NCBI GenBank assembly: GCA_965205505.1
Contig: CBDBHB010000006.1
Coordinates: 384,001 to 448,000 of the forward strand
Length of the DNA stretch: 64,000 nucleotides
From: Acidobacteriota bacterium
GTDB taxonomy: Bacteria; Acidobacteriota; UBA890; WLXD01
Reading direction: 5' to 3'
Shown: piece after piece, positions 1 through 64,000 of the stretch
Numbering within the stretch: position 1 is the first letter of the stretch
Layout of the letters: each line of letters begins with the position of its first letter
Position numbers and translations under genes: made by a program
Notes under the pieces: generated by a model
Databases searched by the model: none
What the model was told of the DNA's origin: nothing
What the model saw: the letters and a program-made list of their open reading frames with translations, nothing else

Positions 1-2723
1 TGGGGAACCGCGGCCTCGAGGTCGCCTGATGCCCACGCGATTACTCCGTCGATCTGAGCCTCCGCACGGCGCTGGCGGATCTCGGTCAGCGGCACTCCGG
101 CGATCGACTCGCGGAACGCATCGGCCACTTGGCGTGCGCGCGCCTCATCGCCGGCCAGCACGCGTCCGACCATCTCATTCAACGCCACGAGCTGTGGGTT
201 CGCCGGCTCAGGCGCCGTCCGACGCAGCTCTTCGGTCCGCTCGAGCGTCAGCTCCGCGTCCGCCAAGCTACGTGCCAACTCGACCTGTGCCCCGAGCGCG
301 CGCTGGTGTTCCATGCTGCCGGGGGGGAACAGTGTCCCCGCCTCCTGCAGCGCGGTTCTCGCTGTGGCCGCCTGGCCGAAGTACAGGTTCTGCGCGGAGA
401 GCGCCAAGTATCCCTCGAACTTGGCCTTTGGATTCGGATCTTGAAGCATCGTGCGAGTCTCGGCGCGCGCTTCGTCCCAGCGCTCTTGCATCACCAGGAT
501 GCCCCAGCGCAGTACGCGCTTCCGGTACTCGGGTACAAGACGGTTTGCGGTGGCGAGCTCTTCCAGGGCTTCGTCGTACGCGCTGTTGCGCGCCAGCCCG
601 GCGGCGAGATTGAAGTATCCCTCGGCGTTGTCCGGGTTCGCCTCGACGTACTCTCGGAGCACGGTCACGGCATCGGCAACCCGCCCTCGTGCCGCATAGG
701 CGAAGGCCATCGAGTAGGCGTTAGGCGCGAAGGAATCGCGCGCTTGCCGGAGCTCCTCGAAGTGTTCGATTGCCTCGTCGAATCGCTCCAGATCCATGAG
801 GCCCTGGGCAAGGTTGGTGCGCGCCGCAAGGTGGTCGGGGTACGACTCGACAGCCTTGGCGTACTCGTCCAGCAATTCGGTGATGGTGCGAGGGTCCATC
901 CCCAAGTCGCGTCCGCGGATGTAGTGGCGTTCGCGCGGCGGCAAGCGGTCGGCCATGTCGAAGGCTCGCTGAGCGTAGCGAGCCGCTATCTCCTTGTCGC
1001 CGAGATTACCGTGCGCCACCGACAGCTTGGCGTGCGCCATAGCGAAGTCGGGGTCCAGCTCGACCGCCCTCTCGAGCAGCGGAACAGCGTCACGGTACTT
1101 GGACTGCAAGTTGAGCTCGACGCCCTCGTTGTAGAAGCGGAACGCCTCGATGTTGTCGGTCGTGACCTCCTCGATGTCTCGATAGCCCATAGCGCCGCCC
1201 GACAATGCCGCGTCGTGGTCGGCGTGGCTCATGTCGAAGCTCGCCTCGATCCACGCATGTAGCTCGTCGACCAGGTCGAATAGCTCATCGACGCTTCCCT
1301 GTACCGATCCGGACGACAACACCTCGCTCGAGTCCGGGTCTTGAATGCGAGCGTTGATGCGGATCTCGTCGCCGGCGCGGGCGAAGCTGCCGACGATCGC
1401 TCGGTTCATGCCGGCCAGCCGGGCGATCTCGCCGACCACCTCACCAGAGGTGGTGGAATCGCCCAGACGTCCCATGCCTTGCAGCATCGAGTAGAGGCGA
1501 TCGGTGGCGAGCACACGGACGCCGGGAATCTGCGACAGGTCGGTGACCAACATTTCCGTGAGGCCGCTGCGCAGCCATTCGAGCTCGGGGTCGCCGCTAA
1601 TGTTGTCGAAATAGAACACCGCAACCGAGAGTTGGCCGTCGAGCGAGGTTGGAAATGCCGGTGGTTGCCCCACTCTCGGGCCGGGTTCCACTCTGTCGCG
1701 GAGACCGAAATAACCGATTGTCAATACGGCCACGACCGCGACGGCAAGGGCACCATAGCGGAGCCACGAAGAAGCCTCGACAACGACAACCTTGGAGCCC
1801 GGAAGGTAGGCTCCGAGCTTCGATACCCTGCTGACGTCGGAATGGAGTCTGGACGAAAGCAACTCGCCGGTCTCCAGATCGCGGCGGATCTCCTTCAGAT
1901 CCCGTCGCAGGTCGGCTGCCGTCTGGTAGCGCTGGTCGGGCTGCTTGGCCAGCGTTCGCTGGATGAGGCGCGCAATCGGCAGCGGGATCGCCTGTCGCAC
2001 ATCGCTGACGGAGTCGGGGTCATCCTTGAGGATCGACGAGAGCACCGAGATGTTGGTCTCGCCATCGAAGGGACGTTTCCCGGTGATCATCTCGTACAGC
2101 AGGATCCCGAGCGAGAAGATGTCCGACCGGTGATCGAGACTGCGTCCCTCAGCTTGCTCCGGCGACATGTAGGCGATCGTCCCCAGGATCTTTCCCTCGC
2201 CGGTGAAGTCACCGGTCAGCATTTGCGTCATGCCGTCGGGCCCGCTGCGCTGCTCATTGATCTTGGCGAGCCCGAAATCGAGCACTTTGACGCGCCCGGC
2301 GTCGTCCACCATGATGTTGGCCGGCTTGAGGTCGCGGTGAAGGATGTTGCGCTCATGCGCGGCCGCGACCGCATCGGCCAGCGGCACGGCGATGTCAAGG
2401 AATTCCTTGACGGGCATCCCCTCGCGCGGAATGAGCTGGTCGAGCGTTTGGCCGATGATCAGCTCCATGGTCATGAAGCGAACGCCGTCGGCCTCTTCGA
2501 CCGCGTAGATCGTGACGATGTTCGGGTGGCTGAGCGCGGCAACGCTCTTAGCCTCGCGCTCGAAGCGCGCCAGACGCACCGGGTCGTCGGCCAGACTCTC
2601 CGGCAAGAGCTTCAGCGCCACCTGGCGGTTGAGCTTGGTGTCGCGCGCGGCGAACACCTCGCCCATGCCACCGCTGCCGAGCTTGCGCACGACCTCGTAG
2701 TGCGCCAGTCGCGTTCCGATCAC
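1..2723 (-). CDS. Hanks-type Ser/Thr protein kinase with TM segment, TolB/FlgO-like domain and TPR repeats (3' end outside window)
   Basis: Manual translation from GTG at 2723 (GGAGG upstream): MIGTRLAHYEVVRKLGSGGMGEVF...VALK...HRDLKPANIM...KVLDFGLAK...GTIAYMSPEQ, then VAVFYFDNISGDPELEWLRSGLTEMLV and TPR-like helices. Missing from the ORF track because it runs off the window. Confidence 0.93.
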   Translation of the reverse strand, partial: MIGTRLAHYEVVRKLGSGGMGEVFAARDTKLNRQVALKLLPESLADDPVRLARFEREAKSVAALSHPNIVTIYAVEEADGVRFMTMELIIGQTLDQLIPREGMPVKEFLDIAVPLADAVAAAHERNILHRDLKPANIMVDDAGRVKVLDFGLAKINEQRSGPDGMTQMLTGDFTGEGKILGTIAYMSPEQAEGRSLDHRSDIFSLGILLYEMITGKRPFDGETNISVLSSILKDDPDSVSDVRQAIPLPIARLIQRTLAKQPDQRYQTAADLRRDLKEIRRDLETGELLSSRLHSDVSRVSKLGAYLPGSKVVVVEASSWLRYGALAVAVVAVLTIGYFGLRDRVEPGPRVGQPPAFPTSLDGQLSVAVFYFDNISGDPELEWLRSGLTEMLVTDLSQIPGVRVLATDRLYSMLQGMGRLGDSTTSGEVVGEIARLAGMNRAIVGSFARAGDEIRINARIQDPDSSEVLSSGSVQGSVDELFDLVDELHAWIEASFDMSHADHDAALSGGAMGYRDIEEVTTDNIEAFRFYNEGVELNLQSKYRDAVPLLERAVELDPDFAMAHAKLSVAHGNLGDKEIAARYAQRAFDMADRLPPRERHYIRGRDLGMDPRTITELLDEYAKAVESYPDHLAARTNLAQGLMDLERFDEAIEHFEELRQARDSFAPNAYSMAFAYAARGRVADAVTVLREYVEANPDNAEGYFNLAAGLARNSAYDEALEELATANRLVPEYRKRVLRWGILVMQERWDEARAETRTMLQDPNPKAKFEGYLALSAQNLYFGQAATARTALQEAGTLFPPGSMEHQRALGAQVELARSLADAELTLERTEELRRTAPEPANPQLVALNEMVGRVLAGDEARARQVADAFRESIAGVPLTEIRQRRAEAQIDGVIAWASGDLEAAVP

Positions 2724-2854
2724 CGCGAACCCTCCGTGAGTCGCTGCGAACAAGACTACCTCTTGTCCGTGGCCGCTCGTAGCCCGCCGGGCCGCACCTC
2801 GGTAGCCGTCGATGGGACGTCGTCTGCGTCTGAGCGCCGCGCCGACGTGCCGGT

Positions 2855-3637
2855 TCAGGTGACCTCGTCAGCCAGCGCGATGACGCGCAGGGGGCTACCG
2901 CTGCCGTCGACCAGCTTCAGCGGTGCGGCAATCACCACCGCGCCCGTGGGCGGCAGCTTGTCGAGGTTGCACAGGCTGGCAAGCCCCAGCTTGCCGGCCC
3001 CGTGCATGAGCGTGTGGGCCGGGAAAGCGGGATCAAAGCCAGCCGCCTGGCCGGCGTCCGTGCCGACTGTCTCGACACCGATGCCGAGGATGTCCCGTTC
3101 GGCCAGTATCCGGATCGTGTCGGTGTGGAATCCTGGACTGTGCGGGCCGTCGTCGTGGATGTTGAGGAACGCCTCGGCACCGCGACGGTTGCTCCACCCG
3201 GTGTTCAGGAGCACCCACCCGCCGGCCGCCAGGGGTCCGTGTTCGCCCTCCCACGCTCGCAGTTCTTCCGGGGCGACCAGATAGTCGGGATCATCGGCCA
3301 CTGCCGCAGTTACATCGATCACGCTGGCGGGGCCGACGAAGCGGACCGGAGAGATTGTATCGGTGGTGTTGTCGGGCAGGTCCTTGCCGCTGATCCAGTG
3401 GCCAGGCGCGTCGAAGTGCGTACCGGTGTGCTCACCGAAGCTCAGCGCATTCCAGTACCAGGCCGGTCCGTCGTCGTCGAATCGCGAGATCTGCTCGATG
3501 GTGACGCCAGGAGAGAGCGCGAACGGTGGCGGCAAGGCGATCACAGGCGTGTCTGGCTCGAGGGGTTGCGTGAGGTCGACGATGCGAACACTGCCGTCTC
3601 GAATGGCATCAGCTAGCTGGGTCAGAAGGCCGCTCAT
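2855..3637 (-). CDS. Cyclase-family metal hydrolase (kynurenine formamidase/isatin hydrolase-like)
   Basis: EHTGTHFDAPGH motif, VDLTQPL N-terminus, GSGSPLRVIA C-terminus. Confidence 0.9.
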   Translation of the reverse strand: MSGLLTQLADAIRDGSVRIVDLTQPLEPDTPVIALPPPFALSPGVTIEQISRFDDDGPAWYWNALSFGEHTGTHFDAPGHWISGKDLPDNTTDTISPVRFVGPASVIDVTAAVADDPDYLVAPEELRAWEGEHGPLAAGGWVLLNTGWSNRRGAEAFLNIHDDGPHSPGFHTDTIRILAERDILGIGVETVGTDAGQAAGFDPAFPAHTLMHGAGKLGLASLCNLDKLPPTGAVVIAAPLKLVDGSGSPLRVIALADEVT

Positions 3638-4203
3638 GAGCTCCCCTGCTGCAGGTAGCGGGCGAACTGGAAGCGGTTCTCCAGCAGCCCTAAGTCGGTA
3701 ACGAATGCCTTCGGCCCTTCGTCGGCTACTTTGGCGACGATCGTGGCTACCTCGCGTGCTTTCCGAGCGGCGTCGAATGCTGCGAGCAGCGCATCGACAT
3801 CGACGACGGTACTGGTACGAGGTACACCCGCGCCGGCGGCGATCGCCGCTAAATCGGAACCTGTGGCGGTGGCGGTCGGAAATCCCCCGACCGACAACAG
3901 GCTCTCGTTGTCGAACACCAGATGCACCAAGTTACCAGGCCGGTAGCGTCCCAACGTCGTCAGTCCGCCCAGATTCATCAGCGCCGATCCATCTCCGTCG
4001 ACGACCACGACCTGCCGTTCCGGCAGCGCCAGTGCCAAGCCCAGCCCCATGGACGAGGCCAGCCCCATGGCGTGTTGCAGATAGAAGTGGTTGGGTCGGT
4101 GTCCGAGCGATTGCAGCTCCGCCGCCACGGCTCCCATGATGGTCACCACCACGCAGTCAGCGAGTCGATCGTAAAGCGCGCGGAGAGCATCTATCCGCAG
4201 CAT
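3634..4203 (-). CDS. ThDP-dependent decarboxylase beta subunit (sulfopyruvate decarboxylase ComE-like)
   Basis: GDGSALMN...DN ThDP-binding motif and MGLASSMGLG; start is ATG 4203 or GTG 4215, not 4848. Confidence 0.85.
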   Translation of the reverse strand: MLRIDALRALYDRLADCVVVTIMGAVAAELQSLGHRPNHFYLQHAMGLASSMGLGLALALPERQVVVVDGDGSALMNLGGLTTLGRYRPGNLVHLVFDNESLLSVGGFPTATATGSDLAAIAAGAGVPRTSTVVDVDALLAAFDAARKAREVATIVAKVADEGPKAFVTDLGLLENRFQFARYLQQGSS

Positions 4204-4217
4204 CCGGTCGCCCACCT

Positions 4218-4730
4218 TCAGTCCGCCCACATCAGGTCGCGCCCGAGCAACACGCCGACCGGTCGCAAAGAAGAGTAAGCCAGCGACATCGCCTGCTCCA
4301 CGCGGTGAGGCACGTGGTCGGGTGCCTCCAGACGCAGGTGAGGAATGCGCAACGCGTCGAGGACGTGCACGGTCTGTCCGCCGCCTTCGGTCTGCCAGGG
4401 GTCGCGCTCGCCGAACGAGCCGCGGTCGCTGATCAGCATCAACAGCGGAATACGGTAAAGCTGTGCCCCCGAGACAATGCCGTTGACCGATGCCAGAAAC
4501 CCATGATTCTGCATGAGCATCACCGATCGCACGCCGGCGAGGTGGGCACCCATCGAGATCCCGACGCCCTCCTCTTCCTTGGCGAGCCGCACAAGTGTGG
4601 TGTCGGCGTCCTCCTCGGCAAGGCGGATGAGGTGTACAAGCCAAGTCTCCGGAAGCGCCGAGATGATCTCGACGCCGCACGATTTGAGCGCCTCGTAGAC
4701 GACCCGCGAGTTGCCTAGCGAAACCGGCAT
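4218..4730 (-). CDS. ThDP-dependent decarboxylase alpha subunit (ComD-like)
   Basis: LAKEEEGVGISMGAHLAG, MQNHG, LMLISDRG; adjacent to the beta subunit. Confidence 0.85.
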   Translation of the reverse strand: MPVSLGNSRVVYEALKSCGVEIISALPETWLVHLIRLAEEDADTTLVRLAKEEEGVGISMGAHLAGVRSVMLMQNHGFLASVNGIVSGAQLYRIPLLMLISDRGSFGERDPWQTEGGGQTVHVLDALRIPHLRLEAPDHVPHRVEQAMSLAYSSLRPVGVLLGRDLMWAD

Positions 4731-4759
4731 GACGGTTCCCGTTGTCAGGTGCTGCCCGT

Positions 4760-5935
4760 CTATTGCAGCGTAATGAGGTACTTGATCGCGAACGTGCCGA
4801 GCCAGTGCGACCCGTAGTAGTTGGCCTCGAACATCGCCGCCGTTCCATGGGCCGCCTGCTGTGCTGCGGTTGATCGGTAGGCCTCGAAGCTCGGATGCTC
4901 GCTGCCGAGGGTGGCCGCCAGGCGACTTAGCGCCTCGGCACGCGTGAAGGCCAGCCCGATCAGGTGCGACTTCGCCCCCATGAGCCCGCCGTCCTCTGCG
5001 ACACTCTCGCCCAGTTGTACTTGTTCAGCTAGTCTGCGAAAGTTCGGGCTGTCCGGCGCTGGCAGAAACCTGTCGTGCCAGCTCGTGAAGCTCGGCCGAT
5101 CGAGGACCCGTGCCATCAACGTCGCCTCTTGTAGACATGGTGACAAGAAATCGGAGGCCGATGGCTCGTAGGCCAACGGACAATCGACGTCAGCGCCGTA
5201 GAGTGCCTCGGCGCGCGAGACTACCAGGTGCCATAGAGCCGTATCATCGGTGCTCTCCGCGTAGTCGAGGATCAGATCCATCGCGAATGCGGTGTTGGCA
5301 TGGGTACCGCTACGCACCGGATAGTCGAGGCTCTCGAGATAAAAGGGCAAGCGATCGACGAATACCTGCGCCAGCGGCGCCGAGTTCTCGGCCCAGGTGG
5401 CGGCATCGGGGTATGTCGAGTCGCTCAGCGCGGCGTGCAACGCAAGCAACCAGGCCCAACCATAGGGGCGCTCGAAGGAGCGGTTGTCGGTGAAGAAGGA
5501 AAGCTCACCGGCAAGCGGCCGCGCGCCGAGGTGCTCGTCGAGCTTCTCGGCGATGAGCGGGGCGATGGGCGACTCCGGGAACCGATCGAGGATCTCGACC
5601 AGCGCCCAGGTCGAGTTCACTGCCGAGTGCCAGTCGAAACAACCGTAGAAGGCGCGCGTGGTCTCGAAGTCGGGACGCAGCGCCGCAGTGCGCTCATACA
5701 GGTACCCGGTCCCGCTGGGGGCTGTGTGCGGCCGATCAAGGCATGCGAGTGGCATTGCTGCCAGCGCCAGTGCCGTGTTGTCGTCGAGCTTCGGCTCGTC
5801 CGGTAGAGCAAACACCGGATCGGGCTGAGCTTCCGGCGGGGTTCTGTCGACGTCAGCCTGACAACCGCCCAGCGCGGTGAGCATCAAGGCCACTACGTGA
5901 AGCGAACGGTGAGAACTGAACGAAGGCATGATCAA
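4760..5935 (-). CDS. DUF2891-family lipoprotein
   Basis: FYGCFDWHSAV, FERPYGWAWLL, YYGSHWL motifs; lipobox-like LGGC. Confidence 0.85.
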   Translation of the reverse strand: MIMPSFSSHRSLHVVALMLTALGGCQADVDRTPPEAQPDPVFALPDEPKLDDNTALALAAMPLACLDRPHTAPSGTGYLYERTAALRPDFETTRAFYGCFDWHSAVNSTWALVEILDRFPESPIAPLIAEKLDEHLGARPLAGELSFFTDNRSFERPYGWAWLLALHAALSDSTYPDAATWAENSAPLAQVFVDRLPFYLESLDYPVRSGTHANTAFAMDLILDYAESTDDTALWHLVVSRAEALYGADVDCPLAYEPSASDFLSPCLQEATLMARVLDRPSFTSWHDRFLPAPDSPNFRRLAEQVQLGESVAEDGGLMGAKSHLIGLAFTRAEALSRLAATLGSEHPSFEAYRSTAAQQAAHGTAAMFEANYYGSHWLGTFAIKYLITLQ

Positions 5936-6026
5936 CAGTCTCTCAGATGGCTACTTCCGCGGACCGCGGGCGGCTCGATGCAGGTACATCTTGATCGCCG
6001 GCGCGAAAGCGGCTCCTAGCAGGCCG

Positions 6027-6854
6027 CTAGCGTAGGAACCGCTCCTCGAACTCGGCGGAACGAATGATCGAAAGCACCACCTCTAGGTAGCGTCGGCGCT
6101 CCACCTGCGGTAACAGGTCGCGGGTTCCTGTGGAGTCCGGGCTACGCTGCAGCAACCCTTGATAAAACCTGTTGAGGAGCTCCGCCGAGCTCGTATTCGC
6201 TGCGCTTTGCAGGAACTCCCCGCTGCGCAGCATCGCCTGGGCCTGCGTTTCGAGGCGGCCTCGTTGCACCTCGGACACGGCGCCGGCGAAACTGCCCGCG
6301 TCGGCGTCGCGCCCCAGTATGCCGTGATAAAGTGCGCGGACGATTGCCTCAGCCTCTTCGCGCTCATAGCTGGAGGCCATGTCGCGGCGCACCTCGACAT
6401 CGACGCGCCACGCGAAGTTGAGGTTGCCGGGTACGTAAAGCTCGAGCCGGCATTGACCATCCGGACGACGCGCCGAGATCCGCACCGTTCCTTCATCCCT
6501 CGGCTCGACGTCCAGGACGCTTCTGCAGTCGCGGTCGTCGAACCCTAGCGCCAGGCGATCTTGCGGAAAGCTGCGGCCATCCTGGTCGCGGCCGCTGACT
6601 TCGATATCGATGTCACCACGCGGCGGGATCGCGAGCACGTCGTCGGGGTCGTAGTCCTGCCAGTTATAGCCGTCGCCCTTGACGCGCAGCTCGACTCGGC
6701 AGAGCAGCGGGTAGCGCCAGTTGCCACAGTCCTGCAGCGCGATCGAGGCCCCGCGCGTCGGGGCTGTCCCACCAGCGGCGCTGTCGCCGGGCGCCACGGC
6801 GCCGTTCAAGAGTAGAGGAATGACGAGCAACAGGGCGTTCCGTGGATATCTCAT
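6027..6854 (-). CDS. Secreted hypothetical protein with C-terminal DUF4214-like repeats
   Basis: Start MRYPRNALLLVIP (signal-like); LYHGILGRDADAG...SGEF and FYQGLLQRSPD...SAEF repeats. Confidence 0.65.
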   Translation of the reverse strand: MRYPRNALLLVIPLLLNGAVAPGDSAAGGTAPTRGASIALQDCGNWRYPLLCRVELRVKGDGYNWQDYDPDDVLAIPPRGDIDIEVSGRDQDGRSFPQDRLALGFDDRDCRSVLDVEPRDEGTVRISARRPDGQCRLELYVPGNLNFAWRVDVEVRRDMASSYEREEAEAIVRALYHGILGRDADAGSFAGAVSEVQRGRLETQAQAMLRSGEFLQSAANTSSAELLNRFYQGLLQRSPDSTGTRDLLPQVERRRYLEVVLSIIRSAEFEERFLR

Positions 6855-6963
6855 CGGGGGCTCCGTTGGCAGCAGGCTGGCAAGTGGACTATTTGACCGC
6901 GCGGAGCGACTCGGCGCCAGTGGGAATCCATGACGGGCCCAGAACCGCATGTAAGCTTTCATC

Positions 6964-8142
6964 ATGAATGCGTTGCTCTGGGAGCTCGACACGTGTTGCT
7001 GGCCGCTGGCGCCCGCCGGGCGTCGCTGGCGCCGGTGGTCGGCGTGTGCCGTGCTTGCCATGACCTGGGCGTGCACCGCCTCTGACACGCCGGATGCGGC
7101 GATTGGCGGCCTCGAGAGGACTATTCCTCCGCTGCCAACGAGCTTCCACCGTGGCATGAACATCGAGCCGATTGGCGGCTACGGCGCTCCGATTGATCTC
7201 CGGGCGTTGCCCGTGAGCCTCGACGCGTTGGTCGAGTTGGGCGTTGACCACGTGGCACTCATACCGAGCTTCTTTCAACCGCGGCTCGGTGTTGTCGAGC
7301 TCACCTGGCGACCCTCGCGCGACCGCGTCGAGTCGGACACGCGGTTGGCAATTCGCCTGGCACACGAACGTGGGCTGGCGGTATTGCTCAAGCCGCACCT
7401 TTGGCTCGACGACCGCTCTGACGGGGCGTGGCGGGGCGACATCGATCCCGACCGGGCGGCATGGCCGGCGTGGGAGCGCGCCTATCGCGACGCGGTGCTG
7501 GGCTTCGCGCGACTCGGCGCGCAAGAGCAGGTCGCGGGCATCTCCATGGGCTCGGAGCTCACGCGTGTAGCCCTGGCACATCCCGACTTCTGGCGTCAGC
7601 TGGCCTCTGACATCCGCGAGGTGTTCTCCGGCGAGCTCACCTATGCGGCGAACTGGGACAGAGAATTCGAGCAGATCGAATGGTGGGACGCAGTCGACCA
7701 CATCGGTGTCGACGCGTTCTGGCCCCTTACCGGCGTTCGCGATGAAGCACTTGACGGCGACAAGTGCCTCGAGCGCCTGGACCGGATCCGTAATCTGATG
7801 GCGACCGTGGCAGCGCGCTACGACCGACCCATTCTACTGACCGAGGTCGGTTATAAGTCGGCACTCGGTGCTGCATACCGCCCCTGGGAGTGGCACGACG
7901 ATCAGGTTGCCGATGTCACCGTTCAGAGCACCGCCTATGCGTGCCTGGCCGAATCACTCGGCGCGGTGGCTGGCGACGTCGGTCTCCGCGGGCCCACCAC
8001 CGAGAAAGCCAGCTGGCTCGTCGGGGTGTACTTCTGGATTTGGCACACCGATCTCGAATGGGGCGGACTCGACAACAGCGACTTCACGCCGCGCGGCAAG
8101 CCGGCTCAGCAAATCCTGCGCACCTGGTTCCAGGCGCGATAG
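6964..8142 (+). CDS. Glycoside hydrolase family 113-like protein
   Basis: LLKPHLW, MGSEL, TYAANWD, IGVDAFWPL, LTEVGY motifs. Confidence 0.8.
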   Translation: MNALLWELDTCCWPLAPAGRRWRRWSACAVLAMTWACTASDTPDAAIGGLERTIPPLPTSFHRGMNIEPIGGYGAPIDLRALPVSLDALVELGVDHVALIPSFFQPRLGVVELTWRPSRDRVESDTRLAIRLAHERGLAVLLKPHLWLDDRSDGAWRGDIDPDRAAWPAWERAYRDAVLGFARLGAQEQVAGISMGSELTRVALAHPDFWRQLASDIREVFSGELTYAANWDREFEQIEWWDAVDHIGVDAFWPLTGVRDEALDGDKCLERLDRIRNLMATVAARYDRPILLTEVGYKSALGAAYRPWEWHDDQVADVTVQSTAYACLAESLGAVAGDVGLRGPTTEKASWLVGVYFWIWHTDLEWGGLDNSDFTPRGKPAQQILRTWFQAR

Positions 8143-8177
8143 ACAGGTTCGCTGCGGCTGCGCCGTTGCCTAGTATC

Positions 8178-9836
8178 CTACCGGCGAGGCGGCTCCGGGC
8201 GCCTGCCGTTGAGCCGACTCTCCGCCTCAGTCATTAGCCTGTCGAGGCCGCTCCGCCGGATCGCGCTAACGGCAACCGCATCGTGTCTGGCGACCAATCC
8301 GGTCATCTCCTCGTCGGGCACGAGGTCGGCTTTGTTGAGCACCTTCAGAACCGGTATTCGCAGGGCGTCGAGATCATCCAGCAGGCCGTTGACTGCGTCG
8401 ATCTTGTCATCGATGCGCGGATCGGACGCGTCGATGACGTGCAGCAACAGATCCGCATCGACGAGCTCCTCCAAGGTGGCGCGGAACGCGGTGATGAGGT
8501 CGCCTGGCAGCTCAGCGATAAAACCGACGGTATCGGTGATGATCACCTCGCGCTCACGCGGGAAGCGCAGCCGCCGACTCGTGGGGTCGAGGGTCATGAA
8601 CAGTCGGTCCTCGGTCTCGATGTTCGACGAGGTGAGCGCGTTGAGCAAGGTGCTCTTGCCGGCGTTCGTGTAGCCGACGATCGACAGCACGGGCAGGCCT
8701 TGCTGGCGGCGCCGGCGCCGTCGCACGTCGCGCTGCTTGGAGAGCTGCTCGACTTGTTTCTCCAGGCGCCGGATGCGATCGCGGATGCGGCGACGGCCGA
8801 TTTCCAGCACGGTCTCGCCGGGGCCGCGTCCGCCGATACCGCCGGTGAGGCGCGACAGGCCGGCGTCTTCGTCGGTCAATCGCGGCAGCGAGTAGCGGAG
8901 CTGTGCGAGCTCCACCTGTAACTTGCCGTCACGGCTGCTGGCCCGTTGGGCGAAGATATCGAGGATCAACTGGGTGCGATCGATTGCCTTCATTCCAGTA
9001 GCGTCTTCGAACGCCCGAGCCTGGGCGGGCTTGAGATCGATATCGAAGATCGCCACGTCTGCGTTGCGGCGCATTGCCTCGAGGATGAGCTCCTGTAGCT
9101 TGCCTCGTCCGACGATCGTCTTCGGATGGATGCAGCTTTTTTGCCGCATGGTGCCGGCAACGACGACGCCGGACGAGCGCACTAGCTCCAGCGTCTCCTC
9201 GAAATGTTCGTCTTGCGGCCGCAAACCGATCACCAGGGCGCGCTCTGCGTCTTTGGGCCCACGCGCACTTCCGACGACACGGGCGAACTCCTCCTCGAGC
9301 GCGGCAATCGTGGCAGCGAAGTCGAGGTCGAGCGACTGAACGTTGCGGGCGTGTTGATGGACGAACGGGTCGCCGAGGGGCGCTCCGTCGCCCGGCTCAG
9401 CGAGCGCTGCCGGGTCGAGGTAGGCAGCCTCGATACGGCCGGGTAAGCCATCGGCCTGCACCTCGATCATCGCCACCATATCCAGCCGCAGTAGCGCCAG
9501 GTCGTTCAAGTCGTCGGCGGTAAGCGCCTCACCCCGCAGATGCGTATGTACCAGTCGCAGACCGCGGAAGCGGCCGGCACCGCCCCGCAGCCGGCCGATG
9601 TCGGGCAGCATTAGCTTGTGGGCGTCGCCTACAATCACGTGCCGTACGGCTCCGTTCCGAGCCAGGAGCACGCCGATCTGGCGGCCAAGCTCGCCAGACA
9701 GCTCTGCGAGGTGCTGTGCGAGCTCACCGGAGACCACGGTCTCGGGTGGTACGCGGCGCCGGAAAGTGCGTTCGAGACCCCGCTTCTGCGAGGCCTGCAA
9801 GCCTTGCAGCGCGCCAGTTATCGGTTGCCTGGATAT
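8178..9836 (-). CDS. hflX: GTPase HflX (long form), probable ATA start
   Basis: [36 protein letters not shown]; frame open upstream of TTG 9800 to an ATA at 9836 with GGAGG 8 nt upstream. Confidence 0.93.
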
Positions 9837-9859
9837 GAGAAGAGCCTCCGGGTGCGGGA

Positions 9860-11008
9860 TTAGCCGCCCAGCCAGGCGCGCATCAGGTTCGCCACCATGA
9901 AGCCAGTGTAGTTTCCGACCGCGTACCCCAACAGGCCGATGGCAACGCCGGGGAGCAATTGGTCGGTATAGCCGCGAGCCGACGACAAGGCAATCGCCGA
10001 AGCGGGGCCGCCGACGTTGGCCTGCGACGCGACCGCCAACGTTGCGGCATCGATTCCGATCAGTCGGCCGATTCCGAAAATCCCGATACCATGTATGACA
10101 AGCGTCGTGGCGGCAAACCAGAAGACGGCAGGCCCGACGTGAAAAATGTTCGCCAGCACCGATTGCGCGCCGTTGGCGGCGAGGAACAACAGCAGAACGT
10201 AGTTGCCGAGCGGGGCACCCCCAGCCAGCCCCTTGATCCCCGGCACCTGTGCCAGCAACAGCACGATCGTGGTCAACCAGAGAATCTCCGGCAGCACGGG
10301 TACCAGCGCGGCGACCCGCCCAGCGAGCCAGACCGCCCCGACTGCCAGCGTCACCAGCGCCGCCAACTCGGTAATGGCGATCGGCCGAACACTACTCTTG
10401 AGTGCCCGAGCAATGCCCGACGGCTCCTCCTTGCGAATTCCGCTGGCCGCAGTGTCTCGGGTCCGGCTGCCAGGCGACAGCAGCAATGGTGCGACGAGAC
10501 ACGCCGCCATCCACAGAGCGGTGAGCGTTACGTCGGCGGCAATTGCCGCCGAGAAAAGGTCGCTGCTGGTGTCGAAGGCACGCCCCAGCGCTGCGAAGTT
10601 CATTCCTCCGCCCGTGTAGGTGCCGGTGAACTGGCCCGCAAGCTTCCAGCTCTCGGTCCCGACACTGTCGCTCCACAGCAACGCTCCGATGACGGCTCCC
10701 GCCGCGGTGGACGCGGCGCCGATTCCGAAGGCGGCGAGCATGCTCATCCCGGCGTCCGTCAGCGAGCGCAGATCGACATTGATCAGGATTAGCGCGACAG
10801 AGAGGTTGACCCCTTGACTACTCAGCCATTGATAGGTGGGCGAGGTCCCCGGCAGCACGCCGGAATTGGACAGCGCCATGCCGATCAAGATGCCCACCAG
10901 GGCGGCGCCGAGGGCGCGGAAGAAAGCGAACCTCTCCTCCAGCCACAGCGCTAGAAACACCACCGCAGCCAGCACCAGGACCACCGCCACCGGGTCGCGA
11001 ATCACCAC
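9860..11008 (-). CDS. DUF819-family membrane protein
   Basis: Multiple TM segments; [10 protein letters not shown] and [12 protein letters not shown] motifs. Confidence 0.85.
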
Positions 11009-11014
11009 GGGCTG

Positions 11015-11221
11015 CTAGCGCCCCCTCCGGCTGACCACGAACGCACAAAGGGCGTCCCCCAACGCAACTGCGAGAAGGACGCCCCCGATCAGCTCGTAGT
11101 CGCCCATAAGGAGCAGGGCAACACCGGCTATGAAGAACGCAATCGCCGAGGCGATCAGCACTATGACCACGAGCAAGCCAGATCTATCGTTCCCGCCCGC
11201 TGGCGGATCCGATTCGGCCAC
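11015..11221 (-). CDS. Small two-TM hypothetical protein
   Basis: 68-aa hydrophobic ORF filling the gap between co-oriented genes. Confidence 0.6.
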   Translation of the reverse strand: MAESDPPAGGNDRSGLLVVIVLIASAIAFFIAGVALLLMGDYELIGGVLLAVALGDALCAFVVSRRGR

Positions 11222-11237
11222 CCGGTGGTCCCTTCGA

Positions 11238-11567
11238 TCAGCCCATCATCGATGATCCGCCCATCGATGATCCACGGTCGGCGACGCGATCCTTCAGACC
11301 CTTTGCCGCCTTGAACGCTGCCACCGTGGTGGCGGCGATGTGGATCGTCGCTCCGGTGGCCGGGTTGCGGCCAAGACGCGCCTTACGATTGCGGGTTTCG
11401 AAGTTCCCGAAGCCGGCGATCGAGACCTTTCTGCCCGCATCGAGCTCGACGGCGAGGATCCCCTGCCCCGGCTTGGTCGAGAAGATGCAGTCGATGACTT
11501 CCTCGGCTTTGGCCTTGGAAAGGTCGCATTTGCCGGCCAACTTCGCAGCCATATCGGCCTTGGTCAT
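11238..11567 (-). CDS. hup: HU-family DNA-binding protein
   Basis: MTKADM start; GFGNF...RKARLGRNPATG...FKAAKGLK. Confidence 0.92.
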   Translation of the reverse strand: MTKADMAAKLAGKCDLSKAKAEEVIDCIFSTKPGQGILAVELDAGRKVSIAGFGNFETRNRKARLGRNPATGATIHIAATTVAAFKAAKGLKDRVADRGSSMGGSSMMG

Positions 11568-11772
11568 TTCCCCCCCACAGGAAGCAAGTAGTGTTTGATA
11601 GCTCCAGGCTGGACCCTCGAGGTCCAATTGTCGAGCCCGACGCGAGGGTTTTTGCGTTATGCCCCAAGGGGATTTCGGCGACTGAGCGAGGTCGGCGAGG
11701 CGTTCGCGAGGGTTGCACGAACGGGCTGGACCTGCGACTCCGATCCAATTGATTGGACCGGCCGCGATGGAA

Positions 11773-11808
11773 TGCGGAATTTTCAGCGAAATGTTGAATT
11801 TTCAACAT
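11773..11808. promoter_or_regulatory. Tandem palindromic operator, probably bound by the BlaI-family repressor
   Basis: ATGTTGAA-TT-TTCAACAT at 11791-11808 plus degenerate copy TGCGGAATTTTCAGCG at 11773-11788, about 50 nt upstream of the repressor gene. Confidence 0.6.
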
Positions 11809-11860
11809 GAACCATGTTAGGTTCGACGACGTTTGTACGCGTATTCAGGAGAGGGACGAA

Positions 11861-12244
11861 GTGAAGAAGCCAGGAACGCTCAGCCGTCGGGAGCGCGAGG
11901 TCATGGACATCCTGCACCGCAGAGGTGAATCGACGGCAGCCGAGGTTCGCGCCGCGATGACGAAGCCGCCGACAGACCCGGCGGTGCGATCAATCCTGAG
12001 GATTCTGGTCGAAAAGAGCCAGGTCGGCTTCGAGCAGCAGGGGCCGCGCTACGTTTACTCACCTACGGTGCCGCGGGAAGCGGCGCGCCGGTCGGCGCTC
12101 GACCACGTCCTGCAGACGTTCTTCGACGGATCCACAGAAGGCGCGTTGGCGGCGCTACTCGAGATTCGCAACGACAGGCTCACCGATGCGGAGCGGCGCA
12201 GCCTGAAGCGTTTGATCGATCGCGCCGCACGCGAGGGGCGCTGA
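11861..12244 (+). CDS. BlaI/MecI/CopY-family transcriptional repressor
   Basis: LSRREREVMDIL...VRSILRILVEK...RYVYSP...FFDGS; GTG start with AGGAGAGGG upstream. Confidence 0.92.
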   Translation: MKKPGTLSRREREVMDILHRRGESTAAEVRAAMTKPPTDPAVRSILRILVEKSQVGFEQQGPRYVYSPTVPREAARRSALDHVLQTFFDGSTEGALAALLEIRNDRLTDAERRSLKRLIDRAAREGR

Positions 12245-12245
12245 A

Positions 12246-14504
12246 ATGGGGCTGCCAGGACCCGAGCTCGGACTGCAGCTGACCGGATCGCTCCTGCTGG
12301 CCGCGACGCTACGCGGAACGGCGCTGGTATCGCTGGCGCTCGTCGCCGCCTTCTTCCTGCGACGTTCCACCGGCGCCGTGCGCCACATTCTGTGGAGCGT
12401 CACCATGGCCGGGCTCCTGGCAATGCCGGTGCTCTCGGGCCTCTTGCCCTCCCTGCCGCTGCCACTACCGACCGTTTTCTCGGCCGAGCCAGAGCGTCTG
12501 CCGGTGGCCGTGTCGCCGCAGCTTGCCGCACCAGGGCCAGCAGCAGTCGAGCCATTGGCCACCGTCCGAGACGCGGCTTCCACCCGTGAACCTGTTGCGC
12601 GTCGTGTCCCATCGCGCTCGGTCGGTGCCAGCGCCGCGATAGCCGTGGTTGGCGTTTGGATTCTCGGTGCGGGCGCCGTGGCGACCGCGTTGATGCTCGG
12701 CTTGCTGCGCGCCTGGCGAACAGCGACGCGTGCTGCGATCGTCCGGGACCCGGCTTGGCGGGCCGAGCTCGAGCAAATTCGCCGCCGGCTCCGTATCCGT
12801 CGTCCGGTGCGCCTGGTGTCGTCGCACGGCATCAGTACACCGCTCACCGGCGGGATCGTCCGACCGGTGGTGTTACTTCCCGAGCAGGCGCGCCACTGGG
12901 ATGCCGTGCGTCGTCGGCTCGTGCTACAGCACGAGCTCGTACACGTACGGCGCCTCGATGCGCTGCGCCAGCTGCTAACTCGCCTTGCGGTGTGTGCATA
13001 CTGGTTCCACCCACTCGTCTGGGTTGCCTCGCGCATGGCGATGCTGGCGCGTGAGCAGACATGCGACGAAGAAATGATCGCCCTCGGCAACCTGCCATCG
13101 GTATACGCCCGTCATCTGCTCGAGCTGTCGGCGGGAGCCCGGTCCCCGGGTGCGGCACTCGCCATGATTGAACGTCCCCACCTGGAGAAACGATTGATGG
13201 CCATTCTCGAACTTCGTCGACGCGGCGCGAGCACAATGCTCGGCGTTGCAACGGGCCTGGGCATGGTGATAGCTGCACTGTCGGTTGCGGCAGCGCAGCC
13301 GCAGGAGGCGGCGCCGTTACCGCCTCTGCCGCCCCGGTCCATTCCGGCGCCCGTTCGGTTGCCCGTCCAGGTTTCGACGCTGGCGCCCTTGTCGGCGCCG
13401 CTGGGCGCGGTTCCGCCGTCCGGCCTCGCGACGCCGATTGCCCCTCCGGCGATCGCCCTTTTGCCGATCGCCCCTCTGCCGATTGCCCCGCCGGCGAAGC
13501 CACAGTTCCCGACGGGGGGTCGCAGCTGCCAGCTGGAGGGTATGCACGGAAACTTCAGTGGCACGTGGAGCACCAGGCGGGACGATACCGGCGCGACGTT
13601 CGTCGAGCGCTTTGGCAACGACAACAGCGATCGCGTGATCCAGAAGCACATCGGTGACCTGCGGCTCTGCATGCGGGTCCATGGCGCTGTGGATCTGGGG
13701 TCCGAGGGTGATCGCATCGGGCCGGTAGGCGAGGGCGGCTGGCTCGTCATGGAGTCGGAGCTCGACGGCGTTGTCAAACGACTCGAGATCGCCTCCGTTG
13801 ACGGCGGCTCGGAAGCCGGCTGGTCCGTCGACGGCCAGGAGCAGGCCTTCGATCAACATGCGCGGGCCTGGCGCGACCAAGTTCTGGGGGTGCTAGCCGA
13901 CTATTGGGAGATCAGCCAGCTACGTGGGCAGGTAAGCAGTCTGCGCGGCCAGATCTCCTCGACGAAAGGGCAGGTCAGCAGCATGCGTGGTCAGATTTCC
14001 TCGGCACGAGGGCACGTGAGCAGTTTGCGCGGTCGCATCTCCAGCCATCGAGGGCGGATTTCGAGCTTGAACGTAGCGACGCACGCCACCCGAGACGAGG
14101 AAACGCAGAGTCGGCTCGCCGAGGAGATCCGTGAGGCTGAGGCCGTGATTCGTGAGATCGAGAGTGAGATCGACGAGTATGACGTGGAGGGAAGGGCTGC
14201 AGAGATCGAGCGCCTGATCGAAGAATTCGACGTTGATTCGAGTGTCGACGAGATCGAGCGCGAGATCGAGAACTACGACCTCGCAGCCAAGGTTGCCGAG
14301 ATCGAGCGCCAAATCGAGGCCTTTGATCTGGAGTCACGGATCGCCGAAATCGAGCAACAGATCGAGGCGCTCGATGTCGATGGCAAAGTGCGGGAGCTCG
14401 AGCAGCGTATCGAGGCGCTCGACGTCAAGCGTCGAGTCGAGCAGATCCAGGCCAGCCTCGAGCCCAAGCTGGCGACACTGCGGCAGCTGGTGCCGGTGTC
14501 CTGA
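12246..14504 (+). CDS. M56 (BlaR1-like) metallopeptidase with repetitive extracytoplasmic C-terminus
   Basis: HELVH zinc motif, YWFHPLVW, REQTCD; follows the BlaI gene; C-terminal 7-aa and 16-aa repeats. Confidence 0.9.
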   Translation: MGLPGPELGLQLTGSLLLAATLRGTALVSLALVAAFFLRRSTGAVRHILWSVTMAGLLAMPVLSGLLPSLPLPLPTVFSAEPERLPVAVSPQLAAPGPAAVEPLATVRDAASTREPVARRVPSRSVGASAAIAVVGVWILGAGAVATALMLGLLRAWRTATRAAIVRDPAWRAELEQIRRRLRIRRPVRLVSSHGISTPLTGGIVRPVVLLPEQARHWDAVRRRLVLQHELVHVRRLDALRQLLTRLAVCAYWFHPLVWVASRMAMLAREQTCDEEMIALGNLPSVYARHLLELSAGARSPGAALAMIERPHLEKRLMAILELRRRGASTMLGVATGLGMVIAALSVAAAQPQEAAPLPPLPPRSIPAPVRLPVQVSTLAPLSAPLGAVPPSGLATPIAPPAIALLPIAPLPIAPPAKPQFPTGGRSCQLEGMHGNFSGTWSTRRDDTGATFVERFGNDNSDRVIQKHIGDLRLCMRVHGAVDLGSEGDRIGPVGEGGWLVMESELDGVVKRLEIASVDGGSEAGWSVDGQEQAFDQHARAWRDQVLGVLADYWEISQLRGQVSSLRGQISSTKGQVSSMRGQISSARGHVSSLRGRISSHRGRISSLNVATHATRDEETQSRLAEEIREAEAVIREIESEIDEYDVEGRAAEIERLIEEFDVDSSVDEIEREIENYDLAAKVAEIERQIEAFDLESRIAEIEQQIEALDVDGKVRELEQRIEALDVKRRVEQIQASLEPKLATLRQLVPVS

Positions 14505-14505
14505 C

Positions 14506-14914
14506 TCAGCACACTATCGTCGCGGCGGCGGCGGCCCGCCGGGCGGTCGGGGCGGCGGACGGCGGACGGCGCGCGAAGCTCTCCAAACGCTGGCGCTGCT
14601 CGCCGTCCAAGTGCTCGCTGAGCTCGGCGATCATCGCGTAGAGCGCGGCGCGAAGCTCGTCGCGGGATCCACGGTCGATCTGCTGGTTGCGTTCGGCAGT
14701 TGCCTCCAGAATCGGGTGGATCGCTTGCCGCTGCTGTTCGTCTCGCGGACCTATGATGCGCTCCAAAGTGACGTACGAAACCTTGTCTGTCGCCAAGACC
14801 CTGGATCATCCCGAAGCGGAATTGCTGTAGGGCGCCGCCGAGGAACACGCCGAGCACAACGCCAATCGCCAACGTAATGCCGAGCAGCAGGGACGAGCGG
14901 GTACTGGGCCTCAC
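14506..14914 (-). pseudogene. Frameshifted membrane-anchored helical protein (Spy/CpxP-like), third gene of an ECF operon
   Basis: MRPSTRSSLLLGITLAIGVVLG...GFVRH joins LERIIGPRDEQQRQAI if one base is removed at 14765-14767. Confidence 0.65.
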
Positions 14915-15154
14915 AGCGAATCGCCAACGCTGACGTCGGGTAGCTTGTCAGCCAACTGGTAGGCGGCCTCGATCGAAACAGGCTCGAGGCCCAGAGCCGC
15001 CTCCATGAGAGATTGGCCCTCCACGGGCTCTGTCCACAGCACGCTGTAGCCGACCAGCAAGAGCGTGACAGCTGCCGCCGCCGCCGCAAGTCGCCAAAAC
15101 TGTTGCAAGAGCACCAAGCCGCTCGGTTTCGGTTTTCGGTGCTCGCTCAGTCAT
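14911..15154 (-). pseudogene. Truncated, frameshifted putative anti-sigma membrane protein
   Basis: ATG 15154 overlaps the end of the sigma gene; joins the TM segment QQFWRLAAAAAAVTLLLVGY if one base is removed, e.g. at 15133-15136. Confidence 0.55.
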
Positions 15155-15747
15155 CCGACTCGGCCGCCCATGGTCGGAGCATCGGCTTCAGCGTCTTCAT
15201 GGCCCGGGACAGACGCGACATGATGGTCCCCTGCGGAACCCCGAGAAGCTCCGCCGTCTCGCGGGTCGAGTAGCCTTCGATCATACGCAGAACCACGATC
15301 GCCCGATGATCGGCTCCGAGTGAGCGGATCGCGGCATGCACCGCCCCGACTACATCGCCGCTCGACACGGCGCGCTCGCCACTCACGGCCGACTCGGCCA
15401 GAGGAGTCTCATCGGCGGAACGGTCACGGCTGACGAATCGGTCGAGCAGCCTGCGTCGGCGTTTTTAGCGCGTTGAGTGACTGATTGATGGCGATGCGGG
15501 TCAGGTAGGTCTTCACTGCCGCCTCGCCGCGGAACCTGGAGAGCGATCTATAGAAGCGCACGAAGACCTCCTGGCCGACGTCGCCGGCGCCGTGGCCCAG
15601 CATGCCGATTACCGTTGCTGCCACCGCTCCCTCGTAGCGCTCCACCAGTATCCTGAACGCCTGTTCGTCGCCGCTCTGTGCCCGGTCGACCAGGCTCCGA
15701 TCATCTTCATCGGAGGCTGGAGTTGAATCGCGCACAGGAGTCTCCAT
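15147..15747 (-). pseudogene. ECF sigma-70 factor split by a +1 frameshift
   Basis: Region 2 (DVGQEVFVRFYRSLSRFRGE...TYLTRIAIN) and region 4 (EGYSTRETAELLGVPQGTIMSRLSRA) lie in different frames; extra base in the T5 run at 15462-15466. Confidence 0.85.
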
Positions 15748-15985
15748 GACCGTCGCTTATTAGACAGTCCAGTCAACGGTCTCATTCCATCTGTCGTCAC
15801 CGGAATCGACACTTGCGTCCGGAGACCCAGCGGCTGGGCGCGTTTCGCATCTTGATGTCGCCGTGGGAGGCTGCCCGTTGGGTCACCAGGCCTGTGAACG
15901 ACAGGCTAGACTCCTCGACTGGCGGCCTCACCGTCGGCGGAGCTCTGACGACGGTGAGCGCCATCGGGTGCCACAGGGGGGCGCG

Positions 15986-17230
15986 ATGCGTCGGGCGACT
16001 TCAACGGTGGGAGCCGTACTTGTAGCGGTGCTGATGGCCGCGCCTGTCGGATGTGGCTCAATTCGAGGTGAGTCTTCGAGCTTGCCGCCAACGCTGATCT
16101 TGATCTCGATGGACGGCTTCCGCTCCGACTATATCGAGCGGGTCGAGACACCGCACCTGGATCGCGTAATCGCCGGCGGGGTGCGTGCTGAGGGGCTGAT
16201 CCCGCCGTTCCCGAGCAAGACCTTCCCAGGCCACTACACGTTGGTGACCGGCCTCTATCCAGGTCACCACGGAATCATCTCCAACAACATGCGCGATCCG
16301 GGGTGGCCAGAGGAGTTCGGTTTGAACCGGCGGCGCGAGGTGGAGAACGGTCGTTGGTGGGGCGGCGAGCCGATTTGGGTGGCCGCACAGCGTCAAGGAC
16401 TCCGGTCGGCCGTCTACTTTTGGCCGGGATCCGAGGCGGCTGTGCAGGGGGTACGTCCGACTCACTGGTACAAGTTCGACGCCAGCGTTCCGTTCGAGGC
16501 ACGCGTCGACCAGGTCCTCGAGTGGATCGATCTTCCCGCCAACGAGCGCCCGTCGCTCATCGCGCTGTACTTGGGAGAGCCCAACGACAGCGGCCATCGC
16601 TTCGGCCCGTTGGCCGACGAGACGATGGCGGCGATTCGTCGTGTCGATGCGACCGTTGGACGTTTGCTCGACGGTCTCGACGAACGTCACATACGGCAGT
16701 CGACCAATATCGTCTTGGTCGCCGACCATGGCATGGCGCAGATGGACTCCGAACGAGTGATATTGGTCGATGACCTCGTCGATCTCGAACCCGACGAGGT
16801 TTTCGAGCAAGGTGCGCTGCTGCAGGTGTTTCCGCGCCCCGGTCGCGAAGATCTGATCTATGATGCGCTGGCTGGTGCCCATCCGAACCTGCACGTCTAT
16901 CGTCGCGACGAACTGCCAGCGCGGCTGCGCCTATACGACCACCCGCGACTGCCGCCGATACTGGCGACACCGGATGTGGGATGGGAAGTTCTCACACGCT
17001 CGCGGCGCGCCGAGTGGGGCAACAGAATGATCGCTGGCGATCACGGCCAGGACCCGACGCATCCGGACATGCAGGCGATCTTCGTCGCCGCCGGGCCGGC
17101 GTTCGCCAGCGGCGTCATCGTGCCACCAATCGAGGCGGTCGACGTCTACGGCCTGCTCGCCGCCGCGCTCGGTATCCGGGTGCCCGACAACGACGGCAAC
17201 CCGGCTCGCACCTCCAGCATCCTGCGCTAA
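15986..17230 (+). CDS. Nucleotide pyrophosphatase/phosphodiesterase (alkaline phosphatase superfamily)
   Basis: ISMDGFR, PSKTFPGHYTLVTGLYP, DSGH, ADHGM, GDHG; signal-like N-terminus. Confidence 0.92.
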   Translation: MRRATSTVGAVLVAVLMAAPVGCGSIRGESSSLPPTLILISMDGFRSDYIERVETPHLDRVIAGGVRAEGLIPPFPSKTFPGHYTLVTGLYPGHHGIISNNMRDPGWPEEFGLNRRREVENGRWWGGEPIWVAAQRQGLRSAVYFWPGSEAAVQGVRPTHWYKFDASVPFEARVDQVLEWIDLPANERPSLIALYLGEPNDSGHRFGPLADETMAAIRRVDATVGRLLDGLDERHIRQSTNIVLVADHGMAQMDSERVILVDDLVDLEPDEVFEQGALLQVFPRPGREDLIYDALAGAHPNLHVYRRDELPARLRLYDHPRLPPILATPDVGWEVLTRSRRAEWGNRMIAGDHGQDPTHPDMQAIFVAAGPAFASGVIVPPIEAVDVYGLLAAALGIRVPDNDGNPARTSSILR

Positions 17231-17297
17231 CCAGTCGCGCGGGCCTTCGGGCGTCGGCTCGGGATAGAACAGGGCATCTTCCTCCGGTCGGGTAGTC

Positions 17298-18791
17298 CTA
17301 CCCTGCCGCCTGTTCCTCGCGCTTTTTCCGGGCGACCTCGAGCTTGCGTAGATATCGGATCATGCGGTCGAGTCGGGCGCGTGCTTTGTCTCGCGACATC
17401 ATCTCGAGCACTTCGAAGATGCCGGGCGATGCCTTCTTGCCGGTAAGCGCGACGCGGACCACGTGGATCAGATCGGCGGCCTCGCGGTCCATGCCCTCGA
17501 CGACCTCGCGAAGCGTCGTCTCGAGCTCTTCCTGTTCCCAAGGATCGACCTGCAGCAAGATCTCGCGAAACGCCTCGACCAAGCCGAGGACATCCTTGCC
17601 CTGAATGTGCTCCTTGATGCCGTCGGGCTGGTACGCGAACGCCTCGGTCAGGAAAGGCGCGATGTTGTCGGCGAGCTCGTTCGTTGTCCGCGCCCTCGAC
17701 TGCCACAGCTCGATCAGCGCGAAGAAGTAGTCGCGCCGCTCCATATCGAGCTCTTCCTCCCAGCAACCACGAACGCGTAGCGCATCACGCACGGCTTCAC
17801 GCAGCTCTCCGGCAGGAACCTTGGAGATGTACTCACCGTTGAGCCAGGAGAGCTTCTCGAGGTCGAACTTCGGGTTCGACTTGTTGACGCCCTCCAGGGA
17901 GAACTCGCTGATCAGCTCGGTAACGGTGAATACCTCGCGGTCGTCGCCTGCGTTCCAGCCAAGCAGCGACAGGTAGTTGACCACGGCGCCAGGGAGGTAG
18001 CCCTTGTCATGGAAGTAGGTGACGGAGGTTGCCCCGTGACGCTTCGACAGGCGCTTGCCGTCCTGCCCCAAGATGAGCGGCAGGTGGCCGAACTCCGGCA
18101 GCTTGGCATCGAGCGCTTGATAGACGAGCACCTGCTTCGGCGTGTTCGACAGGTGGTCGGCGCCGCGGATTACGTGTGTGATCCCCATCTCGATGTCGTC
18201 GACGACGTTGGAAAGGTGATACGTGGGCTTCTCGTCGGAGCGCAGCAGCACGAAGTCCTCGATGGTCGAGCACTCGAAGGCGACCTCGCCCTGCACCAGA
18301 TCGTTGACGGTGATCGACCCTTCACCGGGGACCTTGAAGCGAACCGTATGCGGCTCCTCGGCCTCGATGCGCTTGCGTACCTCATCCGCGGCCAGATCGC
18401 GATCGGCTCCACGGTAGACCCAGTTCTCCTCCTGGTCGTCATGGAGCTCCTGCCGCTGCTCGTCGAGCACTTCCTGGCTAGCGAAGCAGTAGTAGGCATG
18501 GCCCGAGTTCATCAGCAGCGATATGTAGTCGCGATACAGATCCAAGCGCTCGCTCTGGCTTACCGGTCCCTCGTCCCAGTCGAGCCCGAGCCAGGTAAGG
18601 GAGTTGAGGATCGAGTCCAGGAACTCGTCCTGCGAGCGCTGCTCATCGGTGTCCTCGAGTCGCAGAATGAACTTGCCGTCGTGGTGGTGAGCGAACAGCC
18701 AGTTGTAGAGCGCCGTGCGGGCACCGCCGACATGCAGCTCACCGGTGGGACTGGGCGCGAAGCGAACGCGAACCACGGACTTGTCGGACAT
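17298..18791 (-). CDS. gltX: Glutamate--tRNA ligase
   Basis: RFAPSPTGELHVGG, RLEDTD, HVIRGADH, KRLSKRHG. Confidence 0.96.
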   Translation of the reverse strand: MSDKSVVRVRFAPSPTGELHVGGARTALYNWLFAHHHDGKFILRLEDTDEQRSQDEFLDSILNSLTWLGLDWDEGPVSQSERLDLYRDYISLLMNSGHAYYCFASQEVLDEQRQELHDDQEENWVYRGADRDLAADEVRKRIEAEEPHTVRFKVPGEGSITVNDLVQGEVAFECSTIEDFVLLRSDEKPTYHLSNVVDDIEMGITHVIRGADHLSNTPKQVLVYQALDAKLPEFGHLPLILGQDGKRLSKRHGATSVTYFHDKGYLPGAVVNYLSLLGWNAGDDREVFTVTELISEFSLEGVNKSNPKFDLEKLSWLNGEYISKVPAGELREAVRDALRVRGCWEEELDMERRDYFFALIELWQSRARTTNELADNIAPFLTEAFAYQPDGIKEHIQGKDVLGLVEAFREILLQVDPWEQEELETTLREVVEGMDREAADLIHVVRVALTGKKASPGIFEVLEMMSRDKARARLDRMIRYLRKLEVARKKREEQAAG

Positions 18792-18982
18792 TCACTACCT
18801 CTCGATGGACAGATGCAGAGCTCGACAGATTCAGAAGGGGTGTCTCGCGGAAGGAGGAAACAACCTCGCGGGCGGCTCGGCGGGGCGAATCGACTCCTGA
18901 TTAATGAACGGCCCCTGCCGGCCTCGACGTCGGAATGGTAGCCGGTCGGCGGCAGTATCGCCAGCCGCGGTCTATCGCAGCG

Positions 18983-19318
18983 TCAGTTGCGCGGACGGAC
19001 GAAGCCGCATACCTGACATTCAAGCGCCGTGCGCCTAGCCGCGATCAACATCACGCCCAGCAGTGCGAACACCGCACCGGGTAGTAGCGAACGTCCTGTC
19101 ACCCAGCCCAGCAGCACCGCCCAGAAGGCCAGAGTGATGAGCGTGACACCGCCGAACGGGCTGAATCGATGTCGCTTGCTCAGCGTCCACGACCCGGGGG
19201 CATCGCACGACTGGCAAACATCATCGGCCGCCCCCGCATTACGCGTTGCAGCGGCTACAGGGTCGGCAATATCGACCAAGCCCGGGCCGTCGTGTGGATC
19301 AAGCTTGCTGGCGCTCAC
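18983..19318 (-). CDS. Small membrane protein with a split zinc ribbon
   Basis: CQSC, hydrophobic hairpin, CQVC; GTG start at 19318 avoids overlap with the tRNA. Confidence 0.6.
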   Translation of the reverse strand: MSASKLDPHDGPGLVDIADPVAAATRNAGAADDVCQSCDAPGSWTLSKRHRFSPFGGVTLITLAFWAVLLGWVTGRSLLPGAVFALLGVMLIAARRTALECQVCGFVRPRN

Positions 19319-19360
19319 GGCTCGGATTGTACGCGACCTGGGCGGCCTTCGCGGAAAAGG

Positions 19361-19449
19361 CGGAGGGGGTGGGATTCGAACCCACGGCACGGAATGAACC
19401 GTGCAACGGCTTAGCAGGCCGCCCTATTCGTCCGCTCTAGCACCCCTCC
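19361..19449 (-). tRNA. tRNA-Ser(GCT)
   Basis: Acceptor GGAGGGG/CCCCTCC, anticodon arm GCGGC-CTGCTAA-GCCGT, long variable arm, GGTTCGAATCC; CCA not fully encoded. Confidence 0.96.
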
Positions 19450-19489
19450 AACGGGACTGATCTCCATGCACCGGCGACTGAGGCGGAGG

Positions 19490-19582
19490 CGGAGGCAGAA
19501 GGATTCGAACCTTCGGACCGCCTTTGAAAGCGGTCAACGGTTTTCAAGACCGCCGCATTCAACCGGACTCTGCCATGCCTCC
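19490..19582 (-). tRNA. tRNA-Ser(TGA)
   Basis: Acceptor GGAGGCA/TGCCTCC, anticodon arm GCGGT-CTTGAAA-ACCGT, long variable arm, GGTTCGAATCC. Confidence 0.96.
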
Positions 19583-19631
19583 GGATGAGCGGTAGGTTAC
19601 CAAGACCGGGCGTGCGAGGTAGCCCGGGTGG

Positions 19632-20921
19632 CTAACCGCCCGGGCGGTCGATTGGGTCGATGCGCTCGATATCGGCCAGGTATGGGCGCAGGGCCTTCGG
19701 TACCTTCACCGTGCCATCGGCTTGCTGCTGATTCTCCAGGAGCGCCACGAGGGCGCGACCAACCGCAATCCCGGAGCCGTTCAGGGTGTGGGCCAGCCGC
19801 GTCTTTCCATCGCCATCGGGCCGGTAACGAATGTCGGCGCGTCGCGCCTGGAAGTCGGTGCAGTTGCTGCACGACGAGATCTCTCGATAACGATGCTGCG
19901 AGGGTAGCCAAACCTCCAGGTCGTAGGTCTTGGCGGCAGCGAAGCCCATGTCGCCCGTCGACAGCGTGATCACGCGATACGGCAACTCCAGACCCTGCAG
20001 AATGCGTTCGGCGTCGGCGGTGAGCGTCTCCAGCGCCTCGAAAGAGGATTCCGCATCGGTGATCCAGACGAGCTCGACCTTGTTGAACTGGTGCATGCGT
20101 ATGAGCCCGCGAGTGTCGCGGCCGTAAGAGCCCGCTTCACGCCGGAAACACGACGTGTGGGCGCAGTACTTCACCGGAAGATCTGTCGCGGCGAGAATCT
20201 CCGCGCTGTGGAGGTTTATCAGCGGCACTTCGGAGGTCGGAATCAGGTACAGATCGTCGCCGCCCACGAAGAAGGCGTCGGCGGCGAACTTTGGCAACTG
20301 GCCGCTTCCCCGCATCGCCTGCGGTGTTACCAGCAGCGGCGTGAGCACCTCCAGGTAGCCGTTGCTCGTATGTACATCCAGCATGTAGGCAGCGAGCGCC
20401 CGCTCAAGCCTTGCGCCGGCACCGAATTGCACCGAAAAGCGTGCTCCAGAGAGCTTTGCCGCACGCGCGAAGTCGAGGATGCCGAGCGACTCACCGAGCT
20501 CGACGTGATCGCGGGGTTCGAAGTCGAGCTCTGTTGGCTGACCCCAGGTGCGCTCAGTGCGGTTGGCCGCCTCGTCCTCGCCCGGCGGCACGCTCTCATG
20601 CGGCAGATTCGGCATGCGGAGCATATCGTCGCGAATCGCCGCTTCAACGCCCTTGAGCGTGCCCTCGAGCTCCTTGATCCGATCGCCTACGCTACGCATG
20701 CGCGCCATGATCTGGCTGGCGTCGGCACCGCTGCGTTTGAGCTCGCCGATCCGTTTGCTGGTTTCGTTACGCTCTGCCTGCAGCCCTTCGACCTCGCCGA
20801 TGAGCGCACGTCGCTGTCCGTCGCGGTTCATCAGCGCGTCGATGTCTACATCCGAGTGGCGCTGTGCCAGCGCCTTGCGCACTTGGTCGGGATGTTGGCG
20901 GATGATGCTGAAGTCGAGCAT
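19632..20921 (-). CDS. serS: Serine--tRNA ligase
   Basis: MLD start; LIPTSE, FRREAGSYGRDTRGLIRMHQFNKVE, YREISSCS, HTLNGSG. Confidence 0.97.
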   Translation of the reverse strand: MLDFSIIRQHPDQVRKALAQRHSDVDIDALMNRDGQRRALIGEVEGLQAERNETSKRIGELKRSGADASQIMARMRSVGDRIKELEGTLKGVEAAIRDDMLRMPNLPHESVPPGEDEAANRTERTWGQPTELDFEPRDHVELGESLGILDFARAAKLSGARFSVQFGAGARLERALAAYMLDVHTSNGYLEVLTPLLVTPQAMRGSGQLPKFAADAFFVGGDDLYLIPTSEVPLINLHSAEILAATDLPVKYCAHTSCFRREAGSYGRDTRGLIRMHQFNKVELVWITDAESSFEALETLTADAERILQGLELPYRVITLSTGDMGFAAAKTYDLEVWLPSQHRYREISSCSNCTDFQARRADIRYRPDGDGKTRLAHTLNGSGIAVGRALVALLENQQQADGTVKVPKALRPYLADIERIDPIDRPGG

Positions 20922-21040
20922 TCGGGAGACCTGGGTGGCGAAACACAAAGGCACTACCGAGAGGATACCGGGGCCGCCGATGGCGCACGAGTACGCGTGG
21001 TAGCTTCGGGCGTTCCAGTTTTCGACAGCACAGGATCACC

Positions 21041-21901
21041 ATGAGCTTCCGCACGACGGTTATTCCGGTTGCGGGCCTCGGCACGCGCTTCCTGCCAGCC
21101 ACCAAGGCGACTCCCAAGGAAATGCTCCCGGTGTTCGATCGGCCGTTGTTGCAGTACGCCGTCGAGGAGTCGGTGGCCGCAGGCGGTAGCCGAGTCGTCT
21201 TGATTACCGCGCCCGGCAAGACCTCCGTGCTCAAGCACTTCGCTGCCGATCCGGGGCTCGAAGCCACCCTCCGTGAGCGCGGCAAGACCGCGATGCTCCA
21301 GGTCGTCCAGTCGGTTACCAGGCTCGCCCAGGTAGAGGCGGTGGAGCAACGAACGCCGCGCGGTGTCGGGCACGCCATCTTGCAGGCGCGCGAGACCGTA
21401 GGCGACGAGTACTTCGGGGTCATGTTCCCGGATGACTTTCTGCTGGCGAAGGTTCCCGTCCTCGAACAGCTCCGACGCGTTCACGCCCAACACGGAGGCG
21501 TCGTGTTGGCGGTCGAGCGGGTACCGCACGAGCACGTTGAGCGGTACGGCGTGATCAGCGGCGAACGTGTTGCCGCCAACGTCTACCGCGTCAACGACAT
21601 GGTGGAGAAGCCTTCGATCGACGAGGCGCCCACGGATCTGGCGATCGTCGGTCGGTATGTGCTTCCGCCGAAAATCTTCAGGATCCTCGGCGAGACCAGC
21701 ACCGGCGTCGGCGGCGAGGTCCAGCTAACCGATGCGCTGAGGTCCGCGCTAGGCGAGGAACCCTGTCATGCGGTGGAGTTCGAAGGGCTCCGTTACGACT
21801 GCGGTAGCCGCTTCGGGCTTCTACAGGCCACCGTCGAAGTGGCACGACGTCATCCCGAAGTGGGGGGCAGGTTTCGTCGCTACCTGAGCGAGCTCGACTG
21901 A
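21041..21901 (+). CDS. galU: UTP--glucose-1-phosphate uridylyltransferase
   Basis: AGLGTRFLPATKATPKEMLP, VEKP, GEVQLTDAL, RYDCGS. Confidence 0.93.
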   Translation: MSFRTTVIPVAGLGTRFLPATKATPKEMLPVFDRPLLQYAVEESVAAGGSRVVLITAPGKTSVLKHFAADPGLEATLRERGKTAMLQVVQSVTRLAQVEAVEQRTPRGVGHAILQARETVGDEYFGVMFPDDFLLAKVPVLEQLRRVHAQHGGVVLAVERVPHEHVERYGVISGERVAANVYRVNDMVEKPSIDEAPTDLAIVGRYVLPPKIFRILGETSTGVGGEVQLTDALRSALGEEPCHAVEFEGLRYDCGSRFGLLQATVEVARRHPEVGGRFRRYLSELD

Positions 21902-21906
21902 CGCGG

Positions 21907-21971
21907 CGCGCCTTGATCTCACCCGCAAATCCCTTCTGCGATCTGCAACGATCATCTGTTACAGGCCACTA
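21907..21971 (-). repeat. Partial (one-ended) copy of the MITE at 40495-40769
   Basis: Reverse complement matches the reconstituted MITE left end (T plus 40495-40558) at 61 of 65 nt; its TAG is the stop codon of the FmdB-family gene. Confidence 0.9.
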
Positions 21972-22298
21972 ATCGCTCTTCTTGTCGGGTTTCTTCGAAG
22001 TCTTGTCGCTCGTCGACTTGGCGGTCGTATCGGACTTGTTCTCCGACCCCTTCTGGCCCTTGCCCTTGCCCTTGCCGCTTGCGGCAGATTCCTTGCTGTC
22101 CGATTCCGGCTTCTTGCCCTTGTCGGAGTAGTCGGTGACGTACCAACCGGTGCCCTTGAACTGGATCGCCGGAGCATGCACCAGCCGATCGACACGCCCT
22201 TTGCACTCCGGACAAGTGCGCACGATGCGGTCCGAGAATTTCTGTATGCGTTCGAAGCGATGGCCGCACTTGCGGCACTCGTACTCGTAGATTGGCAT
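21969..22298 (-). CDS. FmdB-family zinc ribbon protein
   Basis: MPIYEYECRKCGHRFE...CPECKG...IQFKGTGWYVTDY plus Lys/Ser-rich tail. Confidence 0.93.
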   Translation of the reverse strand: MPIYEYECRKCGHRFERIQKFSDRIVRTCPECKGRVDRLVHAPAIQFKGTGWYVTDYSDKGKKPESDSKESAASGKGKGKGQKGSENKSDTTAKSTSDKTSKKPDKKSD

Positions 22299-22503
22299 CG
22301 GTGGTCGCGCCGAAGAGAACGGGGGGCGGTCGAGGCGTCAATATATCAACGTATGGAGAGTGGCTTGCACCGTTTTCGATAGCTGGACCGCTGCGGCCCC
22401 GTTCACATCGGCGCCAAATTGGGGGCGGGGAAGTCTGCTTCGCAGGTGAACCAGGCTCGGATCTCGGTGGTACGGCGCGCTGCCGCCGATACGCCCAGGC
22501 ACT

Positions 22504-25179
22504 TCAGGCTTTGGCGTCCATCCAGTTGGCCCCGACGCCGATTTCAACCAACAGCGGTACGTCGAGCTCGATGGCGCCCTCCATTTCCTGTTTCACCACT
22601 TCCGTTACTCGATCGACCTCCGGCTCGGGCACCTCGATCACCAGCTCGTCGTGCACCTGGATGAGCATCCCAGAGCTCAGCCCTAGCTTCGCGAGGCGGG
22701 CATGCAGATTGACCATGGCCAGCTTGATCAGGTCGGCGGCAGTTCCCTGAAGCGGTGTGTTCACGGCGATGCGCTCGCCGAAAGAGCGCACCATCGGGCG
22801 CCCGCTCTGCAGCTCGGGGAGGTGGCGTACCCGTCCCAGCAAAGTGGTTACGAACCCTTCCGCCCGGGCACGCTCGATCGTCGCCTCGAGGTAGTCGCGT
22901 ACCCTCGGGTAGGCGCTCAAGTAACGCTGGATGAAATCCTTGGCCTCCGCCAGTGAGACGTTGAACTCGCGCGCCAGGCGCTGTGGGCCCATCCCGTAGA
23001 GCACGCCGAAGTTGATTACCTTGGCCCGGTCACGTTGCTCGTAGCTAACGTCGTGAGGTTCGACGTGGAAAATCTGGGCGGCGGTGGCGCGGTGGATGTC
23101 GATGCCGTCGAGGAAGGCCTGCTGCAGCGCCGGGTCGGCCGATAGATGCGCCATGATGCGTAGCTCGATCTGCGAGTAGTCGGCCGTCATCAGCAGGCAG
23201 CCATCGGCGGGAACGAAAGCGCGGCGAATCTGGCGTCCGGTTGACTTGCGGATGGGAATGTTCTGCAGGTTCGGGTTGCTGCTCGACAGGCGTCCGGTCG
23301 CAGCCACCGCCTGATCGAAGGAACCGTGAACGCGGCCGGTATCGGGCAGCACATAGCCCGGCAATGCATCGACGTACGTGCTCTTGAGTTTCGAAAACTC
23401 GCGATACTCCAAAATCTGGCTGACGATCGGGTGGTCGGCGGCCAGCGCTTCGAGTATCTCGGCCTTGGTGGAGCGACTGCCCTTCGCGGTTTTGCCGCCG
23501 GCGGGTAGCCCGAGCCGGTCGAACAGTACCTCCGCGAGCTGCTTCGGCGAGTTGAGGTTGAACGGCTCTCCGGCGATTTCGTGGATCTCCGCTTGTAGGG
23601 TCTCGATGCGTTCCGCGAACTGGGAGGACATCTCCGCCAGGTAGCCGGTATCGATGCGTATGCCGCGCAGCTCCATTGCCGCCAGCACTTGCATCAAAGG
23701 CATCTCGAGGTCGGCGAGCAGCGCCGCCAAGCCCGGTTGTGCCTCGAGCTCCGTGTCGAAAGCGATTGCCAATCGCAGGGTCAGGTCGGCGCGCTCGGCC
23801 GCGTAGCGCGTCGCCTCGGCTATCGGGATAGCGTCGAATGTGGCCTTGCGGTCGGGAAGTATTTCCTTGAGCTCGGTCATGCGAACGTGGAGTAGATCGC
23901 TCGCCAGCGCCGACAGGCCGTGGCTCTGACGTGTCGGATGCAGCACGTATGAAGCCAACATGATGTCGAGCTGCGGCTCCACCCCGACGACATGGTGACG
24001 CGCCAGCGTGATCAGATCGCGCTTGAGGTCGTAGCCAACGAGGTCGACGTCGCCGTCGCCGAGCAATGGGGACAGCATGCGAAGACACTCGTCGGTGCGC
24101 ATCGCGTTCGTAACTCCGAGGCCCTGATGAGCGAGCGGTACATATACCCCGCTACCGACCTCCCAGCTCAGCCCCACACCGACGATCTGGGCGCGCATCG
24201 GTTGCCCGGCATCTACCTCCAGCTTGATGGCCACACGTCCCGCCTCACGGATCGTCATGATGACCGTCTCAAGCTCGGCAGCGTTAGCAACGGTGCGGTA
24301 ATCGCCCTCTGCTCGCTCGGGCTCCAGGACGTAGTCGTCTAGCAGCCGACGGAACTCCAGCTCCATGAAGATCTCGCGGCATGTGGCGACGTCGGGTTCT
24401 CCGACTTGCATCGCTTCGAGGGATAGCTCGATCGGAAGATCAGTGTGGATGGTGGCGAGCTGCTTCGACAGGTGGGCCTGCGCGGCGTACTCGGCCAGGT
24501 TGCGACCATACTTGTACTTCGCCAGGTCGGCCGCGTGGTCGACTGCGTTCTCCAGCGAGCCATAGGCCTGCAACAACTCGCGAGCCCGCTTCGGGCCGAT
24601 CCCCGAGACACCCGGAATGTCGTCGACACTGTCACCCATCAGCCCGAGCAGATCGGTCATGAGTCGAGGAGGCACACCGTACTTGTTCTCCACCTCCTCG
24701 GGGCCGTAGACGTAGCGCTGGTTGCGCTCTGTCAGCAGCTTGACCTCGTTGCTGACGAGCTGCAGCAGGTCCTTGTCTTCGGAGACGATGACGGTGTGTA
24801 TCCCGGCCTCCTCGGCGCGGGCGGCGAGCGTGCCGATCACGTCGTCGGCCTCGTAGCGCGGCAGCTCGAAGATGGGGATGCCCATCGCTTCGACGATGCG
24901 CCGGATCCAGGGAATCTGCTTCCGTAGGTCATCGGGTGTTTCGGGCCGACTGGACTTGTAGCCCGCGTACTCTTCGTGGCGCACGGTGGGTCCAGGCGGA
25001 TCGAACACGACGCCGCAGTAGTCGGGCTTCTCCTCGTTGATCAGCTTTCGCAGCATGGTGACGAAGCCCAGCGTGGCGTTGGTGGGAACGCCGCGCGAGT
25101 TGGTGAGCTCCGGCAACGCGTGGTAGGCGCGATGGATCTGATTGAGGGCGTCGATCAGACAGAGTTTCTTGGGAGGCAT
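22504..25179 (-). CDS. polA: DNA polymerase I
   Basis: 5'-3' exonuclease (YEADDVIGTLA, GDSVDDIPGVSGIG); polymerase motifs DYSQIELR, AKVINFGVLYG, QVHDEL; start MPPKKLCLID. Confidence 0.97.
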   Translation of the reverse strand: MPPKKLCLIDALNQIHRAYHALPELTNSRGVPTNATLGFVTMLRKLINEEKPDYCGVVFDPPGPTVRHEEYAGYKSSRPETPDDLRKQIPWIRRIVEAMGIPIFELPRYEADDVIGTLAARAEEAGIHTVIVSEDKDLLQLVSNEVKLLTERNQRYVYGPEEVENKYGVPPRLMTDLLGLMGDSVDDIPGVSGIGPKRARELLQAYGSLENAVDHAADLAKYKYGRNLAEYAAQAHLSKQLATIHTDLPIELSLEAMQVGEPDVATCREIFMELEFRRLLDDYVLEPERAEGDYRTVANAAELETVIMTIREAGRVAIKLEVDAGQPMRAQIVGVGLSWEVGSGVYVPLAHQGLGVTNAMRTDECLRMLSPLLGDGDVDLVGYDLKRDLITLARHHVVGVEPQLDIMLASYVLHPTRQSHGLSALASDLLHVRMTELKEILPDRKATFDAIPIAEATRYAAERADLTLRLAIAFDTELEAQPGLAALLADLEMPLMQVLAAMELRGIRIDTGYLAEMSSQFAERIETLQAEIHEIAGEPFNLNSPKQLAEVLFDRLGLPAGGKTAKGSRSTKAEILEALAADHPIVSQILEYREFSKLKSTYVDALPGYVLPDTGRVHGSFDQAVAATGRLSSSNPNLQNIPIRKSTGRQIRRAFVPADGCLLMTADYSQIELRIMAHLSADPALQQAFLDGIDIHRATAAQIFHVEPHDVSYEQRDRAKVINFGVLYGMGPQRLAREFNVSLAEAKDFIQRYLSAYPRVRDYLEATIERARAEGFVTTLLGRVRHLPELQSGRPMVRSFGERIAVNTPLQGTAADLIKLAMVNLHARLAKLGLSSGMLIQVHDELVIEVPEPEVDRVTEVVKQEMEGAIELDVPLLVEIGVGANWMDAKA

Positions 25180-25373
25180 GCGGAGCGTGCGGTGCGAGGT
25201 TGAGGGTGACCGGATGCTACTGCGGGACGCGCAGAGGCGCCAACGACAGGCTGCTAGACTAAAGGGGTGCAGAAATGGCGATGCGGCCATCGAGCGGGGT
25301 ATCACAAAGACGGATCGTGCTCAGTTGACCCTGTTCGAAGGACGGTGATAGATTTCGCACCTCCTACCCCTCC

Positions 25374-27122
25374 GTGAACAAGATGCCAAGGTGCATATTG
25401 GCTCGGACACGTCCTCAACCGGTGCGGGCGATCGCGTTGACACTGGCCGTCCTACTGACGGTGGCTATTTCTGCGAACGCCACGGCGCAAACTCCGGTCG
25501 CGTCGACCACTCAGAACCTCGTCGGCGTAGTGCAGGATTCCGGCGGCCTGCCGTTGCTGGGAGCCTTCGTGGCGGTGATCGCGCTGGGCTGCGACCAGCC
25601 GGCCGCGATTGTCGTGACCGACACCAGCGGCGGGTTCGAGGTCAAGGACCTGCCCTCCGGCGTCTACTCGCTCCTCGTAGGAAGCCTGGGATTCTCGGGC
25701 ACGATGCTGCAAGGCATCAACCTACCGGGTAGCGCCCCGCTGACCTTGCAACTCGAGGCTGATCCCTCGCGTAGCCTTTCAGCTTTCAGCGCGCCGCTGG
25801 ATATGAGCTGGGCGCTGCGCTCGAAGAAGCGCGACGTGCTACGCGAGACCCACGGCACGATCGTTGTCGACAACGGCACCGACGCCGTGAGGCTGGCCCC
25901 TGCCTTGTCTGTGACAGACAGAGTGGTGCGGGGTACGGACGCCGTGACCGGCGAGCTGCGTCTTTGGAGCGTCACGAGCACGAGCAGCGCCGAGACGGTC
26001 GGTGTCACGTCGCTGTCGCTCGGCAGCCCGGAAAGCTGGAACCTTCGAGCACACGTAGGGGGCTCGGGCGACCTGTGGGCGGCAGGTGACTTCACGCGCC
26101 AGGTCGGTGGCGGCCATGAGCTTCAGGTCGGATTCGGCTACGTTGGCGGAACGTTTGATCTGCTTGGTCCCGCGCATCGTCAGAATACTCCGGGCGACGC
26201 CTGGATCGGACGCCTCGATGTGCGTGACACATGGCGAATCTCGCGTCCGTTGAGCGTCTCTGTGGGCGCTCGGTATGAGCATCAGAGTTATCTCGCCACC
26301 TCCGCTCTGGTGTCGCCCACCGTCGAGGTGACGTACCAACCCGGTGAGACGACGCGCATATCCACCGGAGCGACCCAGAGCTCGACGGGCTTCAGCTTGG
26401 CTGATGACCAGGGGTTCGAAGTGCTGACGCTGCTCCGTCAAGCGGAGCTTCGCATCGGCAACACCAGCCGCGTCCAGCCGGAACGGGCGCGCCGCTACCA
26501 CCTCGAGGTGGAGCAGCGTATCGGCCCGGCCGCGGTCAGCGCCCGCGCCTACTTCGACAACGTCACCGATGAGCTTCTCGGCGTCTTCGTCTCGGGGCCG
26601 GACGGGGTCAGTAACTACCTGCTCTTCAACATCGGCGATTCCACTGCCAAGGGGTTCGAGCTTGCTGTGGCCGGAGAGCTGCTCGATACGCTCCTCGGCA
26701 GCGTCTCGGGCGAGGTCAGCTATGCGCGGCATAGTCGAAACAAGAGCTACTCATTTGCGACTCCGGGCCAGTTAGTACACCGCCTGGTGGAGATCGACAG
26801 CAACATGATTCGCCAGACGCACGAAATACAGGCTTCTGTAGCCGCCGAGCTGGCGCCGTCGCGCACGCACCTCCAGGCAAGCTACAACTGGCGATCAGGC
26901 ATGCCGATCGTTCAGGAGGGCGAGGTACGGTACGACTATGGGCGACTGGATCTGCGCTTGCGGCAACCGTTGCCGTTCCGGTCCAGGCGCACGCAATGGT
27001 CGGCAATGGTGCAGGTTCGCAATCTGCTCGGACCAGCATACGATCGTCTCTACAATGTATCCCTGGCTGAGCTCGTGGGACTCACCCGCGGCATTGCCGG
27101 CGGATTGGCAGTTCGTTTTTGA
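25374..27122 (+). CDS. Carboxypeptidase-regulatory-like domain plus TonB-dependent receptor-like beta-barrel protein
   Basis: Signal-like segment, GVVQDSGGLPLLGA...TDTSGGFEVKDLPSGVY, beta-strand-rich remainder, terminal Phe; start uncertain. Confidence 0.7.
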   Translation: MNKMPRCILARTRPQPVRAIALTLAVLLTVAISANATAQTPVASTTQNLVGVVQDSGGLPLLGAFVAVIALGCDQPAAIVVTDTSGGFEVKDLPSGVYSLLVGSLGFSGTMLQGINLPGSAPLTLQLEADPSRSLSAFSAPLDMSWALRSKKRDVLRETHGTIVVDNGTDAVRLAPALSVTDRVVRGTDAVTGELRLWSVTSTSSAETVGVTSLSLGSPESWNLRAHVGGSGDLWAAGDFTRQVGGGHELQVGFGYVGGTFDLLGPAHRQNTPGDAWIGRLDVRDTWRISRPLSVSVGARYEHQSYLATSALVSPTVEVTYQPGETTRISTGATQSSTGFSLADDQGFEVLTLLRQAELRIGNTSRVQPERARRYHLEVEQRIGPAAVSARAYFDNVTDELLGVFVSGPDGVSNYLLFNIGDSTAKGFELAVAGELLDTLLGSVSGEVSYARHSRNKSYSFATPGQLVHRLVEIDSNMIRQTHEIQASVAAELAPSRTHLQASYNWRSGMPIVQEGEVRYDYGRLDLRLRQPLPFRSRRTQWSAMVQVRNLLGPAYDRLYNVSLAELVGLTRGIAGGLAVRF

Positions 27123-27203
27123 GCAAGTAGCACCGGCGGCTCGTTCCCCTGGGGCGGTTGGAGCGCGACGCTGGATGGATTCAGAAAATCGAGTTCGAAG
27201 TGC

Positions 27204-27231
27204 GGCGAGGGAGGCAACCCCTCGCCTTTTT
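27204..27231 (+). terminator. Intrinsic terminator
   Basis: GGCGAGGGAG-GCAA-CCCCTCGCC hairpin followed by TTTTT. Confidence 0.7.
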
Positions 27232-27376
27232 CTATTCTTACGGGCGACAAAACAGGTTCACTTTTTTGAATTCTTCGACCAATAGATTGGATCACCGATT
27301 GACGTGAATTGTCACTTTGGCCGCTCAGGGCCCTTCATGAAGGGCCCCCTGGTGTTGTGCCGTTTGCCTGCCCCGC

Positions 27377-27391
27377 TGGTATGCCTCTTGC
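27377..27391 (+). promoter_or_regulatory. Putative sigma-54 (-24/-12) promoter
   Basis: TGGTATGCCTCTTGC has the exact GG-N10-GC spacing, 76 nt upstream of the kinase ATG. Confidence 0.6.
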
Positions 27392-27467
27392 GTAGATTGG
27401 TAGCCAGCTGCGTAGTTAGTTTCGAACCTGAGTCGTGCTACCCGTTTGCCCGGGCTGAACAACCCCA

Positions 27468-30332
27468 ATGACCAATCAACGCCAACGCATCGACGCTCTC
27501 CAGATCGTCGGGCTCATTGCCCTTGCCGGCGCGCTGGTCTTCCTCGGGGCGATTTCGTTCACTAACCAGCTGAGCTGGCGTGAGCCTACCGACGGAGTGC
27601 GATGGGAGCTGCGCGACGATCAGGTCACGGCCGCCGAGGTCGAGACGGCTGGAGCTGGCGCCGACGCGGGACTACACGCCGGCGACACGCTGATGAGCAT
27701 CGACGGTCAGCCACCAATCGACCCGCTGGTGGTGGAGATCATGCTCTTCAATCGCGACGTCGGTGAGCGTGTCGAGTACATGGTGCACCGAGCCGGCGCC
27801 GATATTCTTGTTCCGGTGATCGTCGGCGGTCGACGGGTGGAGACAGGCTACTACTACTATCTGGCGTTCGTCGGGCTGGCGTTCCTGCTGGTCGGGATCT
27901 TCGCGTTGCTGCGCGGCTCCGATTCGTCGAGCCGTCGGTTCTTTGTGCTCGCGATTGCGTTCTACTTGCTCTTCACGCTGTCGGCTACGACACGCGATGC
28001 TGACCCGTGGAACAACGTCATCTCGTGGCTCGATCAGATTGCCAGGGCCGTTGTGCCGGGCCTGTTCGTCTATTTCGCGCTGACGTTCCCGCGGCCCAAG
28101 CGGGAGTTCGAGGCGGCGCGGTCGCCGCTGACCCTGGCGATCTTCGCACCTGGTGTTCTCCTGTTCGCGATCAACCTGCTGTCTCGGTTCGCCAGCCGTT
28201 GGATGGGGCTGTCTGCCGTCGGCGCCGATCGTCTGTTTCAGATCGGAGCACGCGGCGAGCTCTTGTATTTTGCGCTTGCGATCGTACTCGGGGTGGCGAC
28301 GTTCGCGCACACGTTGCGAAGTTCCACGAGTCCGGCCGAGCGTATGCGGCTCAAGTGGCTGGTCGGCGGCCTAGCGGTCGGATTCCTGCCGTTTCTGGTG
28401 ATCTACCTGCCGATGGAGATGCTCGGGCTCGAGTACGTGCCGCTGACCAACCTGTCGATGATCCCGCTGATGCTGGTGCCGTTATCGTTTGCCTACGCGG
28501 CAGTCGGCTTTCGCCTCTGGGACGTCGAGGTAATCCTCAAACAGAGCATTACCTACGCCGTGGCGATCTTGGTCGTGCTCGGTGTGTATTTCGCCTCGCA
28601 ATGGTCGCTGGCGCGTCTGCTCGGCCCCGAGGACCAGCTCGTGCAGACAGCGTCGCTCCTGGCCATGTTGCTGGTGGCGATCGGTTTCGCACCGTTGCGC
28701 GAAAAACTCAGTGATCTCGCCGATCGTCTCTACTATCACGACAGCTACAGGGCTCGCCGTACGCTCATGGACTTCGGGCGCGAGCTCAACAGTGAAACTG
28801 ACCTTTCGCGCGTCGTCGACCTACTCGCGCGACGGGTTCGCGAGACCCTGCACGTGGGTCGTGTTGCCGTGCTGCTGCGAGCGCGGGAGCGCGACCCGCT
28901 GCGCATCGTTCCACCCAACGGCGCACTGACGGAGGGCCGACAACTGTCGTCGACGTTCTCCCAGTTCGTAGCAGGCGCACTGTCTAGGCGCGAATTTCTC
29001 TACGTCGACGACCTCGGAGACCTGCTCGACGAAAACCCCGACGATGGCGAGATCCTCGAGGCCGAGGACCTGTCGTACTTTCTACCGTTGGACGTCAAGG
29101 GCGACATCATCGGCGTGCTCGCGCTGGGCAGAAAGCTCTCCGGCGACTACTTGTCGACGGAGGATCTCAAGGTACTGCAGCCGCTGGCGGCGCACCTCGC
29201 GCTGGCAATCGACAACGCCCTGCTGTACCGCGAAGTGCAGCGTCGCGCCGGCGAGCTCGAGCGCCTGAAAGAGTACAGCGAGAACGTTGTCGAGAGCATC
29301 AAAGCCGGCGTCATGGTGCTGGACGAAAATGGCCGTGTGCAGTCATGGAACCGCTCGCTGGCGCGCTTGTACGGTATCGAGCCCGAGCAAGCCATGGGGC
29401 TGGCGCTTGAAGAGCTGTTTCCTGCCAGCTTCAACCGGGTGCTCTCCGATGCGCGTGCCAAGCTGCACCGTGGCCTCGAGCCGGTGACTTCCGCCTATCG
29501 CATTCCACTCCGCACGCGCGCCGGAAAGGACTGCGTCGTCACGTTTTCGATGGCGCCCCTGGTCGGTGAGCAGGGCGGCGAGGGCACGGTGATCATCGTC
29601 GACGACGTCACCGAGCGGGCCGAGCTTGAATCACAGCTACAGCAGGCCGAGAAGCTCACATCGGTCGGGCTCCTCGCCGCCGGTGTGGCGCATGAGGTGA
29701 ATACACCGCTGACCGGCATCTCGAGCTACGTGCAGATGCTGCAGCGCCGGCTTCCGAAGTCCGACCCGCACCTCGCTATCCTCGAGAAGATCGAAAAGCA
29801 ATCGTTCCGTGCCTCGCAGATCGTCAACAATTTGCTGAACTTCTCACGCCAGGAGACGGGCGACTTCAGACACGTCCATCTCAACGATATGGTACACGAC
29901 ACGCTGGCGCTGGCGGAGATCCAGCTCAACAAGCGCAACATCAAGATCACCACCAAGCTTGGCGACGTAGCGCCGGTGACCGGCGACCCGATCAAGCTGC
30001 AGCAGGTGCTCATGAACTTACTGCTCAACGCTCGCGACGCGATGCCTACCGGTGGTGAGTTGCGCATCGAGACGACGCAGAACAACGGCGACTCGATGCT
30101 ACGGGTCAGCGATACGGGGACGGGCATCAAGGAAAGCGACCTCGACAAGGTCTACGACCCGTTCTTCACGACCAAGGGCATTGGCAAAGGTACCGGCCTC
30201 GGGCTGTCGGTGAGCTACGGGATCATTCAGGAGCACCGCGGCACGATCGCCGTGGAGAGCGATCCGGATACGGGCACGACGTTCCGCATCACCCTGCCTT
30301 CGACGAGCGCCGACTGGCACACCACCTCCTAG
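27468..30332 (+). CDS. Membrane sensor histidine kinase (PDZ, multi-TM, GAF, PAS, HisKA, HATPase)
   Basis: AGVAHEVNTPL, NLLLNARDAM, DTGTGI, PFFTTKGIGKGTGLGL; PDZ-like AGLHAGDTLMSIDG. Confidence 0.93.
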   Translation: MTNQRQRIDALQIVGLIALAGALVFLGAISFTNQLSWREPTDGVRWELRDDQVTAAEVETAGAGADAGLHAGDTLMSIDGQPPIDPLVVEIMLFNRDVGERVEYMVHRAGADILVPVIVGGRRVETGYYYYLAFVGLAFLLVGIFALLRGSDSSSRRFFVLAIAFYLLFTLSATTRDADPWNNVISWLDQIARAVVPGLFVYFALTFPRPKREFEAARSPLTLAIFAPGVLLFAINLLSRFASRWMGLSAVGADRLFQIGARGELLYFALAIVLGVATFAHTLRSSTSPAERMRLKWLVGGLAVGFLPFLVIYLPMEMLGLEYVPLTNLSMIPLMLVPLSFAYAAVGFRLWDVEVILKQSITYAVAILVVLGVYFASQWSLARLLGPEDQLVQTASLLAMLLVAIGFAPLREKLSDLADRLYYHDSYRARRTLMDFGRELNSETDLSRVVDLLARRVRETLHVGRVAVLLRARERDPLRIVPPNGALTEGRQLSSTFSQFVAGALSRREFLYVDDLGDLLDENPDDGEILEAEDLSYFLPLDVKGDIIGVLALGRKLSGDYLSTEDLKVLQPLAAHLALAIDNALLYREVQRRAGELERLKEYSENVVESIKAGVMVLDENGRVQSWNRSLARLYGIEPEQAMGLALEELFPASFNRVLSDARAKLHRGLEPVTSAYRIPLRTRAGKDCVVTFSMAPLVGEQGGEGTVIIVDDVTERAELESQLQQAEKLTSVGLLAAGVAHEVNTPLTGISSYVQMLQRRLPKSDPHLAILEKIEKQSFRASQIVNNLLNFSRQETGDFRHVHLNDMVHDTLALAEIQLNKRNIKITTKLGDVAPVTGDPIKLQQVLMNLLLNARDAMPTGGELRIETTQNNGDSMLRVSDTGTGIKESDLDKVYDPFFTTKGIGKGTGLGLSVSYGIIQEHRGTIAVESDPDTGTTFRITLPSTSADWHTTS

Positions 30333-30381
30333 CCCCCCTCCCGCGAGTCGGTTGGCGCTACCGGCCGCGCAGGTAGAGCCT

Positions 30382-31779
<1,398 letters not shown>

Positions 31780-31857
31780 CGCCGCACGCTCGGCCCGTTA
31801 TCTGCCCGTCGATAGAATGCTACAGACTGGCACAACGATGCCCGGAGGCAATAGCCG

Positions 31858-32955
31858 ATGACCAAAACGACGCTCGTCTGGATGGCGGTGCTCGTGCCCG
31901 CTATTGGAGGAGGCGCTCATTCGCAGGCGGCGGGGTTCGAGCGCCACGACGTGCCCGTGGCGACTCCCGCGTACAACCTGCAACAGGGCGACTTCGACGG
32001 CGACGGTGATCTCGATCTGGCGACTGCGAACCAGCAGGCGAACAGTGTCTCGATTCTGCTGAACGACGGGCGCGGCAGATTCGTCGCCGGCGTCACGATC
32101 GAGGGGTTGCAGCGGCCCGAGGCGCTTGCGACAGCCGATGTGGACGCCGATGGCGACCTGGACCTGGCGATCGTCAACGCTGGTGCGGACAACGTTGCTC
32201 TGCTGCTGAACGACGGCAGTGCCGGGTTTACCCTCGGTGCCACGATATCGGTCGGGTCCAGCCCGCACGCCATCGTCGCCGTGGACATCGACGGCGACGG
32301 CGACACTGATTGGGCCGTGTCGGACTTCGGATCTGCGACTGTATCGATACTGGCCAACGATGGCAGCGGCGGCTACAGCCTCGTGACTGTCGTCGAGGCG
32401 AGCCCTGGCACGGAGCGGGCGGTCGTTGCAGATCTGGATTCGGACGGCGATGCCGACCTCGCAGTTTCCAGCTTCAGCGCCGCCACCGTGAACGTGCTGA
32501 TCAACGACGGTTCCGGTGGCTTCACGCCGGGAGCAGCGTTGACTCTGGGAGCGCGACAGCACATTGCAGCGGGCGGCGATCTCGACGGCGACGGGGATGT
32601 CGACATGATTGTCACCAGCTCGGGCACCGGAGAGGTAATGCTGCTCGACAACCACGATGGGTCGCTGGAGCACGACGTATCGGTGATCGTGCCCGAGACA
32701 CCCTGGGCGGCCGTGGTTCTCGACTACGACGGCGACGGAGACCTCGACGTGGCCGTCGCCGACTACTCCGGCCATCGTGTCTCGATGCTGCAGAACGACG
32801 GCGCCGGTCAGCTCGAAGTGGCGTTCTCAGTGGCGGTCGGCCAGCAGCCCCACCAGGTCGTGTCGGGGGACTACGACGGCGATGGCGTGCCGGATCTGGC
32901 AACCGCCAACGACGCCGAGGCCACCATCACGGTCCTTCTGAGTCGACACTCTTGA
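31858..32955 (+). CDS. Secreted FG-GAP/VCBS repeat beta-propeller protein
   Basis: Seven D-x-D-G/A/S-D-G-D-x-D-like repeats and a signal peptide. Confidence 0.9.
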   Translation: MTKTTLVWMAVLVPAIGGGAHSQAAGFERHDVPVATPAYNLQQGDFDGDGDLDLATANQQANSVSILLNDGRGRFVAGVTIEGLQRPEALATADVDADGDLDLAIVNAGADNVALLLNDGSAGFTLGATISVGSSPHAIVAVDIDGDGDTDWAVSDFGSATVSILANDGSGGYSLVTVVEASPGTERAVVADLDSDGDADLAVSSFSAATVNVLINDGSGGFTPGAALTLGARQHIAAGGDLDGDGDVDMIVTSSGTGEVMLLDNHDGSLEHDVSVIVPETPWAAVVLDYDGDGDLDVAVADYSGHRVSMLQNDGAGQLEVAFSVAVGQQPHQVVSGDYDGDGVPDLATANDAEATITVLLSRHS

Positions 32956-33080
32956 GCTGTTCGCCGGATCCGGATAGCTGTGCGGGGGGATTGGACGTTG
33001 GTCGGCCGACGTTGCAAGGTACTCGCCCGGGACTGCAACTTGCACCCCTCGAGAATCAACAACCCTAACGAAGCGCCGGA

Positions 33081-33650
33081 GTGAGCATGGCGACGAATCA
33101 CCGTATCGTCGATCTGGTCGGACACGATCGCAAGATGATCAGCCGACTCGGTCCGCTCGTCTTCGAAGCCCTCAAGCAACATTCTCCCAACTGGCTGCCG
33201 ACGGTCAACGACGCGACGCTAGAGATCCTGGAATCGCTGACTCCCGGACGCCTGAGCCGGGTACTGATCGATTCGGCAGGAGAGCCCGTGGGCTGGATCG
33301 GCATCATCCCTCATAGCGGTGGCCGCGTCTGGGAGATCCACCCGATTGCGGTTGCAACCGCGCACCAAGGCTACGGCTACGGGCGCGTGCTGATCGAGGA
33401 TATCGAGCGACACGCGCGCGAGCAGGGCGTTCTGACCCTGTGGGCCGGTACCAGCGACGAGATGGGATTGACCAACCTGGCCGACGTCGATCTATATGCC
33501 GATCCCGCGGGCGCTATCTCCGACATCGCCAGCATCAAGCCCCACGCATGGGAGTTCTGGGCCAGCGTCGGGTTCACCGTCGTAGGTCTCATGCCGGATG
33601 CGGAGGGACGGGGCAAGCCGAGCATCGTTCTGGCCAAGAGGGTGGATTGA
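33081..33650 (+). CDS. GNAT acetyltransferase, AAC(6')-Ia/Ii-like
   Basis: WEIHPIAV...QGYGYG...GTSDE...HAWEFW...VGLMPDAEGRGKPSIVLAK. Confidence 0.75.
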   Translation: MSMATNHRIVDLVGHDRKMISRLGPLVFEALKQHSPNWLPTVNDATLEILESLTPGRLSRVLIDSAGEPVGWIGIIPHSGGRVWEIHPIAVATAHQGYGYGRVLIEDIERHAREQGVLTLWAGTSDEMGLTNLADVDLYADPAGAISDIASIKPHAWEFWASVGFTVVGLMPDAEGRGKPSIVLAKRVD

Positions 33651-33653
33651 AAA

Positions 33654-34067
33654 GTGTTGAACGGCACTCGGTGGTTCTTACGCATCGCCTTGGCGGCCGG
33701 GTTTCTGTCGGCGACGGCGGATCGAGTCGGTCTGTGGGGAGCGCCAGGGGCCCCCGGCGTCGCCTGGGGAAAGTGGTCGGAGTTTCTGGATTACGTCGCG
33801 GCGCTCAACTGGTTCCTGCCGGCGTTCCTCATCCCGCTGGTGGGCTGGGTTGCCACGCTTGGCGAAATCGCTTGCGCGATCGCTCTCCTGGTAGGGTGGC
33901 GGTTGAAGTTGGCCGCATGCGCCAGCGGCGTGCTGCTGCTCTTGTTCGCGCTGACCATGGCCATCGCCGAGGGGATCAAGTCACCGCTGGATTCGTCGGT
34001 CTTCGCCGCCGCCGGCGGCGCCTTCCTGCTTGCGGCGGTGACGGCCGATGAGGATCGTTCCTGCTAA
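33654..34067 (+). CDS. DoxX-family membrane protein
   Basis: LRIALAAGFLSATADRVGLWG...VAWG...GIKSPLDSSVF. Confidence 0.85.
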   Translation: MLNGTRWFLRIALAAGFLSATADRVGLWGAPGAPGVAWGKWSEFLDYVAALNWFLPAFLIPLVGWVATLGEIACAIALLVGWRLKLAACASGVLLLLFALTMAIAEGIKSPLDSSVFAAAGGAFLLAAVTADEDRSC

Positions 34068-34529
34068 GCCGAGCTCAGGCTGACCGTCCCGGGTCCTGCT
34101 ACGAGTTCTGGAAGAGTAGGCCGAAGCGCTTTCCATCTTGCTTCGTGTCCTCCGTTGGCAGCTGACCGATAGGTTTTCGACCACGGTGTCGGCCTCGGGT
34201 TGTTTTGCAGGTGCCCGAGCTTGTGGTCCTGAGCTACGTAACCGAGCTTCATGTGCAGCTCTCGAGCTCCGGACAGTTCGACGGCCTGGGCATTGGCCGC
34301 GTGGCCTCGTCCAACGGACAGGCAACGGTGGGCTTGGGGCTCCATGTCGACAGCGCGCTGGCCGCCGCGGTTGCCAGCGGGGCGGTCGACCTCGACGGTG
34401 ACAGGCCAGCTCGCCGGTGTGTTCTCTGTCATCGGTACGTCGGCGAGCGATCGAATGCGGGTCTCGGTCGCCGTGGAGCAGGACACGTAGGCCGAGGCCA
34501 CTCAACGCGTAACGGCGAGGATCGCCTCC

Positions 34530-34630
34530 GTGGCGCCCCAGCCGCGTGTCGTCGGCGAGATATACCTCGCCCAAGCCACCGTTGCCGAGCAATGCGGTCA
34601 GCTCGTAGGGTCCGGGTAGGGTACCGATAG
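34530..34630 (-). pseudogene. Remnant of a Ser/Thr kinase N-terminus
   Basis: Translates GPYELTALLGNGGLGEVYLADDTRLGR (subdomain I) with no later kinase motifs. Confidence 0.65.
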
Positions 34631-34688
34631 GTGAGTAAGGCCCGCGCGGCTATCATGGCGCGCGGACCCATACGAAGGAGGCGACCCG

Positions 34689-36467
34689 ATGAACCAGAGA
34701 TCTCGGAGCGGCGGCCGTTGCGTGGTCGCGGTTGTTGGCATGGCGCTGGCTTCGTGTGGTGGCGGCGGGCCGACGGCAGAAGAGGCGGCCGACGTCGCGC
34801 TGGTCAACGGCAAGATCATCACCGTCGACGCCACCGATAGCGTTGCCGAGGCCGTTGCGGTGAAGGACGGTCGCATCGTCGCGGTCGGCTCGAGCGCCGA
34901 GATCGACACACTGGTCGGTGTATCCACCCGCAGGATCGATCTCGGTGGCCGGGCGGCAACGCCGGGGCTGCTCGACGCTCACGCTCACTTCGGCAACGGC
35001 CGCGCCACGCGCATGTTCGTACTCGATCTCAGTTACCCAGGTGTGACTTCGGTCGCCGATGTGGTCGACAAGGTCGCCGAGCGTGTCGCGCAGGCCGAGC
35101 CCGGCGACTGGATCCGCGGCCGTGGCTGGGACGAGGGCAAGTTCGAGGAGTTGCGCTACGTCACCGCAGCCGACCTCGACGCGATCGCTCCCGACAACCC
35201 CGTGTGGCTGACGCACACCATGGGGCACTATGGCACCGCCAACAGCCTGGCGATGGAGCTTGCCGGCGTTACCCGCGACACCCCGGATCCGCCCGGCGGC
35301 ACCATCGATCACGACGCCGACGGCAACGCCACGGGCGTGTTGAAGGAGCGCGCCCAGGGGCTGGTCAACGGTCTGATTCCACCGATGAGCCCCGAGCAGG
35401 TGCGCGAAGGCATGCGCGACCTGTCGCAGGCCTTCAACGCCGAGGGCATGACCGGGGTGAAGGACCCCGGCATCGGGCAGGCAACCTGGGACGCGTACGC
35501 CGACGTGCTCGCCGATGGCGACCTCTCGGTCAGGGTATTCGTCCTGTGGCGCAGCCGGGGAGACCTGAGCGACGCGGAGGCGTTGGCGGAGCGTGTGGGG
35601 CCGTTTACCAGGCCGTACGAATCGACCGGCGACGATCGTTTGATCTCCGGTGGTATCAAACTCATGATCGACGGCAGCGGCGGGGCGCGCACCGCCTGGA
35701 TGTACGACGACTGGAACCGCGATTTCGACCAGGTCGACATCGGCAATCGCGGCTACCCGGTGGAGCCGGCGGAGCTGATTCGCGACAAGATTCGGCTGTT
35801 CCACGACGCCGGCCTCCACGTCAGCACCCACTCGATCGGCGATCGAGGCATCGACTGGGTGGTCGACAGCTACGCCATGGCGCTCGAGGACAATCCCCGT
35901 CCCGGACTACGCCACGGCATTATCCACGCCAACATCCCCACCGACCACGCCATCGACACGATGGCGCGGCTACAGCGAGAGTTCGACGCCGGCTTCCCGG
36001 AGCCCTCGCCGCCCTTCATGTGGTGGATCGGCGATACCTACGCCGGCAACTTCGGCCCCGATCGGGCGTTGCGCCTCAACCCGTTCGCGACCTTTGTCGA
36101 GAAGGGCATCCCCTGGGCAAGTGCGTCCGATTTCAGCGTTACGCCGTTCGAGGCCCGCTATGGGTTGTGGGCGTCGGTGGCACGCGAGACCTTGCTGGGC
36201 GTGTACGGCGACAACCCGTACGGATCAGACGAGTCGGTGGATATCCGCACCGCGCTACGCTCCTACACCATCTGGAGCGCGCGCCAGATGTTCCTGGAGG
36301 ACAAGATCGGCTCGATCGAGGTCGGCAAGTACGCCGATATCGCGGTATGGGACCGTGACCCGTACACGGTGCCCACGGCCGACATCAAGGACATGGTGTG
36401 CGAGATGACGCTTTTCGACGGCCGCGTCGTGTACGTCAACCCGCAGACCACGCTCGACATTCCATAA
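34689..36467 (+). CDS. Amidohydrolase (YtcJ/Amidohydro_3-like), probable lipoprotein
   Basis: PGLLDAHAH, KLMIDGS, HSIGDRG, GSIEVGKYAD; lipobox LASC. Confidence 0.92.
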   Translation: MNQRSRSGGRCVVAVVGMALASCGGGGPTAEEAADVALVNGKIITVDATDSVAEAVAVKDGRIVAVGSSAEIDTLVGVSTRRIDLGGRAATPGLLDAHAHFGNGRATRMFVLDLSYPGVTSVADVVDKVAERVAQAEPGDWIRGRGWDEGKFEELRYVTAADLDAIAPDNPVWLTHTMGHYGTANSLAMELAGVTRDTPDPPGGTIDHDADGNATGVLKERAQGLVNGLIPPMSPEQVREGMRDLSQAFNAEGMTGVKDPGIGQATWDAYADVLADGDLSVRVFVLWRSRGDLSDAEALAERVGPFTRPYESTGDDRLISGGIKLMIDGSGGARTAWMYDDWNRDFDQVDIGNRGYPVEPAELIRDKIRLFHDAGLHVSTHSIGDRGIDWVVDSYAMALEDNPRPGLRHGIIHANIPTDHAIDTMARLQREFDAGFPEPSPPFMWWIGDTYAGNFGPDRALRLNPFATFVEKGIPWASASDFSVTPFEARYGLWASVARETLLGVYGDNPYGSDESVDIRTALRSYTIWSARQMFLEDKIGSIEVGKYADIAVWDRDPYTVPTADIKDMVCEMTLFDGRVVYVNPQTTLDIP

Positions 36468-36491
36468 ACCTCACGCACTTCGGAGTTGAAT

Positions 36492-38774
36492 ATGCGTACC
36501 AATTGCCCGCCCCCGTTTCCCGCGTCGAGCGCGTTCATCGTCGCCGCTTTGCTGCTCGCCCCAACGCTTGCGGCCCCGGTCGAGGGCCAGGCCCCGGCCG
36601 ATGGGCCACGTGCCATGACCTTCCTCGACATGCAGCACATGGCTCGTGCCGGCTCCTTCACCCCTAGCCGCGACGGCAAGTGGATGCTGTACACGGTAAC
36701 CACACCCGATTGGGAGGAAGCGACGCAGCAGTCCGACATCCATTTGGTGTCACTGGAGCAGGGCGCCGCGTCGGGTCGTCGCATGACCTACACGGACGAC
36801 AAGAACGAGGGCTCCCCGGCATGGTCGCGCGACGGACGCTTCTTCGTGTTTGCTTCTGACCGCGACTCTGACGACGATAACGACCAGCTGTATCTGATGC
36901 GCCCGGATGGCGGCGAGGCGCGGCGAATCACGGATGCCGAGGACGGCGCGTCGAACTTCGCCTTCAGCGACGACGGCCAGTGGCTCGTCTACCGCAGCGG
37001 CGAGTCCGGCCGGGAGGAGCTGTTTCGACTTCCGGTGCAGGGCATCCACGCGGCCGTCGCCGAGCAGCTCACCGACGCCGCCGCCGGTGTCGAAGGCTGG
37101 GAGTGGGCTCCGGATAGCCGCCGGATCTACTTCGCCAGGCCCGATAGCGCCGATGCGGACGAGCGCTTGCGCACCGAGATGAAGTTCACCGTCGACGTTC
37201 GCAACCAGGAGACGCCGCTCTCGAGCCTGTGGGCGCTCGAGCTCGATTCGCTGGAGGCGACTCGGTTGACCGACAATGCGAGCATGAGCGTGGCGAGCTT
37301 CACGGTCTCCGACGACGGTCGCTGGGTGGGCTTCACGGGATCTTCGGCCGAGCGCTACGAGCGCAACATCACCGAGGAGCGTATCAACGCCGACCTCTAC
37401 CTGCTCGAGACCTCGACCGGGCATGTGGAGCGATTGACCGACAACCACGAGGTCGGTGAAGGCAGCATGAGCTTCTCGCCCGACGGGCGTCTGCTGGCGT
37501 TCTCCGCGCCCGGCGACATGCACGCCTACAGCATGAAGAACCGTCGCATCTACGTGCGCGAGGTCGAGGAGCGGGGCGGCGCGTTCCGCCAGGTCGGCAC
37601 CGGGTTCGATGGTCACGCCTCGCCGAGCTTCTGGTCCGACGACGGCGCGACCATCTTCTTCAACGGCGGCGTGCGTGTTACCAGCCAGCTTCACGGGGTC
37701 GACGTGGCCAACGATAGGGTGCAGCAGCTGACGCACGCAGAGGCCGCGCTCAGGGTCAGCCGCGACCGCGACTCCGGCGTGCTGCTGATCAACTACTCCG
37801 ATCCGAGCACCCCGCCGACGCTGTTCACGGTGGCCAGCGTCGAGGAGGTGGGCACGCGCTCGGCATGGAAGCAGCTCGTCGACGTCAACCGCCAGATAGA
37901 AGGCCTCGCCCTGGGCGAGGAGACCGAGGTCACCTGGACGTCGACCGACGGCAAGCAGGTCGGCGGCGTGCTGATGAAGCCGGTAGGCTACGAGGAAGGC
38001 AACCGCTACCCGCTCATCGTCGCCATCCACGGTGGCCCCGCCGGCGCCGACACGCTGCGGTTCAACGGCGGCTACGGATCACAGGTGTACGCTGGCGCCG
38101 GGTACGCGGTGTTGAAGCCCAACTACCGAGGCTCGTCCAACTACGGCGAGGAGCACCGCACCGCAATTGTCGGCAACTACTTTCCGCAGGGCTACGACGA
38201 CATCATGACCGGCGTCGACCACCTCATCGCCGAGGGCATAGTCGACCCCGGTCGCATGGGGGCGCTCGGCTGGAGCGCCGGCGGGCACTGGTCGAACTGG
38301 ATCCTCACCCACACCGACCGCTTCAAGGCGATCAGCTCCGGGGCGGGCACCTCGAACTGGATCTCGATGTACGCGCAGAGCGACGTACAGCGCAACCGCC
38401 AGTTCTACCTCGGCAACGACCTCCCGTACGACAACTACGACGCCTACTGGGAGCAATCGCCGATGAAGTACATCAAGAATGCCAAGACGCCGACGATGAT
38501 CCATGTGGTCGAGGGCGACCCGCGCGTTCCCAGCCCGCAGTCGGTCGAGCTGCACATGGCGCTCAAGAAGCTCGGTGTGCCGACCGAGCTGTACATGTAC
38601 CCGGGTCGCAGCCACGGCATCCCCGATCCGCGCAACCGGCTGGTGAAGTCGGTCAGCGAGATGGCGTGGATGGATTACTACGTGCGGGGCATCGGCGAGA
38701 AGTTCGCCTGGCGCGACGTGCTGAAGACACTCGAGGGCGAACCGGAAAAGACCGACGCGAACGGTGGCAGCTGA
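36492..38774 (+). CDS. S9-family peptidase with beta-propeller
   Basis: IHGGP, PNYRGS, GWSAGG nucleophile, DPRVP, SHG; PD40-like repeats. Confidence 0.93.
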   Translation: MRTNCPPPFPASSAFIVAALLLAPTLAAPVEGQAPADGPRAMTFLDMQHMARAGSFTPSRDGKWMLYTVTTPDWEEATQQSDIHLVSLEQGAASGRRMTYTDDKNEGSPAWSRDGRFFVFASDRDSDDDNDQLYLMRPDGGEARRITDAEDGASNFAFSDDGQWLVYRSGESGREELFRLPVQGIHAAVAEQLTDAAAGVEGWEWAPDSRRIYFARPDSADADERLRTEMKFTVDVRNQETPLSSLWALELDSLEATRLTDNASMSVASFTVSDDGRWVGFTGSSAERYERNITEERINADLYLLETSTGHVERLTDNHEVGEGSMSFSPDGRLLAFSAPGDMHAYSMKNRRIYVREVEERGGAFRQVGTGFDGHASPSFWSDDGATIFFNGGVRVTSQLHGVDVANDRVQQLTHAEAALRVSRDRDSGVLLINYSDPSTPPTLFTVASVEEVGTRSAWKQLVDVNRQIEGLALGEETEVTWTSTDGKQVGGVLMKPVGYEEGNRYPLIVAIHGGPAGADTLRFNGGYGSQVYAGAGYAVLKPNYRGSSNYGEEHRTAIVGNYFPQGYDDIMTGVDHLIAEGIVDPGRMGALGWSAGGHWSNWILTHTDRFKAISSGAGTSNWISMYAQSDVQRNRQFYLGNDLPYDNYDAYWEQSPMKYIKNAKTPTMIHVVEGDPRVPSPQSVELHMALKKLGVPTELYMYPGRSHGIPDPRNRLVKSVSEMAWMDYYVRGIGEKFAWRDVLKTLEGEPEKTDANGGS

Positions 38775-38788
38775 GAAGAGCGTTGGCC

Positions 38789-39095
38789 GTGTCCGAGGCC
38801 GCCGTACGATTCGACGATATCCACAAGAGCTACGGCGAGACCGTCGCGCTGTGCGGCGTGTCGTTCGAGGCTCGTTCTGGCGAGGCGTTCGGGCTACTGG
38901 GTCCCCAACGGTGCCGGCAAGACCAGCCTGATCGGGGTGCCAGTCTGGGAGCTGGCGCTGGCGCCGGGAATTCTGATCATCTCGACCTGGCTGGCGCTCA
39001 AGCTCGGGGCGCGGCTGTTTCGCATCGGGCTGCTGGCGCTCGGTAGCCGTCCGAAGCTGAACGAAATCTGGCGTCAGGCGCGCCTATCTAGATGA
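38789..39095 (+). pseudogene. Deleted ABC exporter: ATPase N-terminus fused to permease C-terminus
   Basis: IHKSYGETVAL...FGLLGP, +1 shift, NGAGKTSLI, directly followed by VPVWELAL...LGARLFRIGLLALGSRPKLNEIWRQAR. Confidence 0.85.
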
Positions 39096-39188
39096 GATGA
39101 GAAGGCCAACCTCCTGAACGCAGTAGCCTGACGGCTCTGCAAACGTTTCTTCAAACGTAACGGGCTCGAAGCCCAAGGAGGTTGGCCG

Positions 39189-40234
39189 ATGAGGAGTGTA
39201 ACGATTGGACTGGACGTAAGCGACCGGTACAGCCGTATGTGCGTGCTCGACAGTAAGGGCAGGGTGATGGAGGAAGGGCGGGTGAGGACGAGCCCGGAGG
39301 GGCTGGCGAGGCGGTTCGGGTGCGAGGAGCCCGCTCGAGTAGTGCTGGAGGTTGGAACGCACTCGCCGTGGATGAGTGAGCAGTTGAAGCAACTGGGTCA
39401 TGAGGTGCTGGTGGCTAACCCGAGGCGGCTGAAGCTGATCTATGGCGAGCACGACAAGACCGACCGGTTGGATGCCGAGCACCTGGCACGAGTGGGCAGA
39501 ATGGACCCAAAGCTGCTTAAGACGGTGCAGCATCGAGGCAGACAAGCGCGAGCGGATCTAGCCGTGATTCGGAGCCGAGATGCTCTGGTAAAGAGCCCAC
39601 GCAGTTGGTGAGCCATGTGCGTGGTGCGGTCAAGTCGGCCGGTTGTCGTATTCCCAGGTGCTCGACGCCGGCGTTCGCGCGCACCGCGCCAGAGCACATA
39701 CCGGAGCGGCTCAAGGGAGCGCTCGAGCCGGTGCTTGAAACGATCGCCATGCTGACGGGCAACATCCAGCAATACGAGCGTCAGATCGTGCAGCTGTGCC
39801 AGGGGCGATACCCGGAGACACAGCAGCTCCAGCAAGTGGCCGGGGTCGGAGCTCTGACCGCACTGGCGTATGTGCTGACGCTCGAGGAGCCGGAGCGGTT
39901 CAATACCTCCAGAGCCGTGGGCCCGTACCTGGGACTGAGACCGAAGAAACGGCAGTCGGGGGACAAGGACCCTGCGCTACGAATAACCAAGGCGGGCGAC
40001 AAAATGCTCCGACGCCTGTTGGTGGGCTCGGCGCATTACATCCTGGGCCCCTTCGGGCCCGATACTGAGCTCAGACGCTGGGGGCTCAAGCTGGCCGGAC
40101 GCGGTGGTCCTCATGGCAACAAAAAGGCAGCAGTTGCTGTCGCCCGTAAGCTCGCCGTTGTGCTGCACCGACTGTGGCTGAGTGGAGACGAGTACGAACC
40201 GTTGCGCGCACCTGTAGAGGTTTCAGCAGCATGA
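39189..40234 (+). pseudogene. IS110-family DEDD recombinase/transposase, frameshifted
   Basis: IGLDVS, VLEVG, DKTDRLDAEHLAR, GVGALTA, YLGLRPKKRQSG, ITKAG, AVARKL; one base missing near 39597. Confidence 0.92.
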
Positions 40235-40239
40235 ACTAA

Positions 40240-40480
40240 CCCGCAACCAGGAGGTCGGTAGGGCGACGCGACCCAACGGTTATCGATCTGACCGCCCGGT
40301 CCGGGCGACTGCGAAGGTCACTACGAGCTTCGAGCTCGGCAGCTAGATTGCAGCGCCTCGAATCGGGACGGACCCCAGAATGCACCGGACGACCTGAATC
40401 CTCGTCCACCAGAGTGCGAATAGGAGCATGGCGTGCAGATCGATTCTTCGCTGGCCACCACATTGCCCTTGACCGAACTA
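40240..40480 (+). ncRNA. Candidate bridge RNA/seekRNA region (boundaries approximate)
   Basis: Stem 40309-40314/40348-40353 encloses loop strands AGGTCACTA and GCAGCTAGA and hairpin CGAGC-TTCGA-GCTCG; AGGTCACTA is complementary to target TAGTGGCCT; ATAGGAG (40420-40426) resembles the IS end ATAGAAG. Confidence 0.75.
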
Positions 40481-40494
40481 GGCCTTCTCATAGA

Positions 40495-40769
40495 AGTGGC
40501 CTGTAGCAGATGATCGTTGCCTATCGCAGATGGGATTTGCGGGTGAGATCAAGGCGCGGCGAGGAAGGCGATGCAGAGGGCATCGTCGACGAGGCGCAAC
40601 GCCGATATCGCCCGCAACTGCCCATCTGTCCGGAGGATGGCGGCGAAATCGGCCCGTCTGCGGCGTTGCTCCTCCTCCAAGATGGGCAAACATCGTCTCG
40701 TCGTCGCGCCTGGCATCCGGACCCATTTCGCCACCACGATACGCAACGATCATCTGTTACAGACCACTA
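40495..40769. mobile_element. Non-autonomous MITE-like element with ~33-bp terminal inverted repeats
   Basis: AGTGGCCTGTAGCAGATGATCGTTGCCTATCG (40495-40526) versus CGATACGCAACGATCATCTGTTACAGACCACTA (40737-40769), 3 mismatches; TA ends; second partial copy in the window. Confidence 0.88.
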
Positions 40770-40774
40770 GTGGC

Positions 40775-41545
40775 CTATTTCCGTCGGCTCGGAACTGGAA
40801 CCTGAAGAACTTGGCCGGGGTAGATGCGCGTCGACTGCAGCGCGTTGTTGGACTGGATACGGTCGGTCGTTGTGCCGTGGTTCTGCGCGATTCTCCAGAG
40901 CGTGTCACTACGACTCACTCTGTAGGCCACGACATCGGTGAATCCGGTGCCGGAACGCGGACTCGACCGGCCGACAAGTTGCCGCACATACTCGGCATAC
41001 TGGCGTGGGAACAGCGCCACGTGGTAGTGCGGCGGGTGTTTCTCGGCCGCGGCCTCGAGCACGCCGCGCTCTTCGAGCGACAGCAGGATTCTCTCGAGCC
41101 AGCTACGACACGACGGCTTGTTGTGCCGCCGCAGGTCGATTGCCATCCCGGTCGGGTGTACCGACCGGGGCGATGCGTTGCGCGGCTGACCGGTTTGCGG
41201 GCGCGTCAGGCTGGTGACCACCAGTTGCTCGCCGCAGGCGGCGCGAAACTGCGCCGCCAACCGCTCGGTGAAGAGCTTTACCTCCGGCCGCGCGTAGGGG
41301 TATGAGAGATCCTTGAGGGTGTAGTCGCGATTGCCGCGCAGCTGCACCAGCAAGCCGGCGCTTACGAACCGGGAAACGTGCGTTCCGTCGCGCATGAACG
41401 TGAAGTCGTGCACGCTAGCCTGGTGGTTCTGGCGGTCCATCGAGCTGCGGCTGCCACGGAGGCTCTGCGCGTCCGCCGCGCTTGCAGACAGTGCCAGCCC
41501 GACAAGAGCAGCAAGAAGATATGAGACTGTCTTTTGAATCGTCAA
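40775..41545 (-). CDS. DUF5715 (peptidase M15-like) protein with C-terminal LysM domain
   Basis: Signal peptide, VTSLTRP, SVHPTGMAIDL, PPHYHVALF, LysM YRVSRSDTLWRIA...IYPGQVLQVP; start uncertain. Confidence 0.85.
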   Translation of the reverse strand: MTIQKTVSYLLAALVGLALSASAADAQSLRGSRSSMDRQNHQASVHDFTFMRDGTHVSRFVSAGLLVQLRGNRDYTLKDLSYPYARPEVKLFTERLAAQFRAACGEQLVVTSLTRPQTGQPRNASPRSVHPTGMAIDLRRHNKPSCRSWLERILLSLEERGVLEAAAEKHPPHYHVALFPRQYAEYVRQLVGRSSPRSGTGFTDVVAYRVSRSDTLWRIAQNHGTTTDRIQSNNALQSTRIYPGQVLQVPVPSRRK

Positions 41546-41727
41546 AATATTGTTGAGTCGTGAAAACACGTTAAACCAAGGCCAACAATTGTTGAAGATG
41601 CTATAAGCTATCATTAGCTAGTTTCACCTAACAAGAGTTTGTTGAACACGTTTATTGACCGCGAAGAATCGCCATGCGCTAGCTGATGATTCGGATTGGG
41701 CCCGGCGTGTGCCACTATGATTTGTGC

Positions 41728-42969
41728 ATGGCCGAAACAGCAGAACCCCGAAGTGGCCTGGTAGGGCAAGGACGTGGCCAACAGCGGCCAGCAGTGCGCA
41801 GCAATGCGCCTGCGGCGCAGTCAATGGCTGGCAAGGTCCTGGGCGCGGTCCGCGCCAGACATTCCGAGGCGGTGGAATTTCTTCGGAAGCTCGTTTTCGC
41901 CGAGACCCCGACGCTCGAGCCGCATACACAGACCGTGGCGCTCCAGCAGCTCACCGAGGGGCTGGCGGCGGCCGGTCTCCGGTGTCGGCGACATTCGGGC
42001 TACACCAGCGGCGGCATGCTGTTGGCTAGCTGGCCACGCCAGCGGCGTTCGTCGCTGCAGTTGCTGATCGGCCACTGCGACACTGTTTGGCCGCTCGGCA
42101 CACTCGAGACCATGCCGGTCGAGATAGAGGGATCGCGCATGCGGGGCCCCGGCGTGTATGACATGAAATGCGGTGTAACGCAGACGGTGTATGCGTTGCA
42201 CGTGTTGCGGGACCTCGGCTTGGAGCCCGAGGTCAAGCCGGTGGTGTTCATCAACTCCGACGAAGAGATCGGTAGCCACGATTCCGAGAAGTACATTCGG
42301 TGGCTCGCCGGCTGTGTCGACCGAGCCTACGTCATGGAGCCGTCGCTGACGTCGGCAGGCTGGCTGAAAACGGCCCGCAAGGGGGTGCGGCAGTATCGAG
42401 TCAAAGTAACTGGCCGGGCGGCTCACGCCGGGTTGAATCCTGAGGAGGGAGTGAGCGCCATCTTGGAGATGTCGCGTCTGGTGGAAGAGCTGTTCGCGCT
42501 CAACGACGCCCAGCGCGGTATCAGCGTAAACGTCGGGATCATCGGTGGCGGAACGCGCTCGAACGTCATCGCTGCCGAGTGTGTGGCAGATGTCGACGTG
42601 CGCGTTCCGACGCTCGATGACGCGTCGCGGGTCGACGCCGCGATCCGCAGCCTGACGACCACGCACCCGGCCGCAACCGTGCAGGCGGTTCAAGCGCAAG
42701 GACGGTCGCCCATGGAGCAGACCGCCGGCGGGAAGTCGCTTTGGGACGCCGCGCGGCGTCACGCCGAGAGCCTGGGCTTTGAGCTCGAGCACGGACGCGC
42801 CGGCGGCGGATCGGACGGCAACATAACCAACCTCTACACGCCGACGCTCGACGGGCTCGGCGCCGTCGGCGACGGCGCGCACGCCTCGCATGAATATGTC
42901 GATCTCGAGCAGATGGTCGAACGTACGGCGCTGCTGGTGTTGCTTTTGTTGGAGCCGCCACTCTCGTGA
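41728..42969 (+). CDS. M20-family metallopeptidase (carboxypeptidase G2-like)
   Basis: GHCDTVW, GPGVYDMK, SDEEIGS, GRAAHAG, GGGSDGN, AHASHE; start uncertain. Confidence 0.92.
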   Translation: MAETAEPRSGLVGQGRGQQRPAVRSNAPAAQSMAGKVLGAVRARHSEAVEFLRKLVFAETPTLEPHTQTVALQQLTEGLAAAGLRCRRHSGYTSGGMLLASWPRQRRSSLQLLIGHCDTVWPLGTLETMPVEIEGSRMRGPGVYDMKCGVTQTVYALHVLRDLGLEPEVKPVVFINSDEEIGSHDSEKYIRWLAGCVDRAYVMEPSLTSAGWLKTARKGVRQYRVKVTGRAAHAGLNPEEGVSAILEMSRLVEELFALNDAQRGISVNVGIIGGGTRSNVIAAECVADVDVRVPTLDDASRVDAAIRSLTTTHPAATVQAVQAQGRSPMEQTAGGKSLWDAARRHAESLGFELEHGRAGGGSDGNITNLYTPTLDGLGAVGDGAHASHEYVDLEQMVERTALLVLLLLEPPLS

Positions 42970-43532
42970 CCCTGCGCATACCCGTCGTGCTGGGCAGCAT
43001 TCGCCAGGGTCGCAACACGCCACGGCTGGCACGCTTCATTCTGCGCAAGCTCGGAGAGCGCGACGATGTGCAATCAGACTTGATCGACCTGCGCCGGCTG
43101 GAGCTTCCGCTGGTCGAAGAACGGTTGCGTTTTCTCGACGAGCCGCCGCCTGGGCTGACTGCGCTGAGCGAACACATCGACCGCGCCGACGCGGTGGTCA
43201 TTGCCACGCCGGAATACAACAAGGGTTACCCGGCGGCGCTCAAGAACGCCATCGATGCATTGGGCTCGGAATGGCGTCGCAAGCCCGTCGGAATCGTGGC
43301 CCACTCGGTGGGGGCGTTCGGTGGCATGGTGGTGCTGCAACAACTTCGCATTGTCCTCATGAACCTGGGGGCCGTGCCGATTCCCGCCGCGATGACCGTG
43401 CCGAACATCGAGCACACCCTCGACGTGGATGGTGCGGCGCTCGACGAGGCCTTCGAGGGCCGGGGTGGCCGCTTCGTCGACGAGCTGCTCTGGTACGCGC
43501 GAGCGCTGAGAAATGCTAGCGCAGACGGATGA
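42966..43532 (+). CDS. NADPH-dependent FMN reductase
   Basis: LGSIRQGR, TPEYNKGYPAALKNAID. Confidence 0.92.
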   Translation: MTLRIPVVLGSIRQGRNTPRLARFILRKLGERDDVQSDLIDLRRLELPLVEERLRFLDEPPPGLTALSEHIDRADAVVIATPEYNKGYPAALKNAIDALGSEWRRKPVGIVAHSVGAFGGMVVLQQLRIVLMNLGAVPIPAAMTVPNIEHTLDVDGAALDEAFEGRGGRFVDELLWYARALRNASADG

Positions 43533-43637
43533 CATCAGAGTCGCAGAGCCGGCTCGAATTGCTCCTCTGACGCGGCTGTCGTAAGCTCCCGTGACTCTGT
43601 TTTGGTCTAGTCCCACCGCGCGAGGCAAGATGCGTTC

Positions 43638-45422
43638 ATGAGCGTCCCCGAGGAGAAGTTCGTCGACGAGGCTGGGCCCGATGATGCCCACGCACACGGC
43701 GAGAGCTTCATCTGGAAGTACGTCTTCTCGACCGATCACAAGACCATCGGGATCCAGTACGGCCTGACGGCTCTGTGCTTTCTGTTGTTCGGCTTCTGCC
43801 TGATGCTGCTGATGCGCTGGCAGCTGGCCTCGCCTGGCGCGCCCATACCCATCATCGGCGGCTTCCTGGGCCAGGCAAACGCGCCGGGCGGCATCATGCT
43901 GCCGGAGTTCTACAACCAGCTCGGTGCCATGCACGGCACCATCATGGTGTTCCTCGCCATCGTGCCGATGATCGTCGGCGCCTTCGGCAACTACGTCGTG
44001 CCGCTGCAGATCGGCGCCCCCGACATGGCGTTCCCGAAGCTCAACATGGCGAGCTACTGGTTCTACTTCGTCGGTGGCGTGGTCATGCTGGCGAGCTTCT
44101 TCCTTCCCGGCGGTGCGGCGAACTCGGGCTGGACCTCATACGCACCGCTCTCGATTATCGCCACGATGGGACAGACGGCGTGGCTGATCGGCATGATCTG
44201 CCTGATCAACTCGTCGCTGCTCGGATCGATGAACATCATCGTGACCATCTTCCAGCTGCGCGCGCCGGGTCTTACCTGGATGCGACTGCCATTTTTCGTC
44301 TGGGCGCAGCTGGTCACCTCGTTCTTGCTCGTGCTGGCGTTCCCGCCGCTCGAAGCGGCGGGGGCGATGCAGCTCATGGATCGCCTCGCCGGCACCAGCT
44401 TCTTCATGCCCAGCGGCCTCTACGTGTCGGGGCAGATTCTCGAGTATGCCGGTGGCGGCTCGGTGCTGCTGTGGCAGCATCTCTTCTGGTTCCTGGCGCA
44501 CCCAGAGGTTTACGTGCTAGTCCTGCCGGCGATGGGCATCGTCGCCGAGGTGATTGCCAACAACACCCGCAAGCCGCTTTGGGGCTACAAGGCGCTGGTG
44601 TACTCGACGGTGTTTCTCGGCTTCATGTCCTTCGTCGTGTGGGCGCACCACATGTTCATGACCGGCATGGGCACGGTGATCAGCGCCTTTTTCCAGACCA
44701 CCACGATGATCATCTCGATCCCGTCGGTGGTGATCTTGACGGCCTTGCTGATCTCTCTGTGGGGCGCCTCGATCCGCTTCAACACGCCGATGTTGTTCGC
44801 GCTGGCTTTCCTGCCCATGTTCGGCATCGGCGGGCTGACAGGGCTGCCGCTCGGTCTGGCGCCAGCGGACATCCACCTCCACGACACGTACTACGTGATC
44901 GGGCATTTCCATTATGTCGTGGCGCCCGGAACCATCTTCGGCATCTTCGCCGGCATCTACTACTGGTTCCCGAAGATTACCGGCCGGATGATGAACGAAG
45001 TGCTTGGCAAGCTGCACTTCTGGGGGTCGCTGGTCTTCATTAACTGCATCTTCGCACCGATGTTCCTGCAGGGGTTGGCCGGCGTATCACGGAGGCTGTA
45101 CGACGGTGGCGCCCAGTACTCGCACGCCCAGCCCGTGCTGCACTGGAACACCTTCATCTCGTACTCGGCGTTCCTACTGGCGGCGGCGCAGATCCTCTTC
45201 ATCGTCAACTTCCTGTGGAGCATCTTCCGCGGCAAGCGCGCGACCGCCAACCCGTGGGAGGCCACCACGATCGAGTGGACGGCTACCACCTCGCCGCCGC
45301 TCGGACACGGCAACTTCGAGACCCTGCCGAAGGTGTACCGGGGTCCCTACGAGTACAGTGCGCCCGGTGCAGAGGACAGCTTCATCGCTCAGGATGCGGC
45401 GCCCGCGCCGCAGGGGGGATAG
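43638..45422 (+). CDS. ctaD: Cytochrome c oxidase subunit I (A-type)
   Basis: TDHK, MHGTIM, HPEVY, WAHH, HDTYYVIGHFHY, RR. Confidence 0.96.
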   Translation: MSVPEEKFVDEAGPDDAHAHGESFIWKYVFSTDHKTIGIQYGLTALCFLLFGFCLMLLMRWQLASPGAPIPIIGGFLGQANAPGGIMLPEFYNQLGAMHGTIMVFLAIVPMIVGAFGNYVVPLQIGAPDMAFPKLNMASYWFYFVGGVVMLASFFLPGGAANSGWTSYAPLSIIATMGQTAWLIGMICLINSSLLGSMNIIVTIFQLRAPGLTWMRLPFFVWAQLVTSFLLVLAFPPLEAAGAMQLMDRLAGTSFFMPSGLYVSGQILEYAGGGSVLLWQHLFWFLAHPEVYVLVLPAMGIVAEVIANNTRKPLWGYKALVYSTVFLGFMSFVVWAHHMFMTGMGTVISAFFQTTTMIISIPSVVILTALLISLWGASIRFNTPMLFALAFLPMFGIGGLTGLPLGLAPADIHLHDTYYVIGHFHYVVAPGTIFGIFAGIYYWFPKITGRMMNEVLGKLHFWGSLVFINCIFAPMFLQGLAGVSRRLYDGGAQYSHAQPVLHWNTFISYSAFLLAAAQILFIVNFLWSIFRGKRATANPWEATTIEWTATTSPPLGHGNFETLPKVYRGPYEYSAPGAEDSFIAQDAAPAPQGG

Positions 45423-45425
45423 GCG

Positions 45426-46010
45426 ATGGACATTCCCTACACTGTCGAAGCGCGGCCCGACACCGGCCTTTACAACGCCAAGCTCGGAATCTGGTTGTTT
45501 CTGGCGTCCGAGGTGATGCTGTTCGGGGCACTGTTCTCGTCGTACATCCTGCTCAGGACCAGCGACCCCAACTGGTACCACGCCGACCTCAACGTCCCGA
45601 TGGCCACGTTGAACACCATGTTTCTGATCACCTCGTCGGTGACCGTGGTGCTGTCGTGGGCGTCACTGCGCCTCAACGACTTCGCCAAGTTCAAGTTGTG
45701 GGGAATCGCTACCTTCCTGCTCGCTTCGGCGTTCATGGTGGTCAAGGCCTTCGAGTACAACGAGGAGTTCACCCACGGTCTGTATCCCGCCACCAACAAT
45801 TTCATGGCGGTGTACTTCACCATGACCGGCCTGCACGGGCTGCACGTGCTCGGCGGCATGATCGTGATCGCCTACCTCCTAGGTCCTGGCGCCAAGATGT
45901 GGAACACGGCGCCCGAGCGGTTCACGAATCGCGTCGAGACCTTCGGCCTGTACTGGCACTTCGTCGATCTGGTGTGGATCTTCCTGTTTCCCGCCCTGTA
46001 CCTGCTTTAG
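45426..46010 (+). CDS. ctaE: Cytochrome c oxidase subunit III
   Basis: WLFLASEVMLFG, TGLHGLHV, YWHFVDLVWIFLF. Confidence 0.95.
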   Translation: MDIPYTVEARPDTGLYNAKLGIWLFLASEVMLFGALFSSYILLRTSDPNWYHADLNVPMATLNTMFLITSSVTVVLSWASLRLNDFAKFKLWGIATFLLASAFMVVKAFEYNEEFTHGLYPATNNFMAVYFTMTGLHGLHVLGGMIVIAYLLGPGAKMWNTAPERFTNRVETFGLYWHFVDLVWIFLFPALYLL

Positions 46011-46019
46011 GGAGCCCCG

Positions 46020-46361
46020 ATGAGCGGCCACAGCCCGGAAGAGATCCAGCAGGAAGTGCGTAAGTACTTCATGGTCTTCGGCGCCCTGGCAGTGCTGACG
46101 GCGGTGACCGTCGCGGTCAGCTACCTCGACCTGACGTCCGGTTTGGCGGTAACCCTGGCGATGATTATCGCCACCGTCAAGGGGTCGCTGGTTGCCGGTT
46201 ACTTCATGCACCTGCTCGACGAGAAGAAGCTCATATACAGCATCCTGTTGTTGACCCTCATGTTCTTCATCGTGCTGATGGGCCTGCCGGCGGGGACCAT
46301 AGCCGACACGACGGGCGAACCGATCCACGCAGCCGCACCGACGTCCCCGGCGGAGCATTGA
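46020..46361 (+). CDS. ctaF: Cytochrome c oxidase subunit IV
   Basis: IATVKGSLVAGYFMHL; three TM segments. Confidence 0.9.
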   Translation: MSGHSPEEIQQEVRKYFMVFGALAVLTAVTVAVSYLDLTSGLAVTLAMIIATVKGSLVAGYFMHLLDEKKLIYSILLLTLMFFIVLMGLPAGTIADTTGEPIHAAAPTSPAEH

Positions 46362-46362
46362 G

Positions 46363-46566
46363 ATGTCGTTGAAGTCGTTTCACGTGGTGTTCATCTGTGC
46401 TTCGATCGTCCTCTGCTTCATGGTCGGCGCCTGGGCACTCCAGCAGTATCGACTCTCCGACGAGACCGGGCACCTGTGGTTGGCGGTGGTGTTCTACGCG
46501 AGCGGCGTAGCCCTGGTGGCCTACGGCCTACGGTTCGTACGCAAGATCCGGGAGCTGGGAATCTGA
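46363..46566 (+). CDS. Small two-TM protein in the cox operon
   Basis: MSLKSFHVVFI...; tightly coupled to both neighbours. Confidence 0.75.
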   Translation: MSLKSFHVVFICASIVLCFMVGAWALQQYRLSDETGHLWLAVVFYASGVALVAYGLRFVRKIRELGI

Positions 46567-46829
46567 TGCTTAGCCGGGTGGCTTCGATCGTGATACTGAC
46601 CGCCTCGGCGGCGCTCGTTCCGGCCGTCGCCGAGGCGTGCCCGGTCTGTTATGGCGATATCGGCGGTCCGGCGGCGCGCGGCATCAACAACGGAATCCTG
46701 TCGATGCTGGCCGTGGTCGGCGTCGTTCAGATCGGCTTCGTAATGCTGTTCGTGGGCATGTGGCGCCGCGGCAAGCTGCTGCGCGAGCGTAAGGAGAGCT
46801 TCAAGGTGATTGACGGAGGCGTGCGATAA
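46566..46829 (+). CDS. Small exported CxxC protein with one TM segment, in the cox operon
   Basis: Signal peptide ending AEA, then CPVCYG; ATG overlaps the upstream stop. Confidence 0.75.
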   Translation: MLSRVASIVILTASAALVPAVAEACPVCYGDIGGPAARGINNGILSMLAVVGVVQIGFVMLFVGMWRRGKLLRERKESFKVIDGGVR

Positions 46830-47690
46830 ATGCTCTCGCTCATGCAGCAGTGGATGCCGGTAAATGGTGCGGCCCACGGACAGGCGCTGGACGAGATGTC
46901 GGCGCTAGTGCATTGGGTGATGCTGATCTTGTTCGTCGGCTGGGGGCTCTACTTCGCTTACGTCCTGTTTCGTTTCCGCGCCGGCGCCAATCCGCGCGCC
47001 AGCTACAAGGGCGCCACCAGCCACTTCTCACAGTACGTCGAGGTCAGCGTCGGCGTCATCGAGGTGGTGTTGCTGGTTTTCTTCGCCATTCCGGCGTGGG
47101 CGAGCTGGGTCGACCCGCCGGCCGACGGCGAGGCACTCGAGATCCGCGTGGTCGCCGAGCAGTTTCTGTGGAACGTTCAGTACAGCGGACCCGACGGTGT
47201 CTTCGGTCGTACCGGGCTCGAGTTCATTACGCCGACCAACACCATCGGGATCGACCGCTCGGACCCCTATGCGGTCGACGACGTTATCTCGACCAACCAG
47301 CTGCATCTGCCGGTAGATCGACCGATCACGCTGCTGCTGTCCTCGAAGGACGTGATCCACAGCTTCGCCCTGCAGCAGATGCGTGTGAAGCAGGACATCA
47401 TCCCCGGTCTCATGATCCCGGTGCATTTCACCCCGATCATGGTGACGCCGGAGGAGTCGGCGTATCCGGCCTGCGCCGGCGACAAGACGTGCTGGGAGAT
47501 CACCTGCGCACAGCTTTGCGGCCTCGGCCACTTCCGCATGCGCGGCTTTTACACCATCTACGAGCAGGCGGATTTCGATGCCTGGATGGCTGAACAAGTT
47601 GCCGCAGTCATGCCCGCGCCCGCAGCGGTCGAGGCAGAGGCAGCAGACGAGGAAGCCGAGCCGGAACCGGTCGTCCAGGGGGAGCAGTAG
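46830..47690 (+). CDS. ctaC: Cytochrome c oxidase subunit II
   Basis: CuA ligands DVIHSF and CAQLCGLGHFRM; two TM segments; no CxxCH domain. Confidence 0.94.
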   Translation: MLSLMQQWMPVNGAAHGQALDEMSALVHWVMLILFVGWGLYFAYVLFRFRAGANPRASYKGATSHFSQYVEVSVGVIEVVLLVFFAIPAWASWVDPPADGEALEIRVVAEQFLWNVQYSGPDGVFGRTGLEFITPTNTIGIDRSDPYAVDDVISTNQLHLPVDRPITLLLSSKDVIHSFALQQMRVKQDIIPGLMIPVHFTPIMVTPEESAYPACAGDKTCWEITCAQLCGLGHFRMRGFYTIYEQADFDAWMAEQVAAVMPAPAAVEAEAADEEAEPEPVVQGEQ

Positions 47691-47752
47691 AGTCGGCAAG
47701 CCCCGAGAGACGGCGGTCTAGCAACGGGAGGTTAGGCCATGAGGCTGTTCTC

Positions 47753-49177
47753 TTGACCTCGAACCGCCGACCTGAGGCTGCTGCTTCCGCAGTTGCTGGC
47801 CGATGTACCGTACTGCTCGTTGGTATCGCGATCGGCGCCTGTACCGGCGGAGCCACGCTTCCGATCACCGTAGGCGACCTGGCGATTACGCACGTCACCG
47901 TCCTGCCCATGGACGGCACCGAACGGCTCGTCGACCAGACGGTGGTGGTCGCTGGGGAGCGCATCGTTGCCGTGGAGGCGACTGGAACGGTAGGGCTCGC
48001 TCCGGACACAACCGTGGTCGATGCAGCGGGCAAGTACCTGATGCCCGGCATGGTCGAGATGCACGGGCACTATCCACAGGACGCCGAGGGACAGTTCACG
48101 CGCGACATCCTGTTTCTCTACGTTGCCAACGGCGTCACGTTGGTCCGCGGCATGCAGGGCGGTCCGCAGCACTTGCCGCTACGGGAGTCATTGGCCCGCG
48201 GCGAGCTCGTCGGCCCCCGAATCCTCGTCAGCGCGCCGATGTTGCACGGCCAGAACGTGACCGAGCCCGACCAGGCGATTGAGCTGGTGCGACGTGCCAG
48301 TGCCGCCGGATTCGACCATCTCAAGGTGCACGAGGATCTCAGCCGCGAGGTCTACGACGCCATTGCGGACACCGCCAACGAAATCGGTATCACCTTCTCG
48401 GGGCACGTGACCAACCACGTGGGTCTGTATCACGCCCTCGCGAAGGGTCAACTGACGATCGACCACCTCGACAACTACCTCGAAGCGCTCGTCGACGACC
48501 AGCAAGCGGTGGCTGATCTGGGTCTCTTCGATCTCGGGCAGCTGGCTGGCCGCATCGACGACACCAAGATAGCTGACGCTGTGACGGCGACGGCCGAGGC
48601 CGGCGCGGGTGTGGTGCCCACCATGGCGCTCTGGGAGGTGCTCTTCGGTGCTCGCCGCGGCGAGGAGTGGTTGGAGATGCGCCCCGAGACTCGTTACATG
48701 CCGCCCCAGATGGTCGACAGTTGGATCCAGGGAACCAATCAGCGTGTCGAGCAGCTGGGCGCAGATCGCGAGGCCGTATCGAACATCCTGGCGCTACGCC
48801 GCCGGGTGTTGAAGGCGCTCCACGATGCGGGCGTACCGGTGCTGCTGGGTACCGATTCACCGCAGATCTTCAGCGTGCCCGGGTTCTCGATCCACCACGA
48901 GATGGCGCTGATGGTGGAATCTGGGTTGACGCCCTACGACGTGCTGTTTGCGGGTACGCAGGCGGTAGCGCAATTCTATGGCGATACTGACGACTACGGC
49001 TCAGTGGCGGTCGGCCGCCGTGCCGACCTGGTGTTGCTGAACGCCGATCCGGCCGACGACGTGAGCAACTTCGCCAATCGGTCCGGGGTAGTGGTCAACG
49101 GCCGGTGGATCAGCGAAGAAGAGATTCAGGAGGAGCTCGAGACGATCGCGGCTCGTGCGGTCGAGACAAACCAGTGA
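47753..49177 (+). CDS. Amidohydrolase-family protein
   Basis: PGMVEMHGH, LLGTDS, GSVAVGRRADLVLL. Confidence 0.9.
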   Translation: MTSNRRPEAAASAVAGRCTVLLVGIAIGACTGGATLPITVGDLAITHVTVLPMDGTERLVDQTVVVAGERIVAVEATGTVGLAPDTTVVDAAGKYLMPGMVEMHGHYPQDAEGQFTRDILFLYVANGVTLVRGMQGGPQHLPLRESLARGELVGPRILVSAPMLHGQNVTEPDQAIELVRRASAAGFDHLKVHEDLSREVYDAIADTANEIGITFSGHVTNHVGLYHALAKGQLTIDHLDNYLEALVDDQQAVADLGLFDLGQLAGRIDDTKIADAVTATAEAGAGVVPTMALWEVLFGARRGEEWLEMRPETRYMPPQMVDSWIQGTNQRVEQLGADREAVSNILALRRRVLKALHDAGVPVLLGTDSPQIFSVPGFSIHHEMALMVESGLTPYDVLFAGTQAVAQFYGDTDDYGSVAVGRRADLVLLNADPADDVSNFANRSGVVVNGRWISEEEIQEELETIAARAVETNQ

Positions 49178-49197
49178 TCGCCTAGCTGGCCAACGAC

Positions 49198-51645
49198 CTA
49201 ATCGGTACGCAACGCCACCAGGGGATCGATGCGCGTTGCCCTCAGCGCCGGGACGAAGCTCGCCGCCGCGGCGGTCGCCCCCAAGACCAGCACCGCGATG
49301 CCGTAGGCAGCGAAATCGGTGGCGCTGACGCCATACAGCACCGTGGTTGCGGCGCGCGACAACAGGAGTCCGCCGGCCACGCCAAGCACGAGACCGACGA
49401 GCGTCAACCGAGCGCCATGGATCATCACTGCTCGAGTCACGTCAACGGCCCGGGCTCCGACCGCCATGCGGATTCCGATCTTGCGGAAACCCTGTGCCAC
49501 CGCAAAGGAGATCACACCGTAGAGCCCGACCGCCGCCAGCAGCAACGCCAGGCCGGCGAACGCCGCAACTACGCCGGCGGCGAGCCGCGCTGGCAAGAAC
49601 GCCAGCCCCAGGCTGCCGTGCCCGGTGTTCAGATCGGATACCGGCATCGTCGGATCCCGGCGTTGGATGGTTCGGCGTACGGTTTCGAGGGCGGCAGCGG
49701 GGTCGCCAGCGGTGCGCACGTGGACAAAGGTCAGCCCGCCACGGTACTGCTGGGCTCGAGCGCCATAGAAGTAAGGCTTTGGATCCTCGCCGAGGCTGAA
49801 GTACTTGCCGGTCGGCACGACGCCGATAATCTGCCGCTCCTCGCCGCCACTACGGATCCGCTTGCCGACCGCGGTGTCGCCGGGCCAGAAGCGGTCGGCG
49901 AACGCCTGGTTGATGATCGCCACGGGCGCCGCATCGAGGCCGTCGTCCGCGGCGAATGACCGCCCGCGCAAGATCGGGATTCCCATAGCGACGAAGTAGC
50001 CGTGATCGACCTCGTTGTAGTCGAGGCTGGGCCAGTCCTGCCCTTCCGGAATCTCGTATCCCTCGGGCAGCACGCCGCGCGTTCGCGACATCAGCGACAG
50101 CGGCGTCGACTGCGAATAGCCCACCGCTTCGATTCCGGGCTGTACCAGCAGGTCGGCGCGCAGCTCGTCGAAGAAGGTGCTGAGCTCCTTCACCGGGTAA
50201 CCCTGCAGCGCCGGGTCGACGCTGGCGTGAACCAGGCCCTCCGGGTTGAAGCCCAGATCAAGACGCTGCACTTGCTGCAGACTTCGCAGCACCATCCCGG
50301 CGGCAATCAGCAGCACCAGGCACACGGCCACCTGGCCGACGACGAGAGCCTCGCGCAGGCGCGTCGAGCGCCCTCCAGAGCCGGGCGCACCGTCCTTCAG
50401 CGCGACGACCAGATCCTGGCGGGTGGAGGCGATCGCGGGCGCCAGCCCGAAAACCAGCCCGGTGGCCGCCGTGACCAGGAACGTGAACGCCAGCACGGTG
50501 GCGTCCATCCCGACGTCGATCCGCAGCGGCACCCCGGTTGGCGGCTGGAATGACTTCAGCAGGCCGATCAGCGCCAAGCCGAGGAGCACGCCGAGCACTC
50601 CGCCGAGCGCCGACAACACGGCGCTCTCGGTCAGCAGCTGGCGGCTTAAGCGTCCTCTGCCGGCGCCCAACGCCAGACGGATACCCACCTCGCGCGTCCG
50701 GGCGGTCGACCGCGCCACCAGCAGGCCGGCGACGTTGGCGCAGGCCAGGAGCAACACGAAGCCGACGACGCCCGACAACAACGACAGCATGGCGACAAAG
50801 CCGCCGCGAACCGCAGGGTGCAGCGCCGCCTTACTCTCCGGATAGAAATCGACCGTGATGGCGGTATTGGTATCCGGGTAGAGATCTTCCAGATGCACGT
50901 ACAAGGCGTCGAGTGCCGATTTGGCCTGCTGCATCGTGACACCAGGCCTCAACCGGCCGGTGGCTGACTGGATCCAATGGTTACCGCGACGCTCGAGGTT
51001 GGAACCCGAAGGAGTTAGCGCAGGCTCCATGCTGAACGGGATCCAAAGCTCGGTTCGAATGGCGGTGTTGTTGCCTTCATAATCGGCGGGCGCCACCCCG
51101 ATCACGGTGATCTCCTGTCCGTTCAGCAACATACTGCGCCCCAGAGCTCCGGGATCGGCGCCGAAGACGTCGCTCCAGAACCGATGGCTGAGGACGGCCA
51201 CCGGATGGGTCCCCTCGGTCTGATCTTCTTCGGGGAGGAAGCCGCGCCCGAGCTGCGGTTCTACACCCAGCATGTCGAAGTAGTTTCCAGTGACATAGGT
51301 GCCGAAGATTCGGCGGCTCTCGCCGCCGGCGCTGAAGCTGAAGATACCGACGGTGTCGGCCAAGACCTGCTGGAACACGTCGTCGGTGGCCGCGCGCATG
51401 TCCACCAGGTCGGGGTATGACCAGGAGCCGAACTGCAGTCCGTTGTTGTAGTTGAGGTACATGCGCACGAGGCTCTCGGGCTCACGGATCGGCGCCGTCT
51501 GGTAAAGAAACGCCCGCACGAAGCTGAACGCGGCCGAGTTGGCTCCGATGCCGAGCGCCAGGCACGCTACCGCCGCCACGGTGAACCCGGGACTGTTGAT
51601 CAGCTGTCGGGCCCCGAACCTCAGATCTCGTGCGAAATCACCCAC
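49198..51645 (-). CDS. ADOP-type duplicated MacB/FtsX ABC permease
   Basis: DLRFGARQLINSPGF, LALGIGAN, LLLACANVA, REVGIRLALGA, RIDPLVALR. Confidence 0.92.
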   Translation of the reverse strand: MGDFARDLRFGARQLINSPGFTVAAVACLALGIGANSAAFSFVRAFLYQTAPIREPESLVRMYLNYNNGLQFGSWSYPDLVDMRAATDDVFQQVLADTVGIFSFSAGGESRRIFGTYVTGNYFDMLGVEPQLGRGFLPEEDQTEGTHPVAVLSHRFWSDVFGADPGALGRSMLLNGQEITVIGVAPADYEGNNTAIRTELWIPFSMEPALTPSGSNLERRGNHWIQSATGRLRPGVTMQQAKSALDALYVHLEDLYPDTNTAITVDFYPESKAALHPAVRGGFVAMLSLLSGVVGFVLLLACANVAGLLVARSTARTREVGIRLALGAGRGRLSRQLLTESAVLSALGGVLGVLLGLALIGLLKSFQPPTGVPLRIDVGMDATVLAFTFLVTAATGLVFGLAPAIASTRQDLVVALKDGAPGSGGRSTRLREALVVGQVAVCLVLLIAAGMVLRSLQQVQRLDLGFNPEGLVHASVDPALQGYPVKELSTFFDELRADLLVQPGIEAVGYSQSTPLSLMSRTRGVLPEGYEIPEGQDWPSLDYNEVDHGYFVAMGIPILRGRSFAADDGLDAAPVAIINQAFADRFWPGDTAVGKRIRSGGEERQIIGVVPTGKYFSLGEDPKPYFYGARAQQYRGGLTFVHVRTAGDPAAALETVRRTIQRRDPTMPVSDLNTGHGSLGLAFLPARLAAGVVAAFAGLALLLAAVGLYGVISFAVAQGFRKIGIRMAVGARAVDVTRAVMIHGARLTLVGLVLGVAGGLLLSRAATTVLYGVSATDFAAYGIAVLVLGATAAAASFVPALRATRIDPLVALRTD

Positions 51646-51798
51646 GATAGCCTCCTGCCTCTGCCGCGCCGTCGGACAGACGGGACATGCGCCTGTCTAG
51701 CTGGTACGACGACGACCGCGCACGTCCGGTTTCCTTTTGTTGGCACGACCGACGGCTGATACCCTCTCGCCCAACTTCCCACGGACTCGCCTCCGATC

Positions 51799-52857
51799 GT
51801 GACGAACGTCGTCGAAACTGACTCGCAGCGCCGGACCCGCAAGCTTGCTGGCTTGCTCCAGATGGGCTTCGAGTGCGTCGAGGGACCGCTCACCACCGAG
51901 GCTGAGATGCTTGCCGATGGTTGGCGGGTCTCGCAGTCAGTGCCGGCGATGGGAACCGTGGTCTCAGTGTCTGCGTTTCATGAGTCGCGCCTGCTGTCGG
52001 AGGAAGCGATTGGACGTGGGCTGGCGGAGATGGACCGGCTCATAGCGATCCTCAATCGGCACGAGCCGACCTCTGCGATGGGGGTGCTCAACGACACCGG
52101 AGCGCTGCGATCGGCCCCCGATGAGCTCGTCTACCTGCTACGACGAGCTCGTGGGTTCGAGCTGCTCAGCGCCGGTGCCTTCGACATCGCCGTGGCGCCA
52201 GTAGTTGACCTGCTGCGCCAGCGGCGTGAGTCCGGCGACGGCCGCCCGCTGAGTAATGGCGAGCTCGGCGAAGCGCTGGCCCGGGTGGAAGCGGGCCGCG
52301 TCGATGTCGATGGGCGAGGCGTTCGATTTCGTGGAGAGCGCACCACCGTGACGCTCGACGGTATGGCGAAGGGGTTCATCGTCGACCGCATGGCGCACGC
52401 GCTGGAAGCGTGTGGCGCCGACGGCTACCTGATCAACGCGGGCGGCGATATCCGCACGGCCGGAACTCGCGATGGACGGGCGCCCTGGAGCGTGACAGTA
52501 CAGGACCCCGACAAAGGAGGCGAGTACCCTGACGTGCTGCGGTTGCACGACGGCGCCGTCGCCACTTCGGGGAGTTACGAGATCTATTTCGATCGCCAGC
52601 GCACGCTGCACCACATCATCGACCCGACCGGCGGATGGCCGGTACACACCAGCAGCGTGACCGTGCGTGCGGCCACCGCCATGACTGCAGACGCCCTGGC
52701 GACAGCAGTTTTCGTGGCCGGGCCGGAGAAAGGCATGCCGCTGGTCGCTTCGATCCCCGGGGCTGCCTGCCTGATCGTTGCCGCTAACGGCTCTATCCTC
52801 AAATCCGCCGGATGGACGAACCGGCCCGAGATCGCCGCACCCCCTGGAGACCGATGA
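51799..52857 (+). CDS. apbE: FAD:protein FMN transferase
   Basis: AMGT, GAFDIAVAP, LDGMAKGFIVD, NAGGDI, VATSGSYE, HHIIDP, ADALATA; no evident signal peptide. Confidence 0.92.
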   Translation: MTNVVETDSQRRTRKLAGLLQMGFECVEGPLTTEAEMLADGWRVSQSVPAMGTVVSVSAFHESRLLSEEAIGRGLAEMDRLIAILNRHEPTSAMGVLNDTGALRSAPDELVYLLRRARGFELLSAGAFDIAVAPVVDLLRQRRESGDGRPLSNGELGEALARVEAGRVDVDGRGVRFRGERTTVTLDGMAKGFIVDRMAHALEACGADGYLINAGGDIRTAGTRDGRAPWSVTVQDPDKGGEYPDVLRLHDGAVATSGSYEIYFDRQRTLHHIIDPTGGWPVHTSSVTVRAATAMTADALATAVFVAGPEKGMPLVASIPGAACLIVAANGSILKSAGWTNRPEIAAPPGDR

Positions 52858-53345
52858 CCCATTCGACATCGCAGTACCGGAGTGGACAGAGGCTGGCGCT
52901 GGTGGCCCTGCGGATGCTGGTTGGCTGGCACTTGCTGTACGAGGGCATCGCCAAGCTGCAGAATTCTTACTGGACTTCGGCCGGGTTCGTTTCCGAGGCG
53001 CAGGGGCCGTTTGCGGGGTGGTTCCTGTGGTTGGTGTCGGAACCGGGGCGCCTACAGCTGGTCGACCTGCTCAACAAGTGGGGCTTGACGCTCATCGGCC
53101 TGGCCCTGGTCGTCGGTCTGGGGTCACGCACGGCGTCGTTGCTGGGCATGGTCCTGCTAGGACTCTACTACGTCGCCAACCCGCCCCTGCCCGGACTGGA
53201 CACGGCGATTCCCGCCGAGGGGTCGTACATGATCGTCAACAAGACCTTGATCGAGATTGCGGCGCTGTTGGTCATCAGGGCCTTCCCTACCGATGACGTG
53301 GTGGGCCTCGGTCGACTTCTGCGACGCGAGAGGGAATCGGCATGA
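52854..53345 (+). CDS. DoxX-family membrane protein
   Basis: LRMLVGWHLLYEGIAK...EGSYMIVNKTLIE; ATGA overlap with apbE. Confidence 0.88.
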   Translation: MTHSTSQYRSGQRLALVALRMLVGWHLLYEGIAKLQNSYWTSAGFVSEAQGPFAGWFLWLVSEPGRLQLVDLLNKWGLTLIGLALVVGLGSRTASLLGMVLLGLYYVANPPLPGLDTAIPAEGSYMIVNKTLIEIAALLVIRAFPTDDVVGLGRLLRRERESA

Positions 53346-54958
53346 GCATGGACGACAACGAGCAGACGATCCACGACGCCGGCAACGCGCCCGACAAGAG
53401 CAGAGTTCACGGCAAGGCGCTCGACCGCCGCGACCTCTTCAAGGGGCTGGCATCGCTGCCGGTTCTCGGGACGCTCGGATGGGGGGCGTGGCGTAAGAAA
53501 ACGCTTGCTGACGAGCGCCGAAACCAGGTGCTGGCCGAGCTCGGGGTGAGCGGTGATGCGCCAGCGATCATCGACCACGCACAAAGCCGGCCACCTGCCG
53601 ATCGCATCAACCTCGGGATTATCGGCTTCGGCGGCCGGGGCGAGACGCTGATGCGCGGCGCGGGGTTCGCTCACCCTGAAGTTACCGAGGAGTGGCGGCA
53701 GGCCGCGGCCGAGGATCCGCGTAACACTCGACTCTCCGAGTTCATGCTGCAGGGCGATCTGAACGTGGCGTTTACCGCCGTCTGCGACGTGTTCGACGTG
53801 CGCGCCGAACGTGCTATCGCAGCGTCAGCTAACGAGACGCGCCCGGGCGGTGACTCGGGCTCCCGGCCCGCCTACCGGTTCCGCCACTACGAGGAGCTGC
53901 TCAATTCCCCCGATGTCGACGCCGTGCTGATCGGCACCCCCGATCACTGGCATGCGCCGATGACAATCGCCGCCGCCGCTGCCGGCAAGCACGTCTACTG
54001 CGAGAAGGCGATGACGCGCACCGAGGAAGAGGTCCTGCCGATGGTGGAGGCAGTCAAGGCCTCGGGCATCAAGTTCCAGCTCGGTCACCAGAATCGTCAG
54101 CTCGAGAGCCACGAAAAGGCGCGCGAGATCATCGAGAAGGAGATCCTCGGCAAGGTGACGCTGGTGGAAACAACCACCAACCGTAATGATCCCTGGGGCG
54201 CTTGGGTATGGGACATTCATCCCGAAGGCAACCCCGACACCATCGATTGGGAGCAGTTCCAGGGCAACGCCGCCAAGCAAGTGCCTTTCAACCTCGAGCG
54301 GTTCTTTCGATGGCGCTGCTGGTACGACTACGGCACCGGGTTGGCGGGCGATTTGCTGTCGCATGAGTACGATGCCCTCAACCAGATCATGAACCTGGGA
54401 ATCCCGAAGTCTGCGGTCGCCTCGGGCGGCGTTTACTTCTTCAAGGATGGCCGCGATGTGCCCGATACCTTCCAGGTGGTCTACGAGTATCCGGAGCGCG
54501 ACCTTACCGTCGTGTACAGCGCCACGCTGGCGAGCGGACGCGGACGCGGCAAGGTGTTCATGGGTCACGACGCCGCGATGGAAGTCGGCAGCGGCGTGCG
54601 GGTGATCGCCGACGCGCAGTCGACACGCTATGCGGATCTGATCGAGCGCGACGTTGTTGATGTCGATCGGGCTCTGCTTACGTATCGACCAGGCTTCAAG
54701 GGGCTCGACGCCGTGACCACCGCCACCGAGGAGTACTTCGCCAGTCGCGGATTGTTATTCACCTACCAAGGCGGCCGACGCGTCAGCACGCATTGGCTGC
54801 ATATCAAGGACTGGCTCGATACGGTGCGCCATGGCGGCGAGCCGAGCTGCAACATCGATCGCGGCTTCGAGGAAGCGATGACCTGTCATATGGCCACGAA
54901 GTCCTACCAGCTCGCCCGCAGGGTCGAGTGGGACCCGGTCCAGCAGAAGATCGTGTAG
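53342..54958 (+). CDS. Gfo/Idh/MocA oxidoreductase with twin-Arg-like N-terminus
   Basis: RRDLFK, IGFGGRG, TPDHWH, HVYCEK, GDLLSHEYD; ATGA overlap with doxX. Confidence 0.92.
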   Translation: MSMDDNEQTIHDAGNAPDKSRVHGKALDRRDLFKGLASLPVLGTLGWGAWRKKTLADERRNQVLAELGVSGDAPAIIDHAQSRPPADRINLGIIGFGGRGETLMRGAGFAHPEVTEEWRQAAAEDPRNTRLSEFMLQGDLNVAFTAVCDVFDVRAERAIAASANETRPGGDSGSRPAYRFRHYEELLNSPDVDAVLIGTPDHWHAPMTIAAAAAGKHVYCEKAMTRTEEEVLPMVEAVKASGIKFQLGHQNRQLESHEKAREIIEKEILGKVTLVETTTNRNDPWGAWVWDIHPEGNPDTIDWEQFQGNAAKQVPFNLERFFRWRCWYDYGTGLAGDLLSHEYDALNQIMNLGIPKSAVASGGVYFFKDGRDVPDTFQVVYEYPERDLTVVYSATLASGRGRGKVFMGHDAAMEVGSGVRVIADAQSTRYADLIERDVVDVDRALLTYRPGFKGLDAVTTATEEYFASRGLLFTYQGGRRVSTHWLHIKDWLDTVRHGGEPSCNIDRGFEEAMTCHMATKSYQLARRVEWDPVQQKIV

Positions 54959-55029
54959 CGTTCGCCGGTTCGAGGGCGACGAGGAACATCGGCTCGTCGA
55001 TAGACATCCGCCAGGGGCACGTGACACGC

Positions 55030-56235
55030 ATGCACGGCAAGTTCCAGCTCGGCTTGATGATGTTCCTGCAGTACGCCATCTGGGGCGCGTGGGCCCCGGT
55101 GTTGTCTGCGTATCTGCTCGCGGACCTGAGCTTCGAGGGCACGCAAGTCGGGTTCGTCTATTCACTCTTGCCGATGGCCACGATCATCGCTCCGTTCGTC
55201 GGCGGGCAGATCGCTGATCGCTACTTCGCCTCCGAGCACACCATCGCCTTTCTGCAGCTGTCGGGCGGCGGGGTGCTGCTATACGCGGCGACGCTGACCG
55301 ACTACCGGTCGCTGGTATTGGTGATGTTCGTGTATTGCCTGTTGTATGCGCCGACGTTGGCGCTTACCAATTCGATCGCCATGAGCAACCTCGACAACTC
55401 CGAAGAGGGGTTCGGTCGGATCCGGGTCTGGGGAACGATCGGTTGGATAGCAGCGGGGTGGATGCTCTCGGCCTGGCGCGCCGGCACCGGCGGAATGGTG
55501 GTGGCCAGCGACATGTTCCTACTCGCCGGCGGCTTCTCCATCGTCATGGGGTTGCAGTCGTTTCTGTTGCCGCATACGCCGCCGCGGCGTGACAGCCGCA
55601 CGCCCTGGCCGTTTCTGGAAGCGCTGCGCATGCTCCGAGATCGCGAGTTCGCCATCTTCATGTTGATCTCGTTCGTCGTTGCCACCGAGCTGCAGTTCTA
55701 CTATGTGCTTACTGCGCCATTTCTTCAGTCGTCGGCTATCGGCATTTCACCGGCGCGCGTGCCGGCCGTCATGACGGTCGCTCAGATCGCCGAGATCTTC
55801 GTGCTGGTGGTGATGCTGTCGTGGTTTCTCAAGCGTTACGGAATGCACTCTACGCTGGCGCTGGGCGTCATCGCGTGGCCGGTGCGCTACGTGATCTTCG
55901 CCATTGGCACTCCATGGTGGCTGGTGGTGGCGTCGTTGACCCTGCACGGTTTCTGCTACGTTTTCTTTTTCGTGGCGGCGTTCATCTACGTTGACTCGGT
56001 GGCGCCGACGAGCATCCGGGCCTCGGCCCAGAGTCTCATCGCCATCGTCACCTTGGGGGTCGGCAGCTTCGTCGGCAGCAACTTTGCCGGCTACGTGCAA
56101 AGCTGGTTCACCGTTGACGGGGCGACCGATTGGTTCAACGTGTTTCTCGTACCCTGCGCCGTGACGGTGTTGTGCGCCGTAGCGTATCTCTTGTTCTTCA
56201 AGGACCAACGCGCGGCGCAGCCGGTTGCCGTTTGA
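55030..56235 (+). CDS. MFS nucleoside/sugar:H+ symporter (NupG-like)
   Basis: MFLQYAIWGAW, IADRYF, IRVWGTIGWI, LHGFCY. Confidence 0.88.
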   Translation: MHGKFQLGLMMFLQYAIWGAWAPVLSAYLLADLSFEGTQVGFVYSLLPMATIIAPFVGGQIADRYFASEHTIAFLQLSGGGVLLYAATLTDYRSLVLVMFVYCLLYAPTLALTNSIAMSNLDNSEEGFGRIRVWGTIGWIAAGWMLSAWRAGTGGMVVASDMFLLAGGFSIVMGLQSFLLPHTPPRRDSRTPWPFLEALRMLRDREFAIFMLISFVVATELQFYYVLTAPFLQSSAIGISPARVPAVMTVAQIAEIFVLVVMLSWFLKRYGMHSTLALGVIAWPVRYVIFAIGTPWWLVVASLTLHGFCYVFFFVAAFIYVDSVAPTSIRASAQSLIAIVTLGVGSFVGSNFAGYVQSWFTVDGATDWFNVFLVPCAVTVLCAVAYLLFFKDQRAAQPVAV

Positions 56236-56256
56236 CGGCCCCATGAATCGAGCCCC

Positions 56257-57507
56257 ATGACTCAACGACGACTCGGTGTAGGGATTATCGGTGGCGGCTT
56301 CGTCGGCCGCTTCCACATCCGTTCCTTCATCGGCGTCCGCGACGCCGATGTCCTCGGCGTGGTCAGTCGAAGCGGTGAGACCGCGGAGGAAGCGGCCGCC
56401 CTAGCGCGCCAGCTTCGCGTCGGCGAGGCGCGGCCGTTCGCTTCGATTGCCGAGTTGGTTGCCGATCCTGGTATCGATGCGGTGTGGATCTGCTCGCCCA
56501 ACTTCACCCGTATCGAAGTCATGGAGGAGATCGTCGACGCGGTGAAATCGGGCAAGGGCAAGTTGCTAGGTGTAGCGTGCGAAAAACCGCTGGGGCGCAA
56601 TACCGCCGAGGCGATGCGCATGGTCGAGCTGGTGCAGGAGGCCGAGCTGCTCGACGGCTATCTGGAGAACCAGTTGTTTACGCCGAGCGTGGTACGCGGC
56701 AAGCAGATCGTCTGGGAGCGCGGCGCTGCCCTCACGGGACCACCCTACCTGGCACGGGCGGCGGAAGAGCACGCTGGCCCGCACATGCCCTGGTTCTGGT
56801 CGGGTGAGTTGCAAGGGGGCGGGGTGCTCAACGACATGATGTGCCACTCCGTGGAGACAGCGCGCTTTCTGCTGACGCCGCCCGAGGCGCCCCGCGATGC
56901 GCTGACGCCGGTTCGCGTGACCGCCTACACCAACTGCTTGAAGTGGCAGCAGCCGCACTACGCCGAGCAGCTGGCACGAGCGAGCGGAGGACAGAACGAC
57001 TACCAGACCCGCCCGTCCGAGGATTTCGCGCGTTCGCTCGTCGAGTATCGCGACCCGGACGGCAACCCGCGCATCGTCGAGACCACCACATCGTGGTGCT
57101 TCGTCGGCGCTGGGCTGCGGCTCACGATGGAGCTGCTCGGCCCCGAATACTCGATGTCAGTGAACTCACTCGACATGGGCCCCAAGCTGTTCTTCTCGAG
57201 GCAAGTGGTCGGGACGGCAGGCGAGGACCTGGTAGAGAAGCAAAACGCGGAAGTTGGCCAGATGCCGGTGGTGGCCGACGAAGAAAGCGAGTATGGCTAC
57301 GTCGGTGAGAATCGGCACATGGTGCGGTGCTTTCTCGACGGCCGACGGCCGGACGAGACGTTCGACGATGGTCTCAACGTCACGGAGTTGCTGATGACCG
57401 CTTATATGAGTGCCGAGCGTGGCGCTGCCATCGAGTTTCCGCCGCCGGACCTGGCAGGCTTCGTGCCGGCCGTGGCGCGCGGCGAATGGAACCCCAAGAG
57501 CGAATAG
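56257..57507 (+). CDS. Gfo/Idh/MocA oxidoreductase
   Basis: IGGGFVG, CEKPL, GGGVLNDMMCH. Confidence 0.92.
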   Translation: MTQRRLGVGIIGGGFVGRFHIRSFIGVRDADVLGVVSRSGETAEEAAALARQLRVGEARPFASIAELVADPGIDAVWICSPNFTRIEVMEEIVDAVKSGKGKLLGVACEKPLGRNTAEAMRMVELVQEAELLDGYLENQLFTPSVVRGKQIVWERGAALTGPPYLARAAEEHAGPHMPWFWSGELQGGGVLNDMMCHSVETARFLLTPPEAPRDALTPVRVTAYTNCLKWQQPHYAEQLARASGGQNDYQTRPSEDFARSLVEYRDPDGNPRIVETTTSWCFVGAGLRLTMELLGPEYSMSVNSLDMGPKLFFSRQVVGTAGEDLVEKQNAEVGQMPVVADEESEYGYVGENRHMVRCFLDGRRPDETFDDGLNVTELLMTAYMSAERGAAIEFPPPDLAGFVPAVARGEWNPKSE

Positions 57508-57533
57508 AGCCGCTACAGGCAGGAGATCCCCTG

Positions 57534-58265
57534 ATGACCCATGATGTGAGACGACTACCACTACCTGCCATCGTGTTCAGCGTCGGCGCTGCAGCTGCCA
57601 TCGCTGTCGGCGCCGTACGCTCGCTGCCCGCTGGCGGTGAAGCCAGTGCGATTCCGCCGGTGGAGGAGACGATGTCGGTGAGCTCAGATGGTTTCGAGGA
57701 CCTGATCCAGCGGAACGACAACGGCGTCTTTCACAAGGGCGGTTGGAACCACTACGGACCGGGCTACTTCGTGCTCGATGGGGAAACCGGCGTGTTCGAG
57801 TCGCACGGCGGCATGGGGCTCATGTGGTACAGCGCCCGCGAGTACTCCGACTTTGCGCTCGAGCTCGATTTCAAAACCAGCAAGCTGGAAACGAATTCCG
57901 GGGTGTTTATTCGCGTTCCCGGTGTTCCGAGTAGCGACGATTACATCTATCACTCGTTCGAGATCCAGATCTACGATGCGACCGAGGAGGGGATCCACCG
58001 GACCGGCGCAGTCTACGACGCGGAACCGGCGACGCACTTGGCCTCTCGCCCGACGGGCGACTGGAACCACATGCGTGTGACCTTCGTAGGTGATCACATC
58101 GCCGTCGAGATCAATGGCGAGATGGTGGTCGATTGGGATGCGGAGCCACGCGGGAAGATTGCCGACTTCGCCGCCTCCGGCTATGTGGGGTTGCAGAACC
58201 ACGACCGCGACAGCTCGGTCTGGTTCCGCAACATCCGGGCCAAGGACTTGACCGCCGCGCCGTGA
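57534..58265 (+). CDS. DUF1080 (3-keto-glycoside hydrolase family) protein
   Basis: NSGVFIR, FEIQIYD, TGAVYD, WNHMRV, GYVGLQNH, WFRNI. Confidence 0.9.
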   Translation: MTHDVRRLPLPAIVFSVGAAAAIAVGAVRSLPAGGEASAIPPVEETMSVSSDGFEDLIQRNDNGVFHKGGWNHYGPGYFVLDGETGVFESHGGMGLMWYSAREYSDFALELDFKTSKLETNSGVFIRVPGVPSSDDYIYHSFEIQIYDATEEGIHRTGAVYDAEPATHLASRPTGDWNHMRVTFVGDHIAVEINGEMVVDWDAEPRGKIADFAASGYVGLQNHDRDSSVWFRNIRAKDLTAAP

Positions 58266-58295
58266 CGGCGACCTGGGCTACCGGCCACTAGCGCA

Positions 58296-58559
58296 CTAGT
58301 CGTTGCCAGGTGTCGGCGGATCCGCGGACCCTTCGTCGTCGCGCCGCGACCGTTGTCGCTCCTGGAGCATGTGGCGCCGGTCGGGCTCGAGAAGGGACTG
58401 CACTTCGAGCAGCGCGTTGCCGACCCGAGCCGACGATCCACCGCGACGCCAGTCGTCGCTTACCCAGCGTTGCTCGCGCCGCTTCATCAGCCAGCCAACC
58501 CAAAGGAAGGCGCCCACGGCTACCACGATCACGATCGCGAGCTGTGCGAGCTCACTCAT
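58296..58559 (-). CDS. Small single-TM hypothetical protein
   Basis: MSELAQLAIVIVVAVGAFLWVGWL followed by a charged tail. Confidence 0.55.
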   Translation of the reverse strand: MSELAQLAIVIVVAVGAFLWVGWLMKRREQRWVSDDWRRGGSSARVGNALLEVQSLLEPDRRHMLQERQRSRRDDEGSADPPTPGND

Positions 58560-58632
58560 CGTCGATACCGTAGACCCCACCGCCGGAGCAGCAACTCGTA
58601 TCGCAGCTGGATTGGCGCGCCGATCGCACGCT

Positions 58633-59556
58633 TCAGGACATCTCGCTGGCAAGCTCGTTGCGGACTCGCTCCAGCAGTGCCTTGGTGGCGCGAATCCCAT
58701 CGGGCTCCGACAAGCGCTCGCCCTCGTACTCAATGCCCACCCGGCCGCGATACCCGGCGTTGCCAACGATGCGCAGCAGGCGGTCATAGTCGAGCCGGAC
58801 CTCGTTGCCGTCGGGTCCGAAATCGTACGACTTGGCGCTCACGGCGCGCGCCATGGGCATCAGCTCCTCGACACCGAGGTAAAAGTCATACCAGTCATCA
58901 TCGGCGATTCGGAAGTTGCCGAAGTCCGGCAGGGTCCCGAGCCCCGGATGGTCGCCGCGACGGATCGTCTCGGCCAGCCACTTGCCATTGCTCGATAGGC
59001 CGCCGTGATTCTCGACCAGCACGCTCAAGCCATGGTCCGAGGCGAACTCCGCCAGGCGACGCAACCCATCTGCGGCCAGCCGGCTCTGCTCCTCCCAGGT
59101 GCCCTCCGACGCTGCGTTCACGCGGATGCTGTGACAGCCAAGGAAGGCGGCAGCCTCGACCCACTTGTGATGGTTCTCGATTGCCTGAGTACGTACTGCG
59201 GCGTCCGGATCTCCGAGGCGTCCCTCGCGGTCGCACATGATTAGCAGGCTGCGAACGCCCTCACCGTCGCAACGCGCCTGCATCTCCTGCAGGTAGGCTG
59301 CGTCGCGTGCCCGTTCGAAGAAGAAGACGTTGACGTACTCGACCGCGTCAATGCCGAACGTGGTGCGGGCTCCATTGATGAAGTCGAGATGGTCGAGCTC
59401 ACCCGCGAGCAGAGCCCGGTGCTGCGACCACTCCGCCAACGAGATGCTGAACCACGAGTCGCTCGCGCGGCCGTGCGCAGAAATGGCAGGAAGCGCCGCG
59501 ACCGCCCCCAGTGCTGCTGACTGCCCCAGGAATCGCCGGCGTGTCGTGGGCTTCAT
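58633..59556 (-). CDS. Tat-exported sugar phosphate isomerase/epimerase (xylose isomerase-like TIM barrel)
   Basis: RRRFLG signal, ISLAEWS, VENHGGLSS, LPDFGNF, GIEYEG. Confidence 0.9.
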   Translation of the reverse strand: MKPTTRRRFLGQSAALGAVAALPAISAHGRASDSWFSISLAEWSQHRALLAGELDHLDFINGARTTFGIDAVEYVNVFFFERARDAAYLQEMQARCDGEGVRSLLIMCDREGRLGDPDAAVRTQAIENHHKWVEAAAFLGCHSIRVNAASEGTWEEQSRLAADGLRRLAEFASDHGLSVLVENHGGLSSNGKWLAETIRRGDHPGLGTLPDFGNFRIADDDWYDFYLGVEELMPMARAVSAKSYDFGPDGNEVRLDYDRLLRIVGNAGYRGRVGIEYEGERLSEPDGIRATKALLERVRNELASEMS

Positions 59557-59578
59557 GATCGAGCCTTCTCCGAGAGGC

Positions 59579-60166
59579 TCAGTCGCCGAGTCGGCTGTCG
59601 AGCCGCAACCAATGCGACGGTACGCCCAGGCGGCGCGCCTCCGCTCGCAGGGCACTTTCCAGGGCACGCCAGGCTCCTAGCTCCCGGCGATTCGCTGTCA
59701 GGCGGGCGGAGCCGTATCCGCTGCCTGCTCCGGGGCGGCTGCGTGTACGCTGCTGCCCAGCTTCCAGGCTCGAGATCTGCTCGCGCAGCCAAGCCATCTT
59801 CTCCTTCCAGTAAGCGCGGTCAGCCGGATCGAGATAGAAGCTCTCGGGCTGAGGCGCAGACGAGGCGATCGGGCTTCGTCGCTCGTGAACGCGCGTCGCG
59901 GGTCGCCGCGCCGGATTGCCATCAGCGGGTCGGGCGTTGATCGTGCGGGGCACAGACCCCGGAGAGCGACCGTCGTCGCGCCGGATCTGGCGCACGAGGT
60001 CGGCCGACATCGCCACCTCGACGCCGTAGGCTCGAAAAACCACCTTGCCGTTCTCGATGCGCGCATCCTCGACCTGCAGGACACGGCCGTTCGCAAGCCA
60101 GACCGTGTCGGCGGCGGCCGGTACGGTCACACTGGCGACGACCAGAACGAGGAGGAAGGTTCGCAT
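59579..60166 (-). CDS. Secreted hypothetical protein
   Basis: Signal peptide then ADTVWLANGRVL; C-terminal EARRLGVPSHWLR. Confidence 0.7.
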   Translation of the reverse strand: MRTFLLVLVVASVTVPAAADTVWLANGRVLQVEDARIENGKVVFRAYGVEVAMSADLVRQIRRDDGRSPGSVPRTINARPADGNPARRPATRVHERRSPIASSAPQPESFYLDPADRAYWKEKMAWLREQISSLEAGQQRTRSRPGAGSGYGSARLTANRRELGAWRALESALRAEARRLGVPSHWLRLDSRLGD

Positions 60167-60304
60167 GCCGGCAACCTTGCACCGGCGGATGCCGCGCCGT
60201 CTAGTGTGCTGAGTCAGGAATCCGTTGCATATTGCTGGGCCGAGATGGGAGCAAGCTCAAGGCGCGATGAGGAAACGCCCGCCGCCCCCGGGTACACTCG
60301 TGGC

Positions 60305-61924
60305 ATGCGCTTGCACTACGTTCGCCACCTGCCTGCCGTGGGTCTCGGCAACATACGGCCCTGGGCGCTACGGTGTGGCTGGGAGATAACCGAGACGCGA
60401 CCCTACGCCGGGGAGAGCTTCCCTGGCCTCGACGGCATCGACCTGCTCATCGTGTTGGGTGGCCCGATGGGAGCCTGCGACGAGCACGAGCACGCCTGGC
60501 TACTGACGGAGCTCGACTTCGTGGAGCGTGCCATCGAAGCCGGCACGAACGTCCTGGGAATTTGTCTCGGCGGCCAGATAGTCGCCCGCGCTCTTGGGGC
60601 ACGGGTGGTGCGCCATCGCCATCCCGAGCTCGGATGGCACGTGATCGAGCCGACCGTCGAAGGCAGCATGGACGGGCGCCTAGCGCCCTTCTTTGCCCCC
60701 GAGCTGGCCGTGATGCAGTGGCACTTCGACACATTCGATCTGCCTCGCGGCGCCGTTCACCTGGCCCGGAACGAGGCGTGCGAGAACCAGGCCTTCAGCT
60801 GGGGCGCCAACGTTCTCGGGCTGCAATTTCACCCTGAGATGACGCTTCAAGTTGTCGCCGATGTCTTGAAGCGCTACAACCCGCTGCCGGACGGAGAGTT
60901 CGTGACGAGGGCCGACGAGATGCTCTACGCGGCACGCTTCGCCACCTTGGCGGCAGCCAACGGCAGTTTTCTCGATGGCATGACCGGGCGGGTACGTGGC
61001 GAAGGTGACGTGGCGTCGGCGCCAGCTCACGCCAGCGGAGCGGCACCTAGCGCGGACGTACATCTCGTCGACGGCACGTACGAGCTGTTCCGGCATTTCT
61101 ACGCCTTGCCGCGAAGCCAGGACGGCGCGGGCTTGGAGGTCGGCGCAGTTCGAGGCGTGCTGGCCTCCATGCTCGGATTGCTACGTGACGGCGCGACGCA
61201 CATCGGCGTGGCAACGGACCATGTGATCGAGTCGTTTCGCAACGAGATGTGGGATGGCTACAAGCGCGGGGATGGCATCGATCCCGAGCTACTGGGGCAA
61301 TTCGAACCGCTCGAGCAGGCATTGGAGGCAATGGGCATCGTGGTGTGGCCGATGCGCAAGTACGAGGCGGACGACGCGCTCGCTTCCGCCGCTGCGTGCC
61401 TCACATCCGACAGCTCAGTGCGCCGCGTGCTTATCTGTACGCCCGACAAGGACCTGGCGCAGTGTGTGGTCGACGATCGCGTGGTGCAGCTGGATCGTCG
61501 GGCGCGGACGGTGCGGGGCGTAGCCGGTGTGCTGGAGAAATTCGGTGTGCTACCGGGCTCGATCCCCGACTACTTGGCGCTGGTCGGCGATAGTGCCGAC
61601 GGTTATCCGGGGGTGCGACGCTGGGGCGCAAAATCCAGCTCGACGCTCCTGCATCAATATGTTTATCTCGAGGCGATCCCGCGTCAGGCCGAGGCCTGGA
61701 AGGTCCAGGTAAGAGGAGCCCACAAACTGGCCGCCACGCTCGCCGAGAGCTGGGACGACGTGCTCTTGTTTCGTGACCTGGCGACGCTGCGCACCGACGC
61801 GATCGTTGTATCGGCCGAGGCCCTGCGATGGGAGGGTCCGACGGACCGGTTCGCGGCGCTGGCTGACGATCTCAGGTCTCCGCAGCTCGCTGAACAAGCG
61901 GCGAAGCTGGCCGCCATTCGGTGA
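60305..61924 (+). CDS. Class I glutamine amidotransferase-like domain fused to a 5'-3' exonuclease/flap endonuclease
   Basis: LGGPMG, GICLGGQ, LQFHPE; then VHLVDGTYELFRHF, YEADDALA, DKDLAQ, LVGDSADGYPG in the same frame. Confidence 0.85.
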   Translation: MRLHYVRHLPAVGLGNIRPWALRCGWEITETRPYAGESFPGLDGIDLLIVLGGPMGACDEHEHAWLLTELDFVERAIEAGTNVLGICLGGQIVARALGARVVRHRHPELGWHVIEPTVEGSMDGRLAPFFAPELAVMQWHFDTFDLPRGAVHLARNEACENQAFSWGANVLGLQFHPEMTLQVVADVLKRYNPLPDGEFVTRADEMLYAARFATLAAANGSFLDGMTGRVRGEGDVASAPAHASGAAPSADVHLVDGTYELFRHFYALPRSQDGAGLEVGAVRGVLASMLGLLRDGATHIGVATDHVIESFRNEMWDGYKRGDGIDPELLGQFEPLEQALEAMGIVVWPMRKYEADDALASAAACLTSDSSVRRVLICTPDKDLAQCVVDDRVVQLDRRARTVRGVAGVLEKFGVLPGSIPDYLALVGDSADGYPGVRRWGAKSSSTLLHQYVYLEAIPRQAEAWKVQVRGAHKLAATLAESWDDVLLFRDLATLRTDAIVVSAEALRWEGPTDRFAALADDLRSPQLAEQAAKLAAIR

Positions 61925-62009
61925 TGCGCACTTCGGCGTTGTCGGAGTCGGTGATGTAGCCACGCCCGGGTCCTTCTGTCGCCGCGGCTGAGCCTGCCGG
62001 GATGTGAGC

Positions 62010-64000
62010 CTATTCGGTCGTCGGCCCGTACCCTGCGCCGAATTGTCCTTGCGCCGCCGCACGCGCGCCCTGCACCCATTCCTCGAGCCGAATCCTGCCG
62101 ATCAAGCGGGGCTCGCGCGCCTCGATCCACTCGACGTCGCTCTGGTTCCAATCCGCGATCTGGTTGTAGGTAAAGATCCCGGTGGCGTTGAGAAGCTCGG
62201 CCGTCTTCGAGCCGATTCCCTTGATGGCCGTCAGATCGTCTCCCGTAGGGGGCTCGACGCGGAGTAGGGTGCGCATCTGCCGTCCCTCGATCTCGCGCTC
62301 GTGGAGCTCGCGGAGTAGTCGCTCGCGCGTATCGTCGCTGCGAATCATCTGCGCCTCGAGCGTCTCGATCCTGGCGTTGCGACGCTCGATGCGCGTCTCC
62401 GCCACTTCTGCGTCGTCCTTGGCATGCTCGGTCTGGAGCAGGTGCTCCGCCAGCTCGGCCTCGCGGTCGCGGAGCATACCGGCAATACCGTCGCGCTCGA
62501 GCTGCCGCTCGCGCAACCGCCGCTCGTAGCTGACCTCCATTTCGGCCATGTCGGCCTGCATGGATTCCGCCAGCGCTTGGGTTCGAGCCTGGGCGGTCTC
62601 GGCGGCTTGCAGCTCCGAAATCCGCGTTCCCAACTGTGCTTGTGCGTCTAGTGCCTGGGCGCGCTCCTGATCGAGCGTCGAACGCAAGCCCGTCACCTCC
62701 TGGTCGAGTCGCCGCACGGTCTCACCGGACGTTCGGATCTCCTCCAGCTGCGCCTCGAGCGTACGGCGTAGACGGTCCATCTCCAGGTCGCGCTCACGAA
62801 GCGACCGCTCCGTCGCTGCCGTGTGCTCCTCGACCTCTGCCTGGAGTGATTCGATGCGCTCGCGATCGTTTTTTACTTGCTGGTCGCGCCTTGCCAACAT
62901 CTCGGTTTGCTGGGCGGTGCGCTGCTCGAGGCGCTCGATACTCGAGTCGCGCTCCGCGAGGATCGCTTCAGCCTCTTCGGTCTGACGCTGATTCTGCTCC
63001 GTGAGCTCGGCAAGGAGGCGATCAAGCTCGACGCGTCTCTCGCCGTTCCGGGCCATGCGCGCCTCGAGTGCCAGGAGCGAATCGTTGAGCTCCTCGATAT
63101 GGAGGACATGGGCGCGCCCCTGCTCCTGGGTGTCGAGCAGGCGGGTCCCGACCGCGTCGGCGCGCGCCTGCATTTCCTTCAACTGCTGGTCACGGCGTTC
63201 GATCTGCACGACGTAGTCAGCCTCGAGGGTCCGCGCCTCGTCACGTGCCGCGCGCAGGGCCTCGGCGCGCTCCTGGAAATCTCCGGTTAGGGCCGCCAAG
63301 CTGGCAGCGAGCTCGTCGTGCTCGGCGGTCAGGTTGTCGATCCGGGTGTTCGCCTGGCGCAACTCCTCGCCATCGCGGTCGATGCGTTCACCCGAGCTTT
63401 GGCGCTCATCGCGAAGCCGTTGGATCTCCTCGGTGCGCTCCTCCAGTCTCTGGCGGAGTTGCTGGACCTCATCGGCTGGCTCGCGCACCTGCTGCCCGTA
63501 GCGCCGCTCGAGCTCGTCCAGCTCACCCTGGAGACGGGAGACGCGCTCGCCGCCGCCGCTGATCTGATCCTCCATTGCTGCCAAGCGCTGGGTGGCTTCG
63601 TCGCGCTCGCTGGTCAGCTGGGCACGCTCTTCCTCGCTCTCCGCGAGCTCCTGGCGCACTTCGGCGAGCCAGATCTCGACTTCGGTGGTTGCCTGCGGAG
63701 CGGCTTCGAGCTCGGTGATCCGCGCGTCGCGCCAGCGGATCTCATCGTCGTGGCGAGTCTCCAGATCGACGATAGTAATGTGCGCCTCCTCTAGCTCGGT
63801 GACCGCCGCTCGAATGTCGCCATCTCTCGACAACAGGCCGATTTCTTGTGAGCCGTTTTCCGCCGCGAGTGTGGCCGTGTTTGCTTGCGCGGCCTCGAGC
63901 TCCTGTTGCAACCGAGCGGTTTCTTCGTCGCGCGCCGCCAGAGTCTGTAGCGCCTCGCGCAGCTGGCCGCCCTGGTTGTTGAGTTGACCACCCAGCCTCT
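62010..64000 (-). CDS. Long coiled-coil protein with C-terminal helix-hairpin-helix domain (5' end outside window)
   Basis: Glu/Arg/Leu heptads; DDLTAIKGIGSKTAELLNATGIFTYNQIA; frame stays open to the window edge. Confidence 0.8.
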   Translation of the reverse strand, partial: RLGGQLNNQGGQLREALQTLAARDEETARLQQELEAAQANTATLAAENGSQEIGLLSRDGDIRAAVTELEEAHITIVDLETRHDDEIRWRDARITELEAAPQATTEVEIWLAEVRQELAESEEERAQLTSERDEATQRLAAMEDQISGGGERVSRLQGELDELERRYGQQVREPADEVQQLRQRLEERTEEIQRLRDERQSSGERIDRDGEELRQANTRIDNLTAEHDELAASLAALTGDFQERAEALRAARDEARTLEADYVVQIERRDQQLKEMQARADAVGTRLLDTQEQGRAHVLHIEELNDSLLALEARMARNGERRVELDRLLAELTEQNQRQTEEAEAILAERDSSIERLEQRTAQQTEMLARRDQQVKNDRERIESLQAEVEEHTAATERSLRERDLEMDRLRRTLEAQLEEIRTSGETVRRLDQEVTGLRSTLDQERAQALDAQAQLGTRISELQAAETAQARTQALAESMQADMAEMEVSYERRLRERQLERDGIAGMLRDREAELAEHLLQTEHAKDDAEVAETRIERRNARIETLEAQMIRSDDTRERLLRELHEREIEGRQMRTLLRVEPPTGDDLTAIKGIGSKTAELLNATGIFTYNQIADWNQSDVEWIEAREPRLIGRIRLEEWVQGARAAAQGQFGAGYGPTTE

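What the first reader, a model, noticed from the sequence alone, without database searches (positions are those of the whole stretch)
39090..40502. IS1111-type element with a readable guide RNA that matches its own insertion site
Seen: removing the element at the AG core rebuilds the target CTATCT-AG-TGGCCT. In the 3' non-coding region, stem CTGCGA/TTGCAG encloses an internal loop and a hairpin. Loop strand AGGTCACTA (40315-40323) can pair with TAGTGGCCT over 9 nt with one G:U. The opposite strand GCAGCTAG (40339-40346) ends in the same CTAG as the left flank but matches only 5 of 8 positions. ATAGGAG (40420-40426) matches the element's right end plus core, ATAGAAG, with one wobble, and is a candidate donor guide. 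I could not find a convincing second donor guide. Established: IS110/IS1111 recombinases use bridge/seekRNAs encoded in their non-coding ends, downstream of tnp in the IS1111 group. Inference: this is a programmable RNA-guided recombinase with an AG core.
Basis: partly seen in the sequence, partly recalled or inferred. Interest (0 to 1): 0.88.

Follow-up and report, generated by a model that had tools for sequence, protein, structure and literature searches.

The report
RNA-guided insertion sequence targeting MITE tips
This is a frameshifted copy of an IS1111-type insertion sequence whose downstream non-coding region carries a readable guide (bridge/seek) RNA matching its own insertion site, the tip of another small transposon; it is a clear new example of a mechanism described in 2024, not a new mechanism.

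Summary
The element (core AG 39090-91 and 40495-96) has 11-bp subterminal inverted repeats, a frameshifted DEDD/IS110 transposase gene and a 262-nt downstream non-coding region.

The host genome holds 27 full copies. All sit at C(T)TAG|TGRCCT. 10 of the 27 have an intact 348-aa transposase gene. The unoccupied site CTAGTGGCCT occurs 109 times, mostly as the tip of a roughly 270-350-bp MITE.

In the non-coding region, AGGTCACTA (40315-23) is complementary to T-AG-TGGCCT with one G:U, and ..CTAG (40343-46) repeats the left flank plus core.

Relatives give the decisive evidence. Across 64 distinct relatives' RNAs, the same two loop strands track each element's own flanks:
- Left strand: 4.81 of 6 identities against 1.54 for non-cognate flanks.
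- Right strand: complementary run of 5.67 against 3.17.

The 7-mer after GUGCG equals the right end plus core in 63 of 68 cases; the window has ATAGGAG against ATAGAAG. The second donor guide is located by homology (40370-81) but is weak in this element.

Transcription was not demonstrated.

Verdict: a new member of a known kind (IS1111-group bridge/seekRNA recombinase). Interest is moderate to low.

The parts
39088..39091 (+). Left half of the target: CT plus the core AG.
   Evidence: 25 of 27 copies have CTAG immediately left of ATGAG. One has TTAG. L015 has CTAG followed by an extra ATGAG unit.
39092..39107 (+). Left end of the element: the 5-nt extension ATGAG (39092-96) and the left subterminal inverted repeat ATGAGAAGGCC (39097-39107).
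   Evidence: The same repeat is seen in most relatives.
39189..39611 (+). Transposase gene, N-terminal part (DEDD / RuvC-like domain). It is cut off by a frameshift: one G is missing after 39597.
   Evidence: PF01548, E = 1.3e-15. The deletion is shared by 5 of 27 copies.
39605..40234 (+). Transposase gene, C-terminal part, with the GLRPKKRQSG motif.
   Evidence: PF02371, E = 3.3e-17. The intact 348-aa form is in L004. NF033542 scores 205.5 bits against a cut-off of 140.
40294..40432 (+). Predicted bridge/seekRNA body, from the closing stem GCC (40294-96) to GGC (40430-32). The real 5' and 3' ends are unknown.
   Evidence: Closing stem 89.4% paired with double changes. P2 (40303-07 with 40354-58) is 96.6% paired, with 33 and 18 double changes at two of its pairs.
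40315..40323 (+). Target guide, 5' loop strand. It is complementary to the top strand T-AG-TGGCCT (9 nt, one G:U at 40318).
   Evidence: Invariant in 27 copies. The homologous strand tracks the right flank in relatives.
40324..40338 (+). Hairpin CGAGCU-UCG-AGCUCG between the two target-guide strands.
   Evidence: Relatives have a hairpin of variable length and sequence at this place (by inspection).
40339..40346 (+). Target guide, 3' loop strand GCAGCUAG. Only CUAG (40343-46) corresponds to the conserved left flank plus core.
   Evidence: In relatives, 4.81 of 6 positions equal the element's own left flank.
40370..40381 (+). Candidate right-donor guide strand GGACCCCAGAAU, 5' of the GCAC stem. 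Found by homology; weak in this element.
   Evidence: In relatives this block is the reverse complement of the left-end extension. Here CCCAG stands against the expected CTCAT (3 of 5).
40382..40417 (+). Stem P4, GCAC (40382-85) with GUGC (40414-17), enclosing a variable hairpin.
   Evidence: 99.3% paired in 68 sequences.
40420..40426 (+). Left-donor guide AUAGGAG. It equals the right end plus core, ATAGAAG, with one G-for-A difference.
   Evidence: The RNA 7-mer is identical to the element's own right end in 63 of 68 unique relatives, with concordant variants.
40469..40474 (+). Outward-facing -35-like hexamer TTGACC. It is a candidate half of a promoter completed at the circle junction.
   Evidence: TTGAC is present in 71 of 72 unique right-end tails, 26-28 nt from the end of the core. 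Hexamers were scored across the junction. Function is inferred.
40481..40496 (+). Right end of the element: the subterminal inverted repeat GGCCTTCTCAT (40481-91), the extension AGA (40492-94) and the core AG (40495-96).
40497..40502 (+). Right half of the target, TGGCCT.
   Evidence: 30 of 31 right junctions in the genome have TGGCCT and 1 has TGACCT.
40496..40767 (.). The MITE whose inverted-repeat tip is the target. Its end is GTGGCCTGTAGCAGATGATCGTTGC... and its far end lies at about 40767; boundaries are approximate.

Best explanation
The stretch is one non-autonomous copy of an insertion sequence of the IS1111 group of the IS110 family. The copy is non-autonomous because its transposase gene is frameshifted.

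Inferred RNA structure: the 262-nt region downstream of the gene encodes a bridge/seekRNA. A closing stem (40294-96 with 40430-32) holds two arms.

Arm 1 is the target-binding loop.
- Its 5' strand, AGGUCACUA, pairs with the top strand of T-AG-TGGCCT.
- Its 3' strand, ..CUAG, pairs with the bottom strand of the left flank plus core.
- Together the two strands read the 10-bp site CTAG|TGGCCT.

Arm 2 and the junction strands are the donor-binding part.
- AUAGGAG reads the right end plus core (ATAGAAG).
- The strand 5' of the GCAC stem reads the left-end extension, poorly in this element.

Inferred from the published family mechanism: the transposase bound to this RNA excises the element as a circle joined at the AG core and recombines it with the target at AG.

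Shown here:
- The site is the junction between host DNA and the first bases of a MITE inverted repeat.
- The element therefore homes to MITE tips.
- Broken copies such as this one keep their ends and RNA intact. They were evidently spread by the 10 intact copies acting in trans, or were homogenised by gene conversion.
For: Family:
- PF01548 plus PF02371.
- NF033542 'IS110 family RNA-guided transposase', 205.5 bits against a cut-off of 140.
- The intact protein is 348 aa and carries GLRPKKRQSG.
- 11-bp subterminal repeats.
- The long non-coding region lies downstream of the gene: 262 nt against 97 nt upstream.

Site specificity:
- 27 of 27 full copies lie at C(T)TAG|TGRCCT with different outer left flanks.
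- 30 of 31 right junctions are TGGCCT.
- There are 109 empty CTAGTGGCCT sites.

Guides:
- The extent of complementarity (T-AG-TGGCCT plus CTAG) equals the 10 bp that are conserved among insertion sites.
- The guide order, top-strand match 5' of bottom-strand match and overlapping in the target, is the one reported for IS1111 seekRNAs (PMC11187229, section 'A seekRNA finds the target', read).

Covariation in relatives (75 loci with enough flank, 64 unique RNAs):
- 3' strand against the element's own left flank: 4.81 of 6, against 1.54 for non-cognate flanks. 57 of 64 rows exceed their own 95th percentile.
- 5' strand: Watson-Crick run of 5.67 against 3.17. 42 of 64 rows exceed their own 95th percentile.
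- 25 of 38 distinct target classes meet both cut-offs set here: at least 4 of 5 left-flank identities and a Watson-Crick run of at least 5.
- The donor 7-mer equals the element's own right end in 63 of 68 cases, with concordant variants ATGGAAG 50, ATAGAAG 10, ATAGAAA 2 and ATGGCAG 1.
- Elements with core AA carry the changed core in the 5' strand, the 3' strand and the donor 7-mer.

Structure: 85.5% of cells are paired, 0 of 500 shuffles reach the observed covariation score, and slid controls give 22-43% paired.
Against: - No direct evidence that the RNA is made. The element, including the non-coding region, is present in contigs of 4 metatranscriptome runs of one study, but contigs cannot show transcription, RNA ends or strand, and DNA can be present in such libraries.
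- No match in Rfam 15 at E <= 1.
- The folds of the window RNA are not clearly better than shuffles: z = -1.55 and -1.59.
- In this element the 5' target strand needs a G:U. Its pure Watson-Crick run outside the core is only 3.
- The left guide beyond CUAG shows no preference in occupied sites.
- The candidate right-donor strand matches only 3 of 5 positions. Among relatives with the same left end (TGAG), 9 have the complementary CTCA and 7 (the window's class) have CCCA.
- 13 of 38 target classes do not reach both matching criteria.
- My parsing of loop strands used regex anchors, and some loci were dropped. 84 loci among L031-L142 had recognisable ends, 82 were parsed and 75 had enough flank.
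Confidence: 0.88

Rival explanations
1. Target choice is made by the protein, for example by recognising the MITE inverted repeat as DNA. On this view the complementarity in the non-coding region is coincidental or a by-product.
For: - The target is a repeated, structured DNA (a MITE inverted repeat), which a protein could recognise.
- In this element the left guide is only 4 nt and the right guide contains a wobble.
- No RNA was demonstrated.
Against: - Relatives with 38 different target classes carry matching changes in exactly these two strands.
- The expected chance occurrence of the 9-mer is about 0.0006 in the non-coding region (scaled).
- Published IS1111 members need the RNA (PMC11187229, abstract and sections read).
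Confidence: 0.03
2. The non-coding region acts as DNA or as a regulatory element rather than as a trans-acting guide RNA. It might be an internal copy of target and end sequences used for strand pairing within the synapse, or a 3'-UTR structure controlling transposase expression.
For: - The sequence comparisons made here cannot tell RNA pairing from DNA pairing.
- The segments are short copies or complements of the ends and flanks.
- The fold z-scores are weak.
Against: - Stems P0, P2 and P4 keep pairing through compensatory changes, including G:U pairs, as expected for a structured RNA.
- Homologous systems co-purify the RNA with the transposase (PMC11187229, abstract).
- The NCBIfam family is named RNA-guided.
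Confidence: 0.06
3. The many copies arose mainly by duplication or recombination of larger segments, or by assembly artefacts, rather than by site-specific transposition. On this view the 'target' is simply co-duplicated flanking sequence.
For: The window copy shares at least 1502 bp of left flank with copy L012 and at least 1506 bp of right flank with copy L008, with 0 mismatches. At least some copies are therefore involved in duplication, recombination or assembly problems.
Against: - The 27 copies have mostly different left flanks that converge only at CTAG. Only L001 and L012 share theirs.
- The right flanks diverge after TGGCCT in several classes.
- 109 empty sites exist.
- RNA-library contigs from another sample show still other flanks that begin to differ exactly at 39088 (table 7).
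Confidence: 0.03

Closest known systems
IS1111-family elements with seekRNA: ISEc11, ISPa11, ISKpn4, ISPst6 (Siddiquee et al. 2024, PMC11187229; abstract and sections 6, 9, 10, 13 and 14 read)
   Same: - DEDD transposase of about 340 aa with a GL-P----S/TG motif.
- Subterminal inverted repeats.
- A long non-coding region downstream of the gene.
- An RNA with a top-strand match 5' of a bottom-strand match, overlapping in the target.
- Natural re-targeting among relatives.
   Different: - A different clade. I did not compare the protein with those elements directly; the best plasmid-borne relatives are at most 36% identical.
- The target is a MITE tip.
- The left guide is effectively CUAG only.
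- Here the donor-reading strands can also be read from family covariation, which that paper (as far as I read it) did not assign for IS1111.
IS621 / IS110-group bridge RNA (Durrant et al. 2024, PMC11208160, passages found with 'IS1111' and 'STIR'; structures 8wt6 and 9t56)
   Same: - Two-part RNA logic: target loop and donor part, each reading both sides of a shared core dinucleotide.
[quoted passage not shown] That is what is seen here (closing stem).
   Different: - The RNA lies downstream, not upstream, of the gene.
- The guide order is reversed.
- The subterminal repeats are long.
- The core is AG; that IS621 uses CT is recalled, not checked here.
- Only the C-terminal domain matches the solved proteins, weakly: E = 6e-9 and 6e-8.
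IS4321 / IS5075 (Partridge and Hall 2003; seen only as reference-list entries)
   Same: IS1111-family elements that insert into the terminal inverted repeats of another transposon family (the Tn21 family).
   Different: Here the host element is a non-coding MITE of roughly 270-350 bp, and the site spans the junction of host flank and repeat tip. No sequence comparison was made.
ISPpu9 (Pares-Guillen et al. 2025, PMC12288879; abstract and passages read)
   Same: - AG dinucleotide at both ends, with recombination at AG.
- Insertion into a repeated extragenic element.
- Defective or modular derivatives mobilised in trans.
   Different: - ISPpu9 targets REP/BIME sequences.
- According to that paper it does not form a junction promoter, and it carries extra small RNAs (Asr9, Ssr9).
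- None of these features was looked for here.

Membership tests
IS1111 group of the IS110 family | N-terminal DEDD (RuvC-like) transposase domain | tested here: met
   PF01548, E = 1.3e-15. D9, E54, D92 and D95 are invariant in 20 relatives. Assigning these four residues as the catalytic DEDD is my inference.
IS1111 group of the IS110 family | C-terminal PF02371 domain with the GL-P----S/TG motif; protein of 330-350 aa | tested here: met
   PF02371, E = 3.3e-17. The intact copy is 348 aa and carries GLRPKKRQSG. G249, L250 and G258 are invariant and S257 is at least 90% conserved. The criterion is taken from PMC11187229, section 6.
IS1111 group of the IS110 family | Subterminal inverted repeats of 7-17 bp with short terminal extensions | tested here: met
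   11-bp ATGAGAAGGCC / GGCCTTCTCAT, with 5-nt and 3-nt extensions. The length criterion comes from PMC11208160.
IS1111 group of the IS110 family | The longer non-coding region lies downstream of the transposase gene | tested here: met
   262 nt downstream against 97 nt upstream.
IS1111 group of the IS110 family | Orientation- and site-specific insertion at a shared core dinucleotide, without a longer duplication | tested here: met
   27 of 27 copies lie at C(T)TAG|TGRCCT in one orientation relative to the site.
IS1111 group of the IS110 family | The curated family model is passed | tested here: met
   NF033542 scores 205.5 bits against a cut-off of 140.
seekRNA / bridge RNA system | The non-coding region contains a segment complementary to the top strand and a segment complementary to the bottom strand of the target, overlapping at the core, in a conserved loop, and both covary with the target | tested here: met
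   Window segments at 40315-23 and 40343-46. Covariation in 64 unique RNAs and 38 target classes.
seekRNA / bridge RNA system | Donor-reading segments for both element ends | tested here: inconclusive
   The right-end reader is clear: 63 of 68 identical, and the window differs at 1 position. The left-end reader is supported in part of the family but matches only 3 of 5 positions in this element.
seekRNA / bridge RNA system | The RNA is made and binds the transposase | not testable with these tools
   RNA-library contigs contain the region but cannot show transcription.
seekRNA / bridge RNA system | Circular intermediate joined at the core, with a junction promoter | tested here: inconclusive
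   No circle joint was found in the contigs of 4 runs (table 5). An outward TTGAC is conserved in 71 of 72 right-end tails. The best junction-spanning hexamer pair is only 8 of 12. No sigma-70-like site was found in the linear element.

The most novel reading that the evidence does not exclude
This clade may show a minimal, asymmetric guide design. The element homes to the junction that another transposon (a MITE) creates when it inserts. It would use a 9-nt top-strand guide that tolerates a G:U, plus a left guide reduced to CU plus the core, so that it is indifferent to whatever host DNA lies beside the MITE. Donor recognition would rest mostly on one RNA strand (AUAGGAG) plus the protein-bound subterminal repeats, with the second donor strand dispensable. 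If so, this would be a natural, specialised 'hyperparasite' of a MITE family. It would also be evidence that IS1111-type recombinases need fewer programmed nucleotides than the IS621 model suggests.
Probability: 0.3. Interest if true: 0.55.

Novelty: new member of a known kind. Interest (0 to 1): 0.35.

Why it matters
The mechanism was published in 2024, so the finding does not open a new question. Its value is as a clean natural data set.
- One genome holds 27 insertions and 109 empty sites, which define the recognised bases exactly.
- A clade with at least 38 target classes has target-guide strands and a right-end donor strand that can be read by eye.
- The clade includes a natural change of the core dinucleotide (AG to AA) that is mirrored in three RNA strands.

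This could help people who design IS1111-type recombinases, for which no IS1111-group structure appeared in my search of solved structures. It also documents an RNA-guided element that specialises on the tips of another mobile element.

Tried and rejected
- Rfam 15 scan of 38500-41500 at E <= 1: no match.
- The search for related loci in genome contigs with the single protein gave only 1 distant locus at 43% identity. The alignment-based metagenome scan and the phylum-wide genome search were needed instead.
- Same-genus and same-family genomes: the element was not found with this query. 0 of 4 same-genus genomes matched, and 1 of 10 same-family genomes matched only at 35% identity. The closest genome relative, G011, carries an interrupted copy and was not analysed further.
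- RNA evidence: contigs of 4 metatranscriptome runs from one study cover the element. They show no circle joint and cannot show transcription, RNA ends or strand. The higher contig depth over the 3' half is not interpretable.
- Search for an autonomous parent of the MITE: no inverted pair of MITE ends is longer than 700 bp. Nine looser pairs of 700-2600 bp have only 8-bp terminal identity. The two loci inspected have no ORF of 250 aa or more. The IS630-like affiliation, suggested by the CTAG/TA flanks, is a recalled resemblance and was not tested.
- Preference for GCAG 5' of CTAG in occupied against empty sites: none.
- A fixed-register score for the left-end donor strand is noisy, because the spacing varies.
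- The stem below P2 has two alternatives. Pairing 40297-40300 with 40362-65 is 38.9% paired in the alignment. Pairing 40298-40302 with 40370-74 is 63.6% paired. The alignment is poor there, so the choice is left open.
- Supplementary files of the papers were not available. The bridge-RNA models of Durrant et al. and the target logos of Siddiquee et al. may already include members of this clade.
Full report
**1. What is in the window**

- The element is bounded by AG at 39090-91 and at 40495-96.
- Inside the left AG come the extension ATGAG (39092-96) and the 11-bp repeat ATGAGAAGGCC (39097-39107).
- The inverted copy GGCCTTCTCAT lies at 40481-91, followed by AGA and the right AG.
- The flanks are ..CTATCT (left) and TGGCCT.. 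(right).

Two overlapping ORFs, 39189-39611 and 39605-40234, carry PF01548 (DEDD_Tnp_IS110) and PF02371. The region downstream of the gene is 262 nt and the region upstream is 97 nt.

**2. Copies in the same genome**

The window's genome is 5.98 Mb in 9 contigs, with about 64% G+C. It gives 33 blastn matches to the element, 27 of them full length.

Junctions:
- All 27 full copies have both ends.
- 25 have CTAG immediately left of the element and 1 has TTAG.
- L015 has CTAG followed by an extra ATGAG unit.
- 26 have AGTGGCCT on the right and 1 has AGTGACCT.
- Counting right junctions alone, 30 of 31 are TGGCCT.
- The outer left flanks differ from copy to copy and converge only at CTAG.

The copies are 99-100% identical. 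The two loop strands discussed below do not vary in any of the 27.

State of the transposase gene:
- 10 of 27 copies have an intact 348-aa gene.
- 5 of 27, including the window, lack one G after 39597.
- 12 of 27 share a 4-bp deletion at 39454-57.

The same lesion occurs at different loci. Broken copies therefore either spread with help in trans or were homogenised by gene conversion.

**3. The target is the tip of a MITE**

- The empty site CTAGTGGCCT occurs 109 times in the genome. My own composition estimate is about 13 by chance.
- Most of these sites continue GTAACAGATGATCGTTGC... and occur in inverted pairs.
- Of 143 such ends (at most 4 mismatches in 24 nt), 106 are preceded by CTAG (empty) and 13 by TAGAAG (the element's right end).
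- There are 38 adjacent inverted pairs, with a mode of about 270-280 bp (22 of 38).
- One example shows a 350-bp element with inverted repeats of about 30 bp, flanked by CTAG on both sides.

The insertion point therefore lies between the first and second base of the MITE repeat, and the recognised 10 bp span the junction of host DNA and MITE. In the window the MITE occupies about 40496-40767. No autonomous parent was found.

**4. The guide segments in this element**

- AGGTCACTA (40315-23) is the reverse complement of TAGTGACCT. It pairs with the top strand T-AG-TGGCCT over 9 nt, with one G:U at 40318.
- The single insertion at TGACCT (L026) would be a perfect match.
- GCAGCTAG (40339-46) repeats the left flank only in CTAG.
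- The bases 5' of CTAG show no enrichment for GCAG in occupied against empty sites (1.24 against 1.12 matches of 4).
- The union of the two matches is exactly the 10 bp conserved among insertion sites.
- The 9-mer with the wobble allowed is expected 0.30 times in the whole window on both strands.
- The order (top-strand match 5', bottom-strand match 3', overlapping in the target) is the one described for IS1111 seekRNAs (PMC11187229).

**5. Relatives**

How they were found:
- The intact protein has thousands of relatives, mostly from metagenomes. 7999 of the 8000 scored candidates have E <= 1e-30, and the nearest are 92% identical. One relative is labelled Gemmatimonadales.
- In genomes of the same genus the element was not found (0 of 4).
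- In 401 genomes of the phylum, 18 have a match at E <= 1e-90, counting the window's own genome.
- A metagenome scan with an alignment of 20 relatives returned 80 loci.

Shared architecture:
- Of the loci L031-L142, 84 have the same end architecture: flank-AG | AT(G/T)(G/A)G ATGAGAAGG.. ... ..CCTTCTCAT (A/G)GA AG | flank.
- Their non-coding regions share GACUGCG, a 5' loop strand, a variable hairpin, a 3' loop strand ending in the core, and A-U(U/G)GCAGC. This is followed by ..GGAC....CAU-GCAC, a hairpin, and GUGCG-N-AU(G/A)GAAGC.

**6. Covariation of guides and flanks**

82 loci were parsed, 75 had enough flank, and these gave 64 unique RNAs.
- The 6 nt 5' of the core in the 3' strand equal the element's own left flank at 4.81 positions on average. 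The figure is 1.54 for non-cognate flanks (3768 pairs). 57 of 64 rows exceed their own 95th percentile.
- The 5' strand has a Watson-Crick run of 5.67 against the element's own 10 nt right of the core, and 3.17 for non-cognates. 42 of 64 rows exceed their own 95th percentile.
- With L037 excluded, the 63 RNAs group into 38 target classes. 25 classes reach both cut-offs set here (at least 4 of 5 left-flank identities and a Watson-Crick run of at least 5).
- The window's class fails the strict run criterion only because of its G:U.

The flanks are not part of the element, so shared ancestry of the elements cannot produce this agreement.

**7. Donor side**

- The 7 nt after GUGCG-N equal the element's own right end plus core in 63 of 68 unique combinations. 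The variants are concordant: ATGGAAG 50, ATAGAAG 10, ATAGAAA 2 and ATGGCAG 1.
- The window (ATAGGAG against ATAGAAG) is one of 5 combinations with a single difference. That difference, G for A, would be a G:T wobble with the bottom strand.
- Four loci from two genomes of one genus have core AA. There the 5' strand, the 3' strand and this 7-mer all carry the changed core.
- The block 5' of GCAC tends to be the reverse complement of the left-end extension. Examples are ATGGG with CCCA, ATTGGG with CCCAAT, ATAAGG with CCTTA and ATGAA with TTCA.
- For ATGAG elements the split is 9 CTCA against 7 CCCA. The window (CCCAG) and its 71% relative L063 are in the mismatched class.
- The second donor guide is therefore located (40370-81) but weak here.

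**8. Structure**

On a MAFFT alignment of 68 RNAs, RNAalifold recovers P2, P3 and P4. A structure I specified was then counted.

| Feature | Window positions | Result |
|---|---|---|
| Whole structure | | 85.5% paired; 22-43% when partners are slid; 0 of 500 shuffles reach the covariation score |
| Closing stem | 40294-96 with 40430-32 | 89.4% paired, with 14 and 5 double changes |
| P2 | 40303-07 with 40354-58 | 96.6% paired, with 33 and 18 double changes |
| P4 | 40382-85 with 40414-17 | 99.3% paired |

The closing stem puts the donor-reading strands into a multi-loop, as Durrant et al. remark for many IS1111 orthologues (PMC11208160). The pairing just below P2 is ambiguous. The window RNA alone folds into the expected target arm, but its energy is not clearly better than that of shuffles (z = -1.59).

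**9. Expression and circle**

- No sigma-70-like promoter is found in the linear element.
- An outward TTGAC is conserved in 71 of 72 unique right-end tails, 26-28 nt from the end of the core.
- With the ends joined, the best junction-spanning pair is TTGACC-18-GAAGAT, which scores 8 of 12.
- This fits the junction-promoter idea known for the family (title of Prosseda et al. 2006, seen only in a reference list), but it is inference.
- Four metatranscriptome runs of one study contain contigs covering the element and the non-coding region. In 3 of the 4 runs the contigs carry the G that restores the frame.
- Their flanks differ from the window's exactly outside CT..(39088) on the left, and beyond the first 14-30 bases of the MITE repeat (40510 and 40526) on the right. 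No circle joint is seen.
- Contigs cannot show transcription.

**10. Comparison with known systems, and verdict**

- The protein passes NF033542, 'IS110 family RNA-guided transposase'.
- Only its C-terminal domain matches the solved ISCro4 and IS621 transposases, and weakly.
- Plasmid-borne relatives are at most 36% identical.
- Every defining feature of the IS1111 group that I could test is met.
- The RNA features are met at sequence level, except for a convincing left-end donor strand in this particular element. RNA production could not be tested.
- An AG core and insertion into repeated elements or into other transposons' inverted repeats are already known for the family: ISPpu9 (PMC12288879) and IS4321/IS5075 (title only).

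The finding is therefore real and correctly interpreted, but it is a new member of a known kind. One locus (L037) comes from a genome flagged as unpublished (G166). It contributed 1 of 64 and 1 of 68 rows and was left out afterwards, and no claim depends on it.

Noticed in passing
window 40496-40767; further target motifs at window 5887-5895, 16228-16236, 21963-21971 and 40768-40776: A MITE family of roughly 270-350 bp, with inverted repeats of about 30 bp (GTGGCCTGTAACAGATGATCGTTGC..) and CTAG on both sides. The genome holds 143 repeat-like ends and 38 adjacent pairs. No autonomous parent was found. The CTAG/TA flanks recall IS630-type elements; that resemblance is recalled, not tested.
   Followed up: partly
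window 37590-39091 and 40497-42002 (locus L001), compared with L012 (G000:C6:510924-515333) and L008 (G000:C7:8410-12823): The window copy shares at least 1502 bp of left flank with L012 and at least 1506 bp of right flank with L008, with no mismatch. The other sides differ. This looks like recombination between copies, a segmental duplication or an assembly problem at repeats.
   Followed up: partly
window 39454-39457 and 39597; copies L001-L028: The same inactivating lesions recur at different loci. A 4-bp deletion is present in 12 of 27 copies and a 1-bp deletion in 5 of 27, and L010 has both. This suggests trans-mobilisation of defective copies, or gene conversion.
   Followed up: partly
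L046, L056, L060 and L062 (genomes G217 and G262): A sub-clade uses core AA instead of AG. The 5' target strand, the 3' target strand and the right-end donor 7-mer (AUAGAAA) all carry the change. This is a natural example of core reprogramming.
   Followed up: partly
window 40297-40302 with 40362-40365 or with 40370-40374: Two mutually exclusive pairings are possible for the stem below P2. The second would sequester GGACC of the candidate left-end donor strand. It could be an alignment artefact or a conformational switch.
   Followed up: partly
L015 (G000:C9:2702236-2703645), left end: This copy has three ATGAG units at its left end instead of two.
   Followed up: no
G000:C8:891216-892379; also G000:C9:2875347-2875443: One copy matches element positions 1-699 and 1062-1413, separated by 116 bp that do not match. 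It may be a derivative with an internal deletion or replacement. A solitary 97-bp left-end fragment at 95% identity lies about 6 kb from copy L003.
   Followed up: no
window 38764-39095: The reading frame that runs into the element ends at a TGA inside the left end (39093-95). Upstream, a P-loop-like GPNGAGKT stretch (my reading, about 38900-38930) and a hydrophobic C-terminal stretch lie in different frames. The neighbouring gene may be rearranged.
   Followed up: no
L067-L121 group (for example L073 and L090): About 16 distinct RNAs from soil-type metagenome contigs all target ..TTCTCGGA|AG|TTCGC.. and carry an extra inserted segment in the donor part. This target is probably another repeated element in those genomes.
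   Followed up: no

Follow-up and report, generated by a model that had tools for sequence, protein, structure and literature searches.

An IS1111-type insertion sequence in the terminus of a structured, probably IS630-type MITE of an Acidobacteriota bacterium

Insertion sequences (ISs) of the IS1111 group are defined by sub-terminal inverted repeats of about 11-13 bp, by terminal extensions of 7 (or 6) and 3 bp, and by a longer non-coding region downstream of the transposase gene (PMC11187229). ISEc11, ISPa11 and ISKpn4 combine a DEDD transposase and a downstream non-coding region with 11-bp repeats and 7-bp/3-bp extensions; in IS1111/IS110 elements a short RNA segment complements the target, and in IS1111 seekRNAs the complement of the top strand is placed 5' of the bottom-strand match (PMC11187229). 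ISPpu9 inserts into REP sequences, a repeated palindromic target (PMC12288879), and an IS1111-family member with sub-terminal repeats occupies a fixed position and orientation in the terminal repeat of a large Tn3-family transposon. In Coxiella burnetii, an IS1111-family IS prefers a small non-autonomous repeat, QMITE2, with about twenty insertions that were dated by IS-free copies in sister strains; there the IS enters a REP-like palindrome internal to QMITE2, for which 7-11-nt direct repeats are described (PMC5896051). On the side of the repeats, IS630 and IS630-derived MITEs are characterised by a TA duplication, a preference for CTAG and a location at gene ends (PMC2170065), the TA of CTAG being the reported IS630 preference (Tenzen & Ohtsubo 1991, title; PMC2170065). 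A conserved core is a feature of the coral CMITEs, eukaryotic piggyBac-type (TTAA) elements with a 75-nt core that also occur in tandem and nested arrangements; no covariation-supported fold is reported in the passages describing these elements (PMC2872659). Our literature search for a link between IS110/IS1111 elements and MITEs, or for bacterial MITEs with a conserved core under different repeats, returned the Coxiella and coral precedents.

The locus described here lies in a 64,000-nt stretch of an Acidobacteriota genome (the window), in which an IS1111-type IS interrupts the end of a structured MITE with two modules and itself ends directly before AGTGGCCT (Table 1). Such nesting was the core of the original prediction, and the precedents named there (IS4321/IS5075 in Tn21 terminal inverted repeats, IS621 in REPs) are apt, with IS1111 in QMITE2 being closer. 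Compared with QMITE2, the target here is at the very terminus of the MITE, consisting of CTAG and six repeat bases, the MITE is apparently of IS630 type, and the transposases are not close. The Tn3-family case matches in the fixed position and orientation within a terminal repeat and in the sub-terminal repeats, whereas the host element here is a MITE with ~100 free targets per genome. Unlike in the described seekRNA/bridge-RNA elements, the target consists of no more than CTAG on its left side, and the guide is a predicted one.

Table 1. Coordinates of the nested elements within the window
Feature	Position	Strand	Remarks
IS1111-type IS, IS110 family	39090..40494	+	1405 bp; from copy comparison and family geometry
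CT, left half of split CTAG	39088..39089	+	T is the first base of the left TA duplication of the MITE
IS left sub-terminal inverted repeat ATGAGAAGGCC	39097..39107	+	perfect 11-nt complement of 40481-40491
DEDD transposase gene	39189..40234	+	frameshifted here: ORFs 39189-39611 and 39605-40234
IS non-coding region	40235..40494	+	260 nt 3' of transposase gene; presumed seekRNA/bridge-RNA gene
Candidate guide AGGUCACUA	40315..40323	+	complements target top strand TAGTGGCCT, one G.U; putative
CUAG, candidate bottom-strand CTAG match	40343..40346	+	same loop, 3' side; weak, 4 nt; putative
IS right sub-terminal inverted repeat GGCCTTCTCAT	40481..40491	+	11 nt
AGTGGCCT, right half of IS target	40495..40502	+	A of the TA and first 7 bases of the MITE repeat
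MITE proper, inverted-repeat class 1	40496..40767		272 bp
MITE left terminal inverted repeat	40496..40526	+	repeat search
MITE module 1	40527..40628		long stem around inner hairpin; covariation
MITE central 4-bp hairpin	40628..40638		GTCC GGA GGAT
MITE module 2	40639..40736		counterpart of module 1, inverted; covariation
MITE right terminal inverted repeat	40737..40767	-	minus strand starts CTAGTGGTCT
MITE right TA target-site duplication copy	40768..40769		next base (40770) is the G of CTAG
Unoccupied exact IS target word CTAGTGGCCT	40767..40776	+	MITE end, duplicated TA, G and flank TGGCCT

The MITE had been predicted as a structured element of ~275 bp with ~33-bp terminal inverted repeats, TA ends and two opposed modules; all of these parts are present, and the measured values are 272 bp and 31/32-nt repeats. 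The inverted-repeat arms (40495-40526 and 40737-40768, 32 nt) are 91% complementary, and the minus-strand start of the right repeat, CTAGTGGTCT, has one mismatch to the IS target. The module stems pair 40532-40550 with 40604-40622 and 40638-40661 with 40713-40736, the arms of the inner hairpin of module 1 lie at 40567-40574 and 40580-40587, and a motif of the form AGGCGCGGCGA, hairpin, GACGAGGCGCAACGCC at 40552-40604 recurs as its reverse complement at 40661-40711. The closing G.U pair of the central hairpin is present in 35 of 35 aligned copies. Folded as a single strand, the MITE reaches z = -8.1 as RNA and z = -7.4 as DNA, equalled by 0 of 200 shuffles either way. Its left flank, T(39089)/A(40495), is interrupted by the IS and its right flank is the TA at 40768-40769; both lie inside C...G, giving a CTAG target with TA duplication.

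At the orthologous site of a sister genome (G004) the sequence reads gaaaCTAGgcc, which is the empty allele that had been sought and which establishes the window MITE as an inserted element. The window MITE was absent from the orthologous spot in all four same-genus genomes, and likewise at three of three loci examined the orthologous sites of sister genomes had no MITE. Among 224 termini of core-bearing elements, the flanks were CTAG (204), CTAA (15), TTAG (4) and TTAA (1), and the genome's IS630-family ISs (DDE_3) are themselves flanked by CTAG. The inverted repeats of the MITEs also resemble those of these resident ISs: type A and MITE class 4b are identical over the first 15 of 15 nt, while class 1, to which the window MITE belongs, agrees by a by-eye count with type A at about 13 of 20 nt and with an IS of genome G007 at about 24 of 32 nt. 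The latter IS (64% identical) has the ends CTAG-TCTCCTGTAACAG.GGTTCG, near MITE classes 1 and 4a. The predicted IS630-type mobilisation is thus supported by sequence comparison, in that it fits the CTAG target with TA duplication, the empty site and the likeness of the repeats to IS630-family ends, and the transposase that moves the MITE presumably belongs to this family.

A further check proposed with the original prediction, the search for a transposase with the same terminal repeats, was negative in this genome. We found no autonomous IS630 element with class-1 repeats in this genome and no element with repeats identical to class 1; the sole two inverted-repeat pairs lying 0.7-5 kb apart (C2:8067-10071 and C6:204281-206329) hold ordinary ORFs and no transposase, and an autonomous partner of this kind in the genome was therefore rejected. 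The internal ~214 nt have no source in the IS630 elements of this genome, in which the reading frames begin ~40 nt inside the terminus, and are kept under many repeat classes in our phylum sample; in both respects the element is unlike IS630-derived bacterial MITEs.

A genome-wide copy search of the kind suggested with the original prediction returned 21 near-full-length MITE copies (81-100% identity) and 234 loci carrying the core. Across the phylum sample, this core of ~214 nt with two hairpins shows stronger conservation than the inverted repeats, and it is present in 41 of the 151 genomes, representing 30 of 105 genera. The repeats that enclose it belong to 10 or more different classes. 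Chimeric elements whose left and right repeats belong to different classes are present, as are re-mobilised composite elements, one-module derivatives (38 + 24 partial core matches, many showing both repeats) and mini-elements that consist of the repeats and have no core. The MITE family is old and occurs across the phylum of its host, and its architecture of a conserved core with variable ends is unusual for bacteria. The family itself appears to be undescribed, although both kinds of element are known: no description was found in the literature searched (subscription journals and ISfinder lay outside the search). The element had no match in 72,556 plasmids. Rfam 15 gave no family match for positions 38900-41000 of the window, the hits being two microRNA models that scored 16.5 and 17.9 bits where gathering scores are 70 and 64.

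The fold of the core is conserved as structure. In alignment A1, 91.8% of the cells were paired, compared with 33-51% when the partners were slid, and double changes occurred in 34 of 49 pairs; the observed values were reached by 0 of 500 shuffles. When A1 was extended by other families of the phylum (A3), 92.9% were paired versus 28-46%, double changes were found in 47 of 56 pairs, and the covariation score was 0.462 versus 0.057-0.083. The covariation signal of the core is equally compatible with RNA and with single-stranded DNA.

The IS is represented by 28 near-full copies that are 98.7-99.9% identical, ten of which encode an intact transposase of 348 aa. An intact copy matches PF01548 (E 1.1e-17) and PF02371 (E 5.7e-17), and the non-coding region after the stop codon measures 260 nt versus 99 nt before the start. 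The terminal extensions are AGATGAG on the left (7 bp, 39090-39096) and AGA on the right (3 bp, 40492-40494), lengths that assume insertion between CT and AG. We assigned the IS to IS1111 because of the Pfam pair, the 11-bp sub-terminal repeats, the 7-bp/3-bp extensions and the downstream non-coding region; the single target and orientation agree with this group as well. The best named relatives found for the transposase are 37-43% identical, one of them being a 43%-identical gene of a Myxococcota MAG. No match to the protein at E <= 1e-20 was found in any of the four same-genus genomes (92-96% complete), three of which hold 35-46 MITE matches each. Because its copies are near-identical and the protein has no match in these same-genus genomes, the IS is a recent arrival.

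The junctions of the IS are nearly invariant. On the left 28 of 29 read CTAG and one TTAG, and on the right 30 of 31 read AGTGGCCT and one AGTGACCT. MITE-type inverted repeats hold at least 25 of 31 copies: of 28 right junctions caught by a regular expression, 23 run on as such a repeat, and so do two of the three that it missed, which were read directly. This is in keeping with the expected enrichment at MITE termini. The other six stand at the word with no recognised inverted-repeat motif beyond it, two of their flanks looking like degenerate repeats, and for this reason the IS recognises a 10-bp word and not MITEs as such. Of the target originally proposed, the specificity has thus held, while the MITE as the thing recognised has given way to the word. 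The genome contains about 140 copies of the word, 22% of them occupied; there are 109 unoccupied occurrences of CTAGTGGCCT. One exact copy spans the right junction of the window MITE, where a further match had been foreseen, and TGGCCT adjoins 10 of 224 MITE termini in a count of sliced 6-mers.

Occupancy differs sharply between types of repeat end: 18 occupied against 65 free for TGGCCTGTA[AG]CAG ends, 6 against 0 for TGGCCTGAGTCAG ends, 0 against 46 for TGTCCT... ends, 0 against 212 for class 2 and 0 against 64 for class 3. The TGTCCT ends are one base off the TGGCCT ends and share their downstream motif, yet none of the 46 is occupied while all six TGGCCT ends are, so that the IS discriminates by a single base. 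We considered whether IS insertion converts TGTCCT to TGGCCT, given the full occupancy of the latter, and dropped this idea: two of eight ends in the IS-free genome G004 are of the TGGCCTGAGTCAG type and unoccupied, which makes TGGCCTGAGTCAG a naturally occurring form and not one created by insertion.

How the word is read is suggested by the non-coding region of the IS. Its best match to the target is the 9-nt AGGUCACUA, which the predicted fold places in the 5' strand of an internal loop and which is likely the seekRNA guide. Matches of this region to the bottom strand were all shorter than 6 nt. The order within the loop, with the complement of the top strand first, agrees with that reported for IS1111 seekRNAs, and on these grounds we infer the identity of the guide RNA.

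Two alternatives would change the reading of the nested elements themselves. If AGTGGCCT were part of the right end of the IS, the conservation of the target would be an artefact and the link with the MITE a coincidence. That all six TGGCCTGAGTCAG ends are occupied, although the usual form of this repeat is TGTCCT, would fit, and so would C9:685108, an occupied site where a clear inverted repeat is missing and where the sister genomes lack the target word; for another occupied site with no clear repeat no orthologue was found, and two occupied class-4 MITEs are uninformative about the repeat before insertion, since their orthologous sister loci carry neither MITE nor IS. Against this stand the 109 free CTAGTGGCCT words, mostly intact MITE ends, the occupied MITEs, in which the sequence beyond the IS makes up an entire inverted repeat complementary to the opposite end, and the free CTAGTGGCCTGAGTCAG in the IS-free G004; moreover, only an IS end at 40494 gives 7-bp/3-bp extensions as the family rule requires. 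We therefore rejected this highly improbable alternative and retain AGTGGCCT as target. The other alternative, raised by the original prediction, makes the window element a member or distant relative of the enterobacterial ERIC (IRU) repeats. Both are palindromic intergenic repeats with hairpin potential and TA ends, and a likeness to the AAGGCG...CAACGC motif had been noted, although no search result backs homology: in 20,395 E. coli records, from 5,426 genomes, a blastn search (word 11) with the 284-nt element gave no match at E <= 10, and the plasmid and Rfam searches were equally negative. The sequences have no detectable similarity, the host genome has a G+C content of 64%, and the ERIC unit, a single imperfect palindrome of ~127 bp (PMC2759123), differs in size and build from the 272-bp MITE with its two modules and central hairpin. 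Homology to ERIC was rejected on these searches, kinship of even a distant sort is almost certainly wrong, and by sequence the MITE appears to resemble ERIC in kind only.

What the conserved fold does is a separate question, on which two readings were weighed. The two-hairpin core may act in cis, for example by bridging the ends or by recruiting a host factor, and so raise IS630-type transposition, which would account for its being kept under many different inverted repeats. The core outlasts the repeats in conservation across the phylum sample, selection on a multicopy family mainly concerns its ability to spread, and the chimeras of different repeat classes and re-mobilised composites are also in keeping with such a role; coral CMITEs show the same pattern, and a role of this kind was proposed for them by their authors (PMC2872659). 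The one-module derivatives and repeat-only mini-elements count against it, and we hold this reading tentatively, as a possible one. The core could instead work as RNA: co-transcribed with the gene upstream, it would form a 3'-end hairpin with the effect of stabilising the transcript or of ending transcription, whichever way round the element lies. Stabilisation or termination by 3'-end hairpins has been reported for other bacterial repeats. Termini fall exactly at a TAG stop in 70 of 206 cases for ORFs of at least 100 codons, compared with 46 of 412 in control frames, and in 49 versus 12 for ORFs of at least 200 codons. No orientation bias relative to upstream genes was seen (left termini 23 of 99, right termini 33 of 107), which fits a near-symmetric element, and the fold is very stable. 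Metatranscriptome contigs cover the MITE together with the 3' part of the IS, a pattern from which DNA carry-over of a ~30-copy repeat would be indistinguishable. However, the placement at stop codons is explained by the CTAG target alone, CTAG being rare in the genome (5,853 observed versus 19,712 expected), and host-level selection on single copies is weak; we regard the RNA reading as unlikely. More broadly, the core might have a function of its own as a nucleic-acid module, old and widespread in the phylum sample, with a fold under purifying selection, that travels by its coupling to interchangeable IS630-type repeats; we hold this view to be possible, though less likely than not. Possible roles of such a module are that of a cis-acting transposition enhancer, that of an RNA 3'-end element brought to stop codons by way of CTAG, or that of a module serving element and host alike. 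The family would then parallel the coral CMITEs in bacteria and could represent a new family of structured RNA or DNA, and the RNA-guided IS would have evolved to parasitise one repeat class with single-base precision.

For the locus as a whole, we consider it quite probable that it nests two elements of known kinds, an IS630/Tc1-mariner-type MITE in CTAG and, later, a word-targeting IS1111-type IS. In the proposed history, a non-autonomous 272-bp MITE would have entered a CTAG whose TAG serves the gene upstream as its stop codon, duplicating the TA; it has ~31-bp terminal repeats around the ~214-nt core, which as a single strand folds into two long hairpins and a small central one. The 1405-bp IS would have arrived later, between CT and AG of the MITE's CTAG, its target CTAGTGGCCT being made up of CTAG and the first six bases of the class-1 repeat. 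Recognition would most likely proceed through a seekRNA/bridge RNA from the non-coding region, the loop AGGUCACUA pairing with TAGTGGCCT, and insertion would be expected at CTAGTGGCCT and CTAGTGACCT and not at CTAGTGTCCT. The MITE ends raise the number of words in the genome about a hundredfold and therefore provide ready-made, largely harmless landing sites for the IS.

Looking ahead, the genome amounts to a natural specificity experiment for an RNA-guided recombinase, in which IS-free sisters supply the empty alleles, and this compact system could be used to study targeting rules of seekRNA/bridge RNAs and their tolerance of G.U pairs. Conservation of the core over the inverted repeats is the reverse of the usual MITE pattern, and because it is the core that is conserved, the role of internal MITE sequences becomes directly testable. 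The family also lends itself to curation as a structured repeat, since otherwise it will be reported anew as a 'novel ncRNA' from many genomes of the phylum.

The MITE repeats and ~30 IS copies break or mis-join assemblies, as around the window. The left flank of the IS in the window is not the original neighbour of the MITE. A second copy of this flank stands at the end of contig C6 and a second copy of the right side at the start of contig C7, and the two flanks lie ~200 kb apart in relatives; this join may reflect either a rearrangement, such as an IS-mediated inversion polymorphism, or an alternative in the assembly. The junction between IS and MITE as such is seen again at C7 and at further loci. 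When contigs from reads (three DNA-like runs and one metatranscriptome) were compared with the syntenic copy L096, no contig bypassed the IS there and no empty allele was seen, in contigs that drop variants and that break at the IS/MITE borders. The word depth of the IS was ~33, 18 and 36x that of its flanks, which fits a multicopy IS and is not to be read as a copy number.

An IS at the end of a two-module inverted-repeat element, as described in the original prediction, was confirmed: an IS1111-type insertion sequence (IS; 1405 bp) directly precedes a 272-bp MITE whose arms, stems and predicted motifs were all found, with the motifs oppositely oriented (see table). The MITE single strand folds with -148.9 kcal/mol as RNA (z = -8.1) and -80.4 kcal/mol as DNA (z = -7.4), energies equalled by 0/200 shuffles in each case, and in the predicted fold the inverted repeats form an outer stem around two hairpin arms, with a small hairpin at the centre. 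The proposed likeness to ERIC repeats is an analogy; membership was not supported by searches with the MITE, which gave no match in any complete E. coli genome (blastn, E <= 10) or in plasmids, and only sub-threshold microRNA noise in Rfam. Homing of an IS1111-type element to a repeat is already known, and the arrangement is a fresh case of it. Its closest precedents are IS1111 in QMITE2, as excerpted accounts describe it, and then IS4321/IS5075 in Tn21 inverted repeats, which had been named from the start. The initial observations were correct and the inferences mostly so.

Features of the window locus, repeat-end classes and derived elements (C6 to C9 are contigs of the same genome; copy numbers are approximate, from reading the list of core loci)
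Feature	Position	Description	Ends occupied by IS	Ends free	Copies
Gene-region 3' end	upstream of IS	ends ...CCTATCTAG; first in order across 38400-41400
Insertion sequence	39090-40494	second in order; between CT and AG of a CTAG
MITE	40496-40767	AGTGGCCTGTAGCAG...CTGTTACAGACCACTAG; third in order, directly after IS
Convergent gene	stop codon 40775-40777	preceded by TGGCCTATTTCC; fourth in order
MITE inverted arms	40495-40526 / 40737-40768	32 nt, 91% (repeat search)
Internal long stem 1	40532-40550/40604-40622	repeat search
Internal long stem 2	40638-40661/40713-40736	repeat search
Repeat start TGGCCTGTA[AG]CAG			18	65
Repeat start TGGCCTGAGTCAG			6	0
Repeat start TGTCCTG...			0	46
Repeat start TGGTCTG			0	9
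Class 1 (window MITE)		start TGGCCTGTAACAGATG..			~22
Class 2		start CAGGCCGTGGTGAAAG..	0	212	~55
Class 3		start TGCTCCTGATCATAAG..	0	64	~22
Class 4a / 4b		starts TGTCCTGTAACAGAGG.. / TGTCCTGAGTCAG..			~16
Class 5		start CAGGGTGCTGAA..			~6
Class 6		single copy			1
~555-bp composite (examples)	C9:2938804-2939355, C8:236956-237503, C8:899341-899892, C9:1907437-1907989
Tiny palindromes (examples)	C9:1656966, C8:620181, C9:129733

The IS left flank (28751-39091) has an inverted duplicate at the end of contig C6 (C6:513832-524174, 99.97% identical) and the MITE right flank (40777-50410) a duplicate at the start of C7 (C7:1-9635, 99.94%). Because these flanks are duplicated at contig ends and are separated by ~200 kb in three sister genomes, the window join would be either an IS-mediated rearrangement (an inversion polymorphism) coexisting with the parental forms or an alternative of the assembly. 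There is no doubt about the junction of IS and MITE, since C7 has it too, next to the syntenic left flank, and comparable junctions are present at further loci. Upstream, 38933-38934 is a deletion junction within an ABC-transporter region: a Walker-A-bearing N-terminus is fused straight to the C-terminal portion of a membrane protein, two halves that are separated by 1,923 bp in the sister genome G004 (C15:2093993 to 2095917).

BLAST of the genome (5.98 Mb, 9 contigs, 64% G+C) with window 39080-40500 returned 33 rows, including 28 near-full-length IS copies that are 98.7-99.9% identical. Their longest ORF (348 aa) is intact in 10 of the 28 and frameshifted in the window copy, and the intact protein matches PF01548 and PF02371. 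The ends, AGATGAG + ATGAGAAGGCC ... GGCCTTCTCAT + AGA, comprise sub-terminal inverted repeats of 11 bp, extended by 7 bp on the left and 3 bp on the right, and a long non-coding region (NCR; 260 nt) lies 3' of the transposase gene. The IS limits were set between CT and AG because the end features fit the IS1111 family, which excerpts of Siddiquee et al. (PMC11187229) define by the same domain, end and NCR features. Copies lacking the 348-aa frame carry short indels despite >98.6% identity among copies; these may reflect genuine decay or indel errors of long reads.

The IS protein was not found (E <= 1e-20) in four genomes of the same genus (completeness 92-96%), three of which have 35-46 MITE matches each. 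Among 40 related genomes its nearest relative, a broken copy in G011, shares 63-68% identity; the best plasmid match is 36.7% identical, and the sole match in a species-representative collection 43%. Since the protein was not found in the same-genus genomes and only distant relatives turned up elsewhere, the IS is a recent arrival, which has spread to ~30 copies on MITE ends already present.

Left IS junctions read CTAG in 28/29 cases and TTAG in one, right junctions AGTGGCCT in 30/31 and AGTGACCT in one; the pattern TAGAAGTGGCCT occurs 31 times, one above the BLAST-defined junctions. Unbroken, the word CTAGTGGCCT has 109 occurrences in the genome, most of them termini of repeat elements. A regular expression caught 28 of the 31 right junctions, 23 of which continue as a MITE-type inverted repeat, as do two of the three it missed, 25/31 in all. 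The six remaining right flanks scored 'other', two resembling degenerate inverted repeats by reading. The occupancy of TGGCCTGAGTCAG starts against TGTCCTG starts (6/6 vs 0/46) reflects single-base discrimination by the IS. That the contrast is a by-product of insertion is ruled out by IS-free G004, where the TGGCCTGAGTCAG variant stands unoccupied at 2/8 ends, and the contrast is therefore ascribed to discrimination. One IS copy (C9:685108-686521) occupies a site without a clear MITE repeat; because the CTAGTGGCCT word and ~20 surrounding bp are absent from the orthologous sites of three sister genomes, the site perhaps held something else before, maybe a repeat remnant.

The additional guide-match word claimed across the right MITE junction is an exact CTAGTGGCCT (40767-40776), made of the terminal C of the MITE, the duplicated TA and G, and flanking TGGCCT; at this spot G004 has GCCGCAC where the window has TGGC. 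TGGCCT adjoins 10/224 MITE termini (sliced 6-mer count), mostly where neighbouring repeat ends have one common CTAG. Judged by its sequence, the word is a potential IS target; the right MITE end itself reads TGGTCT, one mismatch from the target.

Within the NCR (40235-40494), AGGUCACUA (40315-40323) is the stretch that best complements the top strand of the target; it pairs with TAGTGGCCT including one G.U pair and would match TAGTGACCT, the sole variant junction, perfectly and without wobble. In the predicted NCR fold (z-score only -2.3) it makes up one side, the 5' one, of an internal loop that has CUAG on the 3' side. No NCR match of at least 6 nt to the bottom strand was found. According to excerpts of PMC11187229, the IS1111 seekRNA rule puts the top-strand complement first, with matches overlapping in the target, and the order here agrees. 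AGGUCACUA is likely to be a guide for IS targeting.

MITE and IS are both missing at the orthologous site in 4/4 same-genus genomes, and G004 provides the anticipated empty CTAG allele (...gaaaCTAGgccgcacctatttcc). Comparison with the syntenic C7 copy, gaaaCTAG-[IS]-AGTGGCC...CCACTAG-tggcctatttcc, indicates that the MITE entered at the TA of CTAG with TA duplication. Genome-wide, the flank at the termini of core-bearing elements is CTAG (204/224), CTAA (15), TTAG (4) or TTAA (1). That IS630 prefers TA in CTAG is known from the title of Tenzen & Ohtsubo 1991, as cited in PMC2170065. Six DDE_3 matches in the genome represent two IS630-family types, both with CTAG flanks, and type A has its first 15 nt in common with MITE class 4b; a 64%-identical IS in the related genome G007 ends ..CCTGTAACAG.GGTTCG.., near classes 1 and 4a. 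A transposase with the TIRs of the window MITE was sought in the genome and not found, nor was any autonomous element with class-1 repeats. The TA duplication at CTAG, the resident IS630-family elements with CTAG flanks and the similar repeat starts support the suggested IS630-type mobilisation of the window MITE. Two related genomes, G039 and G007, have at least 47 and at least 41 IS630-family transposase matches, compared with 7 here.

For this MITE, the TAG of the target CTAG terminates the upstream gene and is rebuilt by both MITE and IS. The genome contains 3.4-fold fewer CTAG words than expected (5,853 observed vs 19,712 expected). MITE termini fall on the TAG stop of ORFs of at least 100 codons in 70/206 cases vs 46/412 control frames, and of at least 200 codons in 49 vs 12. 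At a 150-codon threshold, one or both termini lie on such a stop in 48 of 128 elements, both in eight, and no orientation bias was seen among the 128. Because the CTAG target coincides with TAG stops, it brings MITEs to gene ends with genes unbroken. At such ends the MITE restores the stop codon, as does any IS present.

Further copies were abundant: a 21-core profile gave 432 nhmmer hits at 234 loci (128 full, 106 partial) in the same genome. Related genomes match the MITE interior (query ~40-245) at 72-80% identity with unmatched ends, and 20 relatives' copies fetched have one core (the ~214-nt two-hairpin interior) under very different inverted repeats, all (C/T)TA(G/A)-flanked. Alignment A1 (MAFFT) held 37 cores: 19 of 26 relatives' loci, with partial and near-duplicate rows removed, and 18 from this genome, namely the window copy and 17 fetched representatives of 21 clusters at 92% (four were left out, three because of truncation or a deletion, plus the fetched L087). 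RNAalifold predicted 49 pairs, 34 with compensatory changes; compared with partners slid 1-3 columns, paired cells were 91.8% vs 32.9-50.6%, doubly changed cells 274 vs 33-63 and the covariation score 0.435 vs 0.070-0.092, with 0/500 shuffles as high by any measure. Alignment A3 (35 rows after removal of two near-duplicates: 11 own, 14 same order, 10 other families of the phylum) gave 56 pairs, 47 with compensatory changes, 92.9% vs 28.3-45.9% paired and a score of 0.462 vs 0.057-0.083 (0/500 shuffles as high), the figures from both alignments overstating independence as the sequences are related and the structure derives from the same alignments. Several pairs nevertheless have three to four balanced types (e.g. 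GC 17 / UA 16 / AU 2; CG 11 / GC 11 / AU 6). The core fold is conserved, the covariation fitting RNA or single-stranded DNA alike.

A covariance model from A1 was run on 151 genomes evenly drawn across the phylum, with stricter filters and at most 15 candidates scored per genome. Full-length core matches (E <= 1e-5) occurred in 41/151 genomes and 30/105 genera, including families far from that of the window (one positive, the unpublished G071, is counted only in this tally). Copies from seven further genomes again had new repeat classes with CTAG/TTAG/CTAA flanks. Because the same core recurs across the phylum sample under differing repeat classes, it is both older than the mobilising ends and more strongly conserved, whereas MITEs usually show the opposite. 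Excerpts of PMC2872659 describe coral CMITEs with a likewise conserved core under variable ends, called unusual there; our literature search found no bacterial description. The family of the MITE is structured, widespread among the sampled genomes of the phylum and, it seems, undescribed; its build of conserved core and variable ends merits follow-up.

Chimeric elements, with differing left and right repeat classes, are also present. In a ~555-bp composite, a class-2 MITE lies within the inner-hairpin loop of module 1 of a class-1 MITE (junctions GCGATG|CTAG...CTGG|GGCATCG); several copies exist, and the nested pair was therefore re-mobilised as one unit. Partial core hits include 38 with module 2 only and 24 with module 1 only, many showing both repeats, and repeat-only mini-palindromes occur as well. 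The tiny palindromes, with ~19-25 bp between CTAGs, contain little beyond two abutting inverted-repeat starts and are at times tandem, with CTAGs in common.

Follow-up and report, generated by a model that had tools for sequence, protein, structure and literature searches.

The window, a stretch of 64,000 nucleotides, carries on its forward strand three tightly coupled genes encoding an ApbE-family FAD:protein FMN transferase (51799..52857), a DoxX-family small membrane protein (52854..53345) and a 538-residue Gfo/Idh/MocA dehydrogenase, here called Gfo1 (53342..54958). The start of doxX overlaps the stop of apbE, and ATGA overlaps, read directly at both junctions, join all three genes, as the sequence-only reading had claimed. 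Downstream on the same strand lie genes for an MFS transporter resembling nucleoside:H+ symporters (55024..56235; PF03825, E 4.5e-103), a second Gfo/Idh/MocA oxidoreductase, Gfo2, which is signal-less (cytoplasmic) (56257..57507; PF01408), and a DUF1080 protein of the 3-keto-disaccharide hydrolase type (57534..58265; PF06439, E 1.7e-34), whose hydrophobic residues 10-28 form an N-terminal signal or anchor. The MFS gene is found 3' of Gfo1 in most loci of Acidobacteriota and Gemmatimonadota, and Gfo2 and the DUF1080 gene are conserved members of the cluster. On the reverse strand, a xylose-isomerase-like TIM-barrel protein (58633..59667; PF01261) carries the Tat signal RRRFLGQSAALGAVAALPA, and its gene lies directly 5' of apbE in many related loci. 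An internal MKPTT is the likely true start of the TIM-barrel reading frame.

Gfo1 matches PF01408 and PF22725. Its Rossmann NAD(P)-binding domain (PF01408, E 8e-14) contains the sequence GIIGFGGRG. Gfo/Idh/MocA proteins are recognized by a catalytic motif of the E-K-P type and by D-x-x-x-H in the C-terminal domain. In Gfo1 the catalytic motif reads EKA, a set of 60 sequences shows no variation at G95, G97, E221, K222, D337 and H341, and the E221/K222 and D337...H341 blocks line up with their counterparts in 8tdf. The AlphaFold2 model (pLDDT 82.7) has a two-domain fold that Foldseek matched to 4gqa, 6a3i, 8tdf and 1ofg with a probability of 1.00. The best solved sequence relatives are 8tdf and 8tdh, the Alistipes glucoside-3-dehydrogenase AL3 (E 5e-32), with the match confined to residues 167-355, followed by DgpA and levoglucosan dehydrogenase. 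The family is large, with more than 6000 homologues scored. Judged by its solved relatives and its DUF1080, TIM-barrel and Gfo2 neighbours, Gfo1 probably oxidizes glycosides at C3.

The DoxX protein of the window (163 residues) scored 22.0 bits against PF07681, below the cut-off of 23.6, and only two of its segments rose above a crude hydropathy threshold. Its fused relatives, 41-58% identical to it, reached 34-36 bits, and one also touched DoxD at 22.8 bits. The homologous part of one protein, P0123, showed four hydrophobic segments in a crude hydropathy scan, and the DoxX/D family is described as four-helix in the accessible text of PMC10084136. DoxX adjoins Gfo1 or is fused to it in 74/74 evaluable loci, 71 of them with doxX directly upstream by script and three as fusions or overlapping frames. 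By analogy with DoxDA and BtdLS, DoxX may interact with quinone.

The ApbE protein spans positions 1-265 of the 266 in the PF02424 profile (Pfam, E 3e-66). It aligned with the solved FMN transferases 1vrm, 4xdt, 4ifu and 6nxi and retains their AKG[FY], AGGD[IV]R, TSG.YE, HHI[IL]DP and DAL[AS]TA blocks. No hydrophobic N-terminus was found: Kyte-Doolittle hydropathy in 15-residue windows peaked at 0.75, compared with 2.2-2.9 in ApbEs with signal peptides, which bears out the earlier impression that an evident signal peptide is lacking. None of the same-strand cluster ApbEs whose N-terminus was available was hydrophobic either (maximum 1.46 or less on the same scale), and all share with the ApbE of the window a conserved N-extension, '..RKL.AL..MGFE.V'. 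An apbE gene occurs in 40/58 evaluable Gfo1 loci, in three different arrangements. It lies directly 5' on the same strand in 36/58, including 6/6 loci of Acidobacteriota and 29/30 of Gemmatimonadota, and elsewhere in the locus in four more (divergent in L037, L028 and L063, downstream in L075). The same-strand ApbEs of Acidobacteriota and Gemmatimonadota are signal-less and the linked ApbEs elsewhere are lipoproteins; in Aminicenantes-type and Neomarinimicrobiota loci this different type is linked in other gene orders, which suggests that two ApbE types were independently recruited to Gfo1 loci. Conserved linkage thus held for Acidobacteriota and Gemmatimonadota, but not throughout, with apbE absent from 18/58 evaluable loci, including all ten from Bacteroidota (0/10 have it).

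The N-terminus of Gfo1 has the RRDLFK motif (residues 29-34), whose twin-arginine stretch reads DRRDLFKGLASLPVLG, followed by a weakly hydrophobic anchor (residues 35-50; motif and anchor together 53426..53491). R29 and R30 are invariant in 60/60 sequences, no AxA cleavage site was found after the anchor, and helices are predicted at 29-37 and 40-67. We infer from these features that Gfo1 is exported by the Tat pathway. The twin arginines could instead belong to a mere membrane anchor, with the catalytic domain remaining in the cytoplasm, being flavinylated there by the signal-less ApbE and passing electrons from imported sugars to DoxX. The weak hydrophobicity after the arginines, the missing cleavage site and the signal-less cluster ApbE are all compatible with such an arrangement. 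However, both arginines are invariant, and the TIM-barrel and DUF1080 partners carry export signals. The ApbEs linked in the Aminicenantes-type and Neomarinimicrobiota loci are lipoproteins and should therefore act outside the cytoplasm. Furthermore, natural DoxX-Gfo1 fusions keep the twin-arginine segment internally, and four DoxX helices plus this extra helix would place the catalytic domain outside. We therefore regard a cytoplasmic catalytic domain as highly improbable.

The codons GAC GCC GTG ACC ACC GCC ACC at 54707..54727 encode DAVTTAT as residues 456-462 of Gfo1, exactly where the sequence-only reading had placed a candidate ApbE flavinylation site. The motif lies within a clade-specific insert of about residues 444-482 (54671..54787). 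It does not match the strict ApbE motif D-x-x-[ST]-G-A-[ST], as position 5 is T, but its conservation, which the same reading had asked about, is directly observed: the motif is present in 120/120 close homologues (62-100% identity) and in 60/60 cross-phylum sequences, with Bacteroidota, Neomarinimicrobiota, Latescibacterota, Sumerlaeota and Aminicenantes among them. Among the 120 homologues, D is found in 119 and T459 in all 120, position 460 is S in 69 and T in 51, position 461 is A in 103 and P in 17, and position 462 is T in 118 and S in two. Thus the acceptor position was T or S in every homologue of both sets, and Gly was found at position 5 in 0/120 and 0/60 Gfo1 sequences, this position always being S or T. 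For Pro at position 6, no test was found in the literature consulted on motif substitutions. The insert is better conserved than the protein as a whole (0.86 vs a mean of 0.74), and the motif segment ranks third in conservation among the 20-residue windows of Gfo1; because the whole protein is so highly conserved, loop conservation alone is not decisive. The pattern D..[ST][GST]A[ST] occurred by chance at a rate of 0.0106 per 538 residues in six-frame open reading frames of at least 200 residues from the same genome, so a match in a given neighbour is an event of about 1%, with conservation left out of account. The relaxed pattern is absent from the six other cluster proteins. The nearest paralogue (L060:2666-4174) lacks the insert (about 26 residues), has no DoxX of its own and carries an ordinary Tat signal. 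AlphaFold2 pLDDT falls below 50 at residues 453-471, which is compatible with a flexible loop and gives no geometry relative to the nicotinamide or DoxX; the model thus speaks neither for burial of the site nor for its exposure. On the strength of the motif, we propose T462 as the FMN acceptor.

A second DoxX-linked family bears on the residue at position 5. It comprises 115 proteins that combine DoxX, a twin-arginine anchor and the motif with a domain of 300 residues without a Pfam match. Their aligned site reads [DNH]-A-[VI]-[TS]-[S 61 / G 50]-[A 104 / P 9]-[T 95 / S 20]. Since S and G alternate at position 5, the version with S seems to be a naturally occurring variant of the ApbE motif, in line with the earlier reading of the Gfo1 site as one in which Thr stands for Gly. 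In metagenome loci, the motif or a near variant was present in 28/28 DoxX-fused members vs 3/45 complete unfused relatives. An apbE gene lies within 4 kb in only 3/80 loci of this family. One locus, L107, has DGLTTAT and an adjoining apbE. Departures from the strict motif also occur in FMN_bind domains, where four of the five examined read DAITAST, DAISAAT or, twice, DAISGGT. About 50% of flavinylation persists after G-to-A or A-to-V substitutions in the motif, according to the accessible part of a review (PMC12052999).

The sequence-only reading had found no FMN_bind gene near apbE, and none was found in the whole 5.98-Mb genome (96% complete). Likewise, no FMN_bind domain was found in genome G003, and G003 and G010 each encode no ApbE besides that of the cluster. 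All 10 tested genomes without a same-strand adjacent apbE have an ApbE elsewhere. Overall, ApbE is encoded in 27/27 Gfo1-positive and 225/374 Gfo1-negative genomes of a phylum sample, in which related genomes are not independent; in families f1 and f2, the Gfo1-less genomes G163 and G215 also lack ApbE. For the genomes whose loci lack apbE, those of Bacteroidota included, the presence of ApbE says little, because FMN_bind proteins there need ApbE anyway.

These observations must be weighed against the possibility that the loop is never flavinylated and is instead a structural, substrate-binding or DoxX-docking element. Bound NADH would then reduce quinone directly at the DoxX interface, or DoxX would only anchor the enzyme, and ApbE would have another client or flavin role. 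We know of no flavin site or pocket in the Gfo/Idh/MocA fold. Such a loop would also agree with the constant lack of Gly at position 5 in Gfo1, with the 18/58 Gfo1 loci and 77/80 second-family loci that are missing apbE, and with the co-transcription of the Aminicenantes-type apbE with a Tat-signal NusG_II gene and not with Gfo1. However, neither the NusG_II proteins nor the other cluster proteins contain the motif, and the genome of the window and G003 offer no FMN_bind client. In each of two unrelated enzyme families the motif accompanies DoxX, the canonical Gly form alternates at the same site, and the acceptor T/S is never lost. A loop that never carries flavin therefore seems rather unlikely to us, though it is a serious alternative.

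The reading we favour, and consider on balance probable from the sequence evidence, is that Gfo1 is a Tat-exported, glycoside 3-dehydrogenase-like enzyme that carries covalent FMN and passes electrons via DoxX to quinone. Neither the conservation of the motif nor the linkage of apbE contradicted the sequence-only reading, whose overall interpretation is supported. Gfo1 would be a sugar dehydrogenase, probably acting at C3 of glycosides, with tightly bound NAD. Before export, the signal-less operon ApbE would add FMN through a phosphoester bond to T462 of the D-A-V-T-[ST]-A-T loop; in lineages with a lipoprotein ApbE, attachment would follow export instead. Gfo1 would cross the membrane folded via Tat, and its uncleaved twin-arginine anchor would tether it to the outer face beside DoxX. 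Upon sugar oxidation, the bound NADH would give a hydride to the tethered FMN, from which electrons would pass to DoxX and the quinone pool, so that turnover of Gfo1 would not depend on a second sugar as substrate. Cleavage of the 3-keto-glycoside would fall to the exported TIM-barrel and DUF1080 enzymes, and the MFS transporter and cytoplasmic Gfo2 may import and reduce the product.

Alternatively, Gfo1 might be a redox-neutral periplasmic glycoside 3-dehydrogenase like AL3 and BT2158, its NAD being recycled on the 3-keto sugar and DoxX only tethering or regulating it, comparable to BtdS, which sequesters a regulator. AL3 and its relatives are indeed the closest solved relatives, the cluster matches AL1-AL4 in its four enzyme types as far as the available description of those goes, and BtdS, a member of the DoxX/D family, plays a regulatory role according to the accessible text of PMC10084136. 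Yet this leaves the linked ApbE, the clade-specific insert and the DoxX fusions unexplained, and in Bacteroidota, AL3-like paralogues that have ordinary Tat signals and neither insert nor DoxX stand beside Gfo1. We judge a redox-neutral Gfo1 to be improbable.

More tentatively, DoxX might serve generally as a membrane module that delivers to quinone the electrons of a covalently tethered FMN 'swinging arm' on exported enzymes, and unrelated catalytic domains would have been joined to it on at least two occasions (Gfo/Idh/MocA and the 300-residue domain). In Acidobacteriota and Gemmatimonadota, a dedicated signal-less ApbE would flavinylate the enzyme in the cytoplasm before its passage through Tat. 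This generalization is plausible, although we would not call it probable; if true, Gfo1 would be the first dehydrogenase to combine NAD with covalent FMN and also the first Tat cargo flavinylated through a phosphoester bond.

Taken together, the Gfo1-ApbE-DoxX module points to an undescribed route for electrons from extracytoplasmic sugar oxidation into the respiratory chain; our literature search found no paper covering both DoxX and ApbE. For the re-oxidation of exported Gfo enzymes in vivo, one available text proposes a second sugar (PMC8121099) and another the 3-keto product (10.1101/2024.03.25.586180). If the route exists, transfer from tethered FMN through DoxX to quinone would let the respiratory chain solve the problem of stalled NAD directly, and periplasmic glycoside oxidation would conserve energy in Acidobacteriota, Gemmatimonadota, Bacteroidota and further phyla that abound in soils and sediments. 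ApbE would gain a new class of clients, whose motif variant, carrying S/T at position 5, would escape surveys requiring S/T-G-A-S/T, and the poorly understood DoxX family would gain a concrete role.

Among known systems, AL3 (8tdf, 8tdh) and BT2158 are the nearest. Both are exported enzymes with tightly bound NAD that stall reduced in vitro, as the available texts report (10.1101/2024.03.25.586180; PMC8121099). Gfo1 shares their Gfo/Idh/MocA fold and twin-arginine N-terminus and is expected to bind NAD tightly, and the nearby DUF1080 protein, xylose-isomerase-like TIM barrel and second, cytoplasmic Gfo resemble their 3-keto-glycoside pathway. Unlike them, Gfo1 has an uncleaved anchor, a long stalk helix, the C-terminal motif insert, an obligatory DoxX and a linked ApbE. 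A term search of the accessible text of both papers found no mention of the anchor, insert, DoxX or ApbE, and 'quinone' has 0 occurrences in that of the AL3 preprint (10.1101/2024.03.25.586180).

The known ApbE clients include the FMN_bind domains of NqrC/RnfG/NosR/PplA, NqrB/RnfD, DUF2271, DUF3570, Flavodoxin_4 and FMN_red variants, and candidates have likewise been drawn from apbE neighbourhoods (available text of PMC8238504 and 10.1101/2024.03.13.584918). Like these clients, Gfo1 would work in redox chemistry outside the cytosol, its short D-x-x-[ST]-x-A-[ST] site would lie in a flexible stretch, and apbE belongs to its cluster; in contrast to them, it is an NAD-dependent Rossmann dehydrogenase and not a flavoprotein or small FMN domain, and S/T replaces G. 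The terms 'Gfo' and 'DoxX' have 0 occurrences each in the available text of both sources, and such a cluster would be missed by the 2021 survey, which, as its accessible part states, dropped signal-less ApbEs (PMC8238504). In Klebsiella pneumoniae, a cytoplasmic ApbE flavinylates soluble fumarate reductase, as the accessible part of a review reports (PMC12052999). The ApbE of the window likewise lacks a signal peptide; however, the Klebsiella client is cytoplasmic with an FMN_bind domain, whereas the client proposed here would be exported by Tat after flavinylation. To our knowledge, the export of an ApbE client by Tat after cytoplasmic flavinylation has no precedent.

For DoxX, the closest parallels are DoxD of the thiosulfate:quinone oxidoreductase DoxDA and BtdS of the BtdS/BtdL hydroxyhydroquinone dehydrogenase, both described as small, quinone-linked membrane subunits in the available text of PMC10084136, which reports no flavinylation or ApbE for either. 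The present system similarly pairs a putative four-helix DoxX/D-family protein with a dehydrogenase. Glucose-fructose oxidoreductase (GFOR) of Zymomonas mobilis, a Gfo enzyme exported by Tat, contains bound NADP (PMC8121099, accessible text); it recycles its cofactor by a second sugar, whereas the proposed Gfo1 module would use tethered FMN and DoxX. Finally, the FAD-type glucoside 3-dehydrogenases LacABC and ThuAB, which are cytochrome c-dependent according to the same text (PMC8121099), link periplasmic C3 oxidation to the respiratory chain, and the Gfo1 module would reach the same end by way of NAD, tethered FMN and DoxX.

The three-gene unit proposed in the sequence-only reading was recovered in full. 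The genes for an ApbE protein (51799-52857, + strand; PF02424, E 3e-66), a DoxX-like membrane protein (52854-53345, + strand; PF07681 at 22 bits, just below the 23.6 cut-off) and the 538-aa Gfo/Idh/MocA protein Gfo1 (53342-54958, + strand) follow one another, and both junctions are ATGA. The DAVTTAT motif is indeed encoded at 54707-54727, and RRDLFK occupies residues 29-34 of Gfo1. Upstream of the operon lie genes for an amidohydrolase (47753-49177, + strand) and an 815-aa MacB/FtsX-type permease (49198-51645, - strand), both ordinary-looking and apparently unrelated to it. The lack of a nearby FMN_bind substrate for ApbE extends to the whole genome, since the 5.98-Mb assembly (96% complete) encodes two ApbE proteins and no FMN_bind domain. 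A tblastn search of this genome revealed no second copy of the operon's DoxX type or of Gfo1, and no member of the DoxX-fusion family described below.

More than 6000 Gfo1 homologues were scored, the best 120 of which are 62-100% identical. The top solved sequence relatives are the Alistipes glucoside-3-dehydrogenase AL3 (8tdf, 8tdh), followed by DgpA and levoglucosan dehydrogenase, and the alignment with them is limited to about residues 128-355. The AlphaFold2 model (pLDDT 82.7) has an ordinary fold for the family, and there is no variation in the glycine-rich loop, at E221/K222 or at D337/H341. R29 and R30 are also invariant; they are followed by a hydrophobic stretch that lacks a cleavage site and continues into a long helix (residues 40-67), suggesting that the N-terminus is an uncleaved Tat signal-anchor.

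The link between Gfo1 and DoxX is without exception in the evaluable loci. We collected 80 genome loci of Gfo1, 74 of which had sufficient upstream sequence for a verdict. A scripted distance rule placed DoxX immediately upstream in 71 of the 74 and missed L032, L035 and L044, where DoxX is fused or in an overlapping frame, so that DoxX is adjacent or fused to Gfo1 in 74/74. Five DoxX-Gfo1 fusion proteins were found among the homologues, with DoxX N-terminal and the RR segment retained internally. A predicted complex of Gfo1 (residues 25-538) and DoxX with NAD and FMN reached a median of 0.27 against a mark of 0.32, which says nothing either way.

The candidate flavinylation site, residues 456-462 of Gfo1, is strongly conserved. 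Among the 120 homologues, D456 is Asp in 119 and T459 is Thr in all 120; position 460 is Ser (69) or Thr (51) and never Gly, position 461 is Ala (103) or Pro (17), and position 462, the proposed FMN acceptor, is Thr (118) or Ser (2). The site was also kept in 60/60 wider sequences, a set that includes Bacteroidota, Neomarinimicrobiota, Sumerlaeota, Latescibacterota and Aminicenantes loci, and the motif conservation on which the flavinylation proposal depended thus holds. Residues 456-475 rank third among the 20-residue windows of Gfo1 by conservation (0.86 versus a mean of 0.74), and residues 453-471 have pLDDT values below 50 in the AlphaFold2 model despite this high conservation. The expected number of matches to the relaxed pattern D..[ST][GST]A[ST] is 0.0106 per Gfo1-sized protein in this genome, and the other six cluster proteins have none. 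In a Sumerlaeota locus, the gene adjoining Gfo1 encodes its nearest paralogue, which carries an ordinary Tat signal and is not paired with a DoxX. Compared with Gfo1, this paralogue is missing both the stalk helix and a stretch of about 26 residues that spans the motif. The motif is likewise absent from the AL3-like paralogues that adjoin Gfo1 in Bacteroidota loci.

The Ser or Thr in place of Gly at the fifth position of the site has parallels elsewhere. A search for longer DoxX relatives yielded 115 proteins of 480-560 aa (about 520 aa; within P0123-P0241) that consist of DoxX, an internal RR anchor, a short linker with a flavinylation-type site and a 300-aa domain with no match in a Pfam search. 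The aligned linker site reads [DNH]-A-[VI]-[TS]-x-[A/P]-[TS]. Its fifth position is Ser in 61, Gly in 50, Ala in two, Thr in one and Arg in one of the 115 proteins, and therefore the canonical Gly and the Ser forms interchange at one site; the sixth is Ala (104), Pro (9) or Ser (2), and the seventh Thr (95) or Ser (20). The site was present in 28/28 DoxX-fused members from metagenome loci (L104-L145), 24 by pattern and four as near variants such as DGLTTAT in L107, versus only 3/45 unfused complete relatives, whose Tat signals are plain; this count excludes seven truncated ORFs. Adjacency to apbE was ruled out as a general trait of this family, as it occurs within 4 kb in only 3/80 metagenome loci. 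Among classical clients, five FMN_bind domains of the RnfG/NqrC type from two Bacteroidota genomes (G002 and G009; L099-L103) read DAITAST, DAISAAT, DAISGGT (twice) and DGISGAT, so that the strict ApbE motif is broken in 4/5. Motif searches requiring S/T-G-A-S/T would overlook the first three of these forms. About 50% of flavinylation is described as remaining after G-to-A and A-to-V motif changes in the review PMC12052999 (section 8).

The conservation of apbE linkage, which the sequence-only reading named as a further test, stood in some phyla and not in others. An apbE gene lies directly upstream on the same strand in 6/6 evaluable loci of Acidobacteriota and 29/30 of Gemmatimonadota, but in 0/10 of Bacteroidota; the figure for unlabelled loci is 1/3, and for all groups 36/58. 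Four more loci carry apbE at another place in the locus: it is divergent in L028, L037 and L063, whereas in L075 it lies downstream and on the opposite strand. The operon ApbE had been described as lacking an evident signal peptide, and the same holds across the same-strand cluster ApbEs, which have an N-terminal extension in common and lack a hydrophobic signal (maximum Kyte-Doolittle hydropathy over 15 residues ≤1.46). The ApbEs of L037, L028, L063 and L075 have lipoprotein or signal peptides (2.2-2.9), as do most ApbEs encoded elsewhere in those genomes (2.2-2.9). The cluster ApbE is the sole ApbE in the genomes containing L075 (G003) and L037 (G010), and no FMN_bind domain was found in G003.

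ApbE was present in 10/10 tested genomes without a same-strand adjacent apbE. In a phylum sample of 401 genomes, Gfo1 occurred in 27 and ApbE in 252; ApbE was present in 27/27 Gfo1-positive versus 225/374 Gfo1-negative genomes, a co-occurrence that is only indicative because related genomes are not independent. These tallies include G059, G162 and G034 (flagged unpublished), all ApbE-positive and Gfo1-negative. Within two Gfo1-rich families, both Gfo1 and ApbE are missing from G163 and G215 (completeness 91% and 75%), which could reflect joint loss or incomplete assembly; ApbE is present in the third Gfo1-less genome, G104.

Several other leads concern ApbE. A strict-motif scan of the window's own genome gave 23 matches in six-frame ORFs. 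One match, with DDATGATAAYF, was considered as a canonical-motif Gfo1 paralogue and rejected, because it is an adenosine-deaminase-like predicted lipoprotein (PF00962; L098:7440-9053, - strand; contig C8, about 21440-23053). Its D-D-A-T-G-A-T stands right behind the lipobox cysteine and is followed by AAYF; the corresponding Gfo1 segment is DAVTTATEEYF. This lipoprotein may be a substrate of the second, lipoprotein-type ApbE encoded in this genome, or the motif, being one of the 23 matches, may have arisen by chance. That ApbE (L083:9028-10149; contig C9:1573207-1574070, + strand) has a lipoprotein-like N-terminus and is encoded directly downstream of nuoC, nuoD, nuoE-F, nuoG, nuoH and nuoI; no obvious client was seen for it in this genome, which lacks FMN_bind domains. 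In the Aminicenantes-type loci L037, L023, L028, L063 and L056, a Tat-signal NusG_II protein (PF07009; L037:6194-6964, - strand) adjoins DoxX-Gfo1. Its gene sits between DoxX and the lipoprotein apbE in L037, L028 and L063, and overlaps the apbE frame in L037. No flavinylation-like motif was found in these NusG_II proteins.

The gene facts of the module are direct observations, from which we infer export, flavinylation, electron flow and substrate. In the most likely reading, an exported NAD enzyme would pass electrons through a tethered FMN to DoxX and quinone. Gfo1 would be a Tat-exported, membrane-tethered, glycoside 3-dehydrogenase-like enzyme holding NAD. The signal-less ApbE would place FMN on T462 ahead of export; in other phyla, a lipoprotein ApbE may do so once the enzyme is exported. 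The tethered FMN would take electrons from NADH, regenerating NAD, and hand them to DoxX and on to quinone. The original proposal of a covalently FMN-modified sugar dehydrogenase feeding DoxX is in line with every computational test run.

Our literature search found no paper with both DoxX and ApbE. Neither "Gfo" nor "DoxX" occurs in the main text of PMC8238504, which excluded ApbEs without signal peptides, or in that of 10.1101/2024.03.13.584918. Cytosolic ApbEs are known, according to PMC12052999, and PMC10084136 describes DoxDA and BtdLS as having a DoxX/D protein for their small subunit. We class the module, with its putative flavinylation, as a variant among the ApbE-flavinylated extracytosolic redox proteins. 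Compared with the known 3-keto-glycoside pathway enzymes AL1-AL4 and BT2156-2159, the window cluster contains the same enzyme types and adds an MFS transporter.
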